IMG/VR virus record: IMGVR_UViG_2579778842_000017
Span: 1-64,000 of that record
Length of the DNA stretch: 64,000 nt
Source of the DNA: a virus
Lineage: Duplodnaviria > Heunggongvirae > Uroviricota > Caudoviricetes
Direction: 5' to 3' (one strand)
Position numbers and translations under genes: made by a program. The notes below the pieces were generated by a model, which was not told where the DNA came from, did no database searches, and saw only the letters and a list, made by a program, of their open reading frames with translations. Position 1 is the stretch's first letter; each line of letters opens with the position of its first letter. This document shows, one piece after another, positions 1-64,000 of this stretch.

Positions 1-933
1 ATGGACAACGACAAAATTGATCAACACAGCGACGAAATTGAAGTTGAGAGCGAAGAAAAAGAGCGCGGCAAAAAAATAGAAATAGATGAAGACCGACTCC
101 CCTCCCGGGCGATGGCAATTCATGAGCATATCCGCCAGGATGGTGAAAAAGAGCTGGAACGCGACGCAATGGCGCTACTGTGGTCAGCCATTGCGGCGGG
201 TCTGTCGATGGGCGCTTCGTTACTGGCAAAAGGGATATTTCATGTCGAACTGGAAGGTGTGCCGGGCAGCTTCTTGCTGGAGAATCTCGGTTATACCTTT
301 GGTTTTATTATCGTCATTATGGCCCGCCAGCAATTATTTACCGAAAATACCGTGACTGCGGTACTACCCGTCATGCAAAAACCGACAATGAGCAACGTCG
401 GCTTACTTATACGGTTATGGGGCGTCGTGCTGCTGGGTAATATTCTCGGGACAGGTATTGCGGCGTGGGCATTTGAATATATGCCTATCTTCAATGAAGA
501 AACTCGCGATGCATTTGTCAAAATCGGCATGGATGTGATGAAGAACACCCCCAGCGAGATGTTTGCCAACGCGATCATTTCCGGCTGGCTGATCGCCACT
601 ATGGTTTGGATGTTTCCTGCAGCGGGTGCGGCAAAGATTGTGGTGATTATATTGATGACCTGGCTTATTGCCCTGGGTGACACCACCCATATCGTGGTCG
701 GTTCTGTTGAAATCCTCTATCTGGTGTTTAACGGTACGCTGCACTGGAGCGATTTCATCTGGCCCTTCGCACTACCTACTTTAGCGGGGAACATCTGCGG
801 CGGCACCTTTATCTTCGCGTTAATGAGTCATGCACAGATTCGTAACGACATGAGCAATAAGCGTAAAGCAGAAGCACGCCAAAAAGCAGAACGTGCGGAA
901 AACATTAAGAAAAATTATAAAAACCCGGCATAA
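1..933 (+). CDS. yfdC: FNT-family (formate/nitrite transporter-like) inner membrane protein, YfdC-like; host flank
   Basis: 310-aa ORF with multiple hydrophobic helices; lies directly upstream of an argW-type tRNA-Arg, as yfdC does in E. coli. Confidence 0.75.
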   Translation: MDNDKIDQHSDEIEVESEEKERGKKIEIDEDRLPSRAMAIHEHIRQDGEKELERDAMALLWSAIAAGLSMGASLLAKGIFHVELEGVPGSFLLENLGYTFGFIIVIMARQQLFTENTVTAVLPVMQKPTMSNVGLLIRLWGVVLLGNILGTGIAAWAFEYMPIFNEETRDAFVKIGMDVMKNTPSEMFANAIISGWLIATMVWMFPAAGAAKIVVIILMTWLIALGDTTHIVVGSVEILYLVFNGTLHWSDFIWPFALPTLAGNICGGTFIFALMSHAQIRNDMSNKRKAEARQKAERAENIKKNYKNPA

Positions 934-1008
934 ATGGCGAGGGTTTAAGCAATCGAGCGGCAGCGTACTTACCCCGCACTCCATTAGCGGGTATACTCAT
1001 GCCGCATT

Positions 1009-1083
1009 GTCCTCTTAGTTAAATGGATATAACGAGCCCCTCCTAAGGGCTAATTGCAGGTTCGATTCCTGCAGGGGACACCA
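1009..1083 (+). tRNA. argW: tRNA-Arg (anticodon CCU), argW-type; prophage integration target
   Basis: 75-nt sequence GTCCTCTTAGTT...GGGGACACCA with 7-bp acceptor stem, anticodon loop CTCCTAA, TPsiC arm GGTTCGATTCC, 3' CCA; integrase gene follows. Confidence 0.9.
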
Positions 1084-1244
1084 TTTATCAGTTCGCTCCC
1101 ATCCGTACCAGTCCGCAAAATCCCCTGAATATCAAGCCTTCCGTAGATTCACAGTTCGTAATGGTTCGCGTCAGATCGTTGACAGCCGCACTCCATGACG
1201 GGTAAAAAGTGGATAAAATAATTTTACCCACCGGATTTTTACCC

Positions 1245-2393
1245 ATGCTCACCGTTAAGCAGATTGAAGCAGCAAAGCCGAAAGAAAAACCATACCGCCT
1301 TCTCGATGGTAATGGCCTGTACCTTTATGTCCCTGTATCCGGGAAAAAGGTATGGCAGCTTCGCTACAAGATTGACGGTAAGGAGAAAATCCTTACCGTC
1401 GGAAAATATCCGCTTATGACTTTGCAGGAGGCAAGGGATAAAGCATGGACTGCGAGGAAAGACATCTCGGTTGGCATCGATCCGGTAAAAGCGAAAAAGG
1501 CTTCGTCTAACAACAACTCCTTTAGCGCCATTTACAAGGAATGGTACGAGCACAAGAAGCAAGTCTGGTCAGTAGGGTATGCGACTGAACTTGCAAAAAT
1601 GTTTGATGACGACATTTTACCTATCATCGGCGGCCTTGAAATTCAGGATATTGAGCCGATGCAACTGCTGGAAGTAATCCGCAGATTTGAAGATCGCGGT
1701 GCAATGGAGCGAGCAAATAAAGCCCGCAGAAGATGCGGTGAGGTTTTCCGTTACGCTATTGTCACTGGTAGGGCTAAATATAACCCGGCACCTGACCTTG
1801 CTGACGCCATGAAGGGATACCGCAAGAAGAACTTCCCGTTTCTTCCTGCAGACCAGATCCCGGCATTCAACAAAGCACTGGCTACATTTTCAGGAAGTAT
1901 CGTATCGCTCATTGCGACCAAAGTTTTACGCTACACAGCCCTCAGAACAAAAGAGCTTCGTTCCATGCAATGGAAGAACGTCGATTTTGAAAACAGGATT
2001 ATCACCATAGACGCCAATGTGATGAAGGGACGCAAGATTCATGTGGTTCCGATGTCGGACCAGGTAGTTGAACTTCTCACTACGCTAAGCTCCATCACTA
2101 AACCAGTATCAGAGTTTGTTTTTGCCGGACGCAACGATAAGAAGAAGCCAATCTGCGAGAACGCGGTATTGCTTGTGATCAAACAAATCGGCTATGAGGG
2201 TCTGGAAAGCGGTCACGGATTCAGGCATGAATTCAGCACGATTATGAACGAGCACGAATGGCCCGCTGATGCCATTGAGAAGCAACTGGCGCACGCTAAC
2301 AGCGGCTCCATTCGTGGGATATACAATCACGCTCAGTACATGGATAAGCGCCGGGAGATGATGCAGTGGTGGGCTGATTGGATTGATGAGTAG
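1245..2393 (+). CDS. int: P4-type tyrosine integrase (IntS-like)
   Basis: N-terminus MLTVKQIEAAKPKEKPYRLLDGNGLYLYV typical of tRNA-targeting P4-family integrases; ORF track starts at an upstream GTG (1209), ATG at 1245 more likely; adjacent to tRNA 3' end. Confidence 0.9.
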   Translation: MLTVKQIEAAKPKEKPYRLLDGNGLYLYVPVSGKKVWQLRYKIDGKEKILTVGKYPLMTLQEARDKAWTARKDISVGIDPVKAKKASSNNNSFSAIYKEWYEHKKQVWSVGYATELAKMFDDDILPIIGGLEIQDIEPMQLLEVIRRFEDRGAMERANKARRRCGEVFRYAIVTGRAKYNPAPDLADAMKGYRKKNFPFLPADQIPAFNKALATFSGSIVSLIATKVLRYTALRTKELRSMQWKNVDFENRIITIDANVMKGRKIHVVPMSDQVVELLTTLSSITKPVSEFVFAGRNDKKKPICENAVLLVIKQIGYEGLESGHGFRHEFSTIMNEHEWPADAIEKQLAHANSGSIRGIYNHAQYMDKRREMMQWWADWIDE

Positions 2394-2397
2394 ATTC

Positions 2398-4098
2398 TTA
2401 TACAACTTTCCATTGCGCATCGCCGATCAGCCACGCATCAAACAAGCTCATATATCGAGCTCGCAAACGACAGACCTTGTAATCTTCCCCTACACCATCC
2501 AATGAGATCGGTTTACCCAAAAATGTAAGAGAGGTTAAATTTCTTCCCCGTAATATCAACTCGATTTCCTGCCCGTCATAAGCCTGCCCCTGAGTGGTAA
2601 TGTTTGCCCCGTTGGTTACTGGGATGTAAAACGAACTATGGCCGCTTCTTACCGGAACTGGTGCTGGTAATGTAATTGTGCGAATGTCATTTTCCAGACC
2701 ACTCACTACAGCACCACTCACATCACCGATTAGGGCGGTTAGGCGGTCGCGCTTATGCTCAATTGTTAAGCCTGAGTTGCTGCTGTCTGCATCATAAAAG
2801 CCAGTTGAACGATCTCCGCGTAGGTTTACGTTCATCACACGGCAGCCTGATGTGTTTTTTGCTCTGATGCAAACAGTGCCGCTTGTAGATGAGTGATGAG
2901 AACTGCTTACTAAAGCTCCCCTGGATGATGATAGATTGATATCCGCAATTTTACATGCCTCGTAATATGTATTCCCCATTAGCTCTGTTCCTATGGCCCC
3001 GTGATCCATAGTTCCATATCGTTCACAGTTCTGTATAAAACCACCATCTAAAACTACCGCCGTAGTGTTAAACGTTGTCGAATTATCGACATCAATTCCA
3101 TTCAACCCGTTTCTTATCACTAGGCCATAGTCAGGGAGGACGCCGCCTGGGTCACTACTGTATAAATTGGGATTGAGGATCTTGCAGGCATTAGCGCCAT
3201 TCTGATAGATAAGCCTCGTAGATCCTGTCCCACCATTCATTATTTCTGGATTGTCATTTTTAAGCCCGTAGCAAAGCAAGCCAACTCTCATGCCAACGCA
3301 GTCCCGGCCTAACTGCATATCTACCCACAATCCAAAAATGCCCGAGTTATTACGGCATTTGATTAAATCAATTCCGACAACTCCAGCCTTTCCGTTAAAA
3401 TCAATTCGAGGGTTATGCACCTGTATATTTCTAATATAATCAGTGCCAGCAACAGCTGGATCAGCTTTAAATAGCGTAATATTGTCTCTATTTGCATAAA
3501 AAATAGCGTCTCTTGACTGATGGATCGTTGTATTCCCGTAATAGTAATATGTTGCATCTACCGGATAAATTCCTGGCATGAAATAAATATCTCCACCAGA
3601 GCTCAGTAGCGACTGAATATCCGAGTGAGAATAACTTGGCTCAATGATAACGGCAGGTCGGGTTAGTTTTTTTGGAGCGTAGTCATCATAGATGCTTTGC
3701 CCACCCCATGAACTCCCTACTAATTTGTCCCCTCCAGAAGATGCCAATCTCTTCTCAAACTGATCGGGGTCATACTTCAGCACATTTGGGAATTTGAACT
3801 GCTGCGCCCCATATGCATCATAAACAGCCATAGAATGGCCTTGCACAGTTACGAATTTGGCAATCTGTCCGTTATATACAGGGTAACCAGCGGCGTTAAT
3901 GATGATTGGTTGCGAAACAGGAACGTGAGAACCGTCTTCATTCTCTACATAAACCTGAATCTGGTTTTCAGGATTTACAGGGTCAGTGTCAATTTTACCG
4001 ATATAAATTTTGCCATTGGCAACCGCTTTAAAAGAACGAGCCATAGTGAAGAGTTGCGAAGGCATCGATACAATCACATTAGCTGTAATGTCTGTCAT
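2398..4098 (-). CDS. Tailspike protein, P22-like N-terminal head-binding domain with divergent receptor-binding C-terminus
   Basis: 566 aa; N-terminus [82 protein letters not shown] matches the P22 gp9 head-binding domain. Confidence 0.85.
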
Positions 4099-4156
4099 TT
4101 AATTTGCTCCAGATACAATGAATCGCCGCAGCATGGCTACGGTGAATTTTGGGCAT

Positions 4157-4180
4157 AAAAAAACCCAGCCGAAGCTGGGT
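4157..4180 (-). terminator. Rho-independent terminator downstream of ant
   Basis: hairpin CCCAGCCGAAGCTGGG followed by U-run on the minus-strand transcript. Confidence 0.6.
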
Positions 4181-4198
4181 CGTTGCGTTGGTTATCTG

Positions 4199-5100
4199 TC
4201 AGTAGTTATGTACTGAAGGAGGTAATTCTTTATTCTTAAGTCTCATCCATGCGGAAAGATTCGTTGGTCCGTCTGGCTCATTGATATCAACATCTCGTGT
4301 GTGGTTTATTAAAACGTCTCTCGCCATTCCGATAACATACGAGAATTCATGACCGTAGTCGTAGCATCTGCCGGAATAGTTCGATTGAATTTGTTTTAGC
4401 GCCGGATACAGTTCGCGGAATAATGCCTGTGAGCGGTTGGCATAATCCCATAACCATACAAGGCTGTTTGCTTCTTTTGCAGAAAGCTCGTTGGTTTTCT
4501 TCTCTTGTTTGCCAATGAACTCACCTTCAAGCACTACCCTGTGGATGTACTCTACTGCTTGTGGTATCTGAGATGCATCAAGCTCTTCAATACTTTCCAC
4601 ATTGAAACGCTGATGAATCATTGCATAAGCTTCTGGGTACATTAGATGCTTTTTGCTGACTAGCATATTTACAGCATCACGAAGCGGAGTCCTGTCATCA
4701 ACAGATGTTTTCTTCCGTGCATTTGCTGCCTCTCCCTTTGTCCAGTAGTCATGCAGCACAGTAAAGCATTCTTCCTGGTACTGAATCAGTTTATCGCGGA
4801 TGTCAGCACGAACTTTCTCAGGGTTGATGCTGAACAGCCATCCATTTAACTTCTTCAAAGGAAGGCAGAGTAGCTTACGAAGCTTACCATCAGCGGCAAC
4901 CATGTTCATATGAACACAGTTGAATTTGCTAATCTGCTTCATGAGTTTTGTTTGCTGCGTTGACCAGCTCATTCCGAGGTTTTCAACGATTGGCTTCATC
5001 GCAACATATGCAACTCCGGCAGCCATGGCGGTGATAATTTGCTGACCGTTGAATGGCACGTAAGAGGTGTTCACTGCTTCTAAAATTGCTATACTATTCA
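4199..5100 (-). CDS. ant: Antirepressor Ant (immI region)
   Basis: P22 Ant-like sequence starting [21 protein letters not shown]; position arc-ant-tailspike as in P22; ORF track extends to a GTG at 5167. Confidence 0.8.
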
Positions 5101-5333
5101 TGTTGGTTTTTCTCCACGGATTTACCGACAACCGAAGCCCTGACTGTTCCAGCAGTTGGGGCTTCACTGTTTTGATTTCTTTGCCGCATCAAGCATCACT
5201 TCTGAAAACGTGCGCTTGCCACTGAATACTCTTTCTCTTCTCAATTTTTCGTTCGTGCCAAATGATTCGCCATGAACAAAATTTGGTCTTAAAATGGTAA
5301 TCGCAATCTCTTTGACTACTGCATCCAAGCGAA

Positions 5334-5486
5334 TCACACCGTTACCCCCTCTCTCTTCAGGCTGTCTATCAGGCGCTTGATAACCTCTGAGTTAAACGAC
5401 CTGCACTCTTCCTTTGCCCTGCTACCGATAGCATCCTTTAACGACTGCGGCATCCTTACCAAAATCTTACTTATTTCTTTCTCCAT
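5334..5486 (-). CDS. arc: Arc-like ribbon-helix-helix repressor
   Basis: about 50 aa from internal Met (MEKEISKILVRMPQSLKDAIGSRAKEECRSFNSEVIKRLIDSLKREG), aligns with P22 Arc (GRSVNSEI motif); immediately upstream of ant. Confidence 0.75.
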   Translation of the reverse strand: MEKEISKILVRMPQSLKDAIGSRAKEECRSFNSEVIKRLIDSLKREGVTV

Positions 5487-5600
5487 GTTACCCTCCACGC
5501 AAACAACTCTTTTCGAATACAAAAGATAGCAAAGTGAGTATATCTAGTCAAAATTTTTTTGCATACACTTTGATATCAAATTGAATACCAAAGGTGTGAT
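5487..5600. promoter_or_regulatory. Divergent Pant / Pmnt promoter-operator region
   Basis: AT-rich 114-bp gap between divergently oriented arc and mnt, the position of the overlapping Pant/Pmnt promoters and Mnt/Arc operators in P22. Confidence 0.45.
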
Positions 5601-5849
5601 ATGGCAAAGGGTGTGTCAATTTCTCCAACTACGGTAAGAATCCCTGAATCTTTGCGCGAGGCTCTTGCTGTTAGAGCATCAAAAAATGGTCGCTCTGTTA
5701 ACTCCGAGATCGTCATGATTTTGCAAGCCGCGATTGATGAAGATAGGTCGCCAAAGTCAGTTGAGTCATTTGCTCAGCAAGAAGCTGACAAATTCAAAGA
5801 GGCGCTGCTGGAGACGCTGAAAACCATGTATGGTAAGGATGATAAATAA
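5601..5849 (+). CDS. mnt: Mnt-like repressor
   Basis: 82 aa; TVRIPESLREALAVRASKNGRSVNSEIVMILQAAI aligns with P22 Mnt N-terminal RHH domain; C-terminal LKTMYGK resembles Mnt. Confidence 0.8.
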   Translation: MAKGVSISPTTVRIPESLREALAVRASKNGRSVNSEIVMILQAAIDEDRSPKSVESFAQQEADKFKEALLETLKTMYGKDDK

Positions 5850-6385
5850 TGCTGCACACAATTCATTTCTTATGCCCCGTTAACACCGCCACTGTTGGGC
5901 AACTTCAGAACCACTGTCTCACCGCATTATCTCAAGGCGCAACTGAATTAAATATCCATATATCAAGTCAGGGAGGGGAAACTGCCGCTGGCTTTACTGC
6001 GTATAACTTTCTTAAGTCACTCCCTGTTACCGTTAGAACTCACAACATAAGCAATGTTGAATCCATAGCTAATATCGTTTTCCTGGCTGGCTCAGAACGT
6101 TTCGCAAACCCATTATCAAGATTCCTGTTACATCCTCTATTATGGGGCTTTGCCACCCCAGCCGCCGACCATGCCAGATTGAGAGAGTACGGGAAATGCC
6201 TCGATAACGATCTTGATCGCTTCGTTGAGACGTTCAATATCGACATCGGAACCCATATTAGGTGGGCATCCCTGATAGCAGACTCGACCATTTTGGATGC
6301 TAACAAGGCTCTTGAGCATGGCATAATTAATTCCATAAAAACTGCAAGGCTGGTATCCAATCAGGCAAACTGGTGGGTTGTTTGA
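5849..6385 (+). CDS. ClpP-like (S14-family) serine peptidase, translationally coupled to mnt
   Basis: 178 aa; by-eye alignment to E. coli ClpP across the core (HISSQGGETAAGFTAYNFL / THNISNVESIANIVFLAGSERFANPLSRFLLHP / ILDANKALEHGIINSI) with Ser, His and Asp of the catalytic triad at aligned positions; ATG overlaps mnt stop (TAATG). Confidence 0.7.
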   Translation: MLHTIHFLCPVNTATVGQLQNHCLTALSQGATELNIHISSQGGETAAGFTAYNFLKSLPVTVRTHNISNVESIANIVFLAGSERFANPLSRFLLHPLLWGFATPAADHARLREYGKCLDNDLDRFVETFNIDIGTHIRWASLIADSTILDANKALEHGIINSIKTARLVSNQANWWVV

Positions 6386-6410
6386 TGGGTAAATCATGAT
6401 TACTCCTTAT

Positions 6411-6438
6411 AAAAAACCCACCTGACGGTGGGTTTTAT
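6411..6438. terminator. Bidirectional Rho-independent terminator between convergent operons
   Basis: AAAAAACCCACCTGACGGTGGGTTTTATT: GC hairpin flanked by A-run and T-run. Confidence 0.7.
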
Positions 6439-6860
6439 TAGTGCTTGTATAGCTTGAACTCCCTGTCGAGCCATAAGACATAAAAAGTGGCTCCTATCTT
6501 ATAACCAACCATAGGTGCCTTAGAGCAAAATCTGAACGCAATGAAATCCACATCTTGAGTAACATGCTTAGGAATCGGAGCTTTTATCGCGTTTCTGGCA
6601 ATTTTTTCCGTCCCAAGCCCGTGTTTATCAGATTTTCGTATCTCATCCCATGACATCCGACTTAACCTGAACAGCCTATCTGCAAATGCTGCCTTTTCAT
6701 GCTTTTGGCAGCAATCTAGGCAATACCCCTTTTGTAGGTATCTAAGAGAAAATACAGGCGGACTTTTGTCTACATCATGAGATTCGTGATGGATAGAGAG
6801 GCCAACAGTAGCAGAGCTCTCTTTATCCCTCTGTTTTATTCTTCCCTTAACTCTAGACAT
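6438..6860 (-). CDS. Hypothetical protein, downstream partner of the Panacea-domain gene (candidate toxin/effector)
   Basis: 140 aa, basic, Cys cluster CLDCC; starts 5 bp after the stop of the upstream DUF4065 gene; no family recognised. Confidence 0.55.
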   Translation of the reverse strand: MSRVKGRIKQRDKESSATVGLSIHHESHDVDKSPPVFSLRYLQKGYCLDCCQKHEKAAFADRLFRLSRMSWDEIRKSDKHGLGTEKIARNAIKAPIPKHVTQDVDFIAFRFCSKAPMVGYKIGATFYVLWLDREFKLYKH

Positions 6861-6865
6861 ACACG

Positions 6866-7315
6866 TCAGTTAATTAACGTTTTGAAAAAACCTTTCATAG
6901 AATCAAGTGTGATTTCTTGGCTAACCGCACCCTCAATGTAAGCATCTTTCCATGGCTGCTCTTCGTGAGTCATATTGCGCAGTTTCCAGGCAGAAAACTG
7001 ACCATAAACTTTATACACCTCATCCAGCAATTCAATTTCATCTTCACTGAATTTTTTAGCGTCAAAGTTTTCTGGCGCAGGTAAAGCTCCGTTACCACAG
7101 TCCCTATATTTACGATACAATTCAGGAACTACTGGCCCATGCATCCAGGCTTCAATTTTCTCATTAAATAGCGGCTTACCCAGAAGAACCAGAGAAAACC
7201 CTTGGGCATAATACGTCAACTTCTGAATTTTTAGGTTAGAGATAATGTCGCCACTTTCTTCATCGCAATGCGCCAAGAAGTAGTCGGCGACATCAAAACA
7301 AGTGAGCATAAACAT
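6866..7315 (-). CDS. Panacea (DUF4065, SocA/GepA-like) domain protein, candidate antitoxin
   Basis: 149 aa; KIQKLTYYAQGFSLVLLGKPLFNEKIEAWMHGPVVPELY matches the DUF4065 core motif as I recall it. Confidence 0.65.
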   Translation of the reverse strand: MFMLTCFDVADYFLAHCDEESGDIISNLKIQKLTYYAQGFSLVLLGKPLFNEKIEAWMHGPVVPELYRKYRDCGNGALPAPENFDAKKFSEDEIELLDEVYKVYGQFSAWKLRNMTHEEQPWKDAYIEGAVSQEITLDSMKGFFKTLIN

Positions 7316-7445
7316 ACCTCCATCTTGATAGCCGCAGCTATGTATACAACTGTGTCAAGTTGCATTTAATACCATAACAAAGCTGTCATCAATCCTTCAG
7401 AGGCTAACTTACAACCACTTTATCGACACGTTTAAATCATTACAT

Positions 7446-7502
7446 TTCACATTTACTGCATTTTCGCCGAAGTTACCTATAAGGTAATGTCACATTTCCT
7501 GC
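7446..7502. repeat. Two direct copies of TCACATTT(A/C)CTGCA upstream of the Panacea operon
   Basis: copies at 7446-7459 and 7489-7502 in the AT-rich intergenic region; candidate operator sites. Confidence 0.4.
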
Positions 7503-7683
7503 AAGTTTCATGCAATGTTGAAAAGTGAGCTATTCACTTTTCTATGACACCAAACACCAAAAATAGCACTTTTTGCTAAATCATTCGCCCAAGTTGTGGA
7601 TGGTTTGTCGTTGACACGTTTTCACACACCACTCCACCAATAAAGTATCATCTGGTATCCTGCTCAAAACTAAGGAGGTTGGT

Positions 7684-7872
7684 GTGAAGAAAAAATTTGT
7701 AAACGTTGCAAAGTGCGCAATTTTTATATTTTTTATGACCTTTTACGGATTTAGTGCCGGAGAAGGTTTCGATCGTGATGCCAATGCATTCAGTTTCTTT
7801 TGTCTGTCTATAGTGGTCATAATTGTATGGGTGGAATTAAAGCAAACATTGTTTCATGTGCTAGGGAAATAA
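7684..7872 (+). CDS. Small hydrophobic protein (two predicted TM segments) at the sieA-equivalent position
   Basis: 62 aa, GTG start 3-4 nt after AAGGAGG; hydrophobic stretches CAIFIFFMTFYGF and FSFFCLSIVVIIVWV. Confidence 0.4.
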   Translation: MKKKFVNVAKCAIFIFFMTFYGFSAGEGFDRDANAFSFFCLSIVVIIVWVELKQTLFHVLGK

Positions 7873-7889
7873 CCATCCATGGCATTTAG

Positions 7890-9755
7890 TCACTGCTGTG
7901 TTGCCTCAGTGGCAAGCAGCGGTCTGATGGCATTTGCAGCGTTACTTAATGCTCTTTCATAGGCTGGCGTTCCTGCTTTGGTGTTTGCCAGACGTAAGAG
8001 CGCATTCCTGGCCATAGGGCTTTCATAAACCCTCGACATAAGGCCAATCCCTGTTTCCCCAGCCAATAGCGCGCCTCCGGTTTTTAGGTTACCAATAACC
8101 CTTACCAAAGGCGCGAGTGTCATGCCAGTCTTCGTCACAACATTAGCCTCAGATGCTCTTTTGGTAGCATCGAGAATAGATAACATCCCCTCTATCTCTT
8201 TTCCGTTCTTCCCACCAAATACAGTTTTAAACACCTGACCATTTGCTTGTTTTTGCAGCTTGCCAAGCTCGGTCATCATTTTCTGAGGGCTGTCACCTAC
8301 CTTGTCAGCTATTTTGCTGATATATGCCGCCCTTAGCATGTCTTTACCTTTTTGATCGAGTTTCCCGTACAATCGAGCTATATCTGACCCATATTGTCCA
8401 TACACAATGGTATTTACAGCCTCGGGAGTTAAATCTCCTTTGTTTAGAACGTTTTTAAGGCGCGTTTGAGTTGCATGTGTTGCCATTTTTGCATAATCAG
8501 CTTTTCCCGCTCTCCATGCTGAAGCATCTTTTGGGCTAAGTCCTTTCGCTATAGATTTACTAAGGCTATTGGTTAGCGAGTTATAGACCCTGTCGACCAT
8601 TGTTTGCGACATTGATGGCAGAACTGTACGATCGCCTTTTACGTCAATGCGGAACTGAGTTCTCAGCTTATCAAGTAACTCAAAGGCATCATCTCCATTT
8701 GTTATCTCCTGAATGGCATTCTTATAATCATTAAGCGCAGAAATGGTCTGGGTGTCAGAAACACCTTTAAGTTTCCCAAGTTCGTTTACTGCTCCGTCGA
8801 TAGCTCTTATGGCGCCACTTGTATCAACTGGCTTTCCAACCATTCTTCCTGACAGGCTGTTTAGTTTTGACTTGGCTAACGATTTTTCCCTTGCAACGCC
8901 TGACTTTAGACTATCAACGACTACAGATGGATCGTAGTCGCCGTATTTTTCGGTGAAGCGATTAACAAGCTTGGTTCTGGCATCCTGCTGTGCGGCTCTC
9001 ATTGGTCCAGTACCAGCTATGACTCCTTCTGAGTAACCCTGCAGTTGATTGCCAAGTTTTGTTTTTGGAGGAACTACATCCGATGTCATAACTGGTACAT
9101 CTGCCGCAGCGGCACGCTTGAGCAATTGCTGATCTGCTGGTGATATTTCGCCACGAACAGCAGTAATTCCACGCCCTATTCCCTTTGCTGCTGCGGAAAG
9201 AACCCCCTGAGCGGCAAGGTTAACTCCTGCATTTTTAGCTGCATTTTGTGCGAAATCGCCTTTCTGATTTGCGGCCTCTGCCAGTGATCCAATAGCCATG
9301 CTTCCTGCCGTTCCAACTCCTGGAACTAAATACCCGCCAATTGTTTCTCCAGCTTGCGCATAAGGGTCTGTTGGTCGATCTACTGGACGATAGACATCGT
9401 CCAAAACCTTGGGGCCACCAAGCCCCTGGCTGATTGCATTAATCAGGCTTGCGCCACCCTGCAATACGTCAAATGGTATGTTTACCAGACCACGACCAGC
9501 CTGCTCTGCAATTTGCCCTGCACTTTGACCACCAGTGAGCCAATCGCCAGCTTGTTGCATCAATGATGGTTCTTCTTTCTGCTGCTGAGGCGGAGGGTAT
9601 GCTGCATAAAACTGATCTCTTGCTTCAGCCCATTTGTCACCAGCCTTAGGGGCAACAACCTCATCAAAATATTGCGCTTGAGCCTGTGCTTTCTGTTCTT
9701 CAGTTAACGCCTGATACTGTGGAGAGGCGATAACATCTTTCCATGCTTTAGCCAT
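7890..9755 (-). CDS. Ejection (DNA-transfer) protein, P22 gp16-like
   Basis: 621 aa; size and position after gp20-like gene as in P22 order 14-7-20-16. Confidence 0.8.
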   Translation of the reverse strand: MAKAWKDVIASPQYQALTEEQKAQAQAQYFDEVVAPKAGDKWAEARDQFYAAYPPPQQQKEEPSLMQQAGDWLTGGQSAGQIAEQAGRGLVNIPFDVLQGGASLINAISQGLGGPKVLDDVYRPVDRPTDPYAQAGETIGGYLVPGVGTAGSMAIGSLAEAANQKGDFAQNAAKNAGVNLAAQGVLSAAAKGIGRGITAVRGEISPADQQLLKRAAAADVPVMTSDVVPPKTKLGNQLQGYSEGVIAGTGPMRAAQQDARTKLVNRFTEKYGDYDPSVVVDSLKSGVAREKSLAKSKLNSLSGRMVGKPVDTSGAIRAIDGAVNELGKLKGVSDTQTISALNDYKNAIQEITNGDDAFELLDKLRTQFRIDVKGDRTVLPSMSQTMVDRVYNSLTNSLSKSIAKGLSPKDASAWRAGKADYAKMATHATQTRLKNVLNKGDLTPEAVNTIVYGQYGSDIARLYGKLDQKGKDMLRAAYISKIADKVGDSPQKMMTELGKLQKQANGQVFKTVFGGKNGKEIEGMLSILDATKRASEANVVTKTGMTLAPLVRVIGNLKTGGALLAGETGIGLMSRVYESPMARNALLRLANTKAGTPAYERALSNAANAIRPLLATEATQQ

Positions 9756-11149
9756 TAATCACCCCATAGTGAAGAAAAGTTACTGCTGGCTGCTGGCTGT
9801 GATACCTGTGTAGGTTGAGATTGCTGCCGCTGAGATTTACCAACATTAACGTTATATTGTTGGTTGTAATTGTTGGTGTATTCCTGAATCTCACGAATCG
9901 ACTGCTGCATAGCCTCCGGGCTTGAATAGTCAACCTGCGGCATCCCCTGAAAATACATCTTCGCTTCTGCAACGGTGTTAATACCACTGGCACCCATATC
10001 CCTTGCTGCCGCCACACCCTGATTCTGCATTCTGCCCTGAATACGTTGTGCTGAGTTATATAACTGGCGCTGCTCTTTTCCTGTTAATCGGCTGCGAACA
10101 TCAGCACCAATTGCTGGATTACCTGCACCGCCTGTCATTCCTGTCATGAAATCGAGAGCAGAAGCGTCTGCATTTGCGATCGCGTCGATATCCTTCTTCA
10201 TGGCATAGTTTTGTGCTGATGCAGACGATGTTGCAGGCGCTGCGATTGAACTGGCAGGAACGCGAACCATATTCCCCTCGTTGTCGATGCCTTCGTAGAA
10301 CGCATTAGCCCCAGCGCCGTGAAGCTTCCCACCTACCGTTACAGTTCTGCCATCTGATAACTGAACTGTACGCTTATCATTCCCAGCGATTCCTCTTGTT
10401 GACGCTCGCTGCATTGCCAAATCCTGACCTCGTCGCGCAGTAGAAGCAGATAAGTCCTGACCGCGCATCGTGATGTTCTGACCTCGTGCTGTTAGCGCCT
10501 CTCCAGCCTGATTGCTGCGGATTGTCTCTGCCAGCCTGCCTCGGTCAATTTCACGACCAGCCATCTTGTCCTGAACATTGAAGTAATCAATCGGACCAAG
10601 AGCAGCCATTCCAAGGTGATCAACAAACTCTGTGAAACCTTGTGGATTTTGCTGATACATTTTCGCCACATCCAGAGGGTCTACTCCGGCACGAGTAAGC
10701 TCAGATGAGTTGTTCTGCAACCATGACATCATGGCTTCTGGAGATGAAGCTGCCAGTCTGGCACTTGCTGCCAGTGTGCCGACAGTGGAACGCTGGTCTT
10801 CATCGACAAATTTCATGCCGTTTCTTACAGCGTCAAACTGCTCAGGATACTGTGATGCCAGTTTTCGCATTGCATCGCGGTCACCAGATGTATATGCATC
10901 AGCATAAGCCTGCTGAAACTCTTGCTGTCGCTTCTGCTGATCCATCTGCTTATACATATCCATGACAGATGAAATGCCCTGCAAAGCCTGCAAGCCAACG
11001 TTATTACGTCCTGAACGCTCCATCTCGTTATTCTGTCGAATGTATGCAAGCGTGGCGTCTGCATCACTTGCTCTTGGAGCGTTGGAGTTCATGCCGCCTA
11101 ACCCGGCAAGAAGCGCGCCTGAATTACCAGCCTGTTGCCATGTAGCCAA
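9755..11149 (-). CDS. Ejection protein, P22 gp20-like
   Basis: 464 aa (P22 gp20 about 471), synteny. Confidence 0.8.
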
Positions 11150-11161
11150 GAGACACCTCCA

Positions 11162-11815
11162 TTAAAAAAGTGAACCAAGAAGACCGACGCCAGCACCAAT
11201 TGCTGTACCCCAACCAGGCATGATTGCAGTACCTGCAGCTGCACCTGCTGCCGCTCCACCCAAGGCGCTCTGAAATCCTGATGGTTTATTCGCATTAGCC
11301 GCAGATGCTGCCGCCTGCTGTTGATACAATTGGCTGACGTTGTTGGCATAGTTCTGCCCGGCGTTTGCCTGACCTGTAAGAGCGCCAAGGCCGATATTTG
11401 CCAGATTGTTGTAGTTGTTCATCTGACCTGACAGCCAGTTTTGACCGAGTGTAGGTGCGATTGCTGCTAACTGGTTTCCTGTTGCTGTAGAGCCTAATCC
11501 ACCCGTTGCCTCTGCTGCTGCCAGACTCTGGTAACGCGCCTGCCCTGCAAGGTCTTTGTACTGCTGGGAGTTGTAATACTGGTTAAGCGCCTGACCTTGC
11601 CCCTGAAGAGAGGAAAGATTTTGCAACTGTGATACGTACTGCTGAGCGAGTGGCGTGAACGGTGCAAGGTTCTGCATGTTCGTCTGCCACATTTCACGCT
11701 GCAGTTCGATACCTTTTTCAGTTGCGCGTGCCTGGGCTTTTGAACCGCCATCACTGCCACCTTTGCAGTAAACAGCTTTGCTGAGGTGCTTATTGGCAAT
11801 CTGGAAAATTAACAT
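11162..11815 (-). CDS. Ejection protein, P22 gp7-like
   Basis: 217 aa, Gly/Ala/Gln-rich with hydrophobic C-terminal region, synteny. Confidence 0.75.
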   Translation of the reverse strand: MLIFQIANKHLSKAVYCKGGSDGGSKAQARATEKGIELQREMWQTNMQNLAPFTPLAQQYVSQLQNLSSLQGQGQALNQYYNSQQYKDLAGQARYQSLAAAEATGGLGSTATGNQLAAIAPTLGQNWLSGQMNNYNNLANIGLGALTGQANAGQNYANNVSQLYQQQAAASAANANKPSGFQSALGGAAAGAAAGTAIMPGWGTAIGAGVGLLGSLF

Positions 11816-12272
11816 TCTTTAGCTCCTCGTATTTTGAGCGCGGTAACTGATAAATCGTGATGCCTACAGGCTTTCCATTGCTGGTATAAGCATCATCAAG
11901 GTGACCAACACGGGTAGCGCCAAGCAAACGGATAATTGCCCGTCCGTATTTCGTTGTGTCAGGAACCATGGTGATGCTGTTAAGGAATGGTGAGTTTTCG
12001 AGAAGCCATTTGCAGAATAATCGATGCCCTTGCAGTGCATATTCACCACGGAATCCGGGGTCGTACACCGCATGGCATTCAACAACGCTATGCCAGAAGT
12101 TACGCACTTCATGAACGCCAGCCAGCACTAATCCTTCGTAGATGCCGAGGTATACCGCATCAGGCTTGATGTAGTATTTATCTCCACTGTCTACGATATT
12201 TCCTGTGTTTGCCGGGTTGTTGAGGAATTCTGCAAGCTTCACCGGATTATCGATGAGCTTTATTTCCATCAC
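11790..12272 (-). CDS. P22 gp14-like virion protein
   Basis: 160 aa, between needle and gp7 genes as in P22. Confidence 0.7.
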
Positions 12273-13117
12273 TGCTCCGCAATGATTTTGATGGTTGTGG
12301 CAGTAAACGACGCACCATTCGACTGAATGGTTAACGTGCTGCCATTTGTGGCAAGAAAGCCGTCTTTATCAACGCTAAAGAACGTAGCTAACAGGATGTT
12401 ATCGGTTGTTGTCGCAGAGTTACGACTGCTTACCAGTGTGTCAGGAACAGAACCGGAAAATGTTAGCTGCATTGACCTGTTGGCGGTTCCGCTGGGCCAC
12501 GTCCCGACGATCGACAGCTTGAAGAACAAGGTTTTGTTCTCGTTGAACACAACCATCTTGTTGTTAACGGTGTCGAAGAATGGTGCCAACGTGCCGGATG
12601 ACGGCGTGAGAGTTTTCAGTAGGCTAACAAGGTTGGTCGGCGCTGTCGGGATGGTTACAGATACGCCAGAGTAAACAACCTCCGACTTCTTGCGAGTAGT
12701 GGCATACTCCAGAGCATCGATGCGCGTTTCATGGTCTGAAACCTGCGACTCCAGCGACTGAACTCTTGTGTCAAGCGACGAAATATCGCTTTCATTCTGA
12801 GCTATTCGTGTTTCATGGTCCTGAAGAGTTGATTCTGCCTGGCTGATTCGCTCCTCATGATTAACAAGCGTTGCTTCCGCAGCAGAAATTCGCTGCTCAT
12901 GGTCAGCGAGAATCACATCCTGCTCATCGTTCCTGACCTGTGCATCATAAGCGCCCTGTCCGGCCTCGTTGGCCTTGTTAGCCACGTTACCAACATCAGT
13001 GCCCTGTGCGATAACGTAAAGCAGATACGACTGCGAGAAGATATTGCGTGGAAGGATTGATGTATCGAGCCGCGTAGCCTGCACAATAACAGGGGTGTTG
13101 AGATTCGAATCAGCCAT
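12269..13117 (-). CDS. Tail needle (gp26-like) with extra C-terminal knob domain
   Basis: 282 aa; N-terminal [18 protein letters not shown] then heptad-rich coiled coil ([33 protein letters not shown]); longer than P22 gp26, as in Sf6/HK620-type needles. Confidence 0.8.
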
Positions 13118-14535
13118 TACTCGATCCTTATCTGGCAGCCTGACAGAGTGACAGGTGACTTAGTGATAACGCGCAATTTGAAGCCGACATTTTTCCTGAT
13201 GCGCCCGACACGCTTCCACAAAACACGTTTGTCGTAAATGAACGGTTCATTCTGCTCAATCATCTGCTCACGTCCGTAATTGATGCCGTCAGTGGTTGCA
13301 GAGAGAAAAAGGCGGTCAGCATACTGCGCAACGCCAGTTGACGACTCAACTTCAAGGTCGAAAACTCTGGCGTTATCCGCTTTGAACAGTGGAGTAAACA
13401 GCAGGTGTTCTTGCTGTAGCCCATACTGGCTGCTGATGTCGAACTGCAATTTGCCGGTAACCGATTCCAGCTTATCTCCGCACGTTATCTGATTGCCTTC
13501 GTAAATGAAGTCAATAGCGCGGTACACATCGTCATACAGGCCTGTTTTCAGCACACACCATTGCGGACCATTGGCGCTTGAAGATGCGTCGTACACGAGA
13601 ACATGGCGCGGAAGGTGGATAATCAGCAACTCATGCGCATCAAACCGCAGCGATTCCATCACGCCATCAGCCAGTTCATCAGCAGTGTAGGAGCGTAGTA
13701 TTTTCTCAATGCTCGCGCTGGCGATTGGTGATACCTGACCGGAGCCGATGATATACACAGACGGCGCACCTGTTGCCGGATTGCTGATAAACGCATAGGA
13801 ATCAGCAAACGGCGTTTTGCAGTAAGTTCCGGCGATGCCTTTTTGCACCATCAGCGATGGCTGTGCGACATATAAAGCGGCACCAACAGTGGTTGCGCCC
13901 GTCAGGGAGAAATATTCAATCGTCGATGAACCAAAGCAGACGATGAAGTCTCGCCATGTTCCGATGCCGATGATACCGTCCGGCTGCGATTCTGCGCGAT
14001 ATTGTGCGCTGTAACGGTCAGGATGTGATTCGTCTTCAAGGTCAGTGATAAACCATGAATCAGTTCCGTCTTTTGACCACGCATAACGCCCACGTAAGCG
14101 CGTAATGTCGCGAACTGAACCTAACTCATACTGCGTGAATCCGCTGTCCGCAGGCCAGTTTGAGACGGTTTTAACCGTGCCATCATAGCGATACTCGACC
14201 AGTTGACCATTAACGCCTACAGCCTGAGATGTCCGACCATGCGCCATTGATACACGACCACTTCCGGCAACATCACCGACTTCGCTTTCGCCTTTGTAGA
14301 GCTTTCCACCACACACGCGATAAACAGCATTCTGCGCCATGTTGTACTCGACGCCGCGCGATATACCGTTCACATCAGAACGTTTTGCAATGCCCGGGAA
14401 TGAGCGAAGATATCCGCTGCTGTTCAGGATTTCTTTGGGTGTAGCCAGCATATTCACTGGCAGATAGTCGATATAGTCGGCATTTCGGAAGTCTTTGCCG
14501 ACACCTTTCATAAGCGGAAGTTGCTGAATCGGCAT
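13117..14535 (-). CDS. Tail hub protein, P22 gp10-like
   Basis: 472 aa, same length as P22 gp10, synteny. Confidence 0.8.
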
Positions 14536-14544
14536 TTATTCACC

Positions 14545-15006
14545 TCACGTACTCGGATCATCTTTCTCGATGTAAAACCGATTCCACGTAAACGCGCTTT
14601 TGTTACCACTACCGCGAGGCATGTCATTTCGTCGCTCAAGTGGTGGTATTTTGGTTAAAGCGATACAGATTGTCTGATATGCACTGTCAGCAGCGGTCAG
14701 GAGAGCATCCGACGGCTGAATGACGTTATCCATGCACACTTGCACAGCGAGCTTCAAAGCGACGCCATCATTTGCCCATGCAGGGATACCTGAATCATCG
14801 TCAGGTAACGGCATGATGCCGTTTTCTGTATCCGCAAACTGATATCCAAGCTCGATACCTTTCGCCTGCCATGCTGCCATCATGTCTTCAAGGTCATTAA
14901 TGGCATCTTCAATTGCCTGAGGGTCAGCATCTGTCAACGTGGCATTGGAATACAGCCCGGCTTTTCGTAAAGCCTTTAGAACGAGATCACCCTTCGTTTT
15001 CGCCAT
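14545..15006 (-). CDS. Head-to-tail adaptor, P22 gp4-like
   Basis: 153 aa, position between coat and gp10. Confidence 0.75.
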   Translation of the reverse strand: MAKTKGDLVLKALRKAGLYSNATLTDADPQAIEDAINDLEDMMAAWQAKGIELGYQFADTENGIMPLPDDDSGIPAWANDGVALKLAVQVCMDNVIQPSDALLTAADSAYQTICIALTKIPPLERRNDMPRGSGNKSAFTWNRFYIEKDDPST

Positions 15007-15175
15007 CTTCTTCCGCCTTAGCCACTTTTTGCTTCGTTGCGGTTTCTTCAGGAGTTTTTACCCAGCCTTTTTTCAGGTGAGATTTAACTTCTTCGTCATC
15101 AACAATGATGTAATCGACAGCAAACTGACCACAGGTGATCATGTTGCCCGGCTTATAGAGCATTGTTCGTGCCAT
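14987..15175 (-). CDS. Small hypothetical protein between coat and gp4
   Basis: short ORF (probable start at MARTMLYKPG) with Lys/Glu-rich tail. Confidence 0.4.
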   Translation of the reverse strand: MARTMLYKPGNMITCGQFAVDYIIVDDEEVKSHLKKGWVKTPEETATKQKVAKAEEDGENEG

Positions 15176-15216
15176 TGTCTTCTCCCAATAAAAATGGGGC
15201 CGAAGCCCCACCAAAA

Positions 15217-16470
15217 TTACTGCCCAGCTATAACGATGCCCGTATATTCAGGAACAAGTACAGAGCAACCGTACAGAGTGGTGAAACGAGCAGTGGTTAC
15301 GCCTTTGATGTGGTCGAAGGCGTAAGACATGATCAGCGTAGCGCCCTGCTCGGTGGTTGCTGTCATTACCTGTGGACCCTGACCAGTCGGGAACGCTAGT
15401 TTGCCGTACATCAGCTCAACAGAACCATCAGCCCAGAACAGGTTAGCAGGTGCTGCGTTCTTGTTGAGAATGGTGATTGCTGCTGATTCTGCCGGTTTGG
15501 CATCGACGTTTGCATATGGACGACTCGCAACATCGGTATTTTCAACAGGGAGAATCTTTGGAGAGATTGTTACGGTAGTTCCGCTAACAGCCAGAACACG
15601 GAATACCTGCGGTTGCCCGGTGGTATCTTTTGTGATCTGGTGTACGGAATTCACACCGGCAATGGTGAACGCATCACCAACCTGCAAGCCAGATGCAGAT
15701 ACCGTAATAGTCCCCTGTCGGTTATCAACTGGCATACCATTTGAATCTTTCGCTTCAACCTTGTGTTCAGGTTGGCCTGATACTGTCAAGGATTCAGCGC
15801 TTCCTTTCGGTAATCGACCAGAAATATCGGTCTTGTAGCTATCAAAGGAAGCAACCGGAGGGATCTGCGCTTTTTCGTATGCTGTCAGGGTTGCGCCCTG
15901 AGCGTAGGCACGGTGACCAAGCTCGCCAGCAAGGTCTTTGTAGTTGAAGGGGTTCCAGAAAGAGCGACGGTTGATACCCTGCGGTACACCAATCGCCGTC
16001 ATGGTGGCATCAATACCTGCCGCACAGTTCCACAAATCACGGCCCTGTGTACCTGTGGTTGAGTCAGACATTGTGATCACGTTAGTAGCACGCTGCGTAA
16101 CCATGGAAATCAGGTCAGAGTCAATCTGTGCAGCAAGGCGCATACCTGCGGCGCGACCAGCTTCAGTTTTATGCTCAGGGTCACGCATTTCACGCGCATC
16201 CAGAGTGTACAGAATGTTTTTCGGCTCCTTGAACACAGAAGGAACAAGGCGCTGAACCAGTGCTGTAGGCGTTTTGCTGCTGAGATCGAGGCCTTCCTCA
16301 ATGTTCATGTGGTAATGCTGCGGACGATACAGAACATCACCTGCTCGCTGCATTGCTGTATCACCGGGACGGAATTTTTTAGCGTTACGGGAAACTACGC
16401 AGGCGGCCTCAAAGCCTTCAACGTAGTTTTCGAACATGATTTCAAGGTTTTTTGCTAATTGGTTAGCCAT
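15217..16470 (-). CDS. Major coat protein (P22 gp5-like)
   Basis: 417 aa, downstream of scaffold gene. Confidence 0.85.
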   Translation of the reverse strand: MANQLAKNLEIMFENYVEGFEAACVVSRNAKKFRPGDTAMQRAGDVLYRPQHYHMNIEEGLDLSSKTPTALVQRLVPSVFKEPKNILYTLDAREMRDPEHKTEAGRAAGMRLAAQIDSDLISMVTQRATNVITMSDSTTGTQGRDLWNCAAGIDATMTAIGVPQGINRRSFWNPFNYKDLAGELGHRAYAQGATLTAYEKAQIPPVASFDSYKTDISGRLPKGSAESLTVSGQPEHKVEAKDSNGMPVDNRQGTITVSASGLQVGDAFTIAGVNSVHQITKDTTGQPQVFRVLAVSGTTVTISPKILPVENTDVASRPYANVDAKPAESAAITILNKNAAPANLFWADGSVELMYGKLAFPTGQGPQVMTATTEQGATLIMSYAFDHIKGVTTARFTTLYGCSVLVPEYTGIVIAGQ

Positions 16471-16488
16471 GCTTAATGCTCCGATAGG

Positions 16489-17382
16489 TTATTTTTTTGC
16501 CTTTTTAGCGGCGAAATACGGCGTCCAGTCACCAGTTTCCAGCGCCCTGGCTTTCAATTTGTCGAGGTTGTTGATTACTGCGCCGTTGCTCCCCTTAACT
16601 GTCGGGGTTGTGGCTGCCGTGGTTTTTGCTTTTGGCATGATTCTGGCCTTCGATTCGATACGTTCCAGCAGACGACCAATTGCTACGGGGTTTGTAGCTT
16701 CTGCCAGTTGCTTGCGCAGTTCAGCGTTGCGGCCGAGTGCCAGAACAACGATTTCCGGCTTCTCTGACTCAAACAGGATCGCGTTTTGTGTCTCGATGGG
16801 AACTTCCTCGAGTACGGCCTGCTCAGCTTCCTGATAGCCAGGAACTTTGAGAGCCTTAACACGTTGCTGATATTTGGATAATCGCTCTTGATAGGCAGCC
16901 TGAAGCTCCTGCTCCTTCTGCTTGCGAGCCATCTCCTGTTGCTGGTACTTGCCGTTATCCTCTGCCCACTTAGCCATGCGTTGCTGGTAGATTTCTTCAT
17001 CGAAACCGATGTCCTCATCATCCAGTTTTGGCATTCGCGGTGGTTGAGTGATTACCGGCTGCTGCTCGACGGGTTTCTGAGACTGACGCATCAGCTCTTT
17101 CAGCTCGCGGTCTTTCTCTTTAATCGTCTTGCGCAGGTGTTTTACCAGTCCATGCTCTGCGCCATCTTCGCTGGTTGGCGAATCCAGCTTTTCGTCACCA
17201 AAGTAGAATTCCTGTTCTGATTCGTCGTCATCAGTTTCAGTAGCTTCCTCTGCATCATTGCCGGAGGACTCACTGCCATCTTCTGTTTCGACTTCTTCAG
17301 CCAGTTCGACATCATCAGGAATCTGCTCTGACGCGTCGGTTTCGATTTCAACTTCTGGTGTGTTTTCTGCCATCTGGTCCAT
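16489..17382 (-). CDS. Scaffolding protein (P22 gp8-like)
   Basis: 297 aa, acidic N-terminus, helical charged composition, between portal and coat. Confidence 0.8.
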   Translation of the reverse strand: MDQMAENTPEVEIETDASEQIPDDVELAEEVETEDGSESSGNDAEEATETDDDESEQEFYFGDEKLDSPTSEDGAEHGLVKHLRKTIKEKDRELKELMRQSQKPVEQQPVITQPPRMPKLDDEDIGFDEEIYQQRMAKWAEDNGKYQQQEMARKQKEQELQAAYQERLSKYQQRVKALKVPGYQEAEQAVLEEVPIETQNAILFESEKPEIVVLALGRNAELRKQLAEATNPVAIGRLLERIESKARIMPKAKTTAATTPTVKGSNGAVINNLDKLKARALETGDWTPYFAAKKAKK

Positions 17383-17472
17383 TTGTTACCCCTGTTTACT
17401 CGATGTTCAGCCCATCGGAAGGCAATAGGGTGCCAGGCCTCATAAAGACAGCCATTGCACGTTATGGGTTAA

Positions 17473-19689
17473 TTACTGCTGTGGTTGTTGCTGAGTTGAT
17501 TTTTGCAGGATGCTGCTGATGTCCATGCGCTGCGCATGGCCTTGCGCCTGACTTTTCAGGACAAGCTCTGCATCAGCACGGGCATTATCTCCTTGCTGTT
17601 GCTGGAACTGTCCGAGCAGTTTCAGCGCCTCACGGATATCAGATTTTTGCTGGCTATCGGCAGATGCGAGGATTTTCACAACATTTGCCGCTGCAACCTG
17701 AGCATCCGTCTGTGCCTGGAATGCTTTAACCTGAATGGCTGCCTGCTCGTTCTGCGCTTTCTGCAATTCAGCCTGACCAGCAAGAAGCTGACCTTGCGCT
17801 GCAACCATAGCCGGATCTGGCTGACTGGCCTGTTGTTGTTTCGCCTGTTCAACCATCTGCTGTTCTTCAGGCGTTCTCGGCTTGATAACGCCAGACAGAA
17901 GCAACTGATTGCGGTTGTATTCTTTCAGGTCGTCCATCCCTTCGCCGTCCATATTGTCGAGAATCATCGACGATACAAGGTCGTGCTTCGGCGTTCCTGG
18001 TGGGATAAGTGCCAGCATGGAAAGTAACGACTTAACCGTTGCGTCACGGCGAGTAGCGAACGACTGACCGACATCGACAGTCACTTCATAGTTACCCTGC
18101 GAAAGGTCGTTAAGCGCGATAACCTGCCCTGTCTGACGGTCAACCACTTCACCAGTCATCAGCGCCACGTCATCGCTGCCGTCCTCATTAACGATACGCA
18201 TCGGCGTATCGCTGCCATAGACTTCACGCGCCATAGAAAGCCACACAACGCCAGCGCGACGCATAGATTTAGCCATGTTGTCCATGTAGATATAGGACTG
18301 CGTGTCCATCCGGTTAAAAATGCTATCAACGGTATCAGTAGCGACGTTGCTCGGCATGTTCTCAAGCTGCGACGCACCTGTAATTTGCTGAATAGCCGTT
18401 CCGGTGTACTGCAATAGCCCGGCAAGAGCTGGAGGCATTTGTGTCGGAGGCGTATAACTGCTGACCTGAGCCTGCGCAGTAATATCTCCGTTTTTGTTTT
18501 TCAGACTGACCATCGGCAGGAACGCCGGGCGCTTTTTGTTGCGCTCCGCCCAATGAGTGGCGAGAGGACCAGGAATCATGTCAACATCAACTACAGGAAT
18601 GCCATCACCGCCAGCCTGAGTAGCGTTATCTGCAATCATGGAAACCATCAGGTTCTCAAGACGCTGTGCATCCATCGCTTTTGCTGCGTGTCCTTCAATT
18701 CGCTCCTGATTATCAACAAATGAGCGACGCCCATATACCGGGATGAGAGGAATATGTTCGCCCGGAATACGCTTCGGTTCTTCCAGCCATTCAGCGCCAG
18801 ACAGAAGACCGCAATAAACGCGGCGCTTCTTCACCGTTCGCTCGCCAATCAGTTCGAATGCACCATCGGTCAGTTCGTCGACAATATCTTTTATTTGCTC
18901 TTCATCATAGATTGCCGTTTCTCCGCTAACAGGGTTGCGCCACGCCGTGATCTTCACCTTCTCTATGCGAACTTCGTAGTAGCGTCCAACATAGATGGCA
19001 TCTGGCGTTGACCAGTCATATTGAGTGCCAGTGTTATCACGAGAAAGGCTTGCCGCGGTGGAATCAGGGTATTCAGCCTCGAACGCTTTGGGCGTCATGG
19101 AGAACATTTCCATAGCCCACATAGCATCAGAGCGGTCATATTGCTTGCTGTCCTGATCAAAGAAGACGCATGTCGCTGGGTCGTAAACAGGAAGAAGGCT
19201 GATGCGTCGCTGCTCGTTACTCGGATCCATTTCATCTTCGTAATCGGCACACATGCGGAAACAACCGAATCCGCCCGTTACAGCATCATCAAATGCGTTA
19301 TCACACGCTTCGCCACCGGATGTTTCCTGATAGTCAGCGCGGAATTTGCCGTTCATCTTTTCGGCTAACGCTTCCGATGCCTTATCGTCCTTAGGCCTGA
19401 ATTTAACGCTGATGCGATTCTGTCGATACTCGCCAATGATGCGATCACATTCACGGGCAATCTTATTCAGTTCAAAGCGCGGGTAATGCTCAAACCTGCC
19501 TTCATCAAATGAGTAACCAGCGTTTGTGCTGCCTTCCCACTGTGCGCCGGACACCCGGACGAAACGTTGAGCCTCAATAATCTGCTCACGCATATCCTTC
19601 GTTGCTGACCAGGCATTATCAAAGTTGCACAGCACCTTGCGATGCCAGTCAGTCATCTTTCTATCATCAGCCATCATCCAACTCCGCAA
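17473..19689 (-). CDS. Portal protein (P22 gp1-like)
   Basis: 738 aa with Gln-rich C-terminal barrel extension; follows TerL. Confidence 0.85.
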   Translation of the reverse strand: MRSWMMADDRKMTDWHRKVLCNFDNAWSATKDMREQIIEAQRFVRVSGAQWEGSTNAGYSFDEGRFEHYPRFELNKIARECDRIIGEYRQNRISVKFRPKDDKASEALAEKMNGKFRADYQETSGGEACDNAFDDAVTGGFGCFRMCADYEDEMDPSNEQRRISLLPVYDPATCVFFDQDSKQYDRSDAMWAMEMFSMTPKAFEAEYPDSTAASLSRDNTGTQYDWSTPDAIYVGRYYEVRIEKVKITAWRNPVSGETAIYDEEQIKDIVDELTDGAFELIGERTVKKRRVYCGLLSGAEWLEEPKRIPGEHIPLIPVYGRRSFVDNQERIEGHAAKAMDAQRLENLMVSMIADNATQAGGDGIPVVDVDMIPGPLATHWAERNKKRPAFLPMVSLKNKNGDITAQAQVSSYTPPTQMPPALAGLLQYTGTAIQQITGASQLENMPSNVATDTVDSIFNRMDTQSYIYMDNMAKSMRRAGVVWLSMAREVYGSDTPMRIVNEDGSDDVALMTGEVVDRQTGQVIALNDLSQGNYEVTVDVGQSFATRRDATVKSLLSMLALIPPGTPKHDLVSSMILDNMDGEGMDDLKEYNRNQLLLSGVIKPRTPEEQQMVEQAKQQQASQPDPAMVAAQGQLLAGQAELQKAQNEQAAIQVKAFQAQTDAQVAAANVVKILASADSQQKSDIREALKLLGQFQQQQGDNARADAELVLKSQAQGHAQRMDISSILQKSTQQQPQQ

Positions 19690-21170
19690 GGTATGTTGTA
19701 GCTTGAGTAATCAATCTCTTTAGGATCTTTGATGTCTCGCATCTGTATTGCAAAACGCCTCATCATGTAGCCATAGCGAACAGCAGAAAGGATGTCGTCA
19801 TTTAGCTTGACGATCTTCCCGTTCTCATCGCGGTGATACAGACGAAACTCTTCAAAGAATGGCTCGCAGGTGTTAAATACCTTGAAACGACCGTCGAGCA
19901 TCATGTCGCGTATCTCTGCTATCCCGGGTTCGACCGCATTACCTCCATCAGGCCATGTTGCATGATCTGGCAACATGTCGAACCCAGCTTCGGCGTATTG
20001 TTCCTTGAGCTGAGCGCCGCCTCCCTTTTCGTGCTGATGCCCGTCATGAGGCCAAGCCGTAGGGGTGTTTTTGCTCCATGCTTTAACAGCACTCCATGCC
20101 TCTGTCGCCTTCTTCTGTTTGGCCTTCCAGACGCGAGAAAGATAAATCACGTCCTCGTCTTTATCCCACCAAAGCTGGATATGTGCCTGTGGGTGATCCC
20201 ATCCGAAGTCCATTGCATTGATGACGTAGAAGTGATCAGGACACTCGAACGGCTGACACTTAATCGTCTCTTCCGGTATCTGGAAGATTCGACCGCTACC
20301 CATCGTAGGAATACCGCGAGCACGCGCCTCTCTCTCATGCTCGGGATAGGATGCGATGATTTGCTCTTTCTGTTCGTCTGTGTAGTGCTCAGCGTCATAG
20401 ATGGTCATGTTGACCACTTTCTGCGACTTGCTGGGATTCTTCAGGAACTTGGTAACAACGTCAGACATCCCCATCAGCGGGGTAAACGTCAGAATTGAGA
20501 ATTGCCCGTATTTGTTGGTACGGGTAAGACCTTCGCCATAAATGCTGTATGGTGGCTCTTCGTCAAACCACACGCCGTGGATTGTGTCACCCTGCCAGCG
20601 AGCGCGGCCTTGCGAGTATGGTTTGAAGTAGCAGATTGAAATGCCATCTTCAACGCCATCAGCCGTGTGATGCTTAACCAGAAGATGATCAACAAGGTTC
20701 GGAAAGAAAGGAGACTTCTTCCAGCTAATGATGTCTTCTTTAGGTATGGAACCGTAGCCTGGCTCATCATTCTCTTCGATACGACCACACAGGATGCGTT
20801 GAGTCGTTTTGGTTACAGTCTCGTTTGTCTCGCCGCCAATCCAGAAGACAACAGGCTCATAGAAACGCTTACCTTTCCACTCACCGCCATATTTACCATC
20901 AGCAGGATAGCCTTTTGTGCCCGGGTAACGCCCGGTAAGGTGAAACGCGACTTCAGCAGCACCAGTAAATGACTTACCAAGCTGGTTACCAGCCATAAAA
21001 CATCGCTCTGGATAGTCATGCCCGGCGTCGATGAACTCACGCTGTTTGCTGTATGGCGTAAATTCATATAGCAGGTGTGTGTTACGGTAGTTCTCTTCTT
21101 CTTCGAGTAGCTCGAGCAATTCGATTTGCTCTTCGTCGCTCAAGTTATCAAGAATCGCGTCCAGTTCCAC
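19674..21170 (-). CDS. Terminase large subunit (P22 gp2-like)
   Basis: 498 aa; N-terminus [30 protein letters not shown], Walker A-like GNQLGKS. Confidence 0.9.
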
Positions 21171-21636
21171 GGTTGAATAGCTCCTTGATACGAGAGCGCC
21201 GCTTATCGCGATCTCCCTTATCAGGTGTCACGTCTTCAACTTGCGACTGCTCTTTGAGGCCCAAATCACGGGCGATGATGTTAGCGTTGAGAAGGTCAGC
21301 GGCTGCGCCAGAGAATTTCTGGTCGTAGATGATGTCTTCCGCTCGTGATGTGACGTCAGAAAAACCTTCCATTGACCGGAAGGTTCCCCATGTTTGCCTG
21401 GTGATATCAAGGAAGGTACACAATCCTGAAATAGTCATGGCTCGCATCTTAGGGACATTAGCCTTAATTATTTCTCCCTGATATGAAAATACCTTACCCT
21501 CCCATAGCGGGTTATCATCAGCCCACTCGAAGTATTCACAACAAGCAGCCCACAGCGCCTCAGGCGATTCGAATTTAGGATTTCGCCCATGACTACTGCG
21601 GGCCTCCCAAAATCGGTTGCCCTTTGGTGCTGCCAT
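21148..21636 (-). CDS. Terminase small subunit (P22 gp3-like)
   Basis: 162 aa starting [29 protein letters not shown], recognised as P22 gp3-type. Confidence 0.85.
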
Positions 21637-21715
21637 ATTGATTATTTCCCTTCTGCTTGCTTATCCCATTCATCGCGGAATTTGGATGGGTTGTCGAAAC
21701 CTTGAGTTGCCATGT

Positions 21716-21958
21716 TTATGCTCCGGTAGTGAACAGGTCTAACGCTTCCTTCGATTTACGCACCGCTTCGATTGTGCGGGTCGTGATATCTGAATTAGCG
21801 CCGCCTGACTGGAAGTGAATTTTGAATAGCTCAAGCTTCAGCTCGTCAGTGCCAATGAACTGAAATGCTTCTTCTGCGGCTGCGTTCTGGTTCATGACCA
21901 GTTTGTAAATCTCTAGCTGGAATTTCTGTTCTTCAGTCATGGGAATAATCTCTGCCAT
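21716..21958 (-). CDS. Small hypothetical protein between lysis cassette and terS
   Basis: 80-aa ORF in late-operon orientation. Confidence 0.5.
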   Translation of the reverse strand: MAEIIPMTEEQKFQLEIYKLVMNQNAAAEEAFQFIGTDELKLELFKIHFQSGGANSDITTRTIEAVRKSKEALDLFTTGA

Positions 21959-22260
21959 TGTTGGCTCCGTTTATCCGTTAAAAGGGATATCAGTTAAGTT
22001 ATCCCGTGTAGGGTATAAGCCATTGTCGAGACCACTCATTGAATGGTCTCTGCAATAACCGATGTCTTTCCATCAGTCCGCCACCACAAAGAATCTTTTT
22101 TGCCATAAGGCAGGAGGTTCATCTTTCAGTGGCTGTCAGTGTTATTTCCCCACTTTCTGGCTTGGGTTGTTTCGCTGTACTGCCGTAACTGGTTACCCAG
22201 AATAAATTCCGGTTTCATTATAAAGCCCACCCGTAGATAGGCTTTGTAATGCCTACATGG

Positions 22261-22863
22261 TTAAATGATTTGCCAGTCTTCAGCCATCAGGTCGCCAATG
22301 GATGGAACCCATGTAGCAAGGCGGTTCTGTGAGTTTTTCAATACAAGCGTGTCATTGAAAGTTGACTCGCCAACATATTCGCCAAAGCCATAACCCAACG
22401 CAGACGCTAATTTTTCCCCTTTCACGAGATAAACAAACTGGTCTTTCCCATTCCATCCTGCCCGCTGCAAACTTTTGCCCTGTTTTAACGCTTCCATGGC
22501 AAGGCCGAAACTTAGTCCTGATACCGGACGATAAGCCTTTTCGAATACTTCTTTTGGACTCCAGCTAACGTAGCCATCAAAGCGATCGGTGTTAGGTTTT
22601 CCGCCATCCAGATATTCAACCAGATAGCCTTCGTCCTCGCCGTTTTCTCCGGCAGGAAGCTGCCAGCCACGAAAATCGTTATATGCCTGTCTCGTCATCG
22701 GAAAGGCGTTAATCAGTTTTACGCCAATATGCTGGGTCATAAAATTACCTATGCAGTTGGGAATAAAAAGCCCCGCAAATGCGAGGCTAAATCCTGGTAT
22801 TTGTAATGAACTGGCTCTTATCTCAACGCAGCCCCTTACCGCGCGCCAGATGCTCAATATCAA
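22261..22863 (-). CDS. Hypothetical protein with C-terminal DUF2829-like motif
   Basis: motifs AMEALKQGKSLQRAGWNGKDQFVYLV and WVPSIGDLMAEDWQII; likely real start MTQHIGVKL near 22740. Confidence 0.55.
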   Translation of the reverse strand: MILSIWRAVRGCVEIRASSLQIPGFSLAFAGLFIPNCIGNFMTQHIGVKLINAFPMTRQAYNDFRGWQLPAGENGEDEGYLVEYLDGGKPNTDRFDGYVSWSPKEVFEKAYRPVSGLSFGLAMEALKQGKSLQRAGWNGKDQFVYLVKGEKLASALGYGFGEYVGESTFNDTLVLKNSQNRLATWVPSIGDLMAEDWQII

Positions 22864-22962
22864 GCATCAGCAATGAGATGTTTAATCTGGATTCACTCCA
22901 GAAGTGATCATCACCCTGTCTACAGAGCCAGATGTGAAGGATGATGAGTAAAATTATCGCTA

Positions 22963-23400
22963 TCATCGAAGGCATTGCGTCCTGATGTACTCCTGCAGGT
23001 AGTTAACCTGCGCGGTTATCCTGTCGATTCCACTTCGGAGACGGTAATAATTGAGTTCAGCATCTGCTGTAAGTCTTGGGCTTTCTCCATCGCCCATGCT
23101 GCTGGCTCCGGTCGTTGACTTTGCACAGATGGCGGCGACTTGCAGGCGCTTACGACCAGCAGAAACATCAGCACGGAGACTTTCGATAGTCGCGTTAGCA
23201 TCAGCAAGCTCCTTTGTGTATCTGGCGTCAAGTTCTGCTACATCACGTTGACGCTTCTGCATGTCAGCGATTGTGGATGTGGCCTTATCGCGCTGCTCTT
23301 TATAGGCGATGGCGTTATCACGGTAATGATTAACAGCCCATGACAGGCAGACGATGATGCAGATAATCAGAGCGGAGATAATCGCGGTTACTCTGCTCAT
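22963..23400 (-). CDS. Rz: i-spanin Rz
   Basis: 145 aa, N-terminal TM anchor, coiled-coil; follows lambda R-type endolysin. Confidence 0.85.
23016..23201 (-). CDS. Rz1: o-spanin Rz1 lipoprotein, embedded in Rz in another frame
   Basis: [20 protein letters not shown] lipobox followed by Pro-rich mature region. Confidence 0.7.
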
Positions 23401-23873
23401 GCCTCAATCTCTCTTACCGTTCCGCCAGCTTCTTTGAATTTTGCAATCAGGCTGTCAGCCTTATGCTCGAACTGACCATAACCAGCGCCAGGCAGTGAAG
23501 CCCAGATATTGCTGCAACGGTCGATTGCCTGACGGATATCACCGCGATCAATCATGGGTAAAGCACCACGTTCTTTAATCTGCTGCAATGCCACAGCATC
23601 CTGGCTTTTGGGAGAGAAGTCTTTCAGGCCAAGCTGCTTGCGGTAGGCATCCCACCAACGGGAAAGAAGCTGGTAACGTCCTGCTGCTGTTGATTTGAGT
23701 TTGGGGTTTAGCGTGACAAGTTTGCGAGGGTGATCGGAGTAATCAGTGAATAGCTCTCCGCCAACAATGACGTCATAACCATGATTCCTGGTTTTCTGAC
23801 GTCCGTTATCAGTTCCCTCTGACCACGCCAGCATATCGAGGAACGCCTTACGTTGATTATTGATTTCCACCAT
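23397..23873 (-). CDS. R: Endolysin, lambda R-type lytic transglycosylase
   Basis: 158 aa; [39 protein letters not shown] essentially lambda R. Confidence 0.9.
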
Positions 23874-24180
23874 CTTCTACTCCGGCTTTTTTAGCAGCGA
23901 AGCGTTTGATAAGCGAACCAATCGAGTCAGTACCGATGTAGCCGATGAACACGCTCGTTATATAAGCGAGATTGCTACTTAGTCCGGCGAAGTCGAGAAG
24001 GTCACGAATGAACCAGGCGATAATGGCGCACATCGTTGCGTCGATTACTGTTTTTGTAAACGCACCGCCATTATATCTGCCGCGAAGGTACGCCATTGCA
24101 AACGCAAGGATTGCCCCGATGCCTTGTTCCTTTGCCGCGAGAATGGCGGCTAACAGGTCATGTTTTTCTGGCATCTTCAT
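23857..24180 (-). CDS. S: Holin, lambda S-type (dual start)
   Basis: 107 aa [39 protein letters not shown]. Confidence 0.9.
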
Positions 24181-24578
24181 GTCTTACCCCCAATAAGGGG
24201 ATTTGCTCTATTTAATTAGGAATAAGGTCGATTACTGATAGAACAAATCCAGGCTACTGTGTTTAGTAATCAGATTTGTTCGTGACCGATATGCACGGGC
24301 AAAACGGCAGGAGGTTGTTAGCGCGACCTCCTGTCACCCGCTTTCACGAAGATCATGTGTAGAAGGCCGCAGCGTAACTATCACTGATGAATTCAGGATA
24401 GCCAGTGGATACGGCTCAGTTTGGGTTGTGCTGTTGCTGGGCGGCGATGACGCCTGTACGCATTTGGTGATCCGGTTCTGCTTCCGGTATTCGCTTAATT
24501 CAGCACAACGGAAAGAGCACTCAATGCATTTAAACCAAGCCCCATAAAGGAGAATGCTCTTACCTGTTGCACAGATAT

Positions 24579-24635
24579 AAAAAATCCCGAAACCGTTATG
24601 CAGGCTCTAACTATTACCTGCGAACTGTTTCGGGA
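24579..24635 (-). terminator. tR'-like terminator (end of lambda-type 6S late leader RNA)
   Basis: minus-strand transcript forms AAUCCCGAAAC...GUUUCGGGAUUUUUUAU; matches lambda tR' region as I recall it. Confidence 0.6.
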
Positions 24636-24769
24636 TTGCATTTTGCAGACCTCTCAGCCTGCGATGGTTGGAGTTCCAGACGATACGTCGAAGTGACCAA
24701 CTAGGCGGAATCGGTAGTAAGCGCCGCCTCTTTTTATCTCACTACCACAACGAGCGAATTAACCCATCG

Positions 24770-24810
24770 TTGGGTCAAATTTACCCAACTTTATTCAAAA
24801 AGTCAATATC
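24770..24810 (-). promoter_or_regulatory. Late promoter pR' with qut region
   Basis: minus strand reads TTGACT-17 bp-TAAATT then CGATGGGTTAATTCGCTCGTTGTGG, matching the lambda pR'/qut arrangement; just downstream of Q. Confidence 0.6.
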
Positions 24811-24848
24811 ATGCCGTTAATATGTTGCCATCCGTGGCAATCATGCTG

Positions 24849-25472
24849 CTAACGTGTGACCGCATTCAAAATGTTGTCTGCGATTGACTCTTCTTTGTGG
24901 CATTGCACCACCAGAGCGTCATACAGCGGCTTAACAGTGCGTGACCAGGTGGGTTGGGTAAGATTTGGGATTAGCATCGTCACAGCGCGATATGCGGCGC
25001 TTGCTGGCATCCTTGAATAGCCGACACCTTTGCATCTTCCGCATTCTTTCTCAACAACTCTCCCCCACTGCTCTGTTTTTGCTATATCAACCGCACGGCC
25101 TGTACCGTGACAATCTCTGCATCTTGCGCCAGGCGTCGCGGCACTACGGCAATAATCCGCATAAGCGAATGTTGCGAGCACTTGCAGTACCTTTGCCTTA
25201 GTATTTCCTTCGAGCTTTGCCACACCACGGTATTTCCCCGATACCTTGTGTGCAAATTGCATCAGATAGTTGATAGCCTTTTGTTTGTCGTTCTGGCTGA
25301 GTTCGTGCTTACCACAGAATGCAGCCATTCCGAATCCGGCTTGTGATTGCGCCATCCCCATAGCAGCCATCACATCAGTACCGGAAAGAGAGTCAGAAGC
25401 CGTGGCCCGTGGTGAGTCACTCATCATCGGGCTTTTTGGCGAATGAAATTTAGCCACGCTTTCGAGTCTCAT
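24849..25472 (-). CDS. Q: Late antiterminator Q (lambda-type)
   Basis: 207 aa, Zn-finger Cys cluster (CRDCHGTG...CGRCKG); same length as lambda Q. Confidence 0.9.
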
Positions 25473-26134
25473 GCGCCTTCTCCCTGTACCTGAATCAATG
25501 TGAGATTTCCGCAGAACACTGCCCCAGTATCGATATACATCTGGTTGGCAAATTTGAGTGGTTTCACTGCTGGCGTATGACCAAAGATGAACGTGTCCGC
25601 GCCTTTGATTTCTTTCACGATCCCGTCTTGTGAGTTGCTGATTCGTTCGCGGTTCCAGATTACCTGCTGATGATCAACTGGCTTTCCAAACTCGTATTCG
25701 TCACAAGGATAATCGGCGTGGCAGATGACATATTTTTTATCTTTGCTCACCAGTTCGATGATTAACGGAAGTTCATCTGCTTTATGGGCAAGAGCTTTAG
25801 CCAGAATTTCTTTGTCGTAATCGAGATTAAAGAACCAGCCACCGCCATTAAGCATCCAGTGATTGACGTTTCCTCGCTCTGATAAGCCATCAATCATCAT
25901 TTGCTCATGGTTTCCACGTACAGCTCTGAACCAGGGGAATGTGATTAATTCCAGGCATTCGACGTTCTCTGTACCGCGATCGACCAAATCGCCAACCGAG
26001 ATAAGCAGGTCTTTTTTGGTGTCGAATCCTATCGTCTCCAGTTTTTTCATCAGGTTCGTGTAGCATCCGTGCAGATCGCCAACTACCCAAATATTTCGGT
26101 ATTTGCTGCCATCAATTCTTTCGTAATAGCGCAT
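25469..26134 (-). CDS. Ser/Thr protein phosphatase (lambda PPase / NinI-type)
   Basis: metallophosphatase motifs GDLHG, GDLVDRG, GNHE; start likely [10 protein letters not shown]. Confidence 0.85.
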
Positions 26135-26318
26135 CTCTTTCACTCCATCCGCGATGAACCATAAGAACGTCGTTGACGATGGCGTGCATTTTCCCGTCTT
26201 TATCATCAACGTATTTTCTGACCGTACAGCGACTACATTTCAGTCTGCGTGCTACTTCTGTCTGGTTTCCGTATGCTTCAACGAGCATGTCTGGAATGGT
26301 TTTTACTGAGAACGTCAT
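26112..26318 (-). CDS. ninH: NinH
   Basis: 68 aa [30 protein letters not shown]..., lambda NinH-like. Confidence 0.8.
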
Positions 26319-26929
26319 GCGGCCTCACTTCTGCTATTTCGCAGGTCTTTGAGTTTCTGTTGGTACTCTGCCTTGATCGCCTTGCACTCTTCGACAGTCC
26401 AGCGATGGCGGTTATGGTTTGATTCGATTTCGTCTACTGCTTCCTGCCCGATACGGCTAATCAGTTCGACGCGATACGGAACGAGATTTCCGCTTTTGTG
26501 CTGGTTGCACACCACGCATTGCTTGTGAATATTGCGTTCATCAAATCGGAGTTGAGGTGCCGCAGCAGTTGTCCGGTAATGTCCGGCATCCCACTGAGCA
26601 GACGTGATCGTTCCGCATGAGATACATGGTAAGTCGCGGTCTCTTTCTCTGATGAAGGCGTTTACGGCTTGTTGGACTTGTTTAATCCAGTAACTGCGGG
26701 GCTTTAAGGCGAGTTTTCGAATCTTAAGTTTATCTTTCTGTTTCTGCTCCTCTCGTCGTCGTTTCTTCTCTGCTGCTTTTTCCGCTTTTTCGCGTTCTTT
26801 GCTTCGTCGTTCGAGTGCTATCTTTGTTCCACACTCTGGAGAGCACCACCACTGATTAGCGAATGCAGGGTGAAACCATTCCCGACATTCTTCGTTTTTA
26901 CATCGTCTTCGCGCTGGTTTAGCCATCAT
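26315..26929 (-). CDS. ninG: NinG (Rap-like recombination endonuclease)
   Basis: Cys-rich NinG family; start likely [10 protein letters not shown]. Confidence 0.8.
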
Positions 26930-27095
26930 CTTCTTCCTCGTACATTGAGCTATTCGGATCACTCATAAGTTCTGCGCAACAGTGCTCACACACGTGAACT
27001 TCCAGTACATGCAGCTTCTGACCGCAGTTAGCACACGTTAAAGCTCGCTCGACGCTTTCTTTCTGGTATTGAAGGGATTGGGATGGGCTAAGCAT
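26919..27095 (-). CDS. ninF: NinF
   Basis: 58-aa [61 protein letters not shown] translated by hand; below the ORF-track size cut-off. Confidence 0.7.
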
Positions 27096-27456
27096 TATTG
27101 GCGTCCTGCATCATGAGAAAGACAATCATGGCGGCGCGGAGAACATTTTCATGCTCATGCTCCCAAATAGGGTTGGCAGAAGCACCGTGCAAACCGCTTT
27201 CGTTCCAGTCCCAGAGAATGTTAACTCTGTTATCATCAATAATCGGCCATGCGTCTGCTGGGTTTGCGCATGGGTTAAAGGATCCGCGCTCAACTTCTAC
27301 TTCAACTGCGTCTCCGTTTACAATGTCTCCCTCAAATGAGATAAACACCATCGCGCCATTCTCACCTTCTTTGTAATCCGGTGATCCGTTATGAATGGCT
27401 TCGAATACCGCCACGTTAATTTCAAAATCACTTAACTGTGAATAATCCATTGTCAT
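27088..27456 (-). CDS. Nin-region hypothetical protein (NinX / DUF2591-like), paralog of 41409-41762
   Basis: starts [14 protein letters not shown], ends [19 protein letters not shown]; start overlaps ninE stop (ATGA). Confidence 0.6.
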
Positions 27457-27629
27457 TTCCTCGCACGATTTCTTAGCCACCGGATATCCCACAGGTGAGC
27501 CGTGTAGTTGAAGGTTTTTACGTCAGATTCTTTTGGGATTGGCTTGCGTTTATTTCTGGAGCGTTTCGTTGGAAGGTATTTGCAGTTTTCGCAGATGATG
27601 TCGGTGAAACTTCGTCGCTGTCGCCTCAT
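27453..27629 (-). CDS. ninE: NinE
   Basis: [58 protein letters not shown], near-identical to lambda NinE. Confidence 0.75.
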
Positions 27630-28153
27630 GCCGCCCTCCTGACGCCCTGCCCGATCGCCATCAATGCCGCTTTGGATACGGTAGTAAACATCCGTCGAGG
27701 ACTGATGAACGGTCGCCAAATCAGCAGCATGGAGCCTTTGCTGTTTCCCTTCTTCTCCAGCCATGTCGATGGTTCGATAAAATTAATCCGTCCATCAGTG
27801 ATAATGCGAACTTCGTCGACACTCTCCAGAGCCTTGCTGAACCATCCGACTGACATATCCTCTGGCACAAGCATAACTACCGTCTGTCGCTGTTGTATGC
27901 ACTGCTCAGCGGCTTTTTCCACCCACGGCCTGATATTGCTGTACGGTGGGTTATTCCAGATTGCACCGTGGCTTACCCACTCAGAATTGAGCGCGTCGTC
28001 GGCCTCAGTTAGCCAGTGAGCACACAGAGCATTTTTGTCGCTCGCTGCCGAATCCAGCCAGAATCCAAACTCAATATCCAGTGCATCAAAAAGCCAAAGC
28101 GGCGTTTGCCAGCAGTCCTTGTCGTGTGCTGGCGTATTTGATTTGATAGTCAT
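27626..28153 (-). CDS. Phage orphan DNA N6-adenine methyltransferase
   Basis: NPPY motif ([12 protein letters not shown]), size about 175 aa from [18 protein letters not shown]. Confidence 0.8.
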
Positions 28154-28590
28154 GCAGCCCGATCTCCCCATCGCGCTTTCCACTCCAGAGCCAGTCGCGC
28201 TTCGTCTGACCACTTAACGCCACGCTCTGTACCGAATGCCTGTATAAGCTCTAATAACTCCGCAAATTCGCTTACACGCATCCTGCTGGTTGACTGGCCT
28301 ATTACCACAAAGCCATTCCCGGCAAGGTTAGGAACAACGTCCTGCTGCTTTAATGCTGCGGTAAACACACACTTCCAGCTTTCTGCATCCAGCCGGCGAC
28401 CATGCCATTCAACCTGACGCGAAACGTCACCAAGGCAAGCCCAAAGCTTCCGATTTTGGTCTAAGCTGCGGTTGTGCTCCTGAATGGTTACTACTATTGG
28501 TTTGGTTGGGTCTGGAAGGATTTGCTGTACTGCGTGAATAGCGTTTTGCTGATGTGCTGGAGATCGAATTTCAAAGGTTAGTTTTTTCAT
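28150..28590 (-). CDS. ninB: NinB (Orf-family recombination mediator)
   Basis: 146 aa MKKLTFEIRSPAHQQNAIHAVQQILPD..., lambda NinB-like. Confidence 0.85.
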   Translation of the reverse strand: MKKLTFEIRSPAHQQNAIHAVQQILPDPTKPIVVTIQEHNRSLDQNRKLWACLGDVSRQVEWHGRRLDAESWKCVFTAALKQQDVVPNLAGNGFVVIGQSTSRMRVSEFAELLELIQAFGTERGVKWSDEARLALEWKARWGDRAA

Positions 28591-28783
28591 GACTTCCCTC
28601 TCTAACAGATTTCAGGTTATTCCACTCCGTTACCGCACTGCGATAATTCGCGGCCGCCACAGCGGCGTGGTTAGCGCAGTAGATTTGGCACCCGTTCTCC
28701 ATGTCTAATATTGTCGGTGATTTTCCGCATTTACATTTTTTGGCACGCGGTGCGTCTGAACACATTCCGTTAACGGTGTTCAT
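28571..28783 (-). CDS. Small Cys-rich (zinc-ribbon-like) protein
   Basis: 70 aa with C-x-C ... C-x3-C; between helicase and ninB. Confidence 0.5.
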   Translation of the reverse strand: MNTVNGMCSDAPRAKKCKCGKSPTILDMENGCQIYCANHAAVAAANYRSAVTEWNNLKSVREGSHEKTNL

Positions 28784-28864
28784 CAGGATCCCCCTCGTTC
28801 TTAATCCAATAAAAAAGGGCTACTGTGTAAATAGCCCCTATTATTAGCTCAGTGATGTAGATGG

Positions 28865-31258
28865 TCATACGTCCGCCCCTTGTGCATATCGTCTGCCACG
28901 CGCAGCAGGCGCATTTGATGCTGTGCAAATCTGTCTGGCTTCATCCTGGTCACATGCAACAAAGTGTCCGTTGCAGAACCGCTGGTAAACCGTACCAAGT
29001 GAGCCAAAACGGTTTTTCGTCACGATGATTTCAGCAAATGGCGCGGCGCTACTGTTCTCGTCATATACCGCTTCCCGATAGAGCATGATGATTGAGTCTG
29101 CGTCCTGCTCAATGCTTCCTGAATCACGCAAATCTGCGTTTGTCGGGCGTTTGTTTGGTCGCTTCTCAACATCGCGCGAAAGCTGACTTAGGGAGATAAC
29201 AGGCGTTTTCAAGTCTTTCGCCATCGCCTTCAGGCTTCCTGAGATGTGAGCAATTGCGAGGTCGTTGCGGTCTGCTTTCGGCTTCTCAATCAGGCCAAGA
29301 TAATCCGCCATGATGAGTGAGAGGTTTGGATTTTCCTGTTTGTGCCGTTCTGCGATTGAGCGTATTTCTTCGACCGATAACCGCGAGGCATCGACTACCC
29401 ATACATCCAAATCCGCTAGCTGACTCATGCCGTTAGCAACACGTGCCCAGCCCTCGTCATCCATCGATGCAGGATTTCGCAGTACGCTAACCGACATCCT
29501 CCCGGCGTTGGCAATGCTTCGCTCTGCAATCTGCAATGCGCTCATTTCCATTGAGAAAATCAATACCCCGCGCCGGACGTCAGAACCAGGAATAACGCGG
29601 CTTGCAACGCCTTCGGCAATCTTCAGCGCCAGTTCCGTATTGTGCGTAACGATGTAATCCGTTGTCACATAGAGATGGCTAGGATGGCTTACCATGATGC
29701 AGAGACACTCTTCTGGCTCAACAACTTCAACCGATTTGATACCCACACCAAGGTCGCCAAGCCTGTTAATCCCGAGATTTTTGCGTAAACGTGGTGAGTG
29801 AATTTGCTCTATCAAAGATGATGGCAACTTCATGCTGACCATGTGTGCATCAAGTCCGTCGTGCTTCTCTCCTTTGTACGTGTAAACTATTCCCGTCCTG
29901 CTGGATTCTTTGGCGGTTCCACCTAAAGATCTAACAAGCCTTACTAATCCTTTAGCTAATTTCTGACTGGATGAACTAAAGCGGATGCATCCGGACTTCT
30001 CAACCCAGCCATCTGTCTCGAGAAGGCCAGTTAAAACACCGGTACGTATTTCTTTGCTAGCACTAAAAATTTCTGCTGGGATTTCCTTCTCGGACGCACC
30101 TTTCCCGATCACCCCAATGCCACGTAGTTTGTCCAATAGTGGGTTCTTCTGGCCTTTTTGGTTGCTTATCAAATAATCATTCTCTCCTACCTTAACCAGT
30201 CGCAATGGTGCAATTGCATCACTCATGCGGCTCAGGACATATTCTTCCGAGTTGGTGAATTTGATGCCTTTTATCAACGAACCGTCACCAAGTAGAGCCC
30301 CAATAACCCAACCATCAAGGGGAATATTTTTACCAAAGTCTCCGGTCAAGGATGGCACTCTTATTCTTCCCTGATAACGTGTTTTTTGTAGCATCCCAGC
30401 CAGCGCATCAGTATCAACAACGCGTTTACCAGTAAATCTTGATGATGAAATTTCCCATAAGTGGTTGTCGGCACATTTCACGCTACGTCCGTCTTCAAAG
30501 GTGACTAAATATGTGAATTTCTTCCCTTGTGGGAAGACGCCAATTACCTCCGAAGGAAGCCCGTCTATTGACGCGATGCGATCGCCAATTTTGACTTCTC
30601 CGTGAGTAGTCCAGGTGCCATCTGCAAGTAAAATCCCTTCGCTTAGCGCCATTGCTTTCCCCATACCAGGACGAGCAGCGATTATCACCAGGTCTTCCGC
30701 GTTCATCCCTCCGGTGATGGCATCAAGTTCTTCGATTCCGGTCTTCAGGGTATCGGACTCTTCTCCGTTCCTCAGACGCCTGTCAAGCGTGTCAGTGTAG
30801 TCAGTAATGATTTCCCCTAACCGTACAGGTTTTACCTCGTCACGGGGCTTTCTGATAGCTGAGAGACGTTTTACAAGTTCATCCATCGCCTGACTCGATG
30901 CGTCGATGGTTCCGCTCTGAATTGGTTCACGCATTTCATCCATGATTTCCAGCACCAGACGGCGGTGATAGTTATCCGCGACCATTCCGGCATATCCCTT
31001 CAGGTTTGCGGCACTCGGGCAGTTTTTGCTGGTCATCAGGATTGACGTGAAATGCTCCTCTCCGCACGCCTCGGCAACCATCAGCGCATCGATTAGGTTT
31101 CTGTTTCTCGCCTGCTTGCGGATAACCTCGAAGGCTTTCCGGTAGAGCGGAATTGAAAACGCTTCCGGCTCCAGCGTTGCCAGAACGTCGCTGGCGGTTG
31201 GTGTTAATCCACCAATCAGCAGGCCACCGATAACGCTCGCTTCGATATCCTGTCTCAT
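28865..31258 (-). CDS. Replicative DnaB-like helicase (P22 gene 12-type) interrupted by an in-frame intein
   Basis: 797 aa; Walker A AARPGMGK split from [10 protein letters not shown] by about 339 aa; C-terminal DnaB-like RecA fold. Confidence 0.85.
29639..30655 (-). mobile_element. Intein with LAGLIDADG-type homing endonuclease domain inside the helicase P-loop
   Basis: in-frame insert [13 protein letters not shown]...YIVTHN|T; motifs [13 protein letters not shown] and [11 protein letters not shown]; ends HN followed by Thr; begins with Ala. Confidence 0.65.
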
Positions 31259-32076
31259 GCAATCCCCCTGTCTGCAAACTTCCCTTCCCGTACTCCCGTT
31301 AACGAATCTTCCCTCAGCAGGTAATCAAAATCAGCTGTCCAGCCCGTGTCGTTGTCTCCGAAGTAAAACGGCTTGGCCTGATGCACAAACGCCCTGACAT
31401 ACGCTCTGAAACCGTCCACGTTTGGCGTTTTCAGTTGCGGGATGATTTTCTTCAGGCGGCGTTTGCGTTTCTCGTTGACCGCAACAGCGTGTGGCAGTCT
31501 GTCACCGACTTCGGTGTTGTAGGCGTTCAGGAAGGATTCGTAGTCGATTCGTTCTGCCTTGCGACGTTCAGGTTTAACCTGCCCATCGCCACCCCCGTTA
31601 GGGGGTAAGGGGGTATTTGTATTTATTGTCTTTTGTATATTGTCTTTTGTGTTTAGCTGACTTGGCTTATACCCATTAGCCGACTTGGCTAATGTTTTAT
31701 TAGCTGTTTTAGCTAATGTTAAGCTGTCCTGGCTAATCCACTGAGAAACCACCTTGTTCACTCCGATTTTCACGCCATCAGCAATGAGGAATTTACGCTC
31801 GATAAGCTGGCGCTTGGCAGCGCAAACATGAGTGTGATGAATACCTGTCATGGCTGCTATCTGCGTGTTTGTGAGTCGATCCATCGGCTTATTGAATCCG
31901 TATGTCTTGCGCATGATAGCGAGCATCACCTTCAACTGCCGGACGGTTAAATCAGCCATCAGCAGACTGTCGGTAATCTCGTTAGCAACGCGCATGAAAC
32001 CATCTTCGGTATCTGCCACGCGATGCTCCACGACCTCAAGTTGAGGCCTGTAATCAGCTAACTTAACGACGCCCAT
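31255..32076 (-). CDS. Replication initiation protein (P22 gene 18 / O-like)
   Basis: 273 aa, HTH-like N-terminal region, upstream of helicase. Confidence 0.8.
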
Positions 32077-32258
32077 GTTTCACTCCTGCTTTGGCTAGTC
32101 TGTAAACACCAACAAGGCGCTCTGCGAACGCCCTGTTATTTGCTGCGGCTACCACTAATCCCTCGGGTGAATCAGGGTGTCGAATATCTTCTTTTTCCTG
32201 GTATTTCTTACGACGTTTTGTCATAATTACTCCTGTGGATTGATCCAGTCTTTCTACA

Positions 32259-32537
32259 TCAGGCCTCGAAGAATTCGCCGTTCTTCGGGGCTTTTTCTTT
32301 TGTCAGCATTCTGGCTACTTTCTTAGCCAGTTCCGCCAACTCCTCGTCTTCAACACCCCATTCAAGAACAGCCAGAAGCATTCCCATTTTTGGGATGAAG
32401 CTGTCTTTCCATCGCGAAATTTGCGATTCATTAATCCCTAACGCGTCGGCAACCTTTCGCTGACCACGTACAGCAATTCGATTCAGGATGTTGCTTGTAA
32501 TTGCATTCGCTTTCTTGCGAGTACTTGTAAGTTGCAT
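32259..32537 (-). CDS. c1: CII-like transcriptional activator (P22 c1)
   Basis: 92 aa with HTH KVADALGINESQISRWK; downstream of cro. Confidence 0.75.
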   Translation of the reverse strand: MQLTSTRKKANAITSNILNRIAVRGQRKVADALGINESQISRWKDSFIPKMGMLLAVLEWGVEDEELAELAKKVARMLTKEKAPKNGEFFEA

Positions 32538-32596
32538 ATGTAAGTATTTCCTTAACTAATAAGAAGTTATGCGCATCAACTTATGCGCGTTGTATT

Positions 32597-32638
32597 CCCG
32601 CATTTCGGCGGGAATGAGGACCATGACTGTTAAAGAGC
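32597..32638 (-). promoter_or_regulatory. nutR (boxA + boxB)
   Basis: minus-strand transcript carries boxA-like TGCTCTTTAACA then hairpin CCCGCCGAAAUGCGGG; identical hairpin at nutL. Confidence 0.6.
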
Positions 32639-32645
32639 AATTTGC

Positions 32646-32831
32646 TTATGCCGCTTTGCGGTAAGCGCTTTCTTGATACTTCAGGGCGCCAGCTGTAACG
32701 ACTTCCAGTCGATAGGCGTCTTTCTCTGGGATGACTTCCTTCCACTGAGAGACTGCTGAATCGCTAATGCCTAACGCTTTAGCTACAGCACGCTGGGTTC
32801 CGAAGTGGTCGATAACATCTTTCTTGTACAT
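32646..32831 (-). CDS. cro: Cro repressor
   Basis: 61 aa HTH protein (RAVAKALGISDSAVSQWK) divergent from c2. Confidence 0.85.
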   Translation of the reverse strand: MYKKDVIDHFGTQRAVAKALGISDSAVSQWKEVIPEKDAYRLEVVTAGALKYQESAYRKAA

Positions 32832-32911
32832 AGACTCGCTCCGAAATTAAAGAACACTTAAATTATCCACTAAAGGAATCTTAAGTCAAGTTTATTTAAG
32901 ATGTCTTAACT
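32832..32911. promoter_or_regulatory. OR operators with PR/PRM (P22 immC type)
   Basis: palindromic operators ATTAAAGAACACTTAAAT and ATTTAAGATGTCTTAA between cro and c2. Confidence 0.7.
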
Positions 32912-33562
32912 ATGAAAACTCAATTGATGGGAGAGCGCATTCGCGCTCGGAGAAAAGAACTCAAGATCAGGCAGGCCGCACTTGGAAAGATGGTCGGCGT
33001 GTCTAATGTTGCCATATCTCAGTGGGAACGCTCTGAGACAGAGCCAAATGGAGAGAATCTTCTCGCCCTGGCTAATGCGTTGAAGTGTTCCCCTGACTAT
33101 CTGATGAAAGGAGAGGAAAGTCTTTCAAACATTGCCTATCACAGTAGGCATGATCCAAGAGGGTCATACCCTCTGATTAGCTGGGTGAGCGCAGGATGCT
33201 GGATGGAAGCTGTAGAACCATATCATAAGCGTGCAATAGATAACTGGTACGATACAACCGTAGACTGTTCAGAAGATTCGTTTTGGTTGGACGTGAAGGG
33301 AGACTCAATGACGGCTCCGGCCGGTCTCAGTATCCCTGAAGGAATGATAATACTCGTCGATCCTGAAGTAGAGCCGCGTAACGGGAAACTGGTAGTTGCA
33401 AAGCTCGAAGGAGAAAACGAGGCAACTTTCAAGAAGTTAGTTATTGATGCAGGCAGGAAGTTTCTAAAACCACTTAACCCACAATATCCGATGATCGAGA
33501 TCAACGGAAACTGCAAAATCATCGGCGTAGTTGTCGATGCAAAACTAGCAAACCTTCCATAA
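32912..33562 (+). CDS. c2: Prophage repressor C2 (P22 c2-type, LexA-like autocleavage domain)
   Basis: 216 aa MKTQLMGERIRARRKELKIRQAALGKMVGVSNVAISQWERSETEPNGENLLALANALKCSPDYL..., near-identical to P22 C2. Confidence 0.9.
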   Translation: MKTQLMGERIRARRKELKIRQAALGKMVGVSNVAISQWERSETEPNGENLLALANALKCSPDYLMKGEESLSNIAYHSRHDPRGSYPLISWVSAGCWMEAVEPYHKRAIDNWYDTTVDCSEDSFWLDVKGDSMTAPAGLSIPEGMIILVDPEVEPRNGKLVVAKLEGENEATFKKLVIDAGRKFLKPLNPQYPMIEINGNCKIIGVVVDAKLANLP

Positions 33563-33586
33563 GGGGGCATTCGCCCCTTTTTTTTA
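33563..33586 (+). terminator. Rho-independent terminator after c2
   Basis: GGGGCATTCGCCCC followed by T8. Confidence 0.65.
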
Positions 33587-33599
33587 TTTCCTTTAAAAA

Positions 33600-33700
33600 T
33601 CAAAGCCAAACTTAAGTTACGAAAGAAAATTTAAGTTTTCTTCAAAAATACTCTTGACCATTAATTAAAGAGATCTTAAATTTAAGCCATCAGCAGGACG
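33600..33700. promoter_or_regulatory. OL operators / PL promoter
   Basis: AAATTTAAGTTTTCTTCAAAAAT and TAATTAAAGAGATCTTAAATTTAAG operator-like palindromes, TTGACC -35-like. Confidence 0.6.
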
Positions 33701-33728
33701 CTGGTAGCCAAACGGAACAGATTGGCAG

Positions 33729-33768
33729 GCTCTTTAACATTGATGGGATTGTCCCGCCGAAATGCGGG
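33729..33768 (+). promoter_or_regulatory. nutL (boxA + boxB)
   Basis: GCTCTTTAACA then hairpin CCCGCCGAAATGCGGG upstream of the N-like gene. Confidence 0.6.
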
Positions 33769-33911
33769 AACCAAAGAGTAGTTGGCTTTGGGATTGGATG
33801 AATGCGCAGGCTGATGCGCGCAGGAGAGCTTCGGGAGAACAAGGTGCCTGTAAATAAGCCGGAGTTCAGCACCGGCCATCCAATCGCCAAAGTCAATCAT
33901 CGGAGGTCAAC

Positions 33912-34211
33912 ATGACAGTAGTCATTACATATCTGGCTGACGATAACGCCAGAAATCGCCGCAGAGCACGCAGACAGGCTCAACGTGAACAGGCAATGCA
34001 AGAGCAGCGATTGGCACGAAAAATTGCGCTAAAGCTCTCTGGTTGCGTCAGGGCAGATAAAGCAGCATCACTCGGAAGCCTTCGCTGCAAGAAGGTAGAA
34101 GAAGTCGAGAGTAAACAGAATCGTATTTACTACCGCAAGCCACGCAGTGAAATGGGTGTGACTTGTGTTGGTCGCCAGAAAATGAAATTAGGCAGCAAAC
34201 CACTTATTTGA
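33912..34211 (+). CDS. N-like antiterminator (P22 gene 24-type)
   Basis: 99 aa with N-terminal arginine-rich motif DDNARNRRRARRQAQREQ; first gene after PL/nutL. Confidence 0.7.
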   Translation: MTVVITYLADDNARNRRRARRQAQREQAMQEQRLARKIALKLSGCVRADKAASLGSLRCKKVEEVESKQNRIYYRKPRSEMGVTCVGRQKMKLGSKPLI

Positions 34212-34289
34212 GGTGAGATATGGAAGAAGAATTTGAAGAGTTCGAAGAGCATCCTCAGGATGTGATGGAACAATACCAGGACTATCCGT

Positions 34290-34490
34290 ATGACTACGAC
34301 TATTGATACAAATCAATGGTGTGGACAATTCAAGCGATGCAATGGGTGCAAGCTGCAATCGGAATGCATGGTTAAGCCTGAAGAAATGTTTCCTGTAATG
34401 GAAGATGGGAAATATGTCGATAAATGGGCAATACGAACGACGGCAATGATTGCCAGAGAACTTGGTAAACAGAACAACAAGGCTGCCTGA
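34290..34490 (+). CDS. Small Cys-rich hypothetical protein
   Basis: 66-aa ORF in early-left operon. Confidence 0.4.
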   Translation: MTTTIDTNQWCGQFKRCNGCKLQSECMVKPEEMFPVMEDGKYVDKWAIRTTAMIARELGKQNNKAA

Positions 34491-34529
34491 TGGTGGCCTT
34501 TATTTTTGACATAAACAACAGAGGTGAAC

Positions 34530-34820
34530 ATGGAATTTAAAGGTACTGAAGGTAAGTGGGAAATAATGATGGATGGCGATGAGATTAAAATCATCCAGGC
34601 AGACTCACTTGAAAATGGCGCAGGCTGGCGTTCGTATATTGCAATCTGTGAGGAAGTTCAATGCATTGAAGATGCCAATCTAATAGTGGCAGCACCTGAC
34701 CTTTTAAATGCCCTGAAAGCGATGCTAAACAAGGCATACAAGCAAAACTGGAATGACCATTATCCTGATGAAGTATCGAAAGCACAGTCAGCAATTAGCA
34801 AAGCTCTTGGAGATGAGTAA
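34530..34820 (+). CDS. Ead/Ea22-like protein
   Basis: GKWEIMMDG...ANLIVAAPDLLNALKAML motif typical of the Ead/Ea22 family. Confidence 0.55.
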   Translation: MEFKGTEGKWEIMMDGDEIKIIQADSLENGAGWRSYIAICEEVQCIEDANLIVAAPDLLNALKAMLNKAYKQNWNDHYPDEVSKAQSAISKALGDE

Positions 34821-35008
34821 TGAAAGTAAAAATAACTGCTTCTAATACCAGTTTTGTTAGTGTTGGTGATATTACAAAAATAATAACAAACCATGATGGA
34901 ACACAAGTTATGTGGTCTGATTTCTGTAAAAGATATGAGCGAGTTAGTTGGTGTAAACTCGTATGGGGCGTCGAATACGAAGAATTACCTGAAATGCATG
35001 ACGAATAA
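34820..35008 (+). CDS. Small hypothetical protein
   Basis: 62-aa ORF, start overlaps upstream stop (TAATG). Confidence 0.4.
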   Translation: MKVKITASNTSFVSVGDITKIITNHDGTQVMWSDFCKRYERVSWCKLVWGVEYEELPEMHDE

Positions 35009-35142
35009 GCACTGTGTATTCATTCCAACGAGTGAATACACGGAGCAATGTCGCTCGTAACTAAACAGGAGCCGACTTGTTCTGATTATTGGAAATCTTC
35101 TTTGCCCTCCAGTGTGAGGGCAGTTTTTTTGACGGAGGATAT

Positions 35143-36111
35143 ATGAGTGAAGTAACAGATTTAGTTGTTATTGAAAAAGCAAATGCAATGACTGTATTTC
35201 AGTCTGCCGACCAGATTGAAGAAATCCTTCAAAAGGTTGAACGTGAAGTTATGTCCTTTGTGCCTGATATCACAACGGCAAAGGGCAGAAAGGAGATCGC
35301 TTCTCTGGCGTATAAAGTTGCGCAGACGAAAACATATCTCGATGGTCTTGGCAAAGACCTTGTTGCTGAACTGAAGGAAATTCCAAAGCTAATTGATGCC
35401 AACCGCAAGACAGTGCGTGATCGCCTTGATGAACTGAAAGCCAAGGCGCGCCAGCCTCTTACTGATTATGAGGAAGAACAGGCGCGGATTAAAGCCGAAG
35501 AAGAAGCTAAGGCAGCAGCTGAAGCTCTCGCAAAGCAAATTGAGTCTGACCATGAAATAGCGATTTTGATGGATCGCGAATTTGACCGCCAAAGAGAAGA
35601 GGCAAGACTCAAAGCGGAGCAGGAAAAGCGAGAGCATGAAGAACGCTTAAAAAGAGAAGCTGAAGAGAGAGCCAGAGCAGAAGCCGAAGCAAAGGCAAAA
35701 GCCGAAATTGAAGCAGCAGCAAGGCGAGAAGCAGAAGCAAAGGCCGCAGCGGAACGTGCAGAGCGTGAACGCATTGAAGCCGAGCAACGAGCACAGCGCG
35801 AAGCAAAAGAGGCAGCAGAACGAGCTGAAAGAGAAAAGCAGGCGGCAATTGAAGCAGAACGCCGAAAAGCACAGGAAGAGGCTGAACGAATCCGGCGCGA
35901 GGCTGAAGCAAAAGAGCAAGCCAGAATAGCAGAAGAAAAAAGAATCAAGGACGAAGAAGAGCGTAGAGCAAAGGATAAAGCTCACCGGAAAGAAGTAAAT
36001 AACAAAATACTTGCTGACCTTATCAAGGTTGGCGCATCAGAAGATGTTGCTAAAAATATCATAACAGCCATCGTAAAAGGCGAAGTATTCGCAACAAAAA
36101 TAACCTACTAA
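35143..36111 (+). CDS. Coiled-coil protein with long Ala/Glu/Arg/Lys-rich repeats
   Basis: globular N- and C-terminal parts around about 150 aa of EAEAKAKAE/RREAEAK low-complexity helix; GGAGG RBS. Confidence 0.6.
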   Translation: MSEVTDLVVIEKANAMTVFQSADQIEEILQKVEREVMSFVPDITTAKGRKEIASLAYKVAQTKTYLDGLGKDLVAELKEIPKLIDANRKTVRDRLDELKAKARQPLTDYEEEQARIKAEEEAKAAAEALAKQIESDHEIAILMDREFDRQREEARLKAEQEKREHEERLKREAEERARAEAEAKAKAEIEAAARREAEAKAAAERAERERIEAEQRAQREAKEAAERAEREKQAAIEAERRKAQEEAERIRREAEAKEQARIAEEKRIKDEEERRAKDKAHRKEVNNKILADLIKVGASEDVAKNIITAIVKGEVFATKITY

Positions 36112-36581
36112 TAAAACCAACATAAGGAACCACCCATGATTTACGCAATCGCGGGAGGCGCTCGCATGGGTGCCTTCCAATTAAATGAATCTTTACTTGA
36201 ACGAATCACCCGTAAATTACGTGACGGATGGAAACGACTCATCGACGTACTTAATCAGCCAGGAGTTCCAAAAAATGGATAAAACACTTATGGCTATTCA
36301 GACTAAATTCACTATCGCCACTTTTATTGGCGATGAAAAGATGTTTCGTGAGGCCGTCGAAGCCTACAGAAAATGGAGGTCTAAATGATTCCGGTAGAGC
36401 TGGCGAAAACTCCAGAGTTAAGTCGATTAAAAAGAGAATATCACATTGCTGAGGCTCGTTACTGGCGTAAAGCGGGAGATAAATCAAAGAAACAACTTTG
36501 TTTATGGCAAGCACAAAGAGAGCGCATGAATGAGCGCGAATTTCTTTCCTCCCCATCCGAATTACCATTCTGAGGTGAATT

Positions 36582-37289
36582 ATGGATTTGAACAAATTCG
36601 ATGAGCCATTCAGCCCTGAAGATATCGAATGGCGAATACAGCAAAGCGGTAAAACACGCGATGGCAAGGTGTGGGCTATGGTGCTGGCTTATGTCACGAA
36701 CCGGGCAATCATGAAACGCCTGGACGATGTTTGCGGCAAAGCAGGATGGCGCAATGAATACCGCGATATTCCCAACAACGGCGGCGTTGAATGCGGCATA
36801 TCAATCAGGATTGATTCCGAATGGGTAACCAAATGGGATGCTGCTGAAAACACGCAGGTAGAAGCCGTCAAAGGTGGTCGTTCAGGTGCAATGAAGCGTG
36901 CTGCCGTTCAGTGGGGAATCGGTCGGTATCTGTATAACCTTGAGGAAGGTTTCGCACAAACATCTCTTGATAAAAAGCATGGGTGGCACAGGGCAAAACT
37001 GAAGGATGGAACAGGATTTTACTGGCTCCCTCCATCGCTGCCGGTATGGGCAATCCCAGCATCAGATAACAAACCATCACCAGAAAATACCAACCAGAAA
37101 TCTCCATCGGTTGACTGCGAACAAATCCTGAAAGACTTCAGCGATTATGCGTCAACAGAAACTGACAAGAAAAAACTCATCGAGCGTTATCAGCGTGACT
37201 GGCAATTAATGGCTGGCAACGAGGAGGCGCAGGCTAAATGCGTTCAGGTAATGAACATCAGAGTTAACGAACTAAAACAGGCGGCATAA
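36582..37289 (+). CDS. Rad52-like single-strand annealing protein (Sak/Erf-type recombinase)
   Basis: 235 aa with GISIRIDSEW ... AVQWGIGRYLY motif; directly upstream of ssb. Confidence 0.7.
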   Translation: MDLNKFDEPFSPEDIEWRIQQSGKTRDGKVWAMVLAYVTNRAIMKRLDDVCGKAGWRNEYRDIPNNGGVECGISIRIDSEWVTKWDAAENTQVEAVKGGRSGAMKRAAVQWGIGRYLYNLEEGFAQTSLDKKHGWHRAKLKDGTGFYWLPPSLPVWAIPASDNKPSPENTNQKSPSVDCEQILKDFSDYASTETDKKKLIERYQRDWQLMAGNEEAQAKCVQVMNIRVNELKQAA

Positions 37290-37763
37290 ATGGCAAGCAG
37301 AGGCGTAAATAAGGTGATCATTATTGGTCGCCTTGGGCATGATCCAGAAATCAGATATTCACCATCAGGAACGGCATTTGCAAACCTTACAGTTGCTACG
37401 TCAGAACAATGGCGTGATAAGCAAACTGGAGAGCAAAAGGAGCAGACGGAGTGGCACCGCGTGGTAATGAGCGGAAAACTGGCAGAAATTGCCGGCGAAT
37501 ATCTGCGAAAAGGCTCTGAGGTTTATCTTGAAGGAAAATTGCGGACAAGAAAATGGCAGGATCAAAGCGGACAGGAGCGGTTCACTACCGAAGTCATCGT
37601 GGGCGTTGGTGGAACCATGCAAATGCTTGGTGGCAAGCAAGGAGGCAATGAACAGTCTTCACCTCAGCGAAATAACGGTCAGCAACAAAGGCAGCAACCT
37701 CAGCAGCAGGGAAATCACAGCGAACCACCTATGAACTTCGACGATTCGGATATTCCGTTCTAG
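37290..37763 (+). CDS. ssb: Single-stranded DNA-binding protein
   Basis: OB-fold N-terminus [23 protein letters not shown], Gly/Gln-rich linker, acidic tail DDSDIPF. Confidence 0.9.
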
Positions 37764-37772
37764 GAGCTGAAT

Positions 37773-38252
37773 ATGAAAATCTGCTCAAGATGCCATCAAC
37801 AGAAGGAAGAAAGGGACTTTCAAATCAGAAGAGCATCCAGAGATGGATTAACTGCCGCTTGCCGGGCTTGCCTGGCTGAATACGACAAAGAGCGCGCGGG
37901 ATTGCCACATCGAGTATCAGCAAGGAGAGAATATCAATCATCGGAACGCGGCAGAGAACGGTGTAACGCAGCCAAAAAGCGGTTCATTCAGAGCAACCCA
38001 TGGAAAAGAAAAGCCCACATCATTGTGGGTAATTTTTTGCGCGACGGTAAGCTAATCCGACCACCACAATGTGAGTGCTGCGGATCAGAATGTAAACCAC
38101 AGGCGCACCACTGCGATTACAGTAAACCTCTTGAAGTGATGTGGCTATGCAAAGCATGTCATGTTGAATGGCACAAGCACAACAAGCCAATATATCCAGA
38201 CGAGGAACCAGTAACTCTCCCCTTCCCTCGTCACGCTATTCACGCAATTTAA
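37773..38252 (+). CDS. HNH endonuclease with N-terminal zinc ribbon
   Basis: CxxC ... AHHCDYSKPLEVMWLCKACHVEWH. Confidence 0.65.
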   Translation: MKICSRCHQQKEERDFQIRRASRDGLTAACRACLAEYDKERAGLPHRVSARREYQSSERGRERCNAAKKRFIQSNPWKRKAHIIVGNFLRDGKLIRPPQCECCGSECKPQAHHCDYSKPLEVMWLCKACHVEWHKHNKPIYPDEEPVTLPFPRHAIHAI

Positions 38253-38260
38253 GGACTTAC

Positions 38261-38809
38261 ATGAATCACTTGATGGTTGACCTTGAAACAATGGGCAACG
38301 GGCCATACGCGCCAGTTATTTCTATTGGGGCGGTGTTCTTTGACCCGAATACCGGAGAAACAGGAGAAGAGTTCTCGGTAAATATCTCGCTTGAGTCATC
38401 AATGCGATATCGGGCGCGTCCTGACGCTTCAACGATTTTATGGTGGATGGAACAGAGTGAAGAAGCCAGAAAATCGCTAACCAGCAACACTCAGGAGCTT
38501 TCAACGGCTCTTTCATGGTTATCTGAATTCATCATAAAGAACGCTAACCACAAATTCGTTCAGGTTTGGGGGAATGGAGCATCATTTGACTGCGTTATTC
38601 TCCGCAACAGTTATTCGCTGACAGGGCAGCCAGTTCCGTGGCAGTGGTGGAATGACCGCGACGTAAGAACAATCGTCGAGCTTGGAAAGGTAATAGGATT
38701 TGACCCTAAGCGAGATATGCCATTCAAAGGAACTCGCCACAACGCGCTTGATGATGCCATCCACCAAGCCAAATACGTTTCAGCAATCTGGAAAAAATTA
38801 GCTAAATAA
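38261..38809 (+). CDS. 3'-5' exonuclease (DnaQ-like DEDDh)
   Basis: MNHLMVDLETMG, later HNALDDA motif. Confidence 0.75.
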   Translation: MNHLMVDLETMGNGPYAPVISIGAVFFDPNTGETGEEFSVNISLESSMRYRARPDASTILWWMEQSEEARKSLTSNTQELSTALSWLSEFIIKNANHKFVQVWGNGASFDCVILRNSYSLTGQPVPWQWWNDRDVRTIVELGKVIGFDPKRDMPFKGTRHNALDDAIHQAKYVSAIWKKLAK

Positions 38810-38825
38810 TCAACAGGAGAAAAAC

Positions 38826-39122
38826 ATGCCAGCGCCTCTGTATGGTGCGGATGACCCGCGCCGCTGTTCCGGCAATTCCATATCGGAGGTGCTGGATAAA
38901 TTCAGAAAAAACTACGATCGGATAATGTCGCTACCGCAGGAAACGAAAGAGGAAAAGGAATTTCGCCACTGTATATGGCTTGCAGAGAAAGAAGAACACG
39001 AGCGAATTTACCAGACATCAATCCGACCATTCCGCAAAGCCACATATACCCACTTCCCTGAATATATCGACCCGCGCCTGCGTAATTACCGCTCACGCTA
39101 TGGCGCTATCAGTAATGACTGA
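38826..39122 (+). CDS. Hypothetical protein
   Basis: 98-aa ORF with RBS, early-left operon. Confidence 0.5.
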
Positions 39123-39132
39123 GGAATTTACC

Positions 39133-39300
39133 ATGAGAGGACTTGCATACAATCCCGGCATTCTTCCGGCAGAAATGATTATTCGCCAACGCGTAAAGCC
39201 AATGCCATCGAGAGAGGAATTGCTTAAGAGAAAGAGTTTCGGTTCTGTTAATGACAACAAATATCTGAATGCGATGTGGCGCAAAGGAGGCAACCAGTGA
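39133..39300 (+). CDS. Small hypothetical protein
   Basis: 55-aa [22 protein letters not shown] with GAGG RBS. Confidence 0.35.
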
Positions 39301-39551
39301 GTAATTCAGCACGACTACAGCTTGGTTTTTCACCGCTATCAAAAACTATCATGCTGGCAAAAATGCGCGATGTTGAAGGTGGACGTATGCGCGTTGGCAA
39401 TGATCCAGGTCGTGATGTTACCAATGAGGCTGCTCAATTGGTGTGGCGACTGGTCATGGCTGAAGGTGGTGAGATCGCGTGGGAGCTGGATGATGGTTCT
39501 CGCATGGTGTTGAAGGCAGAAAAGCAGGAGGCAACCAGTGAGCCAGATTGA
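39276..39551 (+). CDS. Hypothetical protein (start uncertain)
   Basis: 91-aa ORF, stop overlaps next gene. Confidence 0.35.
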
Positions 39552-40353
39552 TTATCAGGCACTGCGTGCTAAGGCAGAAAAAGCAACGTGTGGCGAGTGG
39601 TCGCTCGAATATGGAGAGGGCCGATTTGATGGTGATGATGCGCTAATTCATCGCGAGGCTGCTGGATATATTCCCATTTGCAGAATTGAAGGAGCGCATC
39701 CAGAAAGCGGTTTCGATGAAGATTTCCAAATGGAACAGCAGGCCAATGCTGAATTCATCGCCGCAGCCAATCCGGCTACCGTCTTGGCGCTGCTGGATGA
39801 GCTGGAAAGAAAACAGCAATACATCAAACGCCGTGACCAGGAGAACGAGGATATTGCTCTTACGGTTGGGAAGCTGAGAGTTGAGCTTGAGGAAGTAAAA
39901 CAACACGCTGAAGAATTATCCGAAACCAAGGCTGTTCGTAACCAATGGCGACCAGATATTTGCCCAATAACCGGACGTGCATTTTTCATGTGGATTGAGC
40001 ATCCAACATTGGGGAATGTGCCGACATATGGTGGCCCATTAGATAGTTACACCATTCCAACAAAGGACGGTGACGGTGAGTTTTCATGTGAGCGTTACGA
40101 TCATGATTTTGGCGGTTGGGTAGAAAGCGAATGTCTTGGGTTATATCTGATTGATGATAGAGAACAATGCAGGGTCTACGAACTGGAGGAACACGTTAAG
40201 GAACTGGATGCTCGGGAAATATCGCTCCCGGAACGTAGCAGCATGCTTCATCGAACAGATTTTCACGATGATTACCAAACGGTAATGGCATACAAAGTTT
40301 CTGAAGTCATCGCTGCAATCCGCGCCGCAGGCATTCGCATCAAAGGAGAGTGA
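39538..40353 (+). CDS. Ead/Ea22-like protein
   Basis: 271 aa; ALRAKAEKATCGEWSLEYG ... ANAEFIAAANPATVLALLDELE. Confidence 0.65.
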   Translation: MSQIDYQALRAKAEKATCGEWSLEYGEGRFDGDDALIHREAAGYIPICRIEGAHPESGFDEDFQMEQQANAEFIAAANPATVLALLDELERKQQYIKRRDQENEDIALTVGKLRVELEEVKQHAEELSETKAVRNQWRPDICPITGRAFFMWIEHPTLGNVPTYGGPLDSYTIPTKDGDGEFSCERYDHDFGGWVESECLGLYLIDDREQCRVYELEEHVKELDAREISLPERSSMLHRTDFHDDYQTVMAYKVSEVIAAIRAAGIRIKGE

Positions 40354-40357
40354 TGAT

Positions 40358-40873
40358 ATGGCGTTAACACACCGCGAACTCTGTCAGATTGCGTACAAGT
40401 TCCTTAAGCGCAACGGGTTCAAGGTTTGCTTTCATGACCGCTTTGTTGCTGTAACCAGTACCGGAGAACAGCCAGATGCTATGGGATTCAGAAATTCAGC
40501 ATCATGCCTGATAGAGGCGAAGTGTTCTCGTGCTGACTTGTTGGCAGATAGAAAAAAGCGTTTCCGTAAAAATCCCTCACTTGGCATGGGCGACTGGCGA
40601 TTCTTTATTAGTGAGCCGGGAATTATTTCAGTTGAGGATTTACCTCCCGGCTGGGGATTACTTCACGTTATTAACGGAAGAGTACGGAAAGTACATGGGT
40701 GGCCCAATGGTAATTGCTGTTGGGGTAATCCTGACGATAAGCCATTTACTGGAAATAAGCAGGTTGAATGCGATTACATGTTATCTGCATTAAGGCGCAT
40801 GGAGTTGAGAGGGCACCTTAATGAAATATATGACGGTGTAATTGTTAATAAGAAAGAAGGAAACGCGGCATGA
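40358..40873 (+). CDS. PD-(D/E)xK nuclease-fold protein (MmcB-like)
   Basis: GEQPDAMGFRNSASCLIEAKCSRADL contains PD ... EAK arrangement. Confidence 0.55.
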   Translation: MALTHRELCQIAYKFLKRNGFKVCFHDRFVAVTSTGEQPDAMGFRNSASCLIEAKCSRADLLADRKKRFRKNPSLGMGDWRFFISEPGIISVEDLPPGWGLLHVINGRVRKVHGWPNGNCCWGNPDDKPFTGNKQVECDYMLSALRRMELRGHLNEIYDGVIVNKKEGNAA

Positions 40874-41412
40874 CCACTATTACCAATAAGAAACAGTATC
40901 CCAGCGAGCAATATCTTAATGAGCTGATCACCAACATAGAGTTTGCTGCAAGGGCACCAGTTGAAGTCGTGAGAGCGATGGCAGCAGAGCTACAGAAGCG
41001 GCGCGAAGCTGATAGTGCAGAACCTGCAAGTAATCATGAAGAGTTGCCGCTTGATTATCTCCAAGGTCAAAAAGATGGTCTTGAATGGGCTGCGCAGCTT
41101 GCAGAAGCAAATCACCCACAAACTGGCGACTGGCTTTACGATGACCCGCTGGAGCTGGCTAAAGCTATCAGAAAAGGTCCTGACATGCCCGAGTTCGCTG
41201 GACCCCATCCGGTAACTCCGGATGGTTGGATAAGCTGTAGTGAGCGAATGCCCCCTCAAGATGATTGGATTTTAATTTATTCAAAGCACGGCGAGTATAT
41301 GGCAGGACAGGTACAAGGGGAATACGTGGAGTTGAGCGACGGCACTTTATCGTGGTTAGGGAACGCCTTGTACTGGATGCCGCTGCCAGAACCGCCGCAG
41401 GAGGCGAAATGA
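40870..41412 (+). CDS. DUF551-domain protein
   Basis: C-terminal WISCSERMPPQDDWILIYSKHGEYMAGQ ... YWMPLPEPP. Confidence 0.6.
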   Translation: MTTITNKKQYPSEQYLNELITNIEFAARAPVEVVRAMAAELQKRREADSAEPASNHEELPLDYLQGQKDGLEWAAQLAEANHPQTGDWLYDDPLELAKAIRKGPDMPEFAGPHPVTPDGWISCSERMPPQDDWILIYSKHGEYMAGQVQGEYVELSDGTLSWLGNALYWMPLPEPPQEAK

Positions 41413-41762
41413 TGGACTATTCACAGTTAAGTGATTTTGAAATTAACAGAATGGTAGGAGACATAATTTTTAAAGGCCTTTGGGCATGTAAACCGGAAAC
41501 ATCAGGGAATAACACCAACAAATGGTATTACGGAAATGCTGATACAACTTTTGAGCCATTAAACCCTTTACCTGACTACTGCAATAATCCATCGGATGCA
41601 TGGCCTATTATTGTTGATAATAAAATCAGTCTAACCTGCCACCAATCTCGCGGTGAGTGGTCAGCTGTTTTTAATGCCGAGAACATTTGCTTTCATGCGA
41701 ATAATCCACTCCGAGCCGCCATGATTGTATTTCTCATGATGCAGGAAAATCAGAATGGCTAA
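41409..41762 (+). CDS. NinX/DUF2591-like protein, paralog of 27088-27456
   Basis: [13 protein letters not shown] ... [19 protein letters not shown]; same termini as the nin-region copy. Confidence 0.6.
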   Translation: MMDYSQLSDFEINRMVGDIIFKGLWACKPETSGNNTNKWYYGNADTTFEPLNPLPDYCNNPSDAWPIIVDNKISLTCHQSRGEWSAVFNAENICFHANNPLRAAMIVFLMMQENQNG

Positions 41763-42093
41763 ATCAGCAGCAGAGCGCAAAGCCGCTCAGAGAGCCAGAC
41801 AAGCTGCATCTGGTGTGCGTAAGCTGGAGATTGTGCTTGATGCTCAGGAAATTGAAATGCTGGAGCGTAACTGTGCCACGCGTCGCCCCGGGCGTGCGCC
41901 TTACGAATTTGGTGAGTATATAGCGTTACTGATCCGCCAGGATGATGCACGCGTGCACGGGCGTATAAAATCGATCAGCAGAAAACGTTGCGGTAAGTGC
42001 GGCGAGAGAGTTCCTGTGAATTCATGCCCGTGTAATGGTGACTCGCAATGCTGGGTGACTAAAGGCTGGCATGAAACGAAATTAATAGTGTGA
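41755..42093 (+). CDS. Small basic protein with C-terminal Cys cluster (zinc-finger-like), last gene before the second terminase
   Basis: 112 aa; basic helical N-terminus, CGKCGERVPVNSCPCNGDSQC; stop codon lies inside the GTGACATGTCAC palindrome. Confidence 0.5.
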   Translation: MAKSAAERKAAQRARQAASGVRKLEIVLDAQEIEMLERNCATRRPGRAPYEFGEYIALLIRQDDARVHGRIKSISRKRCGKCGERVPVNSCPCNGDSQCWVTKGWHETKLIV

Positions 42094-42101
42094 CATGTCA
42101 C
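42090..42101. repeat. Palindrome GTGACATGTCAC (copy 1 of 3)
   Basis: perfect 12-bp palindrome at the junction between early-left operon and second virion module. Confidence 0.6.
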
Positions 42102-42142
42102 GAGTAGATTATGCATGATGAATTTGATGGGTTTTGAATACT

Positions 42143-42168
42143 GCCGCCAACTATGGCGGCTTTATTTT
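42143..42168 (+). terminator. Rho-independent terminator
   Basis: GCCGCCAACTATGGCGGC then TTTATTTT. Confidence 0.65.
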
Positions 42169-42211
42169 GCATGGTACTATTACCACAACGGTAACTATTA
42201 CCACGGTGGTT

Positions 42212-42808
42212 ATGATGCCTGCTGAACCTAAAACCTATAAACGCAAATCAACGCAATTTAAGCCACTAACAGCAATGCAGGAGGCTTATTGCCAGTCATA
42301 CATCAAAACGCCTGAAAACCAGACTCAGGCAGCGATTAACGCAGGATTCTCCCCAAATACAGCGGCAGTTAAAGCCAGTGTCATGATGCGCGATGAACGC
42401 ATTCAAAAACGGATTGCCGAGCTGATGGAGGAGCGCAACAAACGAATGCGCGTCAGTGCTGATTACGTTCTCATGCGCCTGGTGGAGATCGACCAGATGG
42501 ACGTGATTGATATCCTCAACGACGATGGGAGTCTTAAGCCAATCCGCGAGTGGCCGAAAATCTGGCGCACTACGCTTAGTGGCTTTGATCTGTCATCGAC
42601 CATCATGAACATGAACGAGGATTCGATAGAGACAATCCTCAAAAAAATTAAATGGCCTGACAAGATGAAGAACCTCGAACTGATTGGTAAGCACGTCGAC
42701 GTTAACGCGTTCAAAGAGCGCCTGGAGGTTTCCGGCACGGTCACCATCGCCGACCGCATGGCCGCCGCCCGGCGCCGCGTCATAGAGCAGGCTGGTGGTG
42801 AAGAATGA
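42212..42808 (+). CDS. Terminase small subunit (second virion module)
   Basis: about 200 aa from MMPAEPKTYKRK, directly upstream of and overlapping TerL; ORF track extends to a TTG at 42134. Confidence 0.7.
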   Translation: MMPAEPKTYKRKSTQFKPLTAMQEAYCQSYIKTPENQTQAAINAGFSPNTAAVKASVMMRDERIQKRIAELMEERNKRMRVSADYVLMRLVEIDQMDVIDILNDDGSLKPIREWPKIWRTTLSGFDLSSTIMNMNEDSIETILKKIKWPDKMKNLELIGKHVDVNAFKERLEVSGTVTIADRMAAARRRVIEQAGGEE

Positions 42809-44280
42809 CAGCCGCAGCCATGTCGCCGGAAGAGCAACTCGTCGAGGATATCGCCTCGTTCACGTATGACCCGCTGGGCTATGCGCTGTATGCGTTTCCG
42901 TGGGGCGAGGAAGGCACAGAGCTGGCGCACGCCACCGGTCCGCGTAAGTGGCAGGCAGACGCATTCCGCGAGATACGCGATCACCTGCAGAACCCGGCGA
43001 CGCGTCACCAGCCGTTGATGCTGGCCCGCGCATCCGGCCACGGCATCGGCAAGTCAGCTTTCATCTCAATGCTGATTAACTGGGGCATGTCCACTTGCGA
43101 GGATTGTAAGGTCGTGGTGACCGCCAACACCGACAACCAGCTACGAACGAAGACCTGGCCGGAAATTATCAAGTGGTCGAACCTTGCTATCACGAAAGAC
43201 TGGTTTACCTGTACCGCTACCGCGATGTACAGCAATGACCCTGGGCACGACAAGCGGTGGCGAGCTGACGCAATCCCCTGGTCTGAGCACAACACTGAGG
43301 CATTCGCCGGATTACACAATGAGCGCAAACGCATCATCGTGGTATTCGATGAAGCGTCGAACATTGCGGATCTGGTGTGGGAAGTTGCTGAGGGTGCGCT
43401 TACGGACGAAGACACTGAGATTATCTGGGTGGCGTTCGGAAACCCGACACGTAACACCGGGCGTTTCCGCGAATGTTTCCGCAAATATAAACACCGCTGG
43501 AAAACTGCACAGATTGACAGCCGGACGGTGGAAGGTACTAACAAGCAGCAATTACAGAAATGGGTTGATGACTACGGGGAAGACAGCGACTTCGTTAAAG
43601 TCCGTGTGCGCGGCATATTTCCTGATGCATCTGAATTGCAGTTTATCCCTACCGGTCTTACTGACGAGGCAATGAAACGGGTGGTAACTGCTGCGCAGGT
43701 GGCACATGCTCCGGTGATAATCGGCGTTGACCCGGCATACTCCGGCGTTGATGACGCTGTGATATACCTGCGGCAGGGGCTGCACAGTAAGGTGCTGTGG
43801 ACTGGCAACAAGACCACTGACGATCTGATAATGGCGAAGCGTATCGCTGACTTTGAAGACCAGTACCAGGCTGACGCAGTGTTCATCGACTTCGGTTACG
43901 GAACCGGTCTGAAATCAATCGGTGACGGATGGGGTCGTACATGGCAACTTGTTCCGTTCGGTGGCGCGTCTACTGACCCGCAGATGCTCAACAAGCGTGG
44001 GGAGATGTTCAACTCATGCAAGACATGGCTGAGGCTGGGCGGCATGCTGGATGACCAGGAAACAGCGGACGACCTGTCTGCGGCAGAGTACAAAGTTCGA
44101 GTGGACGGTAAAATCGTTATCGAACCGAAGGAAGATATCAAGGAGCGGCTTGGGCGTTCGCCTGGTAAAGGCGATGCGCTACTGCTGACGTTTGCTTTCC
44201 CGGTGTCAAAGCGCCTGCGACTTCCCGGGCAGCAGAACCAGCAAGGCAAGGCCATCACAGATTACGATCCCTATGCTTAA
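42805..44280 (+). CDS. Terminase large subunit (second virion module)
   Basis: 491 aa; Walker A-like ARASGHGIGKS, nuclease-like C-terminal half. Confidence 0.85.
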   Translation: MTAAAMSPEEQLVEDIASFTYDPLGYALYAFPWGEEGTELAHATGPRKWQADAFREIRDHLQNPATRHQPLMLARASGHGIGKSAFISMLINWGMSTCEDCKVVVTANTDNQLRTKTWPEIIKWSNLAITKDWFTCTATAMYSNDPGHDKRWRADAIPWSEHNTEAFAGLHNERKRIIVVFDEASNIADLVWEVAEGALTDEDTEIIWVAFGNPTRNTGRFRECFRKYKHRWKTAQIDSRTVEGTNKQQLQKWVDDYGEDSDFVKVRVRGIFPDASELQFIPTGLTDEAMKRVVTAAQVAHAPVIIGVDPAYSGVDDAVIYLRQGLHSKVLWTGNKTTDDLIMAKRIADFEDQYQADAVFIDFGYGTGLKSIGDGWGRTWQLVPFGGASTDPQMLNKRGEMFNSCKTWLRLGGMLDDQETADDLSAAEYKVRVDGKIVIEPKEDIKERLGRSPGKGDALLLTFAFPVSKRLRLPGQQNQQGKAITDYDPYA

Positions 44281-44330
44281 TCCGCTTGAGGGGATAATGT
44301 CGTTGATATCCTCTGATGAGGATAAAACAA

Positions 44331-44354
44331 AGCCAGCTCATAGGCTGGCTGTTT
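44331..44354 (+). terminator. Rho-independent terminator after TerL
   Basis: AGCCAGCTCATAGGCTGGCT followed by GTTTGTG. Confidence 0.5.
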
Positions 44355-44366
44355 GTGATATGTCAC
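44355..44366. repeat. Palindrome GTGATATGTCAC (copy 2, one mismatch)
   Basis: immediately after the TerL terminator. Confidence 0.5.
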
Positions 44367-44370
44367 GGTG

Positions 44371-44742
44371 TTATTGCTCGCTTAACTTCTGCTTCAGCAA
44401 GTAACCTTCAAGCATCCAGATTTTGTTTACAGCATTCTGTCGGGCAATCTTCCGACCAATTTCTGCATCAAAGTTTTCCGGGCTTGCACAGGCGCTCTCT
44501 CCGGTGACGGTGAAGCCGTTGCGCAGCACCAGGACGCAGAACGTCAGCAGAGAAAGTGATTCGTGCGGCTGGTAGTTTACCTCTCCGCCAGTATGTTTCG
44601 CTTTTATGGCTACGCCAAAGGCACCATCTTCTGCTGTGAAATATGCCTCCTGAGCAATAATGCTCTCGATATGGTCTGGCGTAACGCGCGGCGCGGCTAA
44701 ACCTTTAGCCTGAATTTCAGATTCAATGTCTTTGTCACTCAT
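44371..44742 (-). CDS. Hypothetical moron protein between terL and portal
   Basis: 123-aa minus-strand ORF inserted in an otherwise plus-strand virion operon. Confidence 0.6.
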   Translation of the reverse strand: MSDKDIESEIQAKGLAAPRVTPDHIESIIAQEAYFTAEDGAFGVAIKAKHTGGEVNYQPHESLSLLTFCVLVLRNGFTVTGESACASPENFDAEIGRKIARQNAVNKIWMLEGYLLKQKLSEQ

Positions 44743-44943
44743 AGTCTAATCTCACCTTAAAAATGCCCGGCGAACCGGGCGAACTGGAAGCAATGAGTTA
44801 TGCCTTCCGTGGCTGTACGGGTTTACAGCATGAAGTCATCGCAATGGCGTCCTGCTGTAAAAAGGGCGGTGATAGTCCTTCAAGGGAAACCATCACCGCC
44901 AAGCCCCTGGAACTTCTGGCATCACGGTCCTTAGGCGTGATTC

Positions 44944-45020
44944 TGGCGTGGCATGCAGGATTCGAACCTGCGACCAACCGCTTAGAAGGCGGTTGCTCTG
45001 TCCGACTGAGCTAATGCCAC
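44944..45020 (-). tRNA. Phage-borne tRNA-Arg (anticodon UCU)
   Basis: minus strand reads GTGGCATTAGCTCAGTCGGACAGAGCAACCGCCTTCTAAGCGGTTGGTCGCAGGTTCGAATCCTGCATGCCACGCCA: 7-bp acceptor stem, anticodon loop CTTCTAA, 3' CCA. Confidence 0.8.
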
Positions 45021-45447
45021 AACGCTGAGAGCACTTAGCCTGTTAAGGCACCACACTTTGTCGCGGCTCCATAAATGCTCTCATCGTTGTACCCTCGTCT
45101 CTTCCGAGGCGTCACACCGAATCGCCGGGATGGTGAATCCCCGTGCGCGGCATAAAACCGCTCGACTTGCACATTCCGGCTACCTGGTTCGTTTGCCCGA
45201 GCAAGGGAGGGTGCCCCTTAAACGTATCCAGACCGCTATCGGCGCATGTGCCATACGCCGTACTGCTCAAAATAAAAGCTCACTCCACCTGTTCAATTTA
45301 ACGACAAGCCAGTCAGGTTAATAACAGGAATGCACTCTATGCTTACCTGAAAGGTAATAATTCGTGCGTTAAATGTCAACTACCTACGATAAATAAATCA
45401 TATGTGGTTAAATTGGTAATAATTTAATTGCGTACGGAGTCATTGAT

Positions 45448-45654
45448 ATGTGCATGGGTAGCTCACCATCAGTGCCTGCAACACCAGAAGTTCAGGCAGC
45501 ACCACAGGAGCAGGATGCCGCCGTTGTTGATGCCCGCGACGAAGAAACTCGTCGCCGTCGCGCTGCTGCTGGTCGTAGTTCTACGCTGCTTACCGGTTCT
45601 CAGGGCGACACATCAACCGCTAATACCAGCGGTAAAACGCTGCTTGGTCAGTAA
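45448..45654 (+). CDS. Small hypothetical protein upstream of portal
   Basis: 68 aa; GGAGTCATTGA-ATG initiation region nearly identical to that of the portal gene. Confidence 0.4.
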   Translation: MCMGSSPSVPATPEVQAAPQEQDAAVVDARDEETRRRRAAAGRSSTLLTGSQGDTSTANTSGKTLLGQ

Positions 45655-45668
45655 CCGGAGTCATTGAA

Positions 45669-47348
45669 ATGGCGGAAACAACTAAAGAGCGATTGAACAA
45701 ACAGTTCGCACAACTTGAAAGCGAGCGTCAGTCGTTCGAGCCGCACTGGCGCGAGTTGAGTGATTACATCAACCCGCGTGGTTCCCGCTTTCTGACTTCT
45801 GAGGTCAACCGTAACGATCGACGCAATACACGCATTATTGATTCGACCGGGACTATGGCGGCGCGCACTCTCGCCAGCGGCATGATGTCAGGCATCACAA
45901 GCCCCGCGCGTCCGTGGTTTCGCCTGGCTACGCCAGATCCTGAAATGATGGATTATGGCCCTGTTAAGTTGTGGCTTGAGGCGGTGCAGAACCGCATGAA
46001 CGATATGTTCAATAAGTCGAATCTCTATCAGTCGCTGCCGCAGTTATACGGAAGCCTCGGCACATACAGCACTGGTGCAATGGCAGTGCTGGAGGATGAC
46101 GAGGACATCATTCGCACAATGCCATTCACGATAGGCAGTTACTACCTGGCTAACTCACCTCGTGGCAGTGTGGACACCTGTTTTCGCAAGTTCTCTATGA
46201 CTGTTCGTCAGCTTGTTCAGGAGTTCGGGCTAAATAACGTCAGCGAATCCGTAAAAAGCATGTGGGAAAGCGGCACCTACGAGAAGTGGATTGAAGTGAT
46301 GCATTCGGTTTACCCGAACATTGACCGCGATACATCGAAGCTGGATAGCAAGAACAAGCCATTCAAATCGGTTTATTACGAGGTTGGTGGCGATAACGAC
46401 AAGTTGTTGCGTGAGTCCGGATTCGATGAGTTTCCAATTATGGCTCCGCGCTGGGAAGTTAACGGCGAAGATGTTTATGGATCATCATGCCCGGGCATGC
46501 TGGCGCTTGGACCTGTTAAGGCATTGCAGCTTCTCCAGAAGCGCAAGTCGCAGTTGATTGATAAAGCCACCAATCCGCCGATGGTTGCTCCGATTTCCCT
46601 CAAGAATCAGCGTGCCTCCCTTCTTCCTGGCGACATCACGTATATCGATCAGATTACTGGTCAGGATGGTTTCAGGCCTGCTTATCTGGTTAACCCCAGT
46701 ACAGCAGATTTGGTGGCAGACATTCAGGACACTCGTCAAATCATTAACAGCGCCTACTTTGTCGATCTGTTCATGATGTTGCAGAACATCAATACCCGCT
46801 CGATGCCTGTTGAAGCGGTGATCGAAATGAAAGAAGAAAAACTTCTGATGTTGGGGCCGGTTCTGGAGCGTCTGAACGACGAATGTCTTAATCCTCTCAT
46901 TGACCGCGCTTTCTCGATGATGGTGCGTAAAAACATGTTGCCGCCACCGCCTGACGCGATGGAAGGCATGCCCCTGAAGGTCGAATACATTTCCGTCATG
47001 GCTCAGGCGCAGAAGTCTATCGGCCTGTCCAGTCTGGCGTCCACGGTTAACTTCATTGGTCAACTTGCGCAAGCGAAACCAGAAGCTCTCGACAAACTCA
47101 ACGTTGATCAGGCGATCGATGCATTCGCTGATATGTCCGGAGTGTCTCCAACCGTCATTGTTCCGCAGGAACAGGTTGAGCAGGCTCGCCAGCAACGGGC
47201 ACAGCAACAACAGCAGCAACAAATGATGGCCATGGGGATGGCGGCGGCACAGGGTGCCAAGACGCTAAGCGAAGCTAAAACTTCGGATCCGAGTGTTTTG
47301 TCAGCTATGGCGAATGCAGTTAGTGGTCAGGGTGGGCAATCACAATGA
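45669..47348 (+). CDS. Portal (head-tail connector) protein, T7-supergroup-like
   Basis: 559 aa; C-terminal QQQQQQMMAMGMAAAQGAKT...AMANAV resembles T7 gp8 C-terminus; follows TerL. Confidence 0.75.
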   Translation: MAETTKERLNKQFAQLESERQSFEPHWRELSDYINPRGSRFLTSEVNRNDRRNTRIIDSTGTMAARTLASGMMSGITSPARPWFRLATPDPEMMDYGPVKLWLEAVQNRMNDMFNKSNLYQSLPQLYGSLGTYSTGAMAVLEDDEDIIRTMPFTIGSYYLANSPRGSVDTCFRKFSMTVRQLVQEFGLNNVSESVKSMWESGTYEKWIEVMHSVYPNIDRDTSKLDSKNKPFKSVYYEVGGDNDKLLRESGFDEFPIMAPRWEVNGEDVYGSSCPGMLALGPVKALQLLQKRKSQLIDKATNPPMVAPISLKNQRASLLPGDITYIDQITGQDGFRPAYLVNPSTADLVADIQDTRQIINSAYFVDLFMMLQNINTRSMPVEAVIEMKEEKLLMLGPVLERLNDECLNPLIDRAFSMMVRKNMLPPPPDAMEGMPLKVEYISVMAQAQKSIGLSSLASTVNFIGQLAQAKPEALDKLNVDQAIDAFADMSGVSPTVIVPQEQVEQARQQRAQQQQQQQMMAMGMAAAQGAKTLSEAKTSDPSVLSAMANAVSGQGGQSQ

Positions 47349-47641
47349 CAGATTACGAAGACGATCAACTGAAAGAAGAAAACGCCCGTAAGCAACGTGA
47401 CATGGCACAGCGTGAAATTGATGACATTCGCTTTGTCATGAGCAGTGAACAGGGGCGTCGCGTTGTCTGGTCTGTGCTGGAGAAAGGCCGTGTGTTTTCC
47501 GCTATCTCTCCGATGGATGCTATGGCAATGGCATTTAATGAGGGGCAACGCAATCTGGCGCTGGAACTGTTTCAGCGCGTTATGGCGCATTGCCCTGAAC
47601 AGTATTTGAAGATGGCCAAAGAGGCCAGTGAACAGGAGTGA
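47345..47641 (+). CDS. Hypothetical head-module protein
   Basis: 98-aa ORF overlapping portal stop. Confidence 0.5.
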   Translation: MTDYEDDQLKEENARKQRDMAQREIDDIRFVMSSEQGRRVVWSVLEKGRVFSAISPMDAMAMAFNEGQRNLALELFQRVMAHCPEQYLKMAKEASEQE

Positions 47642-48339
47642 TCATGAATTTATTTGAGCGTTTGCTGTATCGCCGTCTTTGCAATGAGCAACCAGTCGAT
47701 GGTGGAGCAGCTCCGGCTGCGTCAGAACCATCAGCGCCTGCAGGTGATAACCATGCTCCAGTTGGTGATCCATCACAACAAGAAGGTGATAAGCCGCAAC
47801 CTGTTGCTGATGGCGATAAACCTGCTGATGACAAAAAGTCTGAAAGCGATAAGCAGGGTGAAAAAAAGGACGGCGATAAACCGGATGGTGCGCCGGAGAA
47901 GTACGAGTTTCAGGCTGCCGAAGGCGTAGAGCTGGATACAGAAGCGTTGAAGGAATTCGAGCCGGTGGCGCGAGAACTAAACCTGACCAACGAGCAAGCG
48001 CAAAAGCTGGTTGATGCTTATCCGAAGATTCTGGCAGGTGTTCAGCAGCGCCAGGCAGAAGCCTGGCAGAAAACAACCGAGCAGTGGGCTGCTGATGTAA
48101 AAGCTGACAAAGAAATCGGTGGCGACAAGTTGATTTCTAACCTTAGCGCCGCACAGCGTGCGCTTGACCAGTTCGGGACACCTGAACTCAAAGAATATCT
48201 GAACACCACCGGGCTGGGTAATCACCCTGATCTGGTCAAAACGTTCGTGAAAATCGGAAAGGCGATGTCTGAAGATGGCATGGTCACCGGTGGTAATGAA
48301 GGCCAGCGTAGTGCGGCCGAAGTGCTCTATGGCAAATAA
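47638..48339 (+). CDS. Putative scaffolding protein
   Basis: 233 aa, acidic Pro/Ala/Asp-rich N-terminal region then helical part; between portal and capsid. Confidence 0.55.
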   Translation: MIMNLFERLLYRRLCNEQPVDGGAAPAASEPSAPAGDNHAPVGDPSQQEGDKPQPVADGDKPADDKKSESDKQGEKKDGDKPDGAPEKYEFQAAEGVELDTEALKEFEPVARELNLTNEQAQKLVDAYPKILAGVQQRQAEAWQKTTEQWAADVKADKEIGGDKLISNLSAAQRALDQFGTPELKEYLNTTGLGNHPDLVKTFVKIGKAMSEDGMVTGGNEGQRSAAEVLYGK

Positions 48340-48347
48340 GAGAGGAA

Positions 48348-49340
48348 ATGACAATGGCTGTTAAAGGCTTAACTGCGCTAACGCTGGCTGACTGGGGTAA
48401 GCGCGTCGATCCAAACGGGAAAGTCGATAAGATTATCGAGCTTCTCGGTCAAACTAACCCGATCCTTCAGGATATGCCTTTTGTCGAAGGGAACCTTCCT
48501 ACCGGACACCGAACCACCATTCGTTCTGGTTTACCTTCAGCTACCTGGCGTTTGCTGAACTATGGCGTACAGCCAAGCAAATCAACCACAGTGCAGGTAA
48601 CCGATTCCGTTGGCATGCTGGAAACCTATGCTGAAGTCGATAAGTCACTGGCTGATCTGAACGGCAATACCGCCGAATTCCGCCTGTCTGAAGACCGCGC
48701 ATTTATTGAAGCGATGAATCAGCAGATGGCGCAGACGCTATTTTATGGTGATTCCAGCGTTAACCCTCAGCAGTTTATGGGACTGTCCTCCCGCTATTCC
48801 AGCCTGTCTGCGGGTAATGCTCAGAACATCATTGATGCTGGTGGCACGGGTACAGATAACACCTCCATCTGGTTAGTGGTGTGGGGCGAAAACACCGTGC
48901 ATGGCATCTTCCCGAAAGGGCAGAAGGCTGGCATTCAGATGGAAGATAAAGGCCAGGTGACACTGGAAGATGTTAATGGCGGCAAGTACGAAGGCTACCG
49001 TACCCATTACAAATGGGATAACGGACTTGCTCTGCGTGACTGGCGTTATGTTGTTCGCATTGCAAACATCGATGTCAGCAATCTTTCAGAACCTTCCTCT
49101 GCCGCAAATATTGCGAAGTTGATGGTTAAAGCACTGCATCGCATTCCAAATCGTGGCATGGGTCGCCCGGTGTTCTACATGAACCGCACTGTAGGCCAGG
49201 CTCTTGATCTGCAATCTCTGGAGAAAACATCTCTGGCGATCAGCGTAAAAGAGACAGAAGGCGAGTGGTGGACTTCATTCCGTGGTGTACCAATCCGTGA
49301 AACTGATGCGCTTCTGGAAACAGAAGCCCGCGTGGTGTAA
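48348..49340 (+). CDS. Major capsid protein (second virion module)
   Basis: 330 aa, strong RBS, position after scaffold. Confidence 0.7.
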   Translation: MTMAVKGLTALTLADWGKRVDPNGKVDKIIELLGQTNPILQDMPFVEGNLPTGHRTTIRSGLPSATWRLLNYGVQPSKSTTVQVTDSVGMLETYAEVDKSLADLNGNTAEFRLSEDRAFIEAMNQQMAQTLFYGDSSVNPQQFMGLSSRYSSLSAGNAQNIIDAGGTGTDNTSIWLVVWGENTVHGIFPKGQKAGIQMEDKGQVTLEDVNGGKYEGYRTHYKWDNGLALRDWRYVVRIANIDVSNLSEPSSAANIAKLMVKALHRIPNRGMGRPVFYMNRTVGQALDLQSLEKTSLAISVKETEGEWWTSFRGVPIRETDALLETEARVV

Positions 49341-49391
49341 CGCCTGTTATTAACCTGTGGGTCGTAACAGACCCACTAATGGAGAAAGAAG

Positions 49392-49829
49392 ATGATCACC
49401 GACAAACTGTTGATGTTCTCCGAAGCTCAGGCGGTTACGAATACCGCGGCTTCTACTGACGTAATCGATCTCGGTCCAATTGACGGAAAACGTCGTGATA
49501 TCGGCGTGGGTTACCCGCTTGAGTTTTGGGCGCTGGTTAACACAGCCGCCGCGGCAAGCGGTAATGCAACTGTAAACATCCAGTTGCAGACGAGTGAGAA
49601 TAACAGCTCATGGACCACTATTTATGATAGTGGCGCACTGGCAAAGACCGCCCTGACAGCAGGTAAACGAGTTGTTTCTGCAAAGGTGCCTGCCGGTGTT
49701 CAGCGATATCTGCGTGTTAACTACTCCGTCGCAACCGGCCCACTAACGGCTGGCGAATTCACTGCTGGTATCAGTCTTGATGTTGATGCCAATACGCCGT
49801 ATCCGATCCGCTCAAAAGTAACTGGTTAA
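49392..49829 (+). CDS. Putative capsid decoration / minor head protein
   Basis: 145 aa beta-rich, immediately after capsid gene. Confidence 0.45.
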   Translation: MITDKLLMFSEAQAVTNTAASTDVIDLGPIDGKRRDIGVGYPLEFWALVNTAAAASGNATVNIQLQTSENNSSWTTIYDSGALAKTALTAGKRVVSAKVPAGVQRYLRVNYSVATGPLTAGEFTAGISLDVDANTPYPIRSKVTG

Positions 49830-49830
49830 G

Positions 49831-50175
49831 GTGATATCGATGTCAGGTGAGAAACCAAGATACCGCGTTCTGCGCCTCTCTCATATCCATAACACTCTGT
49901 GGCCGGAGGGGGCAGAAATCGAATACGAAGGTGAGCCTGGTAGCGCACTGGAACCTGTTAACGATGCAGCCAGACAGGCAAAAGCAAAAGTTGCAGGAAA
50001 GGTGTCAATGGCAGCAACCAGCACCAAAATCATCAACGATGTGTCAGATGATGATGAACTGGATAAGCTCCGTGAAGAGTACGAATTGCTCTTTAACGAG
50101 AAGCCACACCATAACGCCAAAGCCGAAACGCTCCGCGAGAAGATCGCAGATAAGCGTAAAGAACTGGGCGTGTAA
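49831..50175 (+). CDS. Hypothetical virion-module protein
   Basis: 114-aa ORF, followed by terminator. Confidence 0.45.
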   Translation: MISMSGEKPRYRVLRLSHIHNTLWPEGAEIEYEGEPGSALEPVNDAARQAKAKVAGKVSMAATSTKIINDVSDDDELDKLREEYELLFNEKPHHNAKAETLREKIADKRKELGV

Positions 50176-50186
50176 GCCTCGCGAAT

Positions 50187-50212
50187 CAGACAAGGGGCTT
50201 CGGCCCCTTTAT
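50187..50212 (+). terminator. Rho-independent terminator
   Basis: AAGGGGCTTCGGCCCCTTTATTG. Confidence 0.65.
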
Positions 50213-50219
50213 TGCAGGA

Positions 50220-50549
50220 GTGTATATGGAACTCGTAAACCTCAAAACCGGCACTGACAGCTACCAGGATGAGAGCGGAGAAACCAGAACTCGCGATGAA
50301 TACCCGTGGGGGCTGTGCATCACTCTTAATAACGACACATTGAATAAGCTGAAGGCGCAACCTCAGGGCGTCGGAACAGAAGTGATGATAACTGCAAAGG
50401 CTGTTATTCGAGGCCTGTCTGCCAGAGAAACTGACGATGGTGTTAATCGCAGCGCCGATCTGCAGATCACTGATATGGCGATCGCTCCTGTTTCCAGGGA
50501 TGTAGAAAAATCAGCGGCTGAAACTCTGTACGGTAACGGAGGTGAGTGA
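50220..50549 (+). CDS. Hypothetical virion-module protein
   Basis: 109-aa ORF. Confidence 0.45.
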   Translation: MYMELVNLKTGTDSYQDESGETRTRDEYPWGLCITLNNDTLNKLKAQPQGVGTEVMITAKAVIRGLSARETDDGVNRSADLQITDMAIAPVSRDVEKSAAETLYGNGGE

Positions 50550-51154
50550 TGGCCTCTGTAGTAGAGATCTGTAATCGTGCGCTGTCCAATATTGGCAACA
50601 GCCGCAGTATTAACAGCCTGACGGAAGCCAGCAAGGAAGCGGGTGAATGTTCGCTGCACTTTGAGGCCTGCCGTGATGCTGTTCTTTCTGATTTTGACTG
50701 GAACTTTGCTACCAAACGCGTGGCGCTTGCAGATACGAGCAATCCACCGCCTGACTGGGAATATGCGTACCAGTACCCGTCCGATTGTCTGCGCATTACT
50801 GAAATTATGCTTCCTGGTGTACGCAATCCAACAGCAGCAATGCGCGTTCAGTACGAAGTTGGTGCAGACACCAACGGAACAGGAAAGTTGATCTACACAG
50901 ACCAGCCGCAGGCATGGCTCAAGTATGTCTCTCGCGTTTCAGATGTGAACATGTTTGATGCCATTTTTATGGAGGCGTTGGCCTGGCGTCTTGCGGCAGC
51001 TATTAACATGGCGCTGACTGGGAATGCAGACCTCGGTACGTTTGCCCTCAATATGTACAATCGCGTGATTCTTAGTGCTGGCTCGCATAGCCAGAATGAA
51101 TCACAGGAACCACAGCCACCGGTTGACGAGTTTACCATTGCGAGGTTGTCCTGA
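50546..51154 (+). CDS. Putative tail adaptor (T7 gp11-like position)
   Basis: 202 aa, precedes the large nozzle-like protein. Confidence 0.5.
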   Translation: MMASVVEICNRALSNIGNSRSINSLTEASKEAGECSLHFEACRDAVLSDFDWNFATKRVALADTSNPPPDWEYAYQYPSDCLRITEIMLPGVRNPTAAMRVQYEVGADTNGTGKLIYTDQPQAWLKYVSRVSDVNMFDAIFMEALAWRLAAAINMALTGNADLGTFALNMYNRVILSAGSHSQNESQEPQPPVDEFTIARLS

Positions 51155-53625
51155 TGGCTATCAGTTGGATCCAGCCCAGCTTTGCCGGTGGTGAGATTGG
51201 ACCGTCGTTGTACGGTCGTATCGACATGGCGAAGTACCAGGTGGCATTGCGCAAGTGCGATAACTTTATCGTGCGGCAGTATGGCGGCGTTGAGAATCGA
51301 CCTGGTACGCGTTTTGTCGGTGCCGCCAAATACCCAAATCGGAAATGCCGCCTAATCCCGTTCCAGTTCTCGACGGTTCAGACTTATGCTCTGGAGTTCG
51401 GACACCAGTACATGCGCGTTATCAAAGATGGTGCGTTGGTGCTGAACAGCAGCAATGTTATTTATGAAATTGCCACGCCATATACTGAAGCCGATCTGTT
51501 CCGAATTAAATTCACGCAAAGCGCAGACGTGCTTACGCTGGTTCATCCGGCATACCCGCCGAAAGAGTTGCGCCGCTATGCGCATGACAACTGGCAACTG
51601 GTTGATGTGGTAACGAAGAACGGGCCATTTGAAGATATCAATATTGACGAGTCAGTGACGGTTTATGCCAGCGCCAGCACCGGGACAATTACGTTAACGG
51701 CAAGCGCCTCAATTTTTGGCGCGGAGCAGGTAGGCAAATTGTTCTATCTGGAACAGCCTGCAGTGGATTCTGTGCCGGTATGGGAAACCAGTAAGAGTAC
51801 GTCGATTGGCGATATTCGCCGTGCAGACAGTAACTACTATCGCGCCGTTACAGCAGGCAAAACAGGCACTTTGCGCCCTTCGCATACAGAAGGCACATCA
51901 TGGGATGGCTGGGGCGGATCCGGTGATGATGATACCGGCATTGAGTGGGAGTATCTGCACAGTGGTTTTGGCATTGCCCGTATCTCTGCTGCAAATGGAA
52001 CTACTGCAACTGCCGAGGTGATTTCCTATATCCCTTCGCAGGTAGTTGGCGAGGATAATGCCAGCTATAAATGGGCTAAATATGCCTGGGACAGTATTAA
52101 CGGTTATCCTGGCACTGTTGTTTATTATCAACAACGCCTTTACTTCGCCGCATCGACTGCGTTCCCTCAGACTATCTGGGCCAGCCGTACCGGGGATTAT
52201 AAGGATTTTGGCAAAAGCAATCCTACGCAGGATGACGACAGAATTATCTACACCTATGCCGGGCGTCAGGTTAATGAGATCCGTCACCTGATTGATGTTG
52301 GTTCGCTGGTGGCGCTGACTTCCGGAGGTGAGTACGTCATCACTGGCGACCAGAACAAAGTGCTTGCCCCATCATCATTTGCATTCAGCTCTCAGGGATC
52401 AAATGGCTCGAGCAATGTCCCACCAATTGCCGTGGCGAATATTGCTCTGTTCGTCCAGGAGAAAGGCAGTGTTGTCCGTGATCTGGCCTACTCATTCGAT
52501 GTTGACGGCTATCAGGGGAACGACCTGACCATCCTTGCCAATCATCTTTTTCAGAAGCACAGCATTGTTGACTGGTGCTTCTCGATTGTCCCTTACTCCA
52601 GCGCCTTCTGCATTCGTGATGACGGTAAATTACTGGTGATGACCTATTTGCGTGATCAGCAGGTTTTTGCATGGGCACCACAATCCAGTACCGGAAAATA
52701 TGAAAGCACATGCAGTATCAGCGAAGGCAATGAAGATGCGGTGTATTTCGTCGTTAACCGAACCGTTAACGGGCAAACAGTGAGATACATCGAGCGGCTG
52801 TCCAGCCGTTTATTTACCAGCGATGAAGATGCTTTCTTTGTTGATTCTGGCCTTAGCTATGATGGAAGAAATACGTCTGACAGAACGATGACCATCACTG
52901 GTGGTTCTGGTGAATGGGATTACCGTGCGGAATATACAATCAGTGTTTCTGGTGGTGCGTACTTCACCAGTAGTGATGTCGGCGCGCAACTACAGTTCCC
53001 TTATACCGGAACTGATCCTGGTACTGGCGATGAAGTGTCAAAAGAATTACGTTGCGACATTATTTCTGTAACCAGCAATACCGCTGTAGTGGTTCGTGCT
53101 AACAGGAACGTCCCGCCATCCCTCAGGAATGTGGCCACCACGAACTGGCAGATGGCGCGCCGGACATTTGGAGGCCTGTCTCATCTTGAAGGCCAGACCG
53201 TAAACATTCTCTCTGATGCGAACGTGGAACCACAGAAAGTAGTTTCCGGAGGTGCCGTCACGCTGGAATCTCCGGGGGCTGTAGTGCACATCGGCCTGCC
53301 AATAACTGCTGAATTCGAAACACTGGATATCAACATTAACGGACAGGAAACGCTGCTGGACAAAAAACAGGTGATCCCGTCCGTTACTCTGGTTGTGAAT
53401 GCCAGCCGCGGCATCTGGGCGACTACGCCTGGCGGTAAATGGTACGAATATCCACAGCGTGAATTCGAGTTCTACGATGATCCTGTTGATGATGCTACCG
53501 GAAAAGTAGAAGTGAAACTGGACAGTAACTGGGGCAAAAACGGACGTGTAAAAATCCGTCAGCTTGACCCGTTGCCGCTGTCTGTTCTTGCCGTTATTCC
53601 TCGCCTTACTGTTGGGGGATTCTGA
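51154..53625 (+). CDS. Putative tail nozzle / tail tubular protein B
   Basis: 823 aa, translationally coupled to upstream gene; size and position as T7 gp12. Confidence 0.55.
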   Translation: MAISWIQPSFAGGEIGPSLYGRIDMAKYQVALRKCDNFIVRQYGGVENRPGTRFVGAAKYPNRKCRLIPFQFSTVQTYALEFGHQYMRVIKDGALVLNSSNVIYEIATPYTEADLFRIKFTQSADVLTLVHPAYPPKELRRYAHDNWQLVDVVTKNGPFEDINIDESVTVYASASTGTITLTASASIFGAEQVGKLFYLEQPAVDSVPVWETSKSTSIGDIRRADSNYYRAVTAGKTGTLRPSHTEGTSWDGWGGSGDDDTGIEWEYLHSGFGIARISAANGTTATAEVISYIPSQVVGEDNASYKWAKYAWDSINGYPGTVVYYQQRLYFAASTAFPQTIWASRTGDYKDFGKSNPTQDDDRIIYTYAGRQVNEIRHLIDVGSLVALTSGGEYVITGDQNKVLAPSSFAFSSQGSNGSSNVPPIAVANIALFVQEKGSVVRDLAYSFDVDGYQGNDLTILANHLFQKHSIVDWCFSIVPYSSAFCIRDDGKLLVMTYLRDQQVFAWAPQSSTGKYESTCSISEGNEDAVYFVVNRTVNGQTVRYIERLSSRLFTSDEDAFFVDSGLSYDGRNTSDRTMTITGGSGEWDYRAEYTISVSGGAYFTSSDVGAQLQFPYTGTDPGTGDEVSKELRCDIISVTSNTAVVVRANRNVPPSLRNVATTNWQMARRTFGGLSHLEGQTVNILSDANVEPQKVVSGGAVTLESPGAVVHIGLPITAEFETLDININGQETLLDKKQVIPSVTLVVNASRGIWATTPGGKWYEYPQREFEFYDDPVDDATGKVEVKLDSNWGKNGRVKIRQLDPLPLSVLAVIPRLTVGGF

Positions 53626-54089
53626 TGATCGATGTTCAAATTATTCCCGCAACCGAAGAGCATCTTCAGATGATTTTGCCGGATGTTCGTCAGGCTGATA
53701 TTGACGAACTGTATGCGGTATCACTGATGACTACCGAAGATGCGCTGCGTGTTGGTCTGCGTACTGCGACTATGGCCTGGTCAGGATTTGCGAACGGAGA
53801 ACTGGTAACCATGTTTGGCGTATCTCCGGCGTCAATGATCGGTGGCAATGGTACGCCCTGGCTGGTAGGAACCAGCCGTATTGAAAAATATCAGAAGACA
53901 TTTCTGCGCCACTGCCGCCCTGTATTGCAGCAGATGCTGGCAGTTTATCCGCGCCTGGAAAACTACGTCGACGAGCGAAACCATGTTGCCAAAGCATGGC
54001 TGCACTGGCTTGGATTCAGGCTTGAAGAAGCCGCGCCTTATGGTGCTCTTGGTCTTAATTTCCACAGATTTCACATGGAGAGAAAATAA
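53625..54089 (+). CDS. Hypothetical virion protein
   Basis: 154-aa ORF coupled to neighbours. Confidence 0.5.
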   Translation: MIDVQIIPATEEHLQMILPDVRQADIDELYAVSLMTTEDALRVGLRTATMAWSGFANGELVTMFGVSPASMIGGNGTPWLVGTSRIEKYQKTFLRHCRPVLQQMLAVYPRLENYVDERNHVAKAWLHWLGFRLEEAAPYGALGLNFHRFHMERK

Positions 54090-54634
54090 TGTGCGATCCG
54101 GTTATTGCTGGTGGCGCAATGCTCGCCATGAGTGGCATTCAGGCATACACCCAGTACCAACAGGGAAAGTATGTCTCGAAGGTTGCAGAAGCGAACGCAG
54201 ATATAGCCACAGCTCAGGCAAATGATGCAATAAACAGAGGTAACGCTGAAGCTGAGCAACGGCGCAGAGAGACCCGACAGCGGCTTGGTACACAGGCGGC
54301 GACAATGGGGGCTACCGGCGCTGATTTATCTACAGGTAACGCGCTGGATATATTTGGCGACACTGCCCAGTTTGGCGCTCTTGATTCGCTGACGACGGTG
54401 AATAACGCGCAACGCGAGGCTTACGGTTATCAGGTTCAGGCTGCCAACTATAAAGCAGAAGCCAGTTCAGCCCGTAAACAGGGGAATGTGGGAGCAGCAA
54501 CAACATTGCTCACCGCGCCTCTGAAGGCATACGGTGCGTACCAGATGTTTGGTGGGACGTGGAGTCCGTTTACTCAAAGCACTCCTGCGCCAATCGGGGC
54601 AGCAGCAGGAACCAGATTACCCGGAGGATTATAA
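54089..54634 (+). CDS. Putative internal virion protein (hydrophobic N-terminus)
   Basis: 181 aa; MCDPVIAGGAMLAMSGIQAY. Confidence 0.5.
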   Translation: MCDPVIAGGAMLAMSGIQAYTQYQQGKYVSKVAEANADIATAQANDAINRGNAEAEQRRRETRQRLGTQAATMGATGADLSTGNALDIFGDTAQFGALDSLTTVNNAQREAYGYQVQAANYKAEASSARKQGNVGAATTLLTAPLKAYGAYQMFGGTWSPFTQSTPAPIGAAAGTRLPGGL

Positions 54635-57147
54635 TGCCAGTCGTACCAACAGTATCCGGACGTCAGGTTGAGAGCCGTGGAGTTCAGTCAGCAGGCTTGC
54701 AGACGTTTTCTCAGCCAGGTATTGGTGATGCTTTTGTTCGGGCAGGGACAGAGGCAATTGATGTTTTGGGGCAGGCAAAACAGCGTGCCAATATCGCTCT
54801 GGCTCAGGAGGCATCTCTTAACCTCAGTCAGATAAGCAGCGATCTGCTGAATAATCCTGAAACAGGATTGCTTAACCTGAAAGGGAAAAATGCTATTGGA
54901 AAAGGCCATGAGTATACGCAGCAGTTTGATGCTCAGGTCGAACAACTGGCTATGTCGCTGCCGGATGAACAGGCTCGTAATGCTTTCATGCAGCAGGCGC
55001 AGCAGCAGCGCATTCAGTTCACTACGCAGGCCGGGCGACACGAGATAGGGCAAATTAATGCCTACGAAGAAGGCCAGTTTCAGGCGACACTGCTGAACAA
55101 TGGTAAAAATGCCGCAGCATTGTATGGCGACAACGCCGCATACGTATTGGCTAACAAGCAAACTTTCCAGCAAATTGAGGAGTACGGTGTTGCACATGGC
55201 TGGAGCAACGAGCAAATCCAGGCCAAGAAAATCGAGTTTAAAGAGAAGGTTGCTGATGCTGCATTGTCCCAGTGGTCGGCAAACAATGCGACCGCATTCA
55301 TCCAAAGTAATGGCGAGTTAAGTGATACTGCTGCTGGAGCTCGCCGTGCTGTAGCAGATAGTGACTCTTCCGAGCGTGCCCGTGGCATACGCAACAATAA
55401 CCCAGGAAATCTCGAATACAGCAAAACTAATCCGTGGGTAGGCCAGACCGGTGATGATGGTCGATTTGCTAAATTCGAAACACCTGAACACGGGATTCGT
55501 GCATTAGGGCGGAACCTGATGTCGTATCAGAGGCAGGGTATTGATACTGTCAGCGAGATAATTAATCGCTGGGCACCGCCTGCTGATAAAAATGACACTA
55601 TGTCGTATATCAAAGCAGTGTGCGAACAACTTGGCGTTTCTGCTGATGAGCCTCTCGATGCATCTAATCCTGATACCCTGAAGGCGCTTTGTGCAGCCAT
55701 TATCCATCATGAGAACGGTAGCCAGCCATACAGTGATCAGCAGTTAACTGCTGGTGTCAGTGCAGCACTTGGTTTATCAACAATTCCAACCAACACCAAA
55801 CGCTATACCGGTAATGCAGCATTCGATGCGGCATCTCCTGAGGCGCAGGCAAGTTTTATGCGACAGGCGGATCAACTGCGTCGGCAGCAGCAGGCTGAAT
55901 ATAAAACGATGATTGACAGCCAGGTTCGCGATGCGACAGCTGCGTATATGCGTGGCGTTGAATTTCCTAACCCACCTGGTGAGGCTGATTTTATTGCAGC
56001 TTATGGAGTAAGAGAAGGAAACCTGCGATATACCGAGTTCAGAAATACGCAAATCGCCGGACAGTATATAGGCTCTTTCCGCAACATGCCGACAAGCAGC
56101 ATTACAGCATATGTTGAGCAATTACGCCCGGATACTGGTGAGACAGGGGAGGGTTATGCGGCACGAGCCGCTCTTTATGACAACGTTGTGTCGGCTGCAA
56201 GTCAGGTGATAAAGCAGCGACAGGCTGATCCTGTACAGTTCTCTCTTGCCGCCGGACAGGCAAAGCCTATCGACATGAGCAATAAGGATAACTTTGGACA
56301 GAGCGTTGCCTTGCGTGCTGCTCAGGTCAGTGACCTTGCTAAGTCATATGGCACTCCACTGACGTTCTTTTCCAAAGACGAGGCCAATCAGATCGGTGTT
56401 TTCTTTCGTGATGCTCCAGTTTCCCAACAGGCAGCATATCTCGACACCATCAGGCAGAGCACTGGTGGTGGGCAGGTGTATATGTCAGCACTACAGCAGA
56501 TCAGTGCCAACGCTCCATCTGCTGCCGTTGCCGGGATACTGATGGATAAGCCTGGTGGTATTTTGGCAGAAAAAAACTGGTTTAATCCGGATGTTTCCGT
56601 GTCTCCTGAAACCGCTGCGCAGACAATTCTTGCTGGCGCGGCGGCTCGTAAAGGTACTGATGATGCGAAAGGTATTCCGATGCCTAAAGATGCTGATCTT
56701 CGCCTTGAGTTTTCTGACATGGTGAAGGATGCATTTGCTGGTGACGCTCATGGGGCATCAATGGCATACGAGATCGCAAAGGATTATTACGCTGGTGTGA
56801 TGGCGAAAAAAGGCGTGGTATCAGGAGAAATTGACAATGATGTCTGGAAACAGGCTGTTAACGTAGCTACAGGTGGCGTGCATGACTATAACGGAATGGG
56901 GAATGTCCTTTTGCCGTGGGGAATGTCTGCAGAGCAATTCGATAAGCAGGTTAATCAGGCTTGGAATGAACAAGTTGTCGGCTCCGGGATAAAAACACCG
57001 CCTGGTCAGTATGGTTTGCAAAGTTACGGCGATAGTCAGTACCTGGTGAAACTTGGTACTGGTTATCTGCTGAAAGATGATGGTTCTCCCGTTGTTCTTA
57101 ATCTGACACAGAAGCGTCAGAGATTCTCCGGAGATATTCCGCAATGA
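54634..57147 (+). CDS. Large internal virion / ejection protein
   Basis: about 837 aa from MPVVPTVSGRQ (TAATG coupling, GGAGGA RBS); GIRNNNPGNLEY motif. Confidence 0.6.
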   Translation: MPVVPTVSGRQVESRGVQSAGLQTFSQPGIGDAFVRAGTEAIDVLGQAKQRANIALAQEASLNLSQISSDLLNNPETGLLNLKGKNAIGKGHEYTQQFDAQVEQLAMSLPDEQARNAFMQQAQQQRIQFTTQAGRHEIGQINAYEEGQFQATLLNNGKNAAALYGDNAAYVLANKQTFQQIEEYGVAHGWSNEQIQAKKIEFKEKVADAALSQWSANNATAFIQSNGELSDTAAGARRAVADSDSSERARGIRNNNPGNLEYSKTNPWVGQTGDDGRFAKFETPEHGIRALGRNLMSYQRQGIDTVSEIINRWAPPADKNDTMSYIKAVCEQLGVSADEPLDASNPDTLKALCAAIIHHENGSQPYSDQQLTAGVSAALGLSTIPTNTKRYTGNAAFDAASPEAQASFMRQADQLRRQQQAEYKTMIDSQVRDATAAYMRGVEFPNPPGEADFIAAYGVREGNLRYTEFRNTQIAGQYIGSFRNMPTSSITAYVEQLRPDTGETGEGYAARAALYDNVVSAASQVIKQRQADPVQFSLAAGQAKPIDMSNKDNFGQSVALRAAQVSDLAKSYGTPLTFFSKDEANQIGVFFRDAPVSQQAAYLDTIRQSTGGGQVYMSALQQISANAPSAAVAGILMDKPGGILAEKNWFNPDVSVSPETAAQTILAGAAARKGTDDAKGIPMPKDADLRLEFSDMVKDAFAGDAHGASMAYEIAKDYYAGVMAKKGVVSGEIDNDVWKQAVNVATGGVHDYNGMGNVLLPWGMSAEQFDKQVNQAWNEQVVGSGIKTPPGQYGLQSYGDSQYLVKLGTGYLLKDDGSPVVLNLTQKRQRFSGDIPQ

Positions 57148-58946
57148 GTTACTTTGGCCTTAATCCAGTAAACCAGAATCAGCAGCTTGACGAAGCAGCA
57201 TCAAATCCAGCTGGCTTTAACAGCGATGTTGGTTTTTTCGACAATGCTGTAGGAGCGGCATTGTCTGGTTTGTACTCCGGGCTGGTGGCAAAGCCAGATC
57301 AGTTGCTATGGGCAGGGATGGATAAAATCGTATCCCCGATTGCTCAGTTTGTTAACGAAAACACCTCGCTCAATGACACTTCAGTTTCATACATTGCTGA
57401 GCAGAGAAAACTAGCAGAGCAGCAGGTTAAGCGGCTGACGCCTGATGCCGCGACAACCGGAACCGCCGGGCAGGTCCTTTATGGGTTGTTCGATATGGGC
57501 GGGCAGGCTGTTGTCGGTACAACGCTCGGTGGTCCGGTCGGAGGTGCTGCGGCGGTAACTTCGCTACAGGGTTTTTCTGAGTTTGAACGGCTGACAGCAC
57601 AGGGTGTTGATTTCAGGACGGCGCAGGAAGCGGGATTAGTGCAGGGTATTACTGCTGGTGCCGGAACACTGATCCCTATGAGCCTCGGGTTACGTGCTGG
57701 TGGTGCGCTGGCGGAAGGTGTGGCGGCTCAGCTTGCGCGGACGGGTGAAAGTTCAGTGCGACGCGCCGCAGCAACAGCAGTACGTGCAACGCCAGATATT
57801 GCCTATGCCGCAGGTACAAATATTGCGTTCGGTATGGCACAGCGTGGGCTTACTGCAAAAACGCTTCGTGATGGTGGCTATAGCGAAATGGCTAACCAGT
57901 ATGATGTGTTGGATCGACAGGCAATTGCTATTGATGCTGTTCTTGGGGTGGCGTTTGGTGGTGTCGGCAGATTTATTAACTCTCGCGGCGAGTCTACAAG
58001 CGCACCAAATTTTTCACCAGTTGATATTGATGCTGCACTGGCGGCGAATGCCGCTCATCATGCTGAAATTGATATTGCTCCCGGCGTTCCGATCAACGTG
58101 CTTTCGCGTAATTCGCACATTCAGGCTCTGCGAAAAGCCATGTCTGATGTTAGCCAGGGGAGACCTGTAGACGTTGCCAGCATTGTTGAGTCTGCATCTT
58201 TCAGTGAAATTCCTGGGCGCAAGAGTCTGCTGTCTCAGGCAGTTAATGAGGCTCTGTCATCTGTAGATGATGGAGTAACTGCGCGCGCTATAGAAAATCG
58301 GTTGCTTGAAGAACAGGCCGCGCAGCTTTTGTCGCGTGGCGATAGACAGGTTTACCAGTCTGAAATCGCTAATAGCCAACGAATTATTGAAAATCTCACT
58401 GAACAGCGCGCACAAATTCTTGCAGAAGAGCCAACCGGTAGCGGTAAGGCTTTATCTCGTGCTCGATCAGATAAACAGGCCAGACTTCGCGATATTGACC
58501 AACGAATCCGGCAGGCACAAGAACGCCTGGAATTTTCTCGTAACGCGTTGGCGCCGCACGAGCCTGGAGGTCAGTTTTTTGAAGCTCGAGCAGAACTGGC
58601 ACGACGACAGCAGGCAGAAAGTGAACTTAATGCTCAGGCTGTTTCATTCTATAAAACAGCAGAGGTCAGGACGCCAGACGAAGTAGCTCCTTTTGAGCCC
58701 GGTAAGATATTGCAACAGACAGAACAAAAAATGATGGCAGATCCGGCAGGAGATATTGATCTGCGTATAGCTGAAGACTCGCTGCTTGAATCTCCGGACA
58801 TGATAATCACCGTGCTGGATGATGATGGTAATCCACAATCGCGCAGTGCGCGTGAAGTACTGGATGAAGCGAACAGGGAAAGTGAGCAGGCAATACAGGA
58901 TTCCAGCCTGTTTGATGTCGCTGTGGCGTGTTTCTTGAGAGGTTAA
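57144..58946 (+). CDS. Large internal virion / ejection protein
   Basis: 600 aa, Ala/Gly-rich. Confidence 0.6.
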   Translation: MSYFGLNPVNQNQQLDEAASNPAGFNSDVGFFDNAVGAALSGLYSGLVAKPDQLLWAGMDKIVSPIAQFVNENTSLNDTSVSYIAEQRKLAEQQVKRLTPDAATTGTAGQVLYGLFDMGGQAVVGTTLGGPVGGAAAVTSLQGFSEFERLTAQGVDFRTAQEAGLVQGITAGAGTLIPMSLGLRAGGALAEGVAAQLARTGESSVRRAAATAVRATPDIAYAAGTNIAFGMAQRGLTAKTLRDGGYSEMANQYDVLDRQAIAIDAVLGVAFGGVGRFINSRGESTSAPNFSPVDIDAALAANAAHHAEIDIAPGVPINVLSRNSHIQALRKAMSDVSQGRPVDVASIVESASFSEIPGRKSLLSQAVNEALSSVDDGVTARAIENRLLEEQAAQLLSRGDRQVYQSEIANSQRIIENLTEQRAQILAEEPTGSGKALSRARSDKQARLRDIDQRIRQAQERLEFSRNALAPHEPGGQFFEARAELARRQQAESELNAQAVSFYKTAEVRTPDEVAPFEPGKILQQTEQKMMADPAGDIDLRIAEDSLLESPDMIITVLDDDGNPQSRSAREVLDEANRESEQAIQDSSLFDVAVACFLRG

Positions 58947-58951
58947 ATTAA

Positions 58952-61426
58952 ATGAGACAGGAATGTATACAAGCGGTCCAGCAGGCGGCGCAGCGCACGT
59001 TAACGGCGCGAGAAATACAGAACATTGAAGACCGCATTTATCGAAATATGCGCTCCATTGCTCGTGATGACCCGATGTCGTGGAGACAACTTTCCGAATC
59101 AGAGCGGCTATATCGTGCAGCACAATTGGCATCTGAAGAATTACAGCGAGAAGCGGCATTAAAGAAACGTCGTGTGGCCCTCACTATAGCCGCACGTCAG
59201 AGATTGGATAAATTTATCAATAGCTATCAAGGGGCTGATGGGAAACTTGGCGCTCTTAACCGTACTATTGCTTTTAATGCAGACGGTAAATCGAATTTCC
59301 TCTCTGTTGAATCCAGAACAAAAGCCACCCGTGATTATGCATTGAGTCAATTGCAGGAGGCATTCGAAGCAGTTGATCCTCGCTTTTTTGGTCTGTTTGA
59401 AGATGAAGCGGGCGTACGTGACCTGGTATATGAAATGCGGGGGCAAAATACTGGCAATGCTAAAGCAAGAAAAGGTGCTAAGGCGTGGAGAGAAGTGACA
59501 GAGCTACTGCGCCGCCGGTTTAATGATGCTGGTGGGGACATTGGCTATCTCGAAAACTGGGGGATCCCTCAACATCATTCTATGGAAAAGGTTGGGGCGG
59601 TATCAAAGGATAAGTGGGTTAGCGATGTTATAGGTAAGCTGGATCGCAAATATTATATCCGAGCCGATGGACAACTGATGAACGATGCCGAGTTGTCTGC
59701 ATTTCTTGGAGAGGCTTATAACACGATCGCTACTGGTGGGCTGAATAAGCTTACTGATACCGGAATGCGAATTTCCGGCGCACGTGCTAACCGTGGTAAT
59801 GCATCACGACAGATACATTTCAAAGATGCAGATTCCTATCTGCAATATCAGCAACTTTATGGCGATCGCTCTCTATGGGAAATCATGGTCGGTCACCTGG
59901 AAGGTATCAGTAAAGATATTGCACTGGTGGAAACATATGGTCCAAACCCCGATCATGTTTTCCGCTCCCTTCTTGATCAGGTTAAGGCAGAAACGGCAAC
60001 AGCTAACCCGAGTAAAACCGGTAAAGTCGAGCGGCTGGCGAACAAAACAGAGAACCTGTACAACTTTATTTCCGGAAAGACACAGCCTGTAGCGAATCCG
60101 CACATCGCGCGATGGTCTGACAATATCCGCAACTGGCTGGTTGCCAGCAGACTCGGATCCGCGTTGCTGTCATCGTTCTCTGATCTTGGAACCATGTATC
60201 TGTCTGCGAAGGTTACCAACCTTCCAATGAACCAGTTATTCCGCAACCAGCTTGAAGCTATGGACCCAACGAACCGTACAGAACTTGCGCGGGCGCGCCG
60301 CGCTGGTCTGGCGATGGAATCTCTACTTGGCAGCGTTAACCGCTGGGCGATGGATAATATGGGGCCGTCAGTGTCTCGTTGGGCGGCAACGGCGGTAATG
60401 CGTGCCAGTGGGCTTACAGCATGGTCAGATGCGCACAAGCGCGCCTATGGCGTAACCATGATGGGAAGCCTGGGAGAAGTAGTGTCACGGACACCAGACC
60501 TTCGTAGCCTCGATGACTATGATTTTCGTATCCTGAAAAGCAAAGGGATTACTGACACAGACTGGAGCGTATGGAAGCTGGCGCAACAGGAGGACTGGGG
60601 GAACGGTAATAATACGATGCTGACACCGGAAAGCATTATGCGTATCCCTGATTCAGCAGTTAAACATCTTGGTGAGCCTGAACGTGTGAAATTTGAGGCA
60701 ATGCGTAAACTGCTCGGTGCCGTAACTGAAGAAGTTGATATGGCTGTTATTACACCGGGCGCACGTGAACGGATGTTCGTAGGGTCTGGTCTTCAGCGTG
60801 GAACATGGAAAGGTGAATTAACGAGAAGTGTTTTCCTGTTTAAATCGTTCCCTATCTCGGTAGTTATGCGTCACTGGCATAGAGCTATGGGGATGCCGTC
60901 TGCTGGTGGGCGTGCGGCATATATAGCAACGTTTTTAGCAAGCACAACCATGCTTGGTGCTCTTTCCATGCAGATTACTGATCTTATTAATGGGAGAAAT
61001 CCAAAAGAAATGACCGGTGACAACATGGTTAAATTCTGGATAAATGCATTTTTAAAAGGTGGTGGGGCAGGGTTGTATGGTGATTTTCTTTTCTCTGACC
61101 ACACCAGGTACGGGAGCGGCGCACTAGCGTCGATGCTTGGCCCGGTAGCTGGTCTGGTTGATGACGTAGTGAAGATTGCTCAGGGCATACCGTTAAATGC
61201 TGTGGAAGGGAAGAATGAGCAGACTGGTGGTGATCTGGTTAAGCTTGGGAAAGGTTTGATGCCTGGTGCGAATCTCTGGTACTTGAAGGCGGCTCTCGAT
61301 CACATGATCTTTAATCAGATGCAGGAGTATTTTTCACCAGGCTATTTGCGTAAAATGGAGCAACGTTCGAAGAAAGAGTTTAACCAGACATACTGGTGGC
61401 GACCTCAGGATGTCACTCCGCAATAA
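58952..61426 (+). CDS. Large internal virion / ejection protein
   Basis: 824 aa, last large gene of the virion operon. Confidence 0.6.
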   Translation: MRQECIQAVQQAAQRTLTAREIQNIEDRIYRNMRSIARDDPMSWRQLSESERLYRAAQLASEELQREAALKKRRVALTIAARQRLDKFINSYQGADGKLGALNRTIAFNADGKSNFLSVESRTKATRDYALSQLQEAFEAVDPRFFGLFEDEAGVRDLVYEMRGQNTGNAKARKGAKAWREVTELLRRRFNDAGGDIGYLENWGIPQHHSMEKVGAVSKDKWVSDVIGKLDRKYYIRADGQLMNDAELSAFLGEAYNTIATGGLNKLTDTGMRISGARANRGNASRQIHFKDADSYLQYQQLYGDRSLWEIMVGHLEGISKDIALVETYGPNPDHVFRSLLDQVKAETATANPSKTGKVERLANKTENLYNFISGKTQPVANPHIARWSDNIRNWLVASRLGSALLSSFSDLGTMYLSAKVTNLPMNQLFRNQLEAMDPTNRTELARARRAGLAMESLLGSVNRWAMDNMGPSVSRWAATAVMRASGLTAWSDAHKRAYGVTMMGSLGEVVSRTPDLRSLDDYDFRILKSKGITDTDWSVWKLAQQEDWGNGNNTMLTPESIMRIPDSAVKHLGEPERVKFEAMRKLLGAVTEEVDMAVITPGARERMFVGSGLQRGTWKGELTRSVFLFKSFPISVVMRHWHRAMGMPSAGGRAAYIATFLASTTMLGALSMQITDLINGRNPKEMTGDNMVKFWINAFLKGGGAGLYGDFLFSDHTRYGSGALASMLGPVAGLVDDVVKIAQGIPLNAVEGKNEQTGGDLVKLGKGLMPGANLWYLKAALDHMIFNQMQEYFSPGYLRKMEQRSKKEFNQTYWWRPQDVTPQ

Positions 61427-61435
61427 GGAACAACA

Positions 61436-61849
61436 ATGAAGGAATTATTGCTGTTATCGGTATTTTTGATATCCGCTTGCTCGACATCCTATGATGTTTA
61501 TGACGGTGTTGATAAGGCATATTGCGACAAAGTTAAAATGGATTTTTCTCTTGCCAAGACGGCGAAGGATAGTTGTATTGATCACTACGTCAAGACTTAT
61601 ACCAAGCCAGCCTCATCGGCATCTGATATTGCTGAAGGTGCTGTGTTTGAGTGTAACAAGGTGATATCCATCGCAGCGAGTTCTTCATACGATGCTGCTG
61701 TATGTGCAATGGCTGAAAGAAACGGCATGTCAGTGCAAAAAATTAATAGCATGATAAGCAGTAATGACGAAGCCAAAATAAGAACTGATATCAGCTCGGT
61801 GAAAAAAGATGCCATGAACAGAGTTGTAAAATATCAGTCATCTTTATAA
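61436..61849 (+). CDS. Lipoprotein (candidate superinfection-exclusion protein)
   Basis: 137 aa, signal peptide with lipobox LISAC; lower GC than neighbours. Confidence 0.6.
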   Translation: MKELLLLSVFLISACSTSYDVYDGVDKAYCDKVKMDFSLAKTAKDSCIDHYVKTYTKPASSASDIAEGAVFECNKVISIAASSSYDAAVCAMAERNGMSVQKINSMISSNDEAKIRTDISSVKKDAMNRVVKYQSSL

Positions 61850-61852
61850 GTC

Positions 61853-61864
61853 GTGACATGTCAC
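61853..61864. repeat. Palindrome GTGACATGTCAC (copy 3)
   Basis: perfect copy right after the lipoprotein stop and before a terminator. Confidence 0.6.
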
Positions 61865-61890
61865 AGGCCGCTTTCGCGGCCTTGTTTTTA
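61865..61890 (+). terminator. Rho-independent terminator ending the virion operon
   Basis: AGGCCGCTTTCGCGGCCT then TGTTTTT. Confidence 0.7.
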
Positions 61891-62049
61891 ACGAATGCCA
61901 CCGCCACCCGGGCGGGAATCCGCAGAACGCCCACCGCAGCGGGAGCCGTCAGCAGCAGTGTCGCTGTCGTGCTGACAACGACCGGCAAAGGCCTGAGTTG
62001 AAGCTACCAGAGACAACAAAACGAACAGTGCAGCAAATGCTTTTTTCAT
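61888..62049 (-). CDS. Small secreted Gly/Arg-rich peptide
   Basis: 53 aa: Sec-type signal MKKAFAALFVLLSLVASTQAFA then 31-aa mature peptide with two Cys. Confidence 0.4.
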   Translation of the reverse strand: MKKAFAALFVLLSLVASTQAFAGRCQHDSDTAADGSRCGGRSADSRPGGGGIR

Positions 62050-62111
62050 TGTGAAATTTCCATCTATAAGCCACCTCAATGTGGCGTCAATGAGTGTTAG
62101 CACTGACTTTT

Positions 62112-62140
62112 GTTTCGTCCACAAAAAATCCCGCAGCGCG
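62112..62140 (-). terminator. Rho-independent terminator after the low-GC gene
   Basis: minus strand CCCGCGCTGCGGGATTTTTTG. Confidence 0.6.
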
Positions 62141-62143
62141 GGC

Positions 62144-62725
62144 TTATTCTTCTTCATCATTAAAAAGCGGATTGTTATTTCCATCTGATGAAAGGAAAGG
62201 TATGTGTTCTCTTGAAAATCCAACAATGACAATTTCATTATCATTTTTTGCATAATGAATGCATTCATTAGAATGCATTCCGCCAGGGTTGAAATTTAAG
62301 TTAATGGTATAATTCTTAAATGTGTTTGGATACCATGTTGGCCCACAATGATAATGCCAATAATTCTCTTGCTCATAATTGTCTGAGCCGGGAATTTTAT
62401 CATGGTTATCATCAACCCACGAGGGCTTGTTTTTTCCAACAAGCGCCCTTCCATTGGCAACATCCTCTAAAAAACTTTGTATGATTTTTATTTCATCATC
62501 AGTAAGGAAAGGTCCGTCTACAGCGAAAGGGGTGTTGCTTTCCCCATGTAGAAAACTATTAGATATTCTAATGTTAAACTTCAAGGAAAACTCCTGATGT
62601 GCTTCTATTTGGAGCGAAATGCCGCCTTGAAGTCGCTGAAAGATGTTCCTGTCTGGTAAACCATATCCTTGTCGCGCTCTTTGCTTGCGCGGCCAAGCAT
62701 AACTTTTCCAATGACATCCCAGCAT
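62144..62725 (-). CDS. Low-GC hypothetical protein (horizontally acquired moron)
   Basis: AT-rich codon usage unlike surroundings; possible alternative TTG start near 62584 after CAGGAG. Confidence 0.5.
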   Translation of the reverse strand: MLGCHWKSYAWPRKQRARQGYGLPDRNIFQRLQGGISLQIEAHQEFSLKFNIRISNSFLHGESNTPFAVDGPFLTDDEIKIIQSFLEDVANGRALVGKNKPSWVDDNHDKIPGSDNYEQENYWHYHCGPTWYPNTFKNYTINLNFNPGGMHSNECIHYAKNDNEIVIVGFSREHIPFLSSDGNNNPLFNDEEE

Positions 62726-62872
62726 TGCTTGGCTTGTTCATTGTGCTGAGTACGATTTTTCAACGCTGTCATATCGCGCCTCCTTTACCTTTAAGGTAAT
62801 AGTACGCTATTCACCCACAGTCTGCAATCTGTACAGAATTATTTAAAGGCACATCCCTGTGCCGCCGTTCTG

Positions 62873-63598
62873 TCAGAAGAACCCTGCCTTGTCGTTGATG
62901 TACTCCGCGTGCGTCTGGATATCACGCAGGCATTTGCTCACACCGACGATGTAGCAGAACATGGTGGTCAGCTCCGCCGCCGCGCCAGATACGTCGTGCC
63001 CGTCGTCCTGCAACTGGTTCAGCAGATTCATCAGCAGTGAGTTCTCCGTCAGGCCGAGAACACCAGACGGCGAGTGAATCAGGCTGCGGTAGCCGGGCTT
63101 CAGTGGGGCACTGTAGGTTTTGTTCTCTATCTTCATTGCCTGTATTACTGCTGACGCCGTGGCGTTGGCTACCTGGTCGGCAACCATCTTTATGCGTTCT
63201 TCCTGCGGGAGCGAGTCTTTAATGTAACTTCCGGTGCGGCGGATCTGAGGAAGAACCTCACCTGTAACCCATTTACGAAAGCGGTAGGGGATAGTGCCTG
63301 GTGTCACCGCATCGCGGCAGCGGAGGATCAGTGTGTAGAGGCCTGACTCGGAGATGATGTTGAGCTCTTTTACTCGGCTATCAAAAATTGCACGATGTTC
63401 ATGCCCTATGTTGAACATAGACCTTTCATCATCATCCAGTTTTTCAAGTGATTGGGTGACGTTTTGGATACGCAGCGCACTACAAACGTCTTGGGCTACA
63501 AACCATGGTTGGCCATCGATAATGATGGAACGGATAGGGTTAACAGATTCAAATTTGAAGATGGCAGTTTGAGCATTAGCCATGGTGGTTATCTCCAC
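62873..63598 (-). CDS. Bro-N domain protein (antirepressor-like)
   Basis: N-terminal FESVNPIRSIIIDGQPWFVAQDVCSAL ... LPQIRRTG matches the Bro-N domain; start likely MANAQTAIF. Confidence 0.65.
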   Translation of the reverse strand: MEITTMANAQTAIFKFESVNPIRSIIIDGQPWFVAQDVCSALRIQNVTQSLEKLDDDERSMFNIGHEHRAIFDSRVKELNIISESGLYTLILRCRDAVTPGTIPYRFRKWVTGEVLPQIRRTGSYIKDSLPQEERIKMVADQVANATASAVIQAMKIENKTYSAPLKPGYRSLIHSPSGVLGLTENSLLMNLLNQLQDDGHDVSGAAAELTTMFCYIVGVSKCLRDIQTHAEYINDKAGFF

Positions 63599-64000
63599 TT
63601 AGTGATTTTAATCACCACCGCAACGCCAATTACTGGTGGTGAACTGGACAAGGTTGGCGTACCGGCCTAAGTGGTACCGGCGTCCTTTCGGACCCCTGCC
63701 CAGCCCACCATAATTCGGATATGGCTGTGCTTAACGCATAAAAAAACCACGTCTGGCGTGGTATGCGCCACTTAGTAACTCGGGACGCCAATCCCGGCAC
63801 TGGATTTTTCCAGTGCCCGATTACTATGGCACAAGAGGAGTGCGATGTAAATTTACCGCAAAGGTAAATATAAGCACTCCACTTGGTAATTGCAAACCTT
63901 ATCTGGTTTGTTTTCGTAATTGTTCGGCACAATAGTCGAGATGTGTTTGCAGATCCCGCATAGACATCTGTGAGCTGGTGACGTAGTTAATCAGTGCAGT

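What the first reader, a model, noticed from the sequence alone, without database searches (positions are those of the whole stretch)
44281..45668. Moron insertion between terL and portal: minus-strand gene plus a phage-borne tRNA-Arg(UCU)
A 1.4-kb segment interrupts the usual TerL-portal adjacency. It carries a 123-aa minus-strand ORF and a well-formed tRNA-Arg(UCU) that differs from what I recall of host argU. A tRNA reading the rare AGA codon may support late-gene translation. The small ORF 45448-45654 shares its GGAGTCATTGA-ATG initiation region with the portal gene, suggesting a local duplication.
Basis: partly seen in the sequence, partly recalled or inferred. Interest (0 to 1): 0.45.

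Follow-up and report, generated by a model that had tools for sequence, protein, structure and literature searches.

The report
Unannotated phage RNA beside tRNA-Arg
The gap between the terminase and portal genes of this E. coli prophage is a conserved accessory module that holds a real tRNA-Arg(UCU), an anti-CBASS sponge gene in a swappable slot, and a strongly structured RNA of about 240 nt that matches no Rfam family or paper I could find and also occurs in phage P1, in lambda-like phages lacking N, and in about a third of complete E. coli genomes.

Summary
Window 44281-45668 lies exactly between terL and portal of a phiV10/epsilon15-like (Uetakevirus) prophage. It holds a 123-aa minus-strand ORF, an intact tRNA-Arg(UCU) at 44944-45020(-), and a 68-aa ORF.

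- It is not a recent moron. In 79 relatives chosen only by portal identity the gap is never empty (1044-2207 bp). The tRNA (78/79) and the small ORF are conserved; only the cargo gene is swapped.
- The cargo here belongs to Pfam PF13876, the Acb4 anti-CBASS sponge family. Relatives carry Tad2-like or unknown genes in the same slot.
- AGA codons are absent from the head genes and enriched in the early and accessory genes.

The "non-coding" stretch 45021-45260(-) is a pseudoknotted RNA with strong covariation: 95-96% of cells paired, 10-12 compensatory pairs, 0/500 shuffles, and the same result on an independent set. No Rfam 15 family covers it, and none of the RefSeq rows inspected annotates it. 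It sits after PL in lambdoids that lack N, between trnI and ban in P1, and in 1840 of 5426 complete E. coli genomes.

Its function is unknown. I favour a cis-acting terminator read-through leader (about 0.4) over a released trans-acting RNA (about 0.3).

The parts
44331..44350 (.). Bidirectional intrinsic terminator that ends both terL (+) and the minus-strand cassette
   Evidence: The terminator scan finds the hairpin plus T-run on both strands. phiV10 annotates a terminator at the same place.
44371..44742 (-). 123-aa cargo gene, an Acb4-family (PF13876, formerly Gp49/Sf6 gp66) predicted cyclic-dinucleotide sponge
   Evidence: Pfam PF13876 E 2.4e-35, 121 bits, full model. phmmer hit to PDB 9E4W, anti-CBASS 4, E 0.0068. 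PF13876 is defined as the Acb4 family in bioRxiv 10.1101/2024.12.30.630793. The slot is hypervariable among relatives.
44765..44780 (-). GC hairpin with a UUCG loop plus a U-run, immediately upstream of the cargo gene's ribosome-binding site
   Evidence: Terminator-like site. Conserved in epsilon15, where it is annotated as a rho-independent terminator.
44865..44900 (-). Strong intrinsic terminator downstream of the tRNA (14-bp stem, CUUUUU tail)
   Evidence: dG -22. Equivalent strong terminators follow the RNA in lambdoid and other Uetakevirus loci.
44921..44941 (-). Conserved hairpin AUCACG-CCUAAGGAC-CGUGAU between the tRNA and the terminator
   Evidence: Read directly from the sequence. The same hairpin is present in the Uetakevirus-type loci L072, L141 and L012.
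44944..45020 (-). tRNA-Arg(UCU) with encoded CCA
   Evidence: ARAGORN. Rfam tRNA 73.3 bits. About 63 of 77 positions identical to K-12 argU by my count.
45021..45089 (-). P6 domain of the structured RNA. A 16-bp closing helix (5' strand 45074-45089, 3' strand 45020/21-45035) encloses a variable insert, and its 3' end abuts G1 of the tRNA.
   Evidence: Twenty-two distinct strand pairs all form 14-17-bp duplexes with compensatory changes, spanning 44-133 nt. Coordinates.
45086..45260 (-). Core of the structured RNA: P1 hairpin (45240-45260), P2, invariant GGUAGCCGGAAUGUGCAAG (17-mer at 45167-45183), H4 hairpin (45127-45141) whose CACC loop pairs with GGUG (45115-45118), and H5 hairpin (45093-45109)
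   Evidence: Covariance-model hit of 145.9 bits, E 8e-42. Covariation counts. No Rfam match. Not coding.
45343..45357 (.). Operator-like palindrome TTACC-N5-GGTAA in the divergent control region between the RNA and gp3
   Evidence: Five exact copies in the window against fewer than one expected. The equivalent epsilon15 sites are annotated as repressor-binding. The flanking 110 bp are conserved in all Uetakeviruses.
45448..45654 (+). 68-aa gp3-like ORF (homologue of epsilon15p03, phrog_831), a core gene just upstream of portal with unknown function
   Evidence: PHROG E 2.4e-36. Present in 38/38 wider Uetakevirus loci, with no exception noted in the portal-selected set. No Pfam, NCBIfam or PADLOC match.
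45436..45446 (+). Shine-Dalgarno and spacer GGAGTCATTGA of gp3, repeated at 45657-45667 before portal

Best explanation
The segment is the conserved leftward accessory module of a phiV10-like (Uetakevirus) prophage, not a recent insertion. It lies next to a control region that carries the phage's operator palindrome.

Read on the minus strand, it encodes in order:
1. A pseudoknotted RNA of about 240 nt (45260 to 45021).
2. tRNA-Arg(UCU), whose G1 directly abuts the RNA's closing helix, so RNase P cleavage of the tRNA would also set the RNA's 3' end.
3. A strong intrinsic terminator and a second hairpin.
4. A swappable cargo gene, here an Acb4-family protein.
5. A bidirectional terminator shared with terL.

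Proposed working:
- On infection or induction the unit is transcribed.
- The tRNA supplements decoding of AGA, which is rare in E. coli (my own knowledge) and abundant in this phage type's early-right, tail, lysis and accessory genes.
- The Acb4 homologue sequesters CBASS cyclic dinucleotides.
- The structured RNA acts in cis on the transcribing polymerase or transcript, so that transcription reads through the terminators that separate it from the cargo genes. This would work like the put RNA of phage HK022, although the RNA is not related to put.

Shown: the parts, their order, the tRNA, Pfam family membership, RNA covariation, distribution, cargo turnover and codon counts. Inferred: the promoter and its repressor control, RNase P processing, sponge activity of this particular homologue, and above all the RNA's read-through role, to which I give about 0.4.
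For: Real tRNA. PF13876 at E 2.4e-35, a hit to Acb4 structure 9E4W, and the paper's report that all eight tested PF13876 members bound 3'3'-cGAMP. The same slot holds Tad2-like proteins in a Klebsiella relative, in one phiV10-like contig, and after the RNA in SSU5-like phage-plasmids.

Locus conservation and cargo turnover are shown.

RNA structure: 95.4% of cells paired, 12 compensatory pairs, 0/500 shuffles, slid controls 24-45%. An independent set from 10 enterobacterial genera plus P1 gives 96%, 10 pairs, 0/500. G-U pairs fit only the minus strand. P6 covaries. Unpaired columns are more conserved than paired ones and there is no codon periodicity.

For a read-through role:
- In lambdoids that their own describers report as lacking N (PMC3851460), the RNA lies directly after PL and before a strong terminator (dG -19 to -22) that precedes all early-left genes.
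- The Uetakevirus order is the same: RNA, then tRNA, then terminator(s), then cargo. No sigma-70-like promoter was found between the terminators and the cargo gene.
- Epsilon15 lost the RNA, the tRNA and the 5' half of the strong terminator in one deletion, yet kept the cargo gene.
- Two variants replace the P6 domain with a hairpin plus a perfect rrn-type boxA.
Against: No expression data were available, and no promoter met the scan's threshold.

Against the read-through role:
- In P1 the RNA lies 2.3 kb downstream of Pban, right after trnI and about 60 nt before ban, with no predicted terminator after it.
- There is only one copy per phage and none in the rightward operon, unlike the putL/putR pair.
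- The RNA is flanked by tRNAs, or by a tRNA-acceptor-like helix, in a way that suggests it is excised as a discrete RNA.
- The strong terminator may simply end a stable-RNA gene.

Acb4 ligand contacts are only partly conserved: equivalents of F48, F62 and I66 are kept, while E49 becomes T, Y57 becomes A and T70 becomes I. The specificity of this homologue is therefore unknown.

The AGA benefit rests on E. coli codon frequencies taken from my own knowledge, not measured in this host.
Confidence: 0.6

Rival explanations
1. The structured RNA is a discrete, trans-acting stable RNA. It would be cut out of the early transcript by tRNA-processing enzymes and would act on a host factor, for example as a decoy or inhibitor of a defence or RNA-metabolism protein. 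The terminator would simply end this RNA/tRNA gene.
For: The 3' end of the RNA abuts tRNA G1 in 30 of 133 loci. In P1-type loci a tRNA-Ile2 ends about 17 nt before it. In 50 of 71 unique loci without a tRNA, the sequence after P6 (GUUGUGGUG) is complementary to CACCACAAC about 100 nt downstream, forming an acceptor-stem-like helix in the slot the tRNA occupies here. The conserved single-stranded blocks and pseudoknots resemble a ligand- or protein-binding fold. The RNA recurs next to the anti-defence genes Acb4 and Tad2. Three unrelated phage types share it, so its partner is probably a host component.
Against: No target or partner is known. The RNA always sits upstream of, and in the same orientation as, cargo genes, as a cis element would. 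The P1 version has no defined 3' end signal. There are no expression or stability data.
Confidence: 0.3
2. The RNA is a cis-acting leader of another kind: a 5' stability or processing scaffold for the downstream tRNA or mRNA, or a riboswitch-like sensor that tunes expression of the early accessory operon.
For: It occupies a 5'-proximal position in three operon types. GUUG is shared between P6 and the downstream CACCACAAC helix, which allows alternative pairing. RNAalifold also proposes an alternative long-range pairing of GCACAU with AUGUGC.
Against: There is no conserved expression platform. Downstream elements differ between contexts (a tRNA, ban, small ORFs). No Rfam riboswitch matches. A plain stabiliser would not need about 50 invariant unpaired positions.
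Confidence: 0.15
3. One reading: a simple moron (one gene plus a tRNA) recently inserted between terL and portal, with the tRNA serving late-gene translation and the small ORF arising from a local duplication.
For: Opposite-strand orientation, its own terminator, and accessory content. AGA is present in tail genes.
Against: No relative has an empty site. The head genes have 0 AGA codons. The shared initiation region is only 12 nt and is lineage-specific. This view ignores the conserved RNA.
Confidence: 0.08
4. The conserved 45021-45260 block is protein-coding. ORFs have been annotated over it in mEp460, Ayreon, phiSTEC1575 and Tyrion.
For: Some record annotators called ORFs there. An antisense frame is often open.
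Against: Core lengths of 149-180 nt fall in all three mod-3 classes. Variable columns show no 3-periodicity. Substitutions are compensatory across helices, and unpaired positions are the most conserved.
Confidence: 0.02

Closest known systems
HK022 put RNAs (putL/putR), cis-acting processive antiterminator RNAs of an N-less lambdoid phage
   Same: A structured RNA placed just downstream of the early promoter PL in lambdoid phages that lack N, and upstream of terminators that precede the early genes.
   Different: There is no sequence or structure homology: the covariance model finds nothing in HK022. put is a two-stem-loop element of about 70 nt (size and shape from my own knowledge; PMC9378689 was consulted only for its cis-acting role), whereas this RNA is 160-240 nt with two pseudoknot-type pairings. 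There is one copy per phage rather than a left/right pair. It also occurs in P1 and in podoviruses. Its activity is untested.
Phage-borne tRNA genes (for example P1 trnA/trnT/trnI, and the ileZ-argN-argO cluster of Stx phages)
   Same: An intact tRNA reading a codon that is rare in the host and over-used by the phage, embedded in an early or accessory transcript.
   Different: Here the tRNA is fused head-to-tail to a conserved structured RNA, and it occupies a slot that holds a tRNA-acceptor-like helix in relatives.
Acb4 (anti-CBASS 4) sponge family, PF13876, founder SPO1 Acb4 (PDB 9E4W)
   Same: Full-length match to the Pfam family model and a direct sequence hit to the solved founder. The gene is phage-encoded and lies next to other sponge families in equivalent slots.
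   Different: It has a 60-residue N-terminal extension. Three of the ligand-contact residues differ (E49 to T, Y57 to A, T70 to I). Binding and tetramer formation are untested.
Morons (Hendrix-type extra transcription units between conserved phage genes)
   Same: An opposite-strand accessory unit with its own terminator between two morphogenesis genes.
   Different: No relative lacks it. The RNA, tRNA and gp3 framework is conserved and only the cargo is exchanged. It behaves as a fixed accessory or anti-defence hot-spot rather than an insertion.
nut / rrn boxA-boxB antitermination sites
   Same: The 3' strand of P6 (UGCUCUY) resembles boxA, and two variants carry a hairpin plus a perfect GCUCUUUAACAA in place of P6.
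   Different: In most copies this strand is base-paired within P6, whereas functional boxA is single-stranded (my own knowledge). No N gene is present.

Membership tests
tRNA-Arg(UCU) | Cloverleaf fold detected by tRNA models, with anticodon UCU | tested here: met
   ARAGORN. Rfam RF00005 at 73.3 bits against a gathering score of 29.
tRNA-Arg(UCU) | Arginine identity elements (A20, C35, U36/G36, purine 73; the list is from my own knowledge) and a 3' CCA | tested here: met
   Read from the alignment with K-12 argU: A20, C35, U36, G73 and an encoded CCA.
tRNA-Arg(UCU) | Processed, aminoacylated and used in translation | not testable with these tools
   Needs Northern or acylation assays.
Acb4 / PF13876 | Significant full-length match to the family HMM | tested here: met
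   E 2.4e-35, 121.3 bits (cut-off 27), profile positions 1-82 of 82.
Acb4 / PF13876 | Sequence similarity to the solved founder SPO1 Acb4 (9E4W) | tested here: met
   phmmer E 0.0068 over residues 67-108, including the EIGR motif.
Acb4 / PF13876 | Conservation of ligand-contact residues (K36, F48, E49, V56, Y57, F62, N63, I66, T70, K81 in SPO1) | tested here: inconclusive
   Equivalents of F48, F62 and I66 are conserved (F77, F91, I95). E49 becomes T78, V56 becomes C85, Y57 becomes A86, T70 becomes I99. K36 and K81 fall outside the aligned stretch.
Acb4 / PF13876 | Tetramer that binds 3'3'-cGAMP and related signals and blocks CBASS | not testable with these tools
   Family-level inference only: all eight tested homologues bound 3'3'-cGAMP.
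HK022 put RNA | Homology in sequence or structure to putL/putR | tested here: not met
   Covariance model R1 finds only two matches of 6.6 bits or less in HK022, at 11.3-12.1 kb in the tail-gene region. The RNA's architecture also differs.
HK022 put RNA | Location downstream of an early promoter and upstream of terminators in a phage lacking N | tested here: met
   Loci of cdtI, mEp460, Ayreon, phiSTEC1575, 1720a-02 and Stx2c phages. Absence of N in SfV-type phages is reported in PMC3851460. Strong terminators 280-300 nt downstream.
HK022 put RNA | Cis-acting, factor-independent suppression of termination | not testable with these tools
   Needs reporter fusions or in vitro transcription.
Moron | Own terminator | tested here: met
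   Terminators at 44331-44350 and 44865-44900.
Moron | Own promoter | tested here: inconclusive
   The scan finds no sigma-70-like site in 44100-45800. By eye there is a weak candidate, TTGAAC-N16-TATTTT, ending about 10 nt before P1.
Moron | Flanking genes are adjacent in related phages that lack the insert | tested here: not met
   None of 79 portal-selected relatives, none of 38 wider loci and none of 8 reference genomes has an empty site.
Any Rfam 15 family | Covariance-model match over 45021-45260 or its homologues | tested here: not met
   Searches with an E-value threshold on the window region (E up to 10) and on the P1, cdtI, L092 and SPN1S loci (E up to 1) return only tRNA, C4, isrK and chance hits.

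The most novel reading that the evidence does not exclude
The 45021-45260(-) element is the founding example of an undescribed class of pseudoknotted phage RNA. Unrelated temperate enterobacterial phages carry it: P1 and P1-like plasmids, SSU5-like phage-plasmids, N-less lambdoids and Uetakeviruses. They place it at the head of repressor-controlled early operons that carry tRNAs and anti-defence sponge genes. It would work either as a protein-independent processive antiterminator, a second and much larger solution besides HK022 put, or as an RNA that neutralises a host factor.
Probability: 0.4. Interest if true: 0.85.

Novelty: new variant of a known kind. Interest (0 to 1): 0.68.

Why it matters
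The tRNA and the Acb4-family gene are ordinary in themselves. Together with the cargo turnover, however, they mark the terL-gp3 junction of Uetakeviruses as a fixed anti-defence slot. That makes it a good place to look for new counter-defence genes, such as the 140-aa, 113-aa and 310-aa families found there.

The larger point is the RNA. It is conserved, supported by covariation, matched by no Rfam 15 family, and unannotated in every RefSeq row inspected. It sits in the classic model phage P1 (between trnI and ban) and in 34% of complete E. coli genomes.

If it lets polymerase read through terminators, it would explain how SfV/cdtI-type lambdoids express delayed-early genes without N, a gap noted by their describers. 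It would also give a portable, factor-independent read-through element. If it acts in trans, it would be a new kind of phage early RNA. Both ideas can be tested directly in P1 or in a PL-reporter fusion.

Tried and rejected
- Rfam at the gathering threshold and at permissive E-values, on the window and on four homologous loci. Nothing covers the RNA.
- Literature searches by topic (put and antitermination, phiV10 tRNA, mEp460/cdtI/SfV, the P1 ban and trnI region, processive antitermination, candidate structured RNAs) and by literal sequence strings. No description was found. The prophage Pas sRNA preprint and the '50 genomes' motif paper were checked and are unrelated.
- Search for a second, putR-like copy. 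There is one copy in the window and one in the whole cdtI genome. Only L031 has a tandem pair.
- K-12 CPS-53, which carries yfdP/Q/R. It lacks the RNA, so K-12 sRNA catalogues cannot help.
- HK022. No homology.
- Coding hypothesis. Rejected.
- Promoter scan. No site passed, so the promoter remains inferred.
- Non-enterobacterial pattern hits (Pirellulaceae, Clostridia, Bacteroidota, Acidovorax and others) fail the covariance model and are chance matches.
- PADLOC and NCBIfam for both proteins. Nothing.
- boxA reading of the P6 3' strand. Weakened because that strand is base-paired.
- 'Local duplication' of the ribosome-binding site. Only 12 nt and lineage-specific.
- I did not predict the structure of the Acb4 homologue, because Pfam plus the PDB sequence hit seemed sufficient. 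I did not search homologues of the 68-aa protein.
Full report
**What is there**

The window matches E. coli UMNK88 at 100% over the RNA core (NC_017641). The segment 44281-45668 is exactly the interval between terL (42805-44280) and portal (45669-47348; PF12236, E 1.9e-186) of a phiV10/epsilon15-like (Uetakevirus) prophage. It is 98% identical over its whole length to phiV10, and 223 complete E. coli genomes carry it at full length.

- The 123-aa minus-strand ORF, 44371-44742.
- A tRNA-Arg with anticodon TCT at 44944-45020(-), found by ARAGORN and by Rfam tRNA at 73.3 bits.
- The 68-aa ORF, 45448-45654.
- The 11-mer GGAGTCATTGA, which occurs exactly twice, each time 1 nt before an ATG.

The tRNA has an encoded CCA and A20, C35, U36 and G73. 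It matches K-12 argU at about 63 of 77 positions by my count, with the differences in the acceptor and anticodon stems.

**Is it a moron insertion?**

All eight reference relatives have a minus-strand cassette in this interval (phiV10, O157 typing phage 9, TL-2011b, epsilon15, SPN1S, Tyrion, PAT1 and Klebsiella ST512-KPC3phi13.3).

For an unbiased sample I fetched the 80 viral contigs with the best portal matches, all at least 99% identical. In the 79 that include the end of terL:
- The gap is 1044-2207 bp and is never empty.
- The tRNA is present in 78.
- The RNA's 17-mer (described below) is present in 76.
- The cargo ORF is an Acb4 homologue in only 37, at 60-100% identity even though the portals are nearly identical.
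- In the other 42 it is replaced by other proteins.

In a wider set of Uetakevirus loci, which was selected by presence of the RNA, the tRNA is present in 23 of 38 and gp3 in 38 of 38.

The framework of control region, RNA, tRNA and gp3 is therefore conserved, and only the cargo is exchanged.

**The cargo gene**

The 123-aa protein matches Pfam PF13876 over the whole model (E 2.4e-35). It also hits PDB 9E4W, 'anti-CBASS 4 (Acb4)', at E 0.0068.

The Acb4 preprint defines PF13876 as the Acb4 family of tetrameric cyclic-dinucleotide sponges and reports that all eight tested homologues bound 3'3'-cGAMP (10.1101/2024.12.30.630793). Of the SPO1 ligand contacts, the equivalents of F48, F62 and I66 are conserved here, while E49, Y57 and T70 are not. 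The ligand specificity of this homologue is therefore open.

The same slot carries other genes in relatives:
- A Tad2-like protein (PF11195) in the Klebsiella phage (E 4e-26) and in one phiV10-like contig (E 1.9e-24).
- Unknown families of 140, 310, 113, 115 and 99 aa in other contigs.

This is the signature of an anti-defence hot-spot.

**Codon usage**

AGA is absent from the genes terS through 49829, which include the head genes. It occurs at 5.5 per 1000 codons over all late genes and 20.6 per 1000 in the genes upstream of terS in the window.

In phiV10 itself the figures are 13.1 per 1000 for early-right genes, 10.3 for tailspike, oac, lysis and int, and 3.3 for early-left genes. E. coli uses AGA at roughly 2 per 1000 (my own knowledge). 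The tRNA plausibly helps early and accessory genes, not 'late genes' in general.

**The initiation-region repeat**

CGGAGTCATTGA followed by one variable base and then ATG is shared by gp3 and portal in the phiV10 group. Tyrion shares ACGGAGTCATTG at both genes. Epsilon15, SPN1S and PAT1 share only ACGGAG, and the Klebsiella phage shares nothing. There is no similarity beyond these 12 nt. This is a shared Shine-Dalgarno and spacer, not evidence of gene duplication.

**The overlooked feature: a structured RNA**

The 427-nt 'spacer' is not empty. Its first 241 nt next to the tRNA are 83% identical to unannotated DNA in unrelated lambdoid phages: cdtI, mEp460, Ayreon, 2H10, phiSTEC1575, 1720a-02 and Stx2c phages. 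In those phages it lies immediately downstream of PL beside the cI repressor gene, on the strand PL transcribes. That is the same strand as the tRNA here.

An alignment shows long invariant blocks, for example GGUAGCCGGAAUGUGCAAG, separated by hairpins with obvious compensatory changes. Together with the reference loci these gave 110 unique variants in 44 clusters at 93% identity.

On a 24-sequence core alignment, a hand-drawn structure gives the following. The structure consists of the P1 hairpin, P2, the H4 hairpin whose CACC loop pairs with a downstream GGUG, the H5 hairpin, and a loop-to-GUGC pairing.
- 95.4% of cells are paired.
- 12 pairs show changes on both sides.
- 0 of 500 shuffles reach the observed values.
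- With the 3' partners slid by 1-3 columns, only 24-45% of cells pair.

The pseudoknot pair C-G changes to A-U together in the lambdoid lineage. G-U pairs fit only the minus strand.

An independent set gives 96% paired, 10 compensatory pairs and 0 of 500. It comprises prophages from Kosakonia, Phytobacter, Citrobacter, Kluyvera, Klebsiella, Enterobacter, Superficieibacter, Pseudescherichia, Escherichia and Ca. Erwinia, plus phage P1.

A 3' closing helix, P6, encloses a variable insert of 44-133 nt. It exists as 22 distinct strand pairs, all able to form 14-17 bp.

The block is not coding. Core lengths of 149-180 nt fall in every mod-3 class, variable columns show no codon periodicity, and unpaired columns are more conserved than paired ones.

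In the window the covariance model scores 145.9 bits at 45086-45260(-). The last base pair of P6 uses G1 of the tRNA.

**Is the RNA known?**

No Rfam 15 family matches it. I searched the window at E up to 10, and the P1, cdtI, SPN1S and L092 loci at E up to 1. Topic searches and literal-sequence searches of the paper library found nothing. The covariance model finds nothing in HK022, and K-12 CPS-53 lacks the element.

By blastn the core occurs in 1840 of 5426 complete E. coli genomes, at 2473 places of which 554 are on plasmids. None of the RefSeq rows inspected carries any annotation over it.

These searches cover open-access papers and Rfam only. A description elsewhere cannot be excluded.

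**Contexts**

1. **Lambdoids without N.** The order is PL, RNA, about 100 nt bounded by GUUGUGGUG...CACCACAAC, a strong terminator (dG -19 to -22), and then YfdP-like, DUF2303/YfdQ and YfdR-like genes and xis. The describers of SfIV state that SfII, SfV and SfIV have no N, cII or cIII (PMC3851460).
2. **Uetakeviruses.** The order is an operator-bearing control region, RNA, tRNA-Arg (or no tRNA), a conserved hairpin, a strong terminator, a second hairpin, and then the cargo gene.
3. **Phage P1 and P1-like plasmids.** The RNA fills the unannotated 286-nt gap between trnI (tRNA-Ile2) and ban. It lies inside the C1-repressor-controlled ban operon, which also holds a dicF-like region, trnA, trnT and tciABC.
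4. **SSU5-like phage-plasmids.** The order is a tRNA array, tRNA(CAT), the RNA, and then a Tad2-like gene.

The P1 ban operon is repressor-controlled by annotation. The lambdoid PL units and the Uetakevirus unit are repressor-controlled by position or by annotated operators. I have no direct evidence for the SSU5-like context. The units often abut tRNAs and carry accessory or anti-defence genes.

Epsilon15 keeps only the 5' end of the RNA (39.6 bits). A single deletion between two copies of UUCCCUUGAUGCU removed the rest of the RNA, the tRNA and the 5' half of the strong terminator, and left the cargo gene.

**How it most likely works**

Shown: the parts and their order, the tRNA, the Pfam family assignment, the RNA's structure, distribution and conservation, the cargo turnover and the codon counts.

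Inferred:
- Transcription starts in the control region. The scan found no promoter. The palindrome TTACC-N5-GGTAA at 45343-45357 is one of five exact copies in the window against fewer than one expected, and it corresponds to sites annotated as repressor-binding in epsilon15.
- RNase P separates the RNA from the tRNA.
- The Acb4 homologue sequesters CBASS signals.

For the RNA's own role I favour a cis-acting read-through (antitermination) function, at about 0.4, for these reasons:
- It is the only conserved element between PL and a strong terminator in lambdoids that lack N.
- The same RNA-terminator-cargo order recurs in Uetakeviruses, with no promoter detected after the terminators.
- Epsilon15 lost the RNA and the terminator together.
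- Some variants carry a canonical boxA in place of P6.

Evidence against this role:
- The P1 and SSU5-like contexts have no terminator after the RNA.
- There is only one copy per phage.
- The tRNA or tRNA-like punctuation on both sides fits excision of a discrete stable RNA. I give that trans-acting rival about 0.3.
- A processing, stability or riboswitch-like leader takes most of the remaining probability.

**Verdict**

The finding as written describes real but ordinary features, and partly misreads them. The same coordinates contain a widespread, apparently undescribed structured RNA, which is the interesting part. They also mark a fixed anti-defence cargo slot.

Noticed in passing
window 7473-7487, 42180-42194, 45343-45357, 62785-62799, 63853-63867: The palindrome TTACC-N5-GGTAA occurs exactly five times against fewer than one expected. 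It matches the sites annotated 'repressor' in epsilon15. One copy lies in the P22-like half of the window, hinting at shared immunity or cross-talk between the two prophage parts.
   Followed up: partly
window 1-64000 (argW 1009-1083; int 1209-2393; minus-strand P22-like genes 2398-32537; repressor 32912-33562; Rad52/SSB/exonuclease/Ea22 36582-40353; terS 42134): The argW locus holds P22-like late, lysis and replication genes on the minus strand. These are followed by an S24/HTH repressor and by recombination genes on the plus strand that run straight into the Uetakevirus terS. There is no second argW att copy in the window. The arrangement is either tandem or recombinant prophages, and the boundary is unresolved. 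Only 41755-42093 and a short Ea22 piece of the early region match phiV10.
   Followed up: partly
window 44763-45014 (+): The 83-aa ORF annotated as PhiV10p04 is simply the antisense strand of the tRNA-Arg and its flank. PHROG phrog_4647 (E 8e-53) appears to be built on this artefact.
   Followed up: partly
window 5102-5168; 63632-63715; 63740-63816: A sar RNA (P22 ant control) lies in the first prophage part. A C4 antisense RNA and an isrK-like RNA lie next to a Bro-N antirepressor gene (62873-63598) in the Uetakevirus part. The same isrK and C4 pair is present in phage cdtI.
   Followed up: no
L092 about 3330-3400; L050 about 2220-2300 (RNA-sense coordinates from the alignment): Two RNA variants replace the P6 domain with a short hairpin followed by a perfect rrn-type boxA (GCTCTTTAACAA), an arrangement like a nut or rrn antitermination site.
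   Followed up: partly
L031 3993-4152 and 4800-4957; L141 upstream of 4195-4355; Phytobacter ursingii L139, L161, L162: The RNA can occur as a tandem pair about 800 nt apart, as a partial copy followed by a full copy, and three times in one bacterial genome.
   Followed up: no
loci L005, L007, L012, L072, L141 and others, 92-130 nt after P6; equivalent to window 44944-45020: In 50 of 71 unique loci without a tRNA, GUUGUGGUG after P6 is complementary (at most 1 mismatch) to a downstream CACCACAAC. This forms an acceptor-stem-like helix, sometimes with an adjacent T-arm-like hairpin, and the tRNA-Arg occupies exactly this slot in the window. A conserved GCUGUGUGUAGUCUUGG precedes the terminator in several lineages. 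Neither feature is explained.
   Followed up: partly
L135 (P1 NC_005856) 71009-71294: Phage P1 has an unannotated 286-nt gap between trnI and ban that is filled by this RNA (covariance model 135.5 bits at record coordinates 71024-71204). Rfam also gives a sub-threshold STnc100-like hit at L135 1675-1794.
   Followed up: partly
L004 (epsilon15) 2583-2721 compared with window 44865-45226: Epsilon15's loss of the RNA, the tRNA and half of the terminator looks like a single deletion between two copies of UUCCCUUGAUGCU. One copy is in the RNA's P2 distal hairpin and one is in the terminator loop. Why these two hairpins share a motif is unexplained.
   Followed up: partly
cargo slot of the portal-selected contigs L166-L245 (between terL and the tRNA): Uncharacterised cargo families alternate with Acb4 and Tad2: a 140-aa protein (15 contigs), a 310-aa protein that looks by eye like a transmembrane plus coiled-coil protein (9), a 113-aa protein (3), a 115-aa repeat protein also found in TL-2011b, and a 99-aa protein. 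These are candidate anti-defence or exclusion genes.
   Followed up: partly

Follow-up and report, generated by a model that had tools for sequence, protein, structure and literature searches.

The 64,000-nucleotide stretch of DNA analysed here (the window) carries, on the tailspike side of its ejection-protein genes, a cluster of regulatory and accessory genes that is mostly ordinary, its new part being a two-gene cassette encoding a 146-aa protein (T146) and a 55-aa partner (A55). This pair looks like an undescribed toxin-antitoxin system, in which T146 would be the toxin. Taken together, our best explanation, which we hold to have somewhat better than an even chance of being right, is that of an immI-like accessory and regulatory region built from independent modules.

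Position and flanking modules of the region

The source genome is that of E. coli UMNK88 (100% match) and the prophage is a phiV10/epsilon15-like podovirus (Uetakevirus) integrated beside yfgI/guaA. The region lies between the ejection-protein genes on one side and the tailspike and lysis genes on the other. An earlier sequence-only reading of the window had placed the cluster at the right end, which is wrong, as further prophage genes lie downstream, one of 85 aa and those for the tailspike, holins, endolysin and spanin, and host yfgI is reached only beyond them. The ORFs of the cluster are real, every one being annotated by RefSeq/PGAP and matched to PHROG families, and the shift in composition which that reading described is also evident, with 39.4% GC in the lipoprotein gene and 34.9% GC (GC3 29%) in the AT-rich T146 gene against 50.6% in the virion operon. 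Its description of these genes as independently acquired cargo holds in that the low-GC genes assort independently among sibling prophages, but not in the sense of an autonomous moron with a private promoter, the block upstream of the cassette being common to cassette types. An Rfam Trp_leader match at 62121-62228 was dismissed as chance (E 0.79), and a search of five region proteins against PADLOC v2 returned no match at E<=1.

Table 1 Features of the region, with coordinates in the window
Feature	Position	Strand	Basis
137-aa lipoprotein gene, last after the ejection-protein operon (variable slot A)	61436..61849	+	PGAP CDS, lipobox
Terminator-like hairpin ending the late/lipoprotein transcript	61865..61882	+	Scan: 7-bp stem, 6 GC pairs, T-run
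53-aa pre-peptide, putative Sec signal and 31-aa mature two-Cys peptide (GRCQHDSDTAADGSRCGGRSADSRPGGGGIR)	61888..62049	-	PGAP CDS, phrog_14503
Weak promoter-like TTGACG-N16-TATAGA upstream of the peptide gene	62063..62090	-	Sequence
Terminator-like hairpin 3' of T146; right edge of the swappable cassette	62130..62142	-	Scan
T146, 146-aa predicted RelE/ParE-fold toxin-like protein, TTG start	62144..62584	-	
A55, 55-aa partner, putative antitoxin	62605..62772	-	PGAP CDS, phrog_8607, conserved position
Shared upstream block: promoter-like TTGCAG-N17-TACTAT (62827-62799) and palindrome TTACC-N5-GGTAA (62785-62799)	62785..62827	-	Sequence
Bro-N antirepressor Ant, 236 aa	62873..63583	-	PF02498, phrog_130 Ant, ZX5 ORF4 similarity
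C4 target boxes a2 (63629-63623) and b2 (63602-63595)	63595..63629	-	Exact complementarity to a'/b'
C4-type antisense RNA, P1 type	63632..63715	-	Rfam RF01695
IsrK-like leader RNA with a1/b1 boxes and own terminator (63762-63746)	63740..63829	-	Rfam RF01394, terminator scan
Promoter-like TTTACA-N17-CATAGT and second copy of palindrome TTACC-N5-GGTAA (63853-63867)	63823..63867	-	Scan/sequence

The low-GC lipoprotein gene noted earlier after the virion operon is present, and the lipobox L-I-S-A-C15 of its product (MKELLLLSVFLISA/C15) can be read from the sequence and fits the pattern [LVI][ASTVI][GAS]C. The protein matches phrog_8691 (E 1.6e-91) and is a narrow-range moron, found in 22 of 5426 E. 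coli genomes and 25 viral contigs, while tblastn against phage records gave no match. Its AF2 single-sequence model is helical (pLDDT 67), too poor for a fold search. Profile matches were weak throughout, with T4 Spackle at E 0.82 and linker histone under the cutoff, and neither was accepted. The gene rides as the last member of the late operon, and the exclusion role put forward for it earlier is speculative.

The 53-aa gene on the opposite strand is likewise present, and its product has a putative Sec-type signal, which read by eye is MKK-AFAALFVLLSLVAS-TQAFA/G and is conserved in the Klebsiella homologues. The peptide matches phrog_14503 (E 2.3e-40), its gene occurs in 273 viral contigs, and in Klebsiella Uetakevirus phages it is 82-86% identical with its position unchanged. 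The gene is real and under strong purifying selection (pS 0.73-0.77 vs pN 0.11-0.13). The TTGACG and TATAGA elements reported upstream of it exist and are kept next to all cassette types, but the spacer is N16 rather than N17 and the promoter-like site is weak: the final conserved T of the -10 hexamer is missing, the ATG is just 13 nt away and a consensus promoter scan did not call it. In searches of Pfam and NCBIfam the peptide matched no family up to E<=10, and a resemblance to an Excalibur/DUF3761-type Cys motif was unsupported. This separately terminated gene, conserved among E. coli and Klebsiella relatives, would give rise to a 31-aa periplasmic peptide whose two cysteines could form a disulfide, and our guess is an envelope-level or exclusion role.

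The antirepressor gene and its regulatory RNAs

The Bro-N gene named in the sequence-only reading is present and, on the evidence of its sequence, is an antirepressor. Its product carries a Bro-N domain (PF02498, E 4.7e-19, 69.2 bits against a Pfam cutoff of 25.6) and is 79% identical to ORF4 of phage ZX5, overexpression of which pushed the phage towards the lytic cycle (PMC9782041). The earlier description of the gene as antirepressor-like stands but its end coordinate does not: the longest Bro-N ORF begins with a GTG at 63598, a position within the Shine-Dalgarno region, and the ATG start is at 63583.

The gene is explained by regulatory RNAs at 63632-63829, just beyond the span which that reading had covered. 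The C4-type RNA matches RF01695 over its full length (1-87) with 66 bits (gathering score 45, E 6e-12), and in its structure the loop of a hairpin contains b' and a' is single-stranded. The IsrK-like leader, which has its own terminator, matches RF01394 with 66 bits (gathering score 50); its score against RF03163 was 40.9 bits, under the gathering score of 46.7. The boxes a1 (63791-63785), b1 (63775-63768), b' (63674-63667) and a' (63660-63654) are exact 7-nt/8-nt boxes, and b2 overlaps GGAG in the Bro-N gene's own Shine-Dalgarno sequence. Upstream, TTTACA-N17-CATAGT has the last position of its -10 hexamer at 63823, and the IsrK match starts 7 nt downstream, at 63816. The 157-nt stretch from the IsrK terminator to the start of Ant is overlapped by two listed ORFs of 34 and 100 aa.

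This arrangement suggests a single minus-strand operon in which the IsrK-like leader and the C4-type antisense RNA come first and Ant follows. The a'/b' loops of C4 would pair with a2/b2 over the Ant ribosome-binding site, because of which Ant would remain untranslated in the lysogen, and once released Ant would, judging by its similarities, inactivate the prophage repressor. The antirepressor/C4 part of the region is textbook biology, with a precedent for antirepressor control in IsrK-AnrP (PMC4825925), and it explains the wiring of the region.

The two-gene cassette and its slot

The AT-rich minus-strand gene with its own terminator had been noted before, with a length of 150-190 aa. It encodes 146 aa, starting from the TTG at 62584 from which homologues align, and in the enterobacterial clade with short partners all 17 distinct sequences start with TTG or GTG (16 TTG, 1 GTG). 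The gene for A55, overlooked in the sequence-only reading, has a strong AAGGAGG Shine-Dalgarno sequence. Both genes are annotated only as 'hypothetical' in all UMNK88-type genomes, and in phiv142-3 the 146-aa gene is mis-annotated.

T146 and A55 co-occurred in 9/9 cases in a locus survey and their adjacency is retained in diverged homologues, with an ORF directly upstream of the T146 homologue in nearly all of the approximately 100 loci analysed and, except in the two most distant loci, a gap of -23 to +31 nt. Matches to the partner HMM were confined to ORFs upstream of T146 homologues. When iterated, this HMM recovered every enterobacterial partner type; the Pasteurellaceae partners, which it missed, were linked to the enterobacterial ones by profile-profile comparison of the C-termini (hhalign E 1.1e-4), and most lineages share a C-terminal partner motif. 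A bicistronic arrangement with a small partner, as expected of a type II system, is conserved across lineages. A55 itself had no Pfam match even at E<=10 and no recognisable DNA-binding domain, and its N-terminus comprises only about 15 residues.

The conserved partner bears on an earlier suggestion that the 53-aa peptide could be paired with the unknown protein encoded beside it, as toxin and immunity factor or in signalling. The two genes are indeed adjacent on one strand, but a terminator lies in between, the peptide is 100% identical beside at least eight different cassettes, TL-2011b has it with a YafO pair, Klebsiella phages carry it with other content and T146 is found in many genomes without it. 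The peptide is independent of the cassette and such a pairing is consequently unsupported and very improbable. What survives of the suggestion is that some pair of this kind seems to be present, with A55 rather than the peptide as the partner of T146.

The predicted model of T146 is confident and places it closest to the RelE/YafQ/YoeB/ParE toxins, and we assign it a RelE/ParE fold on the basis of this model, the Foldseek E-values of which were not significant (best 0.26); a Foldseek search of BFVD returned nothing. At the level of sequence T146 matched no Pfam, NCBIfam or PADLOC entry, 92 family members searched against Pfam gave no link to RelE, YafQ, YoeB, ParE or YafO, and a sequence-profile search of the PDB with the family yielded spurious matches only. 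Comparison of the family by hhalign with YafQ, RelE and YoeB, each represented by a single sequence, gave non-significant E-values of 0.02-0.5. Membership of the YafO family (PF13957) was rejected, there being no Pfam match at E<=1, 0/92 members matching at E<=0.01 and a profile-profile hhalign E of 0.15 (probability <1%), so that only a positional analogy is retained. A search with K-12 YafO found no viral loci.

Across the 92 diverged members H77, H79 and H127 are invariant and G50, N52, K53, S55, Y78, Y111 and F130 nearly so; YafQ uses His50/His87/Phe91 (PMC7781912). Close relatives of T146 are acidic (pI 4.5-7.0, median 5.0, 30 aligned) and the partner, at pI 9.8, is basic; in the wider family pI values run from 4.8 to 10.7. 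With a fold of the RelE/YafQ/YoeB type and three invariant His residues (plus Lys and Tyr), T146 would most likely be an mRNA endonuclease causing growth arrest upon loss of a labile partner, and A55 would neutralise it via its conserved C-terminal ~37 residues. An alternative is that T146 is non-toxic, an accessory protein such as a metal- or nucleic-acid-binding factor that uses its His/Cys cluster, the RelE likeness amounting to a shared small alpha/beta fold and A55 being an unrelated small regulator, which we regard as quite unlikely.

The cassette occupies a slot whose contents are exchanged among sibling prophages. In a swap with a pair consisting of a 59-aa protein and a YafO-family protein the breakpoints coincide exactly with the two edges of the cassette (62168-62783). 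Small variations aside, the palindrome is found upstream of 8/8 cassette classes, the hairpin and promoter-like block are common to 6/8, and the hairpin at 62142-62130 is kept downstream of nearly all of them. The cassettes are low-GC, 0.7-1.3 kb in size and include DUF4760 and DUF2335, the latter forming a cassette with a 108-aa protein in the ZX5 slot. The promoters of terS, portal, tailspike and ant have the palindrome too, as does the vicinity of the repressor gene in phiV10 (14 copies vs 0.63 expected). This distribution suggests control of the cassettes by a phage regulator, and the common palindrome may silence T146/A55 in lysogens. The hotspot slot lies directly downstream of Ant, with a promoter-like site and a palindrome, both conserved in the phages, in front of it.

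Such wiring raises the question as to whether T146/A55 is instead a lytic-phase effector, an RNase made only once derepression has set in (through induction or superinfection) and shutting off the mRNA of the host or of a competitor, with A55 as a timing inhibitor or chaperone. The palindrome at the upstream junction and at phage promoters, the missing private promoter and an A55 devoid of a DNA-binding domain for autoregulation all speak for this. Several observations speak against it: phiV10 is viable without the cassette, T146/A55-type pairs sit at unrelated positions in other phages, and they are also present without the phage promoter block on 37 plasmids, many of 2.6-4.6 kb, and in Aeromonas beside AbiTii and an NYN RNase. 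Occurrence in these settings fits an autonomous module, and we consider a lytic-phase role unlikely.

The toxin-antitoxin reading leaves two services that the pair might perform, namely prophage/plasmid retention or abortive infection. In the latter case T146 would be freed when an incoming phage halts host expression and the slot would be a defence hotspot, as might be expected from the presence at one locus of at least eight alternative cassettes, two of them YafO-like toxin-antitoxin pairs, from the AbiTii and NYN RNase neighbours in Aeromonas and from carriage by both prophages and small plasmids. Against this, none of the slot cassettes, that of T146/A55 included, matched PADLOC v2 at E<=1; moreover, abortive infection shares its mechanism with the toxin-antitoxin reading and differs in the benefit, making it a sub-case rather than a true alternative. 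We view an anti-phage role as possible but doubtful. A more far-reaching proposal is that the slot, which lies between ant and the peptide gene, is a dedicated, regulator-wired Uetakevirus hotspot and T146/A55 the founding member of an undescribed RelE-fold RNase toxin-antitoxin/abortive-infection family common to phages and ~3-kb plasmids, which in the prophage would be coupled to the switch of the phage and fire on superinfection or induction; as a whole this is tentative and rather improbable.

Of 5426 complete E. coli genomes 77 have a member of the T146 family, which is also present in prophages of Pasteurellaceae, Aeromonas and Neisseriaceae and on cryptic 3-kb plasmids. In both of the plasmids checked (2/2) a 62-aa partner ORF was unannotated. 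No publication on the protein accessions, or on a toxin-antitoxin pair or hotspot described for Uetakevirus, turned up in literature searches. Our analysis corrects the annotation of the 55-aa and 146-aa genes, the phiv142-3 gene and the partner ORF of the small plasmids. If T146 is toxic and can be neutralised, T146/A55 would add to the RelE/ParE superfamily a sequence-orphan branch with proteins larger than the classical toxins, three invariant His and a portable C-terminal neutralisation motif. The locus is compact and sharp-edged, belongs to a common prophage family of E. coli and Klebsiella, and offers uncharacterised cassettes that can be mined for phage defence.

Comparison with known systems

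The regulatory half of the region resembles immI of P1/P7 (c4 - icd - ant) and isrK-orf45-anrP of Gifsy-1, in that C4 (RF01695) and IsrK (RF01394) RNAs lie upstream on the strand of the antirepressor, and in that a1/b1 are located upstream, the RNA carries a'/b' and a2/b2 cover the ribosome-binding site further down. It differs from both in having a Bro-N antirepressor, in an operon that runs into a cassette slot and in belonging to a Uetakevirus podovirus. Ant shares its genomic position with ZX5 ORF4 and is nearly identical to it over the C-terminal two-thirds, whereas the N-terminal Bro-N domain has diverged and the content of the ZX5 slot is different.

In comparison with the RelE/ParE toxins, of which YafQ, YoeB and archaeal RelE are closest, T146 is larger by about 55 residues (146 vs 84-95 aa), with a longer N-terminus and insertions at about residues 57-74 and 80-107, and it shows no significant similarity to them by sequence or by profile. 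The charges are reversed with respect to RelE/RelB, E. coli T146 being acidic and its partner basic, and A55 has no recognisable DNA-binding domain. As regards YafN-YafO, pairs of the YafO family fill this very slot in sibling prophages and are joined to the flanks where the cassette begins and ends, and by eye T146 and YafO (PF13957) have a parallel order of motifs (GK[DN].., [RW]H.H, h[VH]Y, ..H). The minimal antitoxins of the PaaA2-ParE2 type from an E. coli O157 prophage are unrelated in sequence to A55, and the T146/A55 cassette is without a third regulator gene.

Gene content and position of the region

The 2.6-kb region is found at 100% identity in the chromosome of E. coli UMNK88, and 565 of 5426 complete E. 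coli genomes carry parts of it. Its closest phage records (HEMP4, phiv142-3, TL-2011b, ZX5 and phiV10) are all phiV10/epsilon15-like podoviruses, assigned to Uetakevirus wherever their record states a genus. In the RefSeq record three large internal/ejection-protein genes precede the region, and an 85-aa gene, the tailspike, two holins, a GH19 endolysin and a DUF2514 spanin-like gene lie between it and host yfgI. It is therefore not the right end of the prophage, as had been proposed, but an inter-operon stretch flanked by the virion core genes and the tailspike, where P22 carries immI.

PGAP and an ORF scan agree on five genes. The ORFs of the sequence-only reading are real, with two over-extended and the 55-aa gene overlooked; overall its observations are partly confirmed and its interpretation is partly supported. 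All five proteins match PHROG families (E 1e-39 to 1e-91) and only the 236-aa protein has a Pfam domain (Bro-N), with no credible match for the 53-, 146- and 55-aa proteins in Pfam, NCBIfam or PADLOC; two sub-threshold NCBIfam hits to the 53-aa protein (E 0.07-0.16) fall far under the cutoffs. The virion operon has a GC content of 50.6%; by comparison the lipoprotein gene has 39.4%, the peptide gene 57.4%, the gene of T146 (the 146-aa product) 34.9%, that of its 55-aa neighbour A55 47.0% and the Bro-N gene 51.9%.

Coordinates of features in the region and elsewhere in the window
Feature	Position	Strand	Details
Lipoprotein gene	61436-61849	+	137 aa; PGAP and ORF scan
Secreted peptide gene	61888-62049	-	53 aa; PGAP and ORF scan
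T146 gene	62144-62584	-	146 aa, TTG start; PGAP and ORF scan
A55 gene	62605-62772	-	55 aa, AAGGAGG Shine-Dalgarno sequence; PGAP and ORF scan
Bro-N gene (ant)	62873-63583	-	236 aa; PGAP and ORF scan
IsrK-family RNA	63816-63740	-	Rfam, 66 bits (gathering score 50); own terminator
a1/b1 target model	63829-63777	-	Rfam, 40.9 bits, slightly under gathering score
C4 antisense RNA, full-length	63715-63632	-	Rfam, 66 bits (gathering score 45)
Box a, two copies	63791-63785, 63629-63623		TTGGCGT
Box b, two copies	63775-63768, 63602-63595		CTAAGTGG
b'	63674-63667		C4 hairpin loop
a'	63660-63654		C4 single-stranded stretch
Cassette slot, position listed	62784-62872		see L169-L248 for the contigs surveyed
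Palindrome, sites listed	62785-62799, 63853-63867, 42180-42194, 42198-42212, 45343-45357, 7473-7487		TTACC-N5-GGTAA
112-aa protein gene	41755-42093		immediately upstream of terS
tRNA-Arg (tct)	44944-45020	-	inside prophage, between terL and portal region
tRNA-Arg (cct)	1009-1083	+	adjoins integrase-like ORF
Integrase-like ORF	1245-2387		unrelated ORF; phiV10 integrase matches it at only 29% identity

The lipoprotein gene, which has a terminator behind it, starts 9 nt past the last ejection-protein gene, and its product satisfies the lipobox rule (LISA/C15) with four further Cys, in agreement with the lower-GC lipoprotein predicted after the virion operon. Its single-sequence model is a low-confidence helical bundle. 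Distribution is narrow (22 E. coli genomes and 25 viral contigs, 95-100% identity) and independent of cassette type, and in sibling phages its place is taken by a 118-aa ORF, a 46-aa membrane protein or an Arc + Ant pair, in TL-2011b a second, P22-type pair. This is a real accessory gene, for which a role in superinfection exclusion is possible but unsupported.

The 53-aa product has a predicted classical signal peptide (MKK-hydrophobic-AFA/G) and a 31-aa mature peptide with two Cys, and gave no family match even at E<=10. Its gene occurs in 273 viral contigs, identically in at least 80. Three Klebsiella phages, of which two have Uetakevirus as their recorded genus, carry it at 82-86% identity; in the two with annotation inspected it has the same map position and quite different neighbours. 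Between the E. coli and Klebsiella genes synonymous sites are nearly saturated (pS 0.73-0.77) against a pN of 0.11-0.13, so this is a real gene under purifying selection. The suggested pairing of the peptide with the adjacent unknown protein is not supported, as the peptide does not co-vary with T146 and a strong predicted terminator separates the two. The promoter read as TTGACG-N17-TATAGA has a spacer of N16 and lies with its TATAGA 13 nt from the ATG, a weak call. The peptide gene is the constant element of the region and a real accessory gene.

An exchangeable cassette with a sequence-orphan product

Homology between TL-2011b and the window runs to 62167 and resumes at 62784, so the exchanged block is exactly two genes, A55 and T146 (the cassette), in place of which TL-2011b has a 59-aa gene and a YafO-family toxin (PF13957, 26.3 bits). 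Of the 5426 E. coli genomes, 77 have the UMNK88-type cassette and 61 the YafO one. Across 80 viral contigs with an identical peptide gene (L169-L248) the slot separating ant from the peptide gene falls into at least eight size/content classes: a membrane-protein pair (62 + 110 aa), A55 + T146, DUF4760, a 210-aa protein, 59 aa + YafO, 113 aa + DUF2335, 108 aa + a second YafO-like protein, and 69 + 288 aa. These cassettes are low-GC, 0.7-1.3 kb long and alternative at one site; none was matched by PADLOC, and A55 accompanies T146 in 9/9 loci of the survey. Phage phiV10 is viable although it has no cassette and is missing most of the peptide gene, so both are accessory.

We gathered about 100 loci with T146 homologues from genomes and IMG/VR viral contigs, the toxin ORF not being delimitable in seven. 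In nearly all a same-strand ORF lies directly upstream, spaced by -23 to +31 nt except at the two most distant loci. The length of this partner differs between groups: the E. coli/Pectobacterium/Serratia-type clade has 55-65 aa, Erwinia and Klebsiella types have 92-121 aa, Pasteurellaceae and Kingella 159-211 aa, and the small plasmids 62 aa. The partners of these groups end in a shared motif approximating hhLxR-x(6-9)-[YF]-x(3)-[SG]x[ST]h[DE][DE]hhxA. An HMM of the short partners, run against all 5059 ORFs of the loci, found upstream ORFs only, long Klebsiella types included, and the enterobacterial and Pasteurellaceae C-termini align by hhalign (E 1.1e-4, 37 columns); this HMM gave no match to the 66-71-aa ORFs that precede four distant homologues (Aeromonas-type, Enterobacter adelaidei). 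No DNA-binding domain is recognisable in A55. These comparisons indicate that the T146 and A55 genes form a conserved module. In the two RefSeq small plasmids inspected the 62-aa partner ORF is missing from the annotation, and in phiv142-3 (MN187550, 2794-3231) an intact, 98.6% identical 146-aa gene is annotated as a 52-aa 'Orf10'.

The T146 gene is AT-rich with its own terminator, as anticipated, at 146 aa rather than the 150-190 aa proposed. There is a GC contrast inside the cassette, the A55 gene having 47% (GC3 54%) and the T146 gene 35% (GC3 29%). A word-indexed search returned 36 homologue clusters from Enterobacterales and Pasteurellaceae, all labelled 'hypothetical', and 118 came from a full profile search across 1.8 billion representatives. 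Among 92 diverged members H77, H79 and H127 are invariant and G50, N52, K53, S55, Y78, Y111 and F130 nearly so; none of the 92 matches a Pfam family, and the family profile found nothing credible among PDB sequences. Profile-profile comparisons with YafO (E 0.15) and with YafQ, RelE and YoeB (E 0.02-0.5) were not significant, the proposed alignments placing GKNKPS over the GKGKPE loop of YoeB and WHYH over RHTH of YafO. Because no Pfam, PDB-sequence or profile-profile link was found, we regard T146 as a sequence-orphan family, with a predicted RelE-type core to which the secondary-structure map adds a longer N-terminus and two insertions. Close relatives are acidic (pI 4.5-7.0, 30 aligned; wider family 4.8-10.7) and A55 is basic (pI 9.8), the reverse of the charge arrangement in RelE/RelB. 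The weak start conserved among all 17 distinct sequences of the short-partner clade (TTG 16, GTG 1) would fit a product kept scarcer than its partner.

Elsewhere the pair is found within the nin region of lambdoid prophages in Klebsiella, follows a MuF polyvalent protein in a Pasteurellaceae genome, separates tape-measure from baseplate genes in Haemophilus, is carried by 37 plasmids, many of only 2.6-4.6 kb, and adjoins an NYN-domain RNase and AbiTii in Aeromonas salmonicida ATCC 33658 (L023, 2052-5342). In the latter AbiTii overlaps the 3' end of the pair and a KfrA-like gene is nearby, a neighbourhood resembling a small defence or plasmid island. Genomic context points to a mobile toxin-antitoxin-like module, and our preferred reading of the cassette is a previously undescribed sequence family of toxin-antitoxin-like modules with a predicted RelE/ParE fold, located at a prophage hotspot. 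We lean towards T146 being a putative toxin and A55 its putative neutralising partner.

A recurrent palindrome and cassette expression

Six of the eight cassette classes share an upstream block of a hairpin, TTGCAG-N17-TACTAT and the palindrome TTACC-N5-GGTAA, which with small variations is at the upstream junction of all eight. This 15-bp palindrome is strongly over-represented, with 7 copies in the window (0.93 expected) and 14 in phiV10 (0.63 expected). It lies at the start of numerous transcription units (terS, portal, tailspike, ant, cassette slot, holin, int and the phiV10 repressor gene), often directly after a -10-like TACTAT or TATATT; in the window there are sites immediately preceding terS, ahead of the portal region, within the ant promoter region and between the 85-aa gene and the tailspike gene, and those of phiV10 include the divergent region at the repressor gene and flank that gene on both sides. 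The palindrome probably serves a phage regulator as its operator, at scattered sites like those of P1 C1. A similar repeat may, reportedly, have been noted in the epsilon15 genome paper. Given the shared block and the recurrent palindrome, cassette expression is probably wired to a phage regulator rather than autoregulated, and the cassette could then have a lytic-phase role, the less likely reading.

The 112-aa protein has a basic N-terminus and a Cys-rich C-terminus and aligns over 93 of its 112 residues, at 100% identity, with the 'transcriptional regulator' p55 of phiV10; it is a candidate late regulator and possible palindrome binder. phiV10 homology in the window starts at its gene; the phiV10 repressor (p40) and other early proteins queried had no match there and the integrase only a distant one, so the early region is mosaic. 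At the window start, the tRNA-Arg (cct) beside the integrase-like ORF points to a second integrative element.

Predicted RNA control of the Bro-N antirepressor

The Bro-N protein is 79% identical to ORF4 of vB_EcoP_ZX5 (about 98% across the C-terminal two-thirds), whose overexpression shifted the phage towards lytic growth (PMC9782041). In TL-2011b the 3' 258 nt of the P22-type ant (L002, 2232-2488) are 94.6% identical, in inverted orientation, to window 62849-63106, the 3' end of the Bro-N gene; the P22-type Ant and the Bro-N protein therefore have a common C-terminal domain, presumably the repressor-binding part.

Just upstream of the Bro-N gene, on the same strand, are the IsrK-family RNA, the a1/b1 target model and C4, and a promoter-like TTTACA-N17-CATAGT ends 7 nt ahead of the first base of the IsrK match. 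Boxes a and b have exact complements within C4 (a' and b'). In the UMNK88 prophage the second box b overlaps the antirepressor's own ribosome-binding site at its GGAG Shine-Dalgarno, with the last base of the box 11 nt ahead of the ATG at 63583. The gene is thus predicted to encode an RNA-controlled antirepressor, and its earlier description as Bro-N antirepressor-like is borne out by the Pfam domain, the ZX5 identity and the upstream C4/IsrK. An antirepressor under C4/IsrK control is already known biology, and the architecture is common to the c4-icd-ant immI operon of P1/P7 and to isrK-orf45-anrP of Salmonella Gifsy-1 (PMC4825925).
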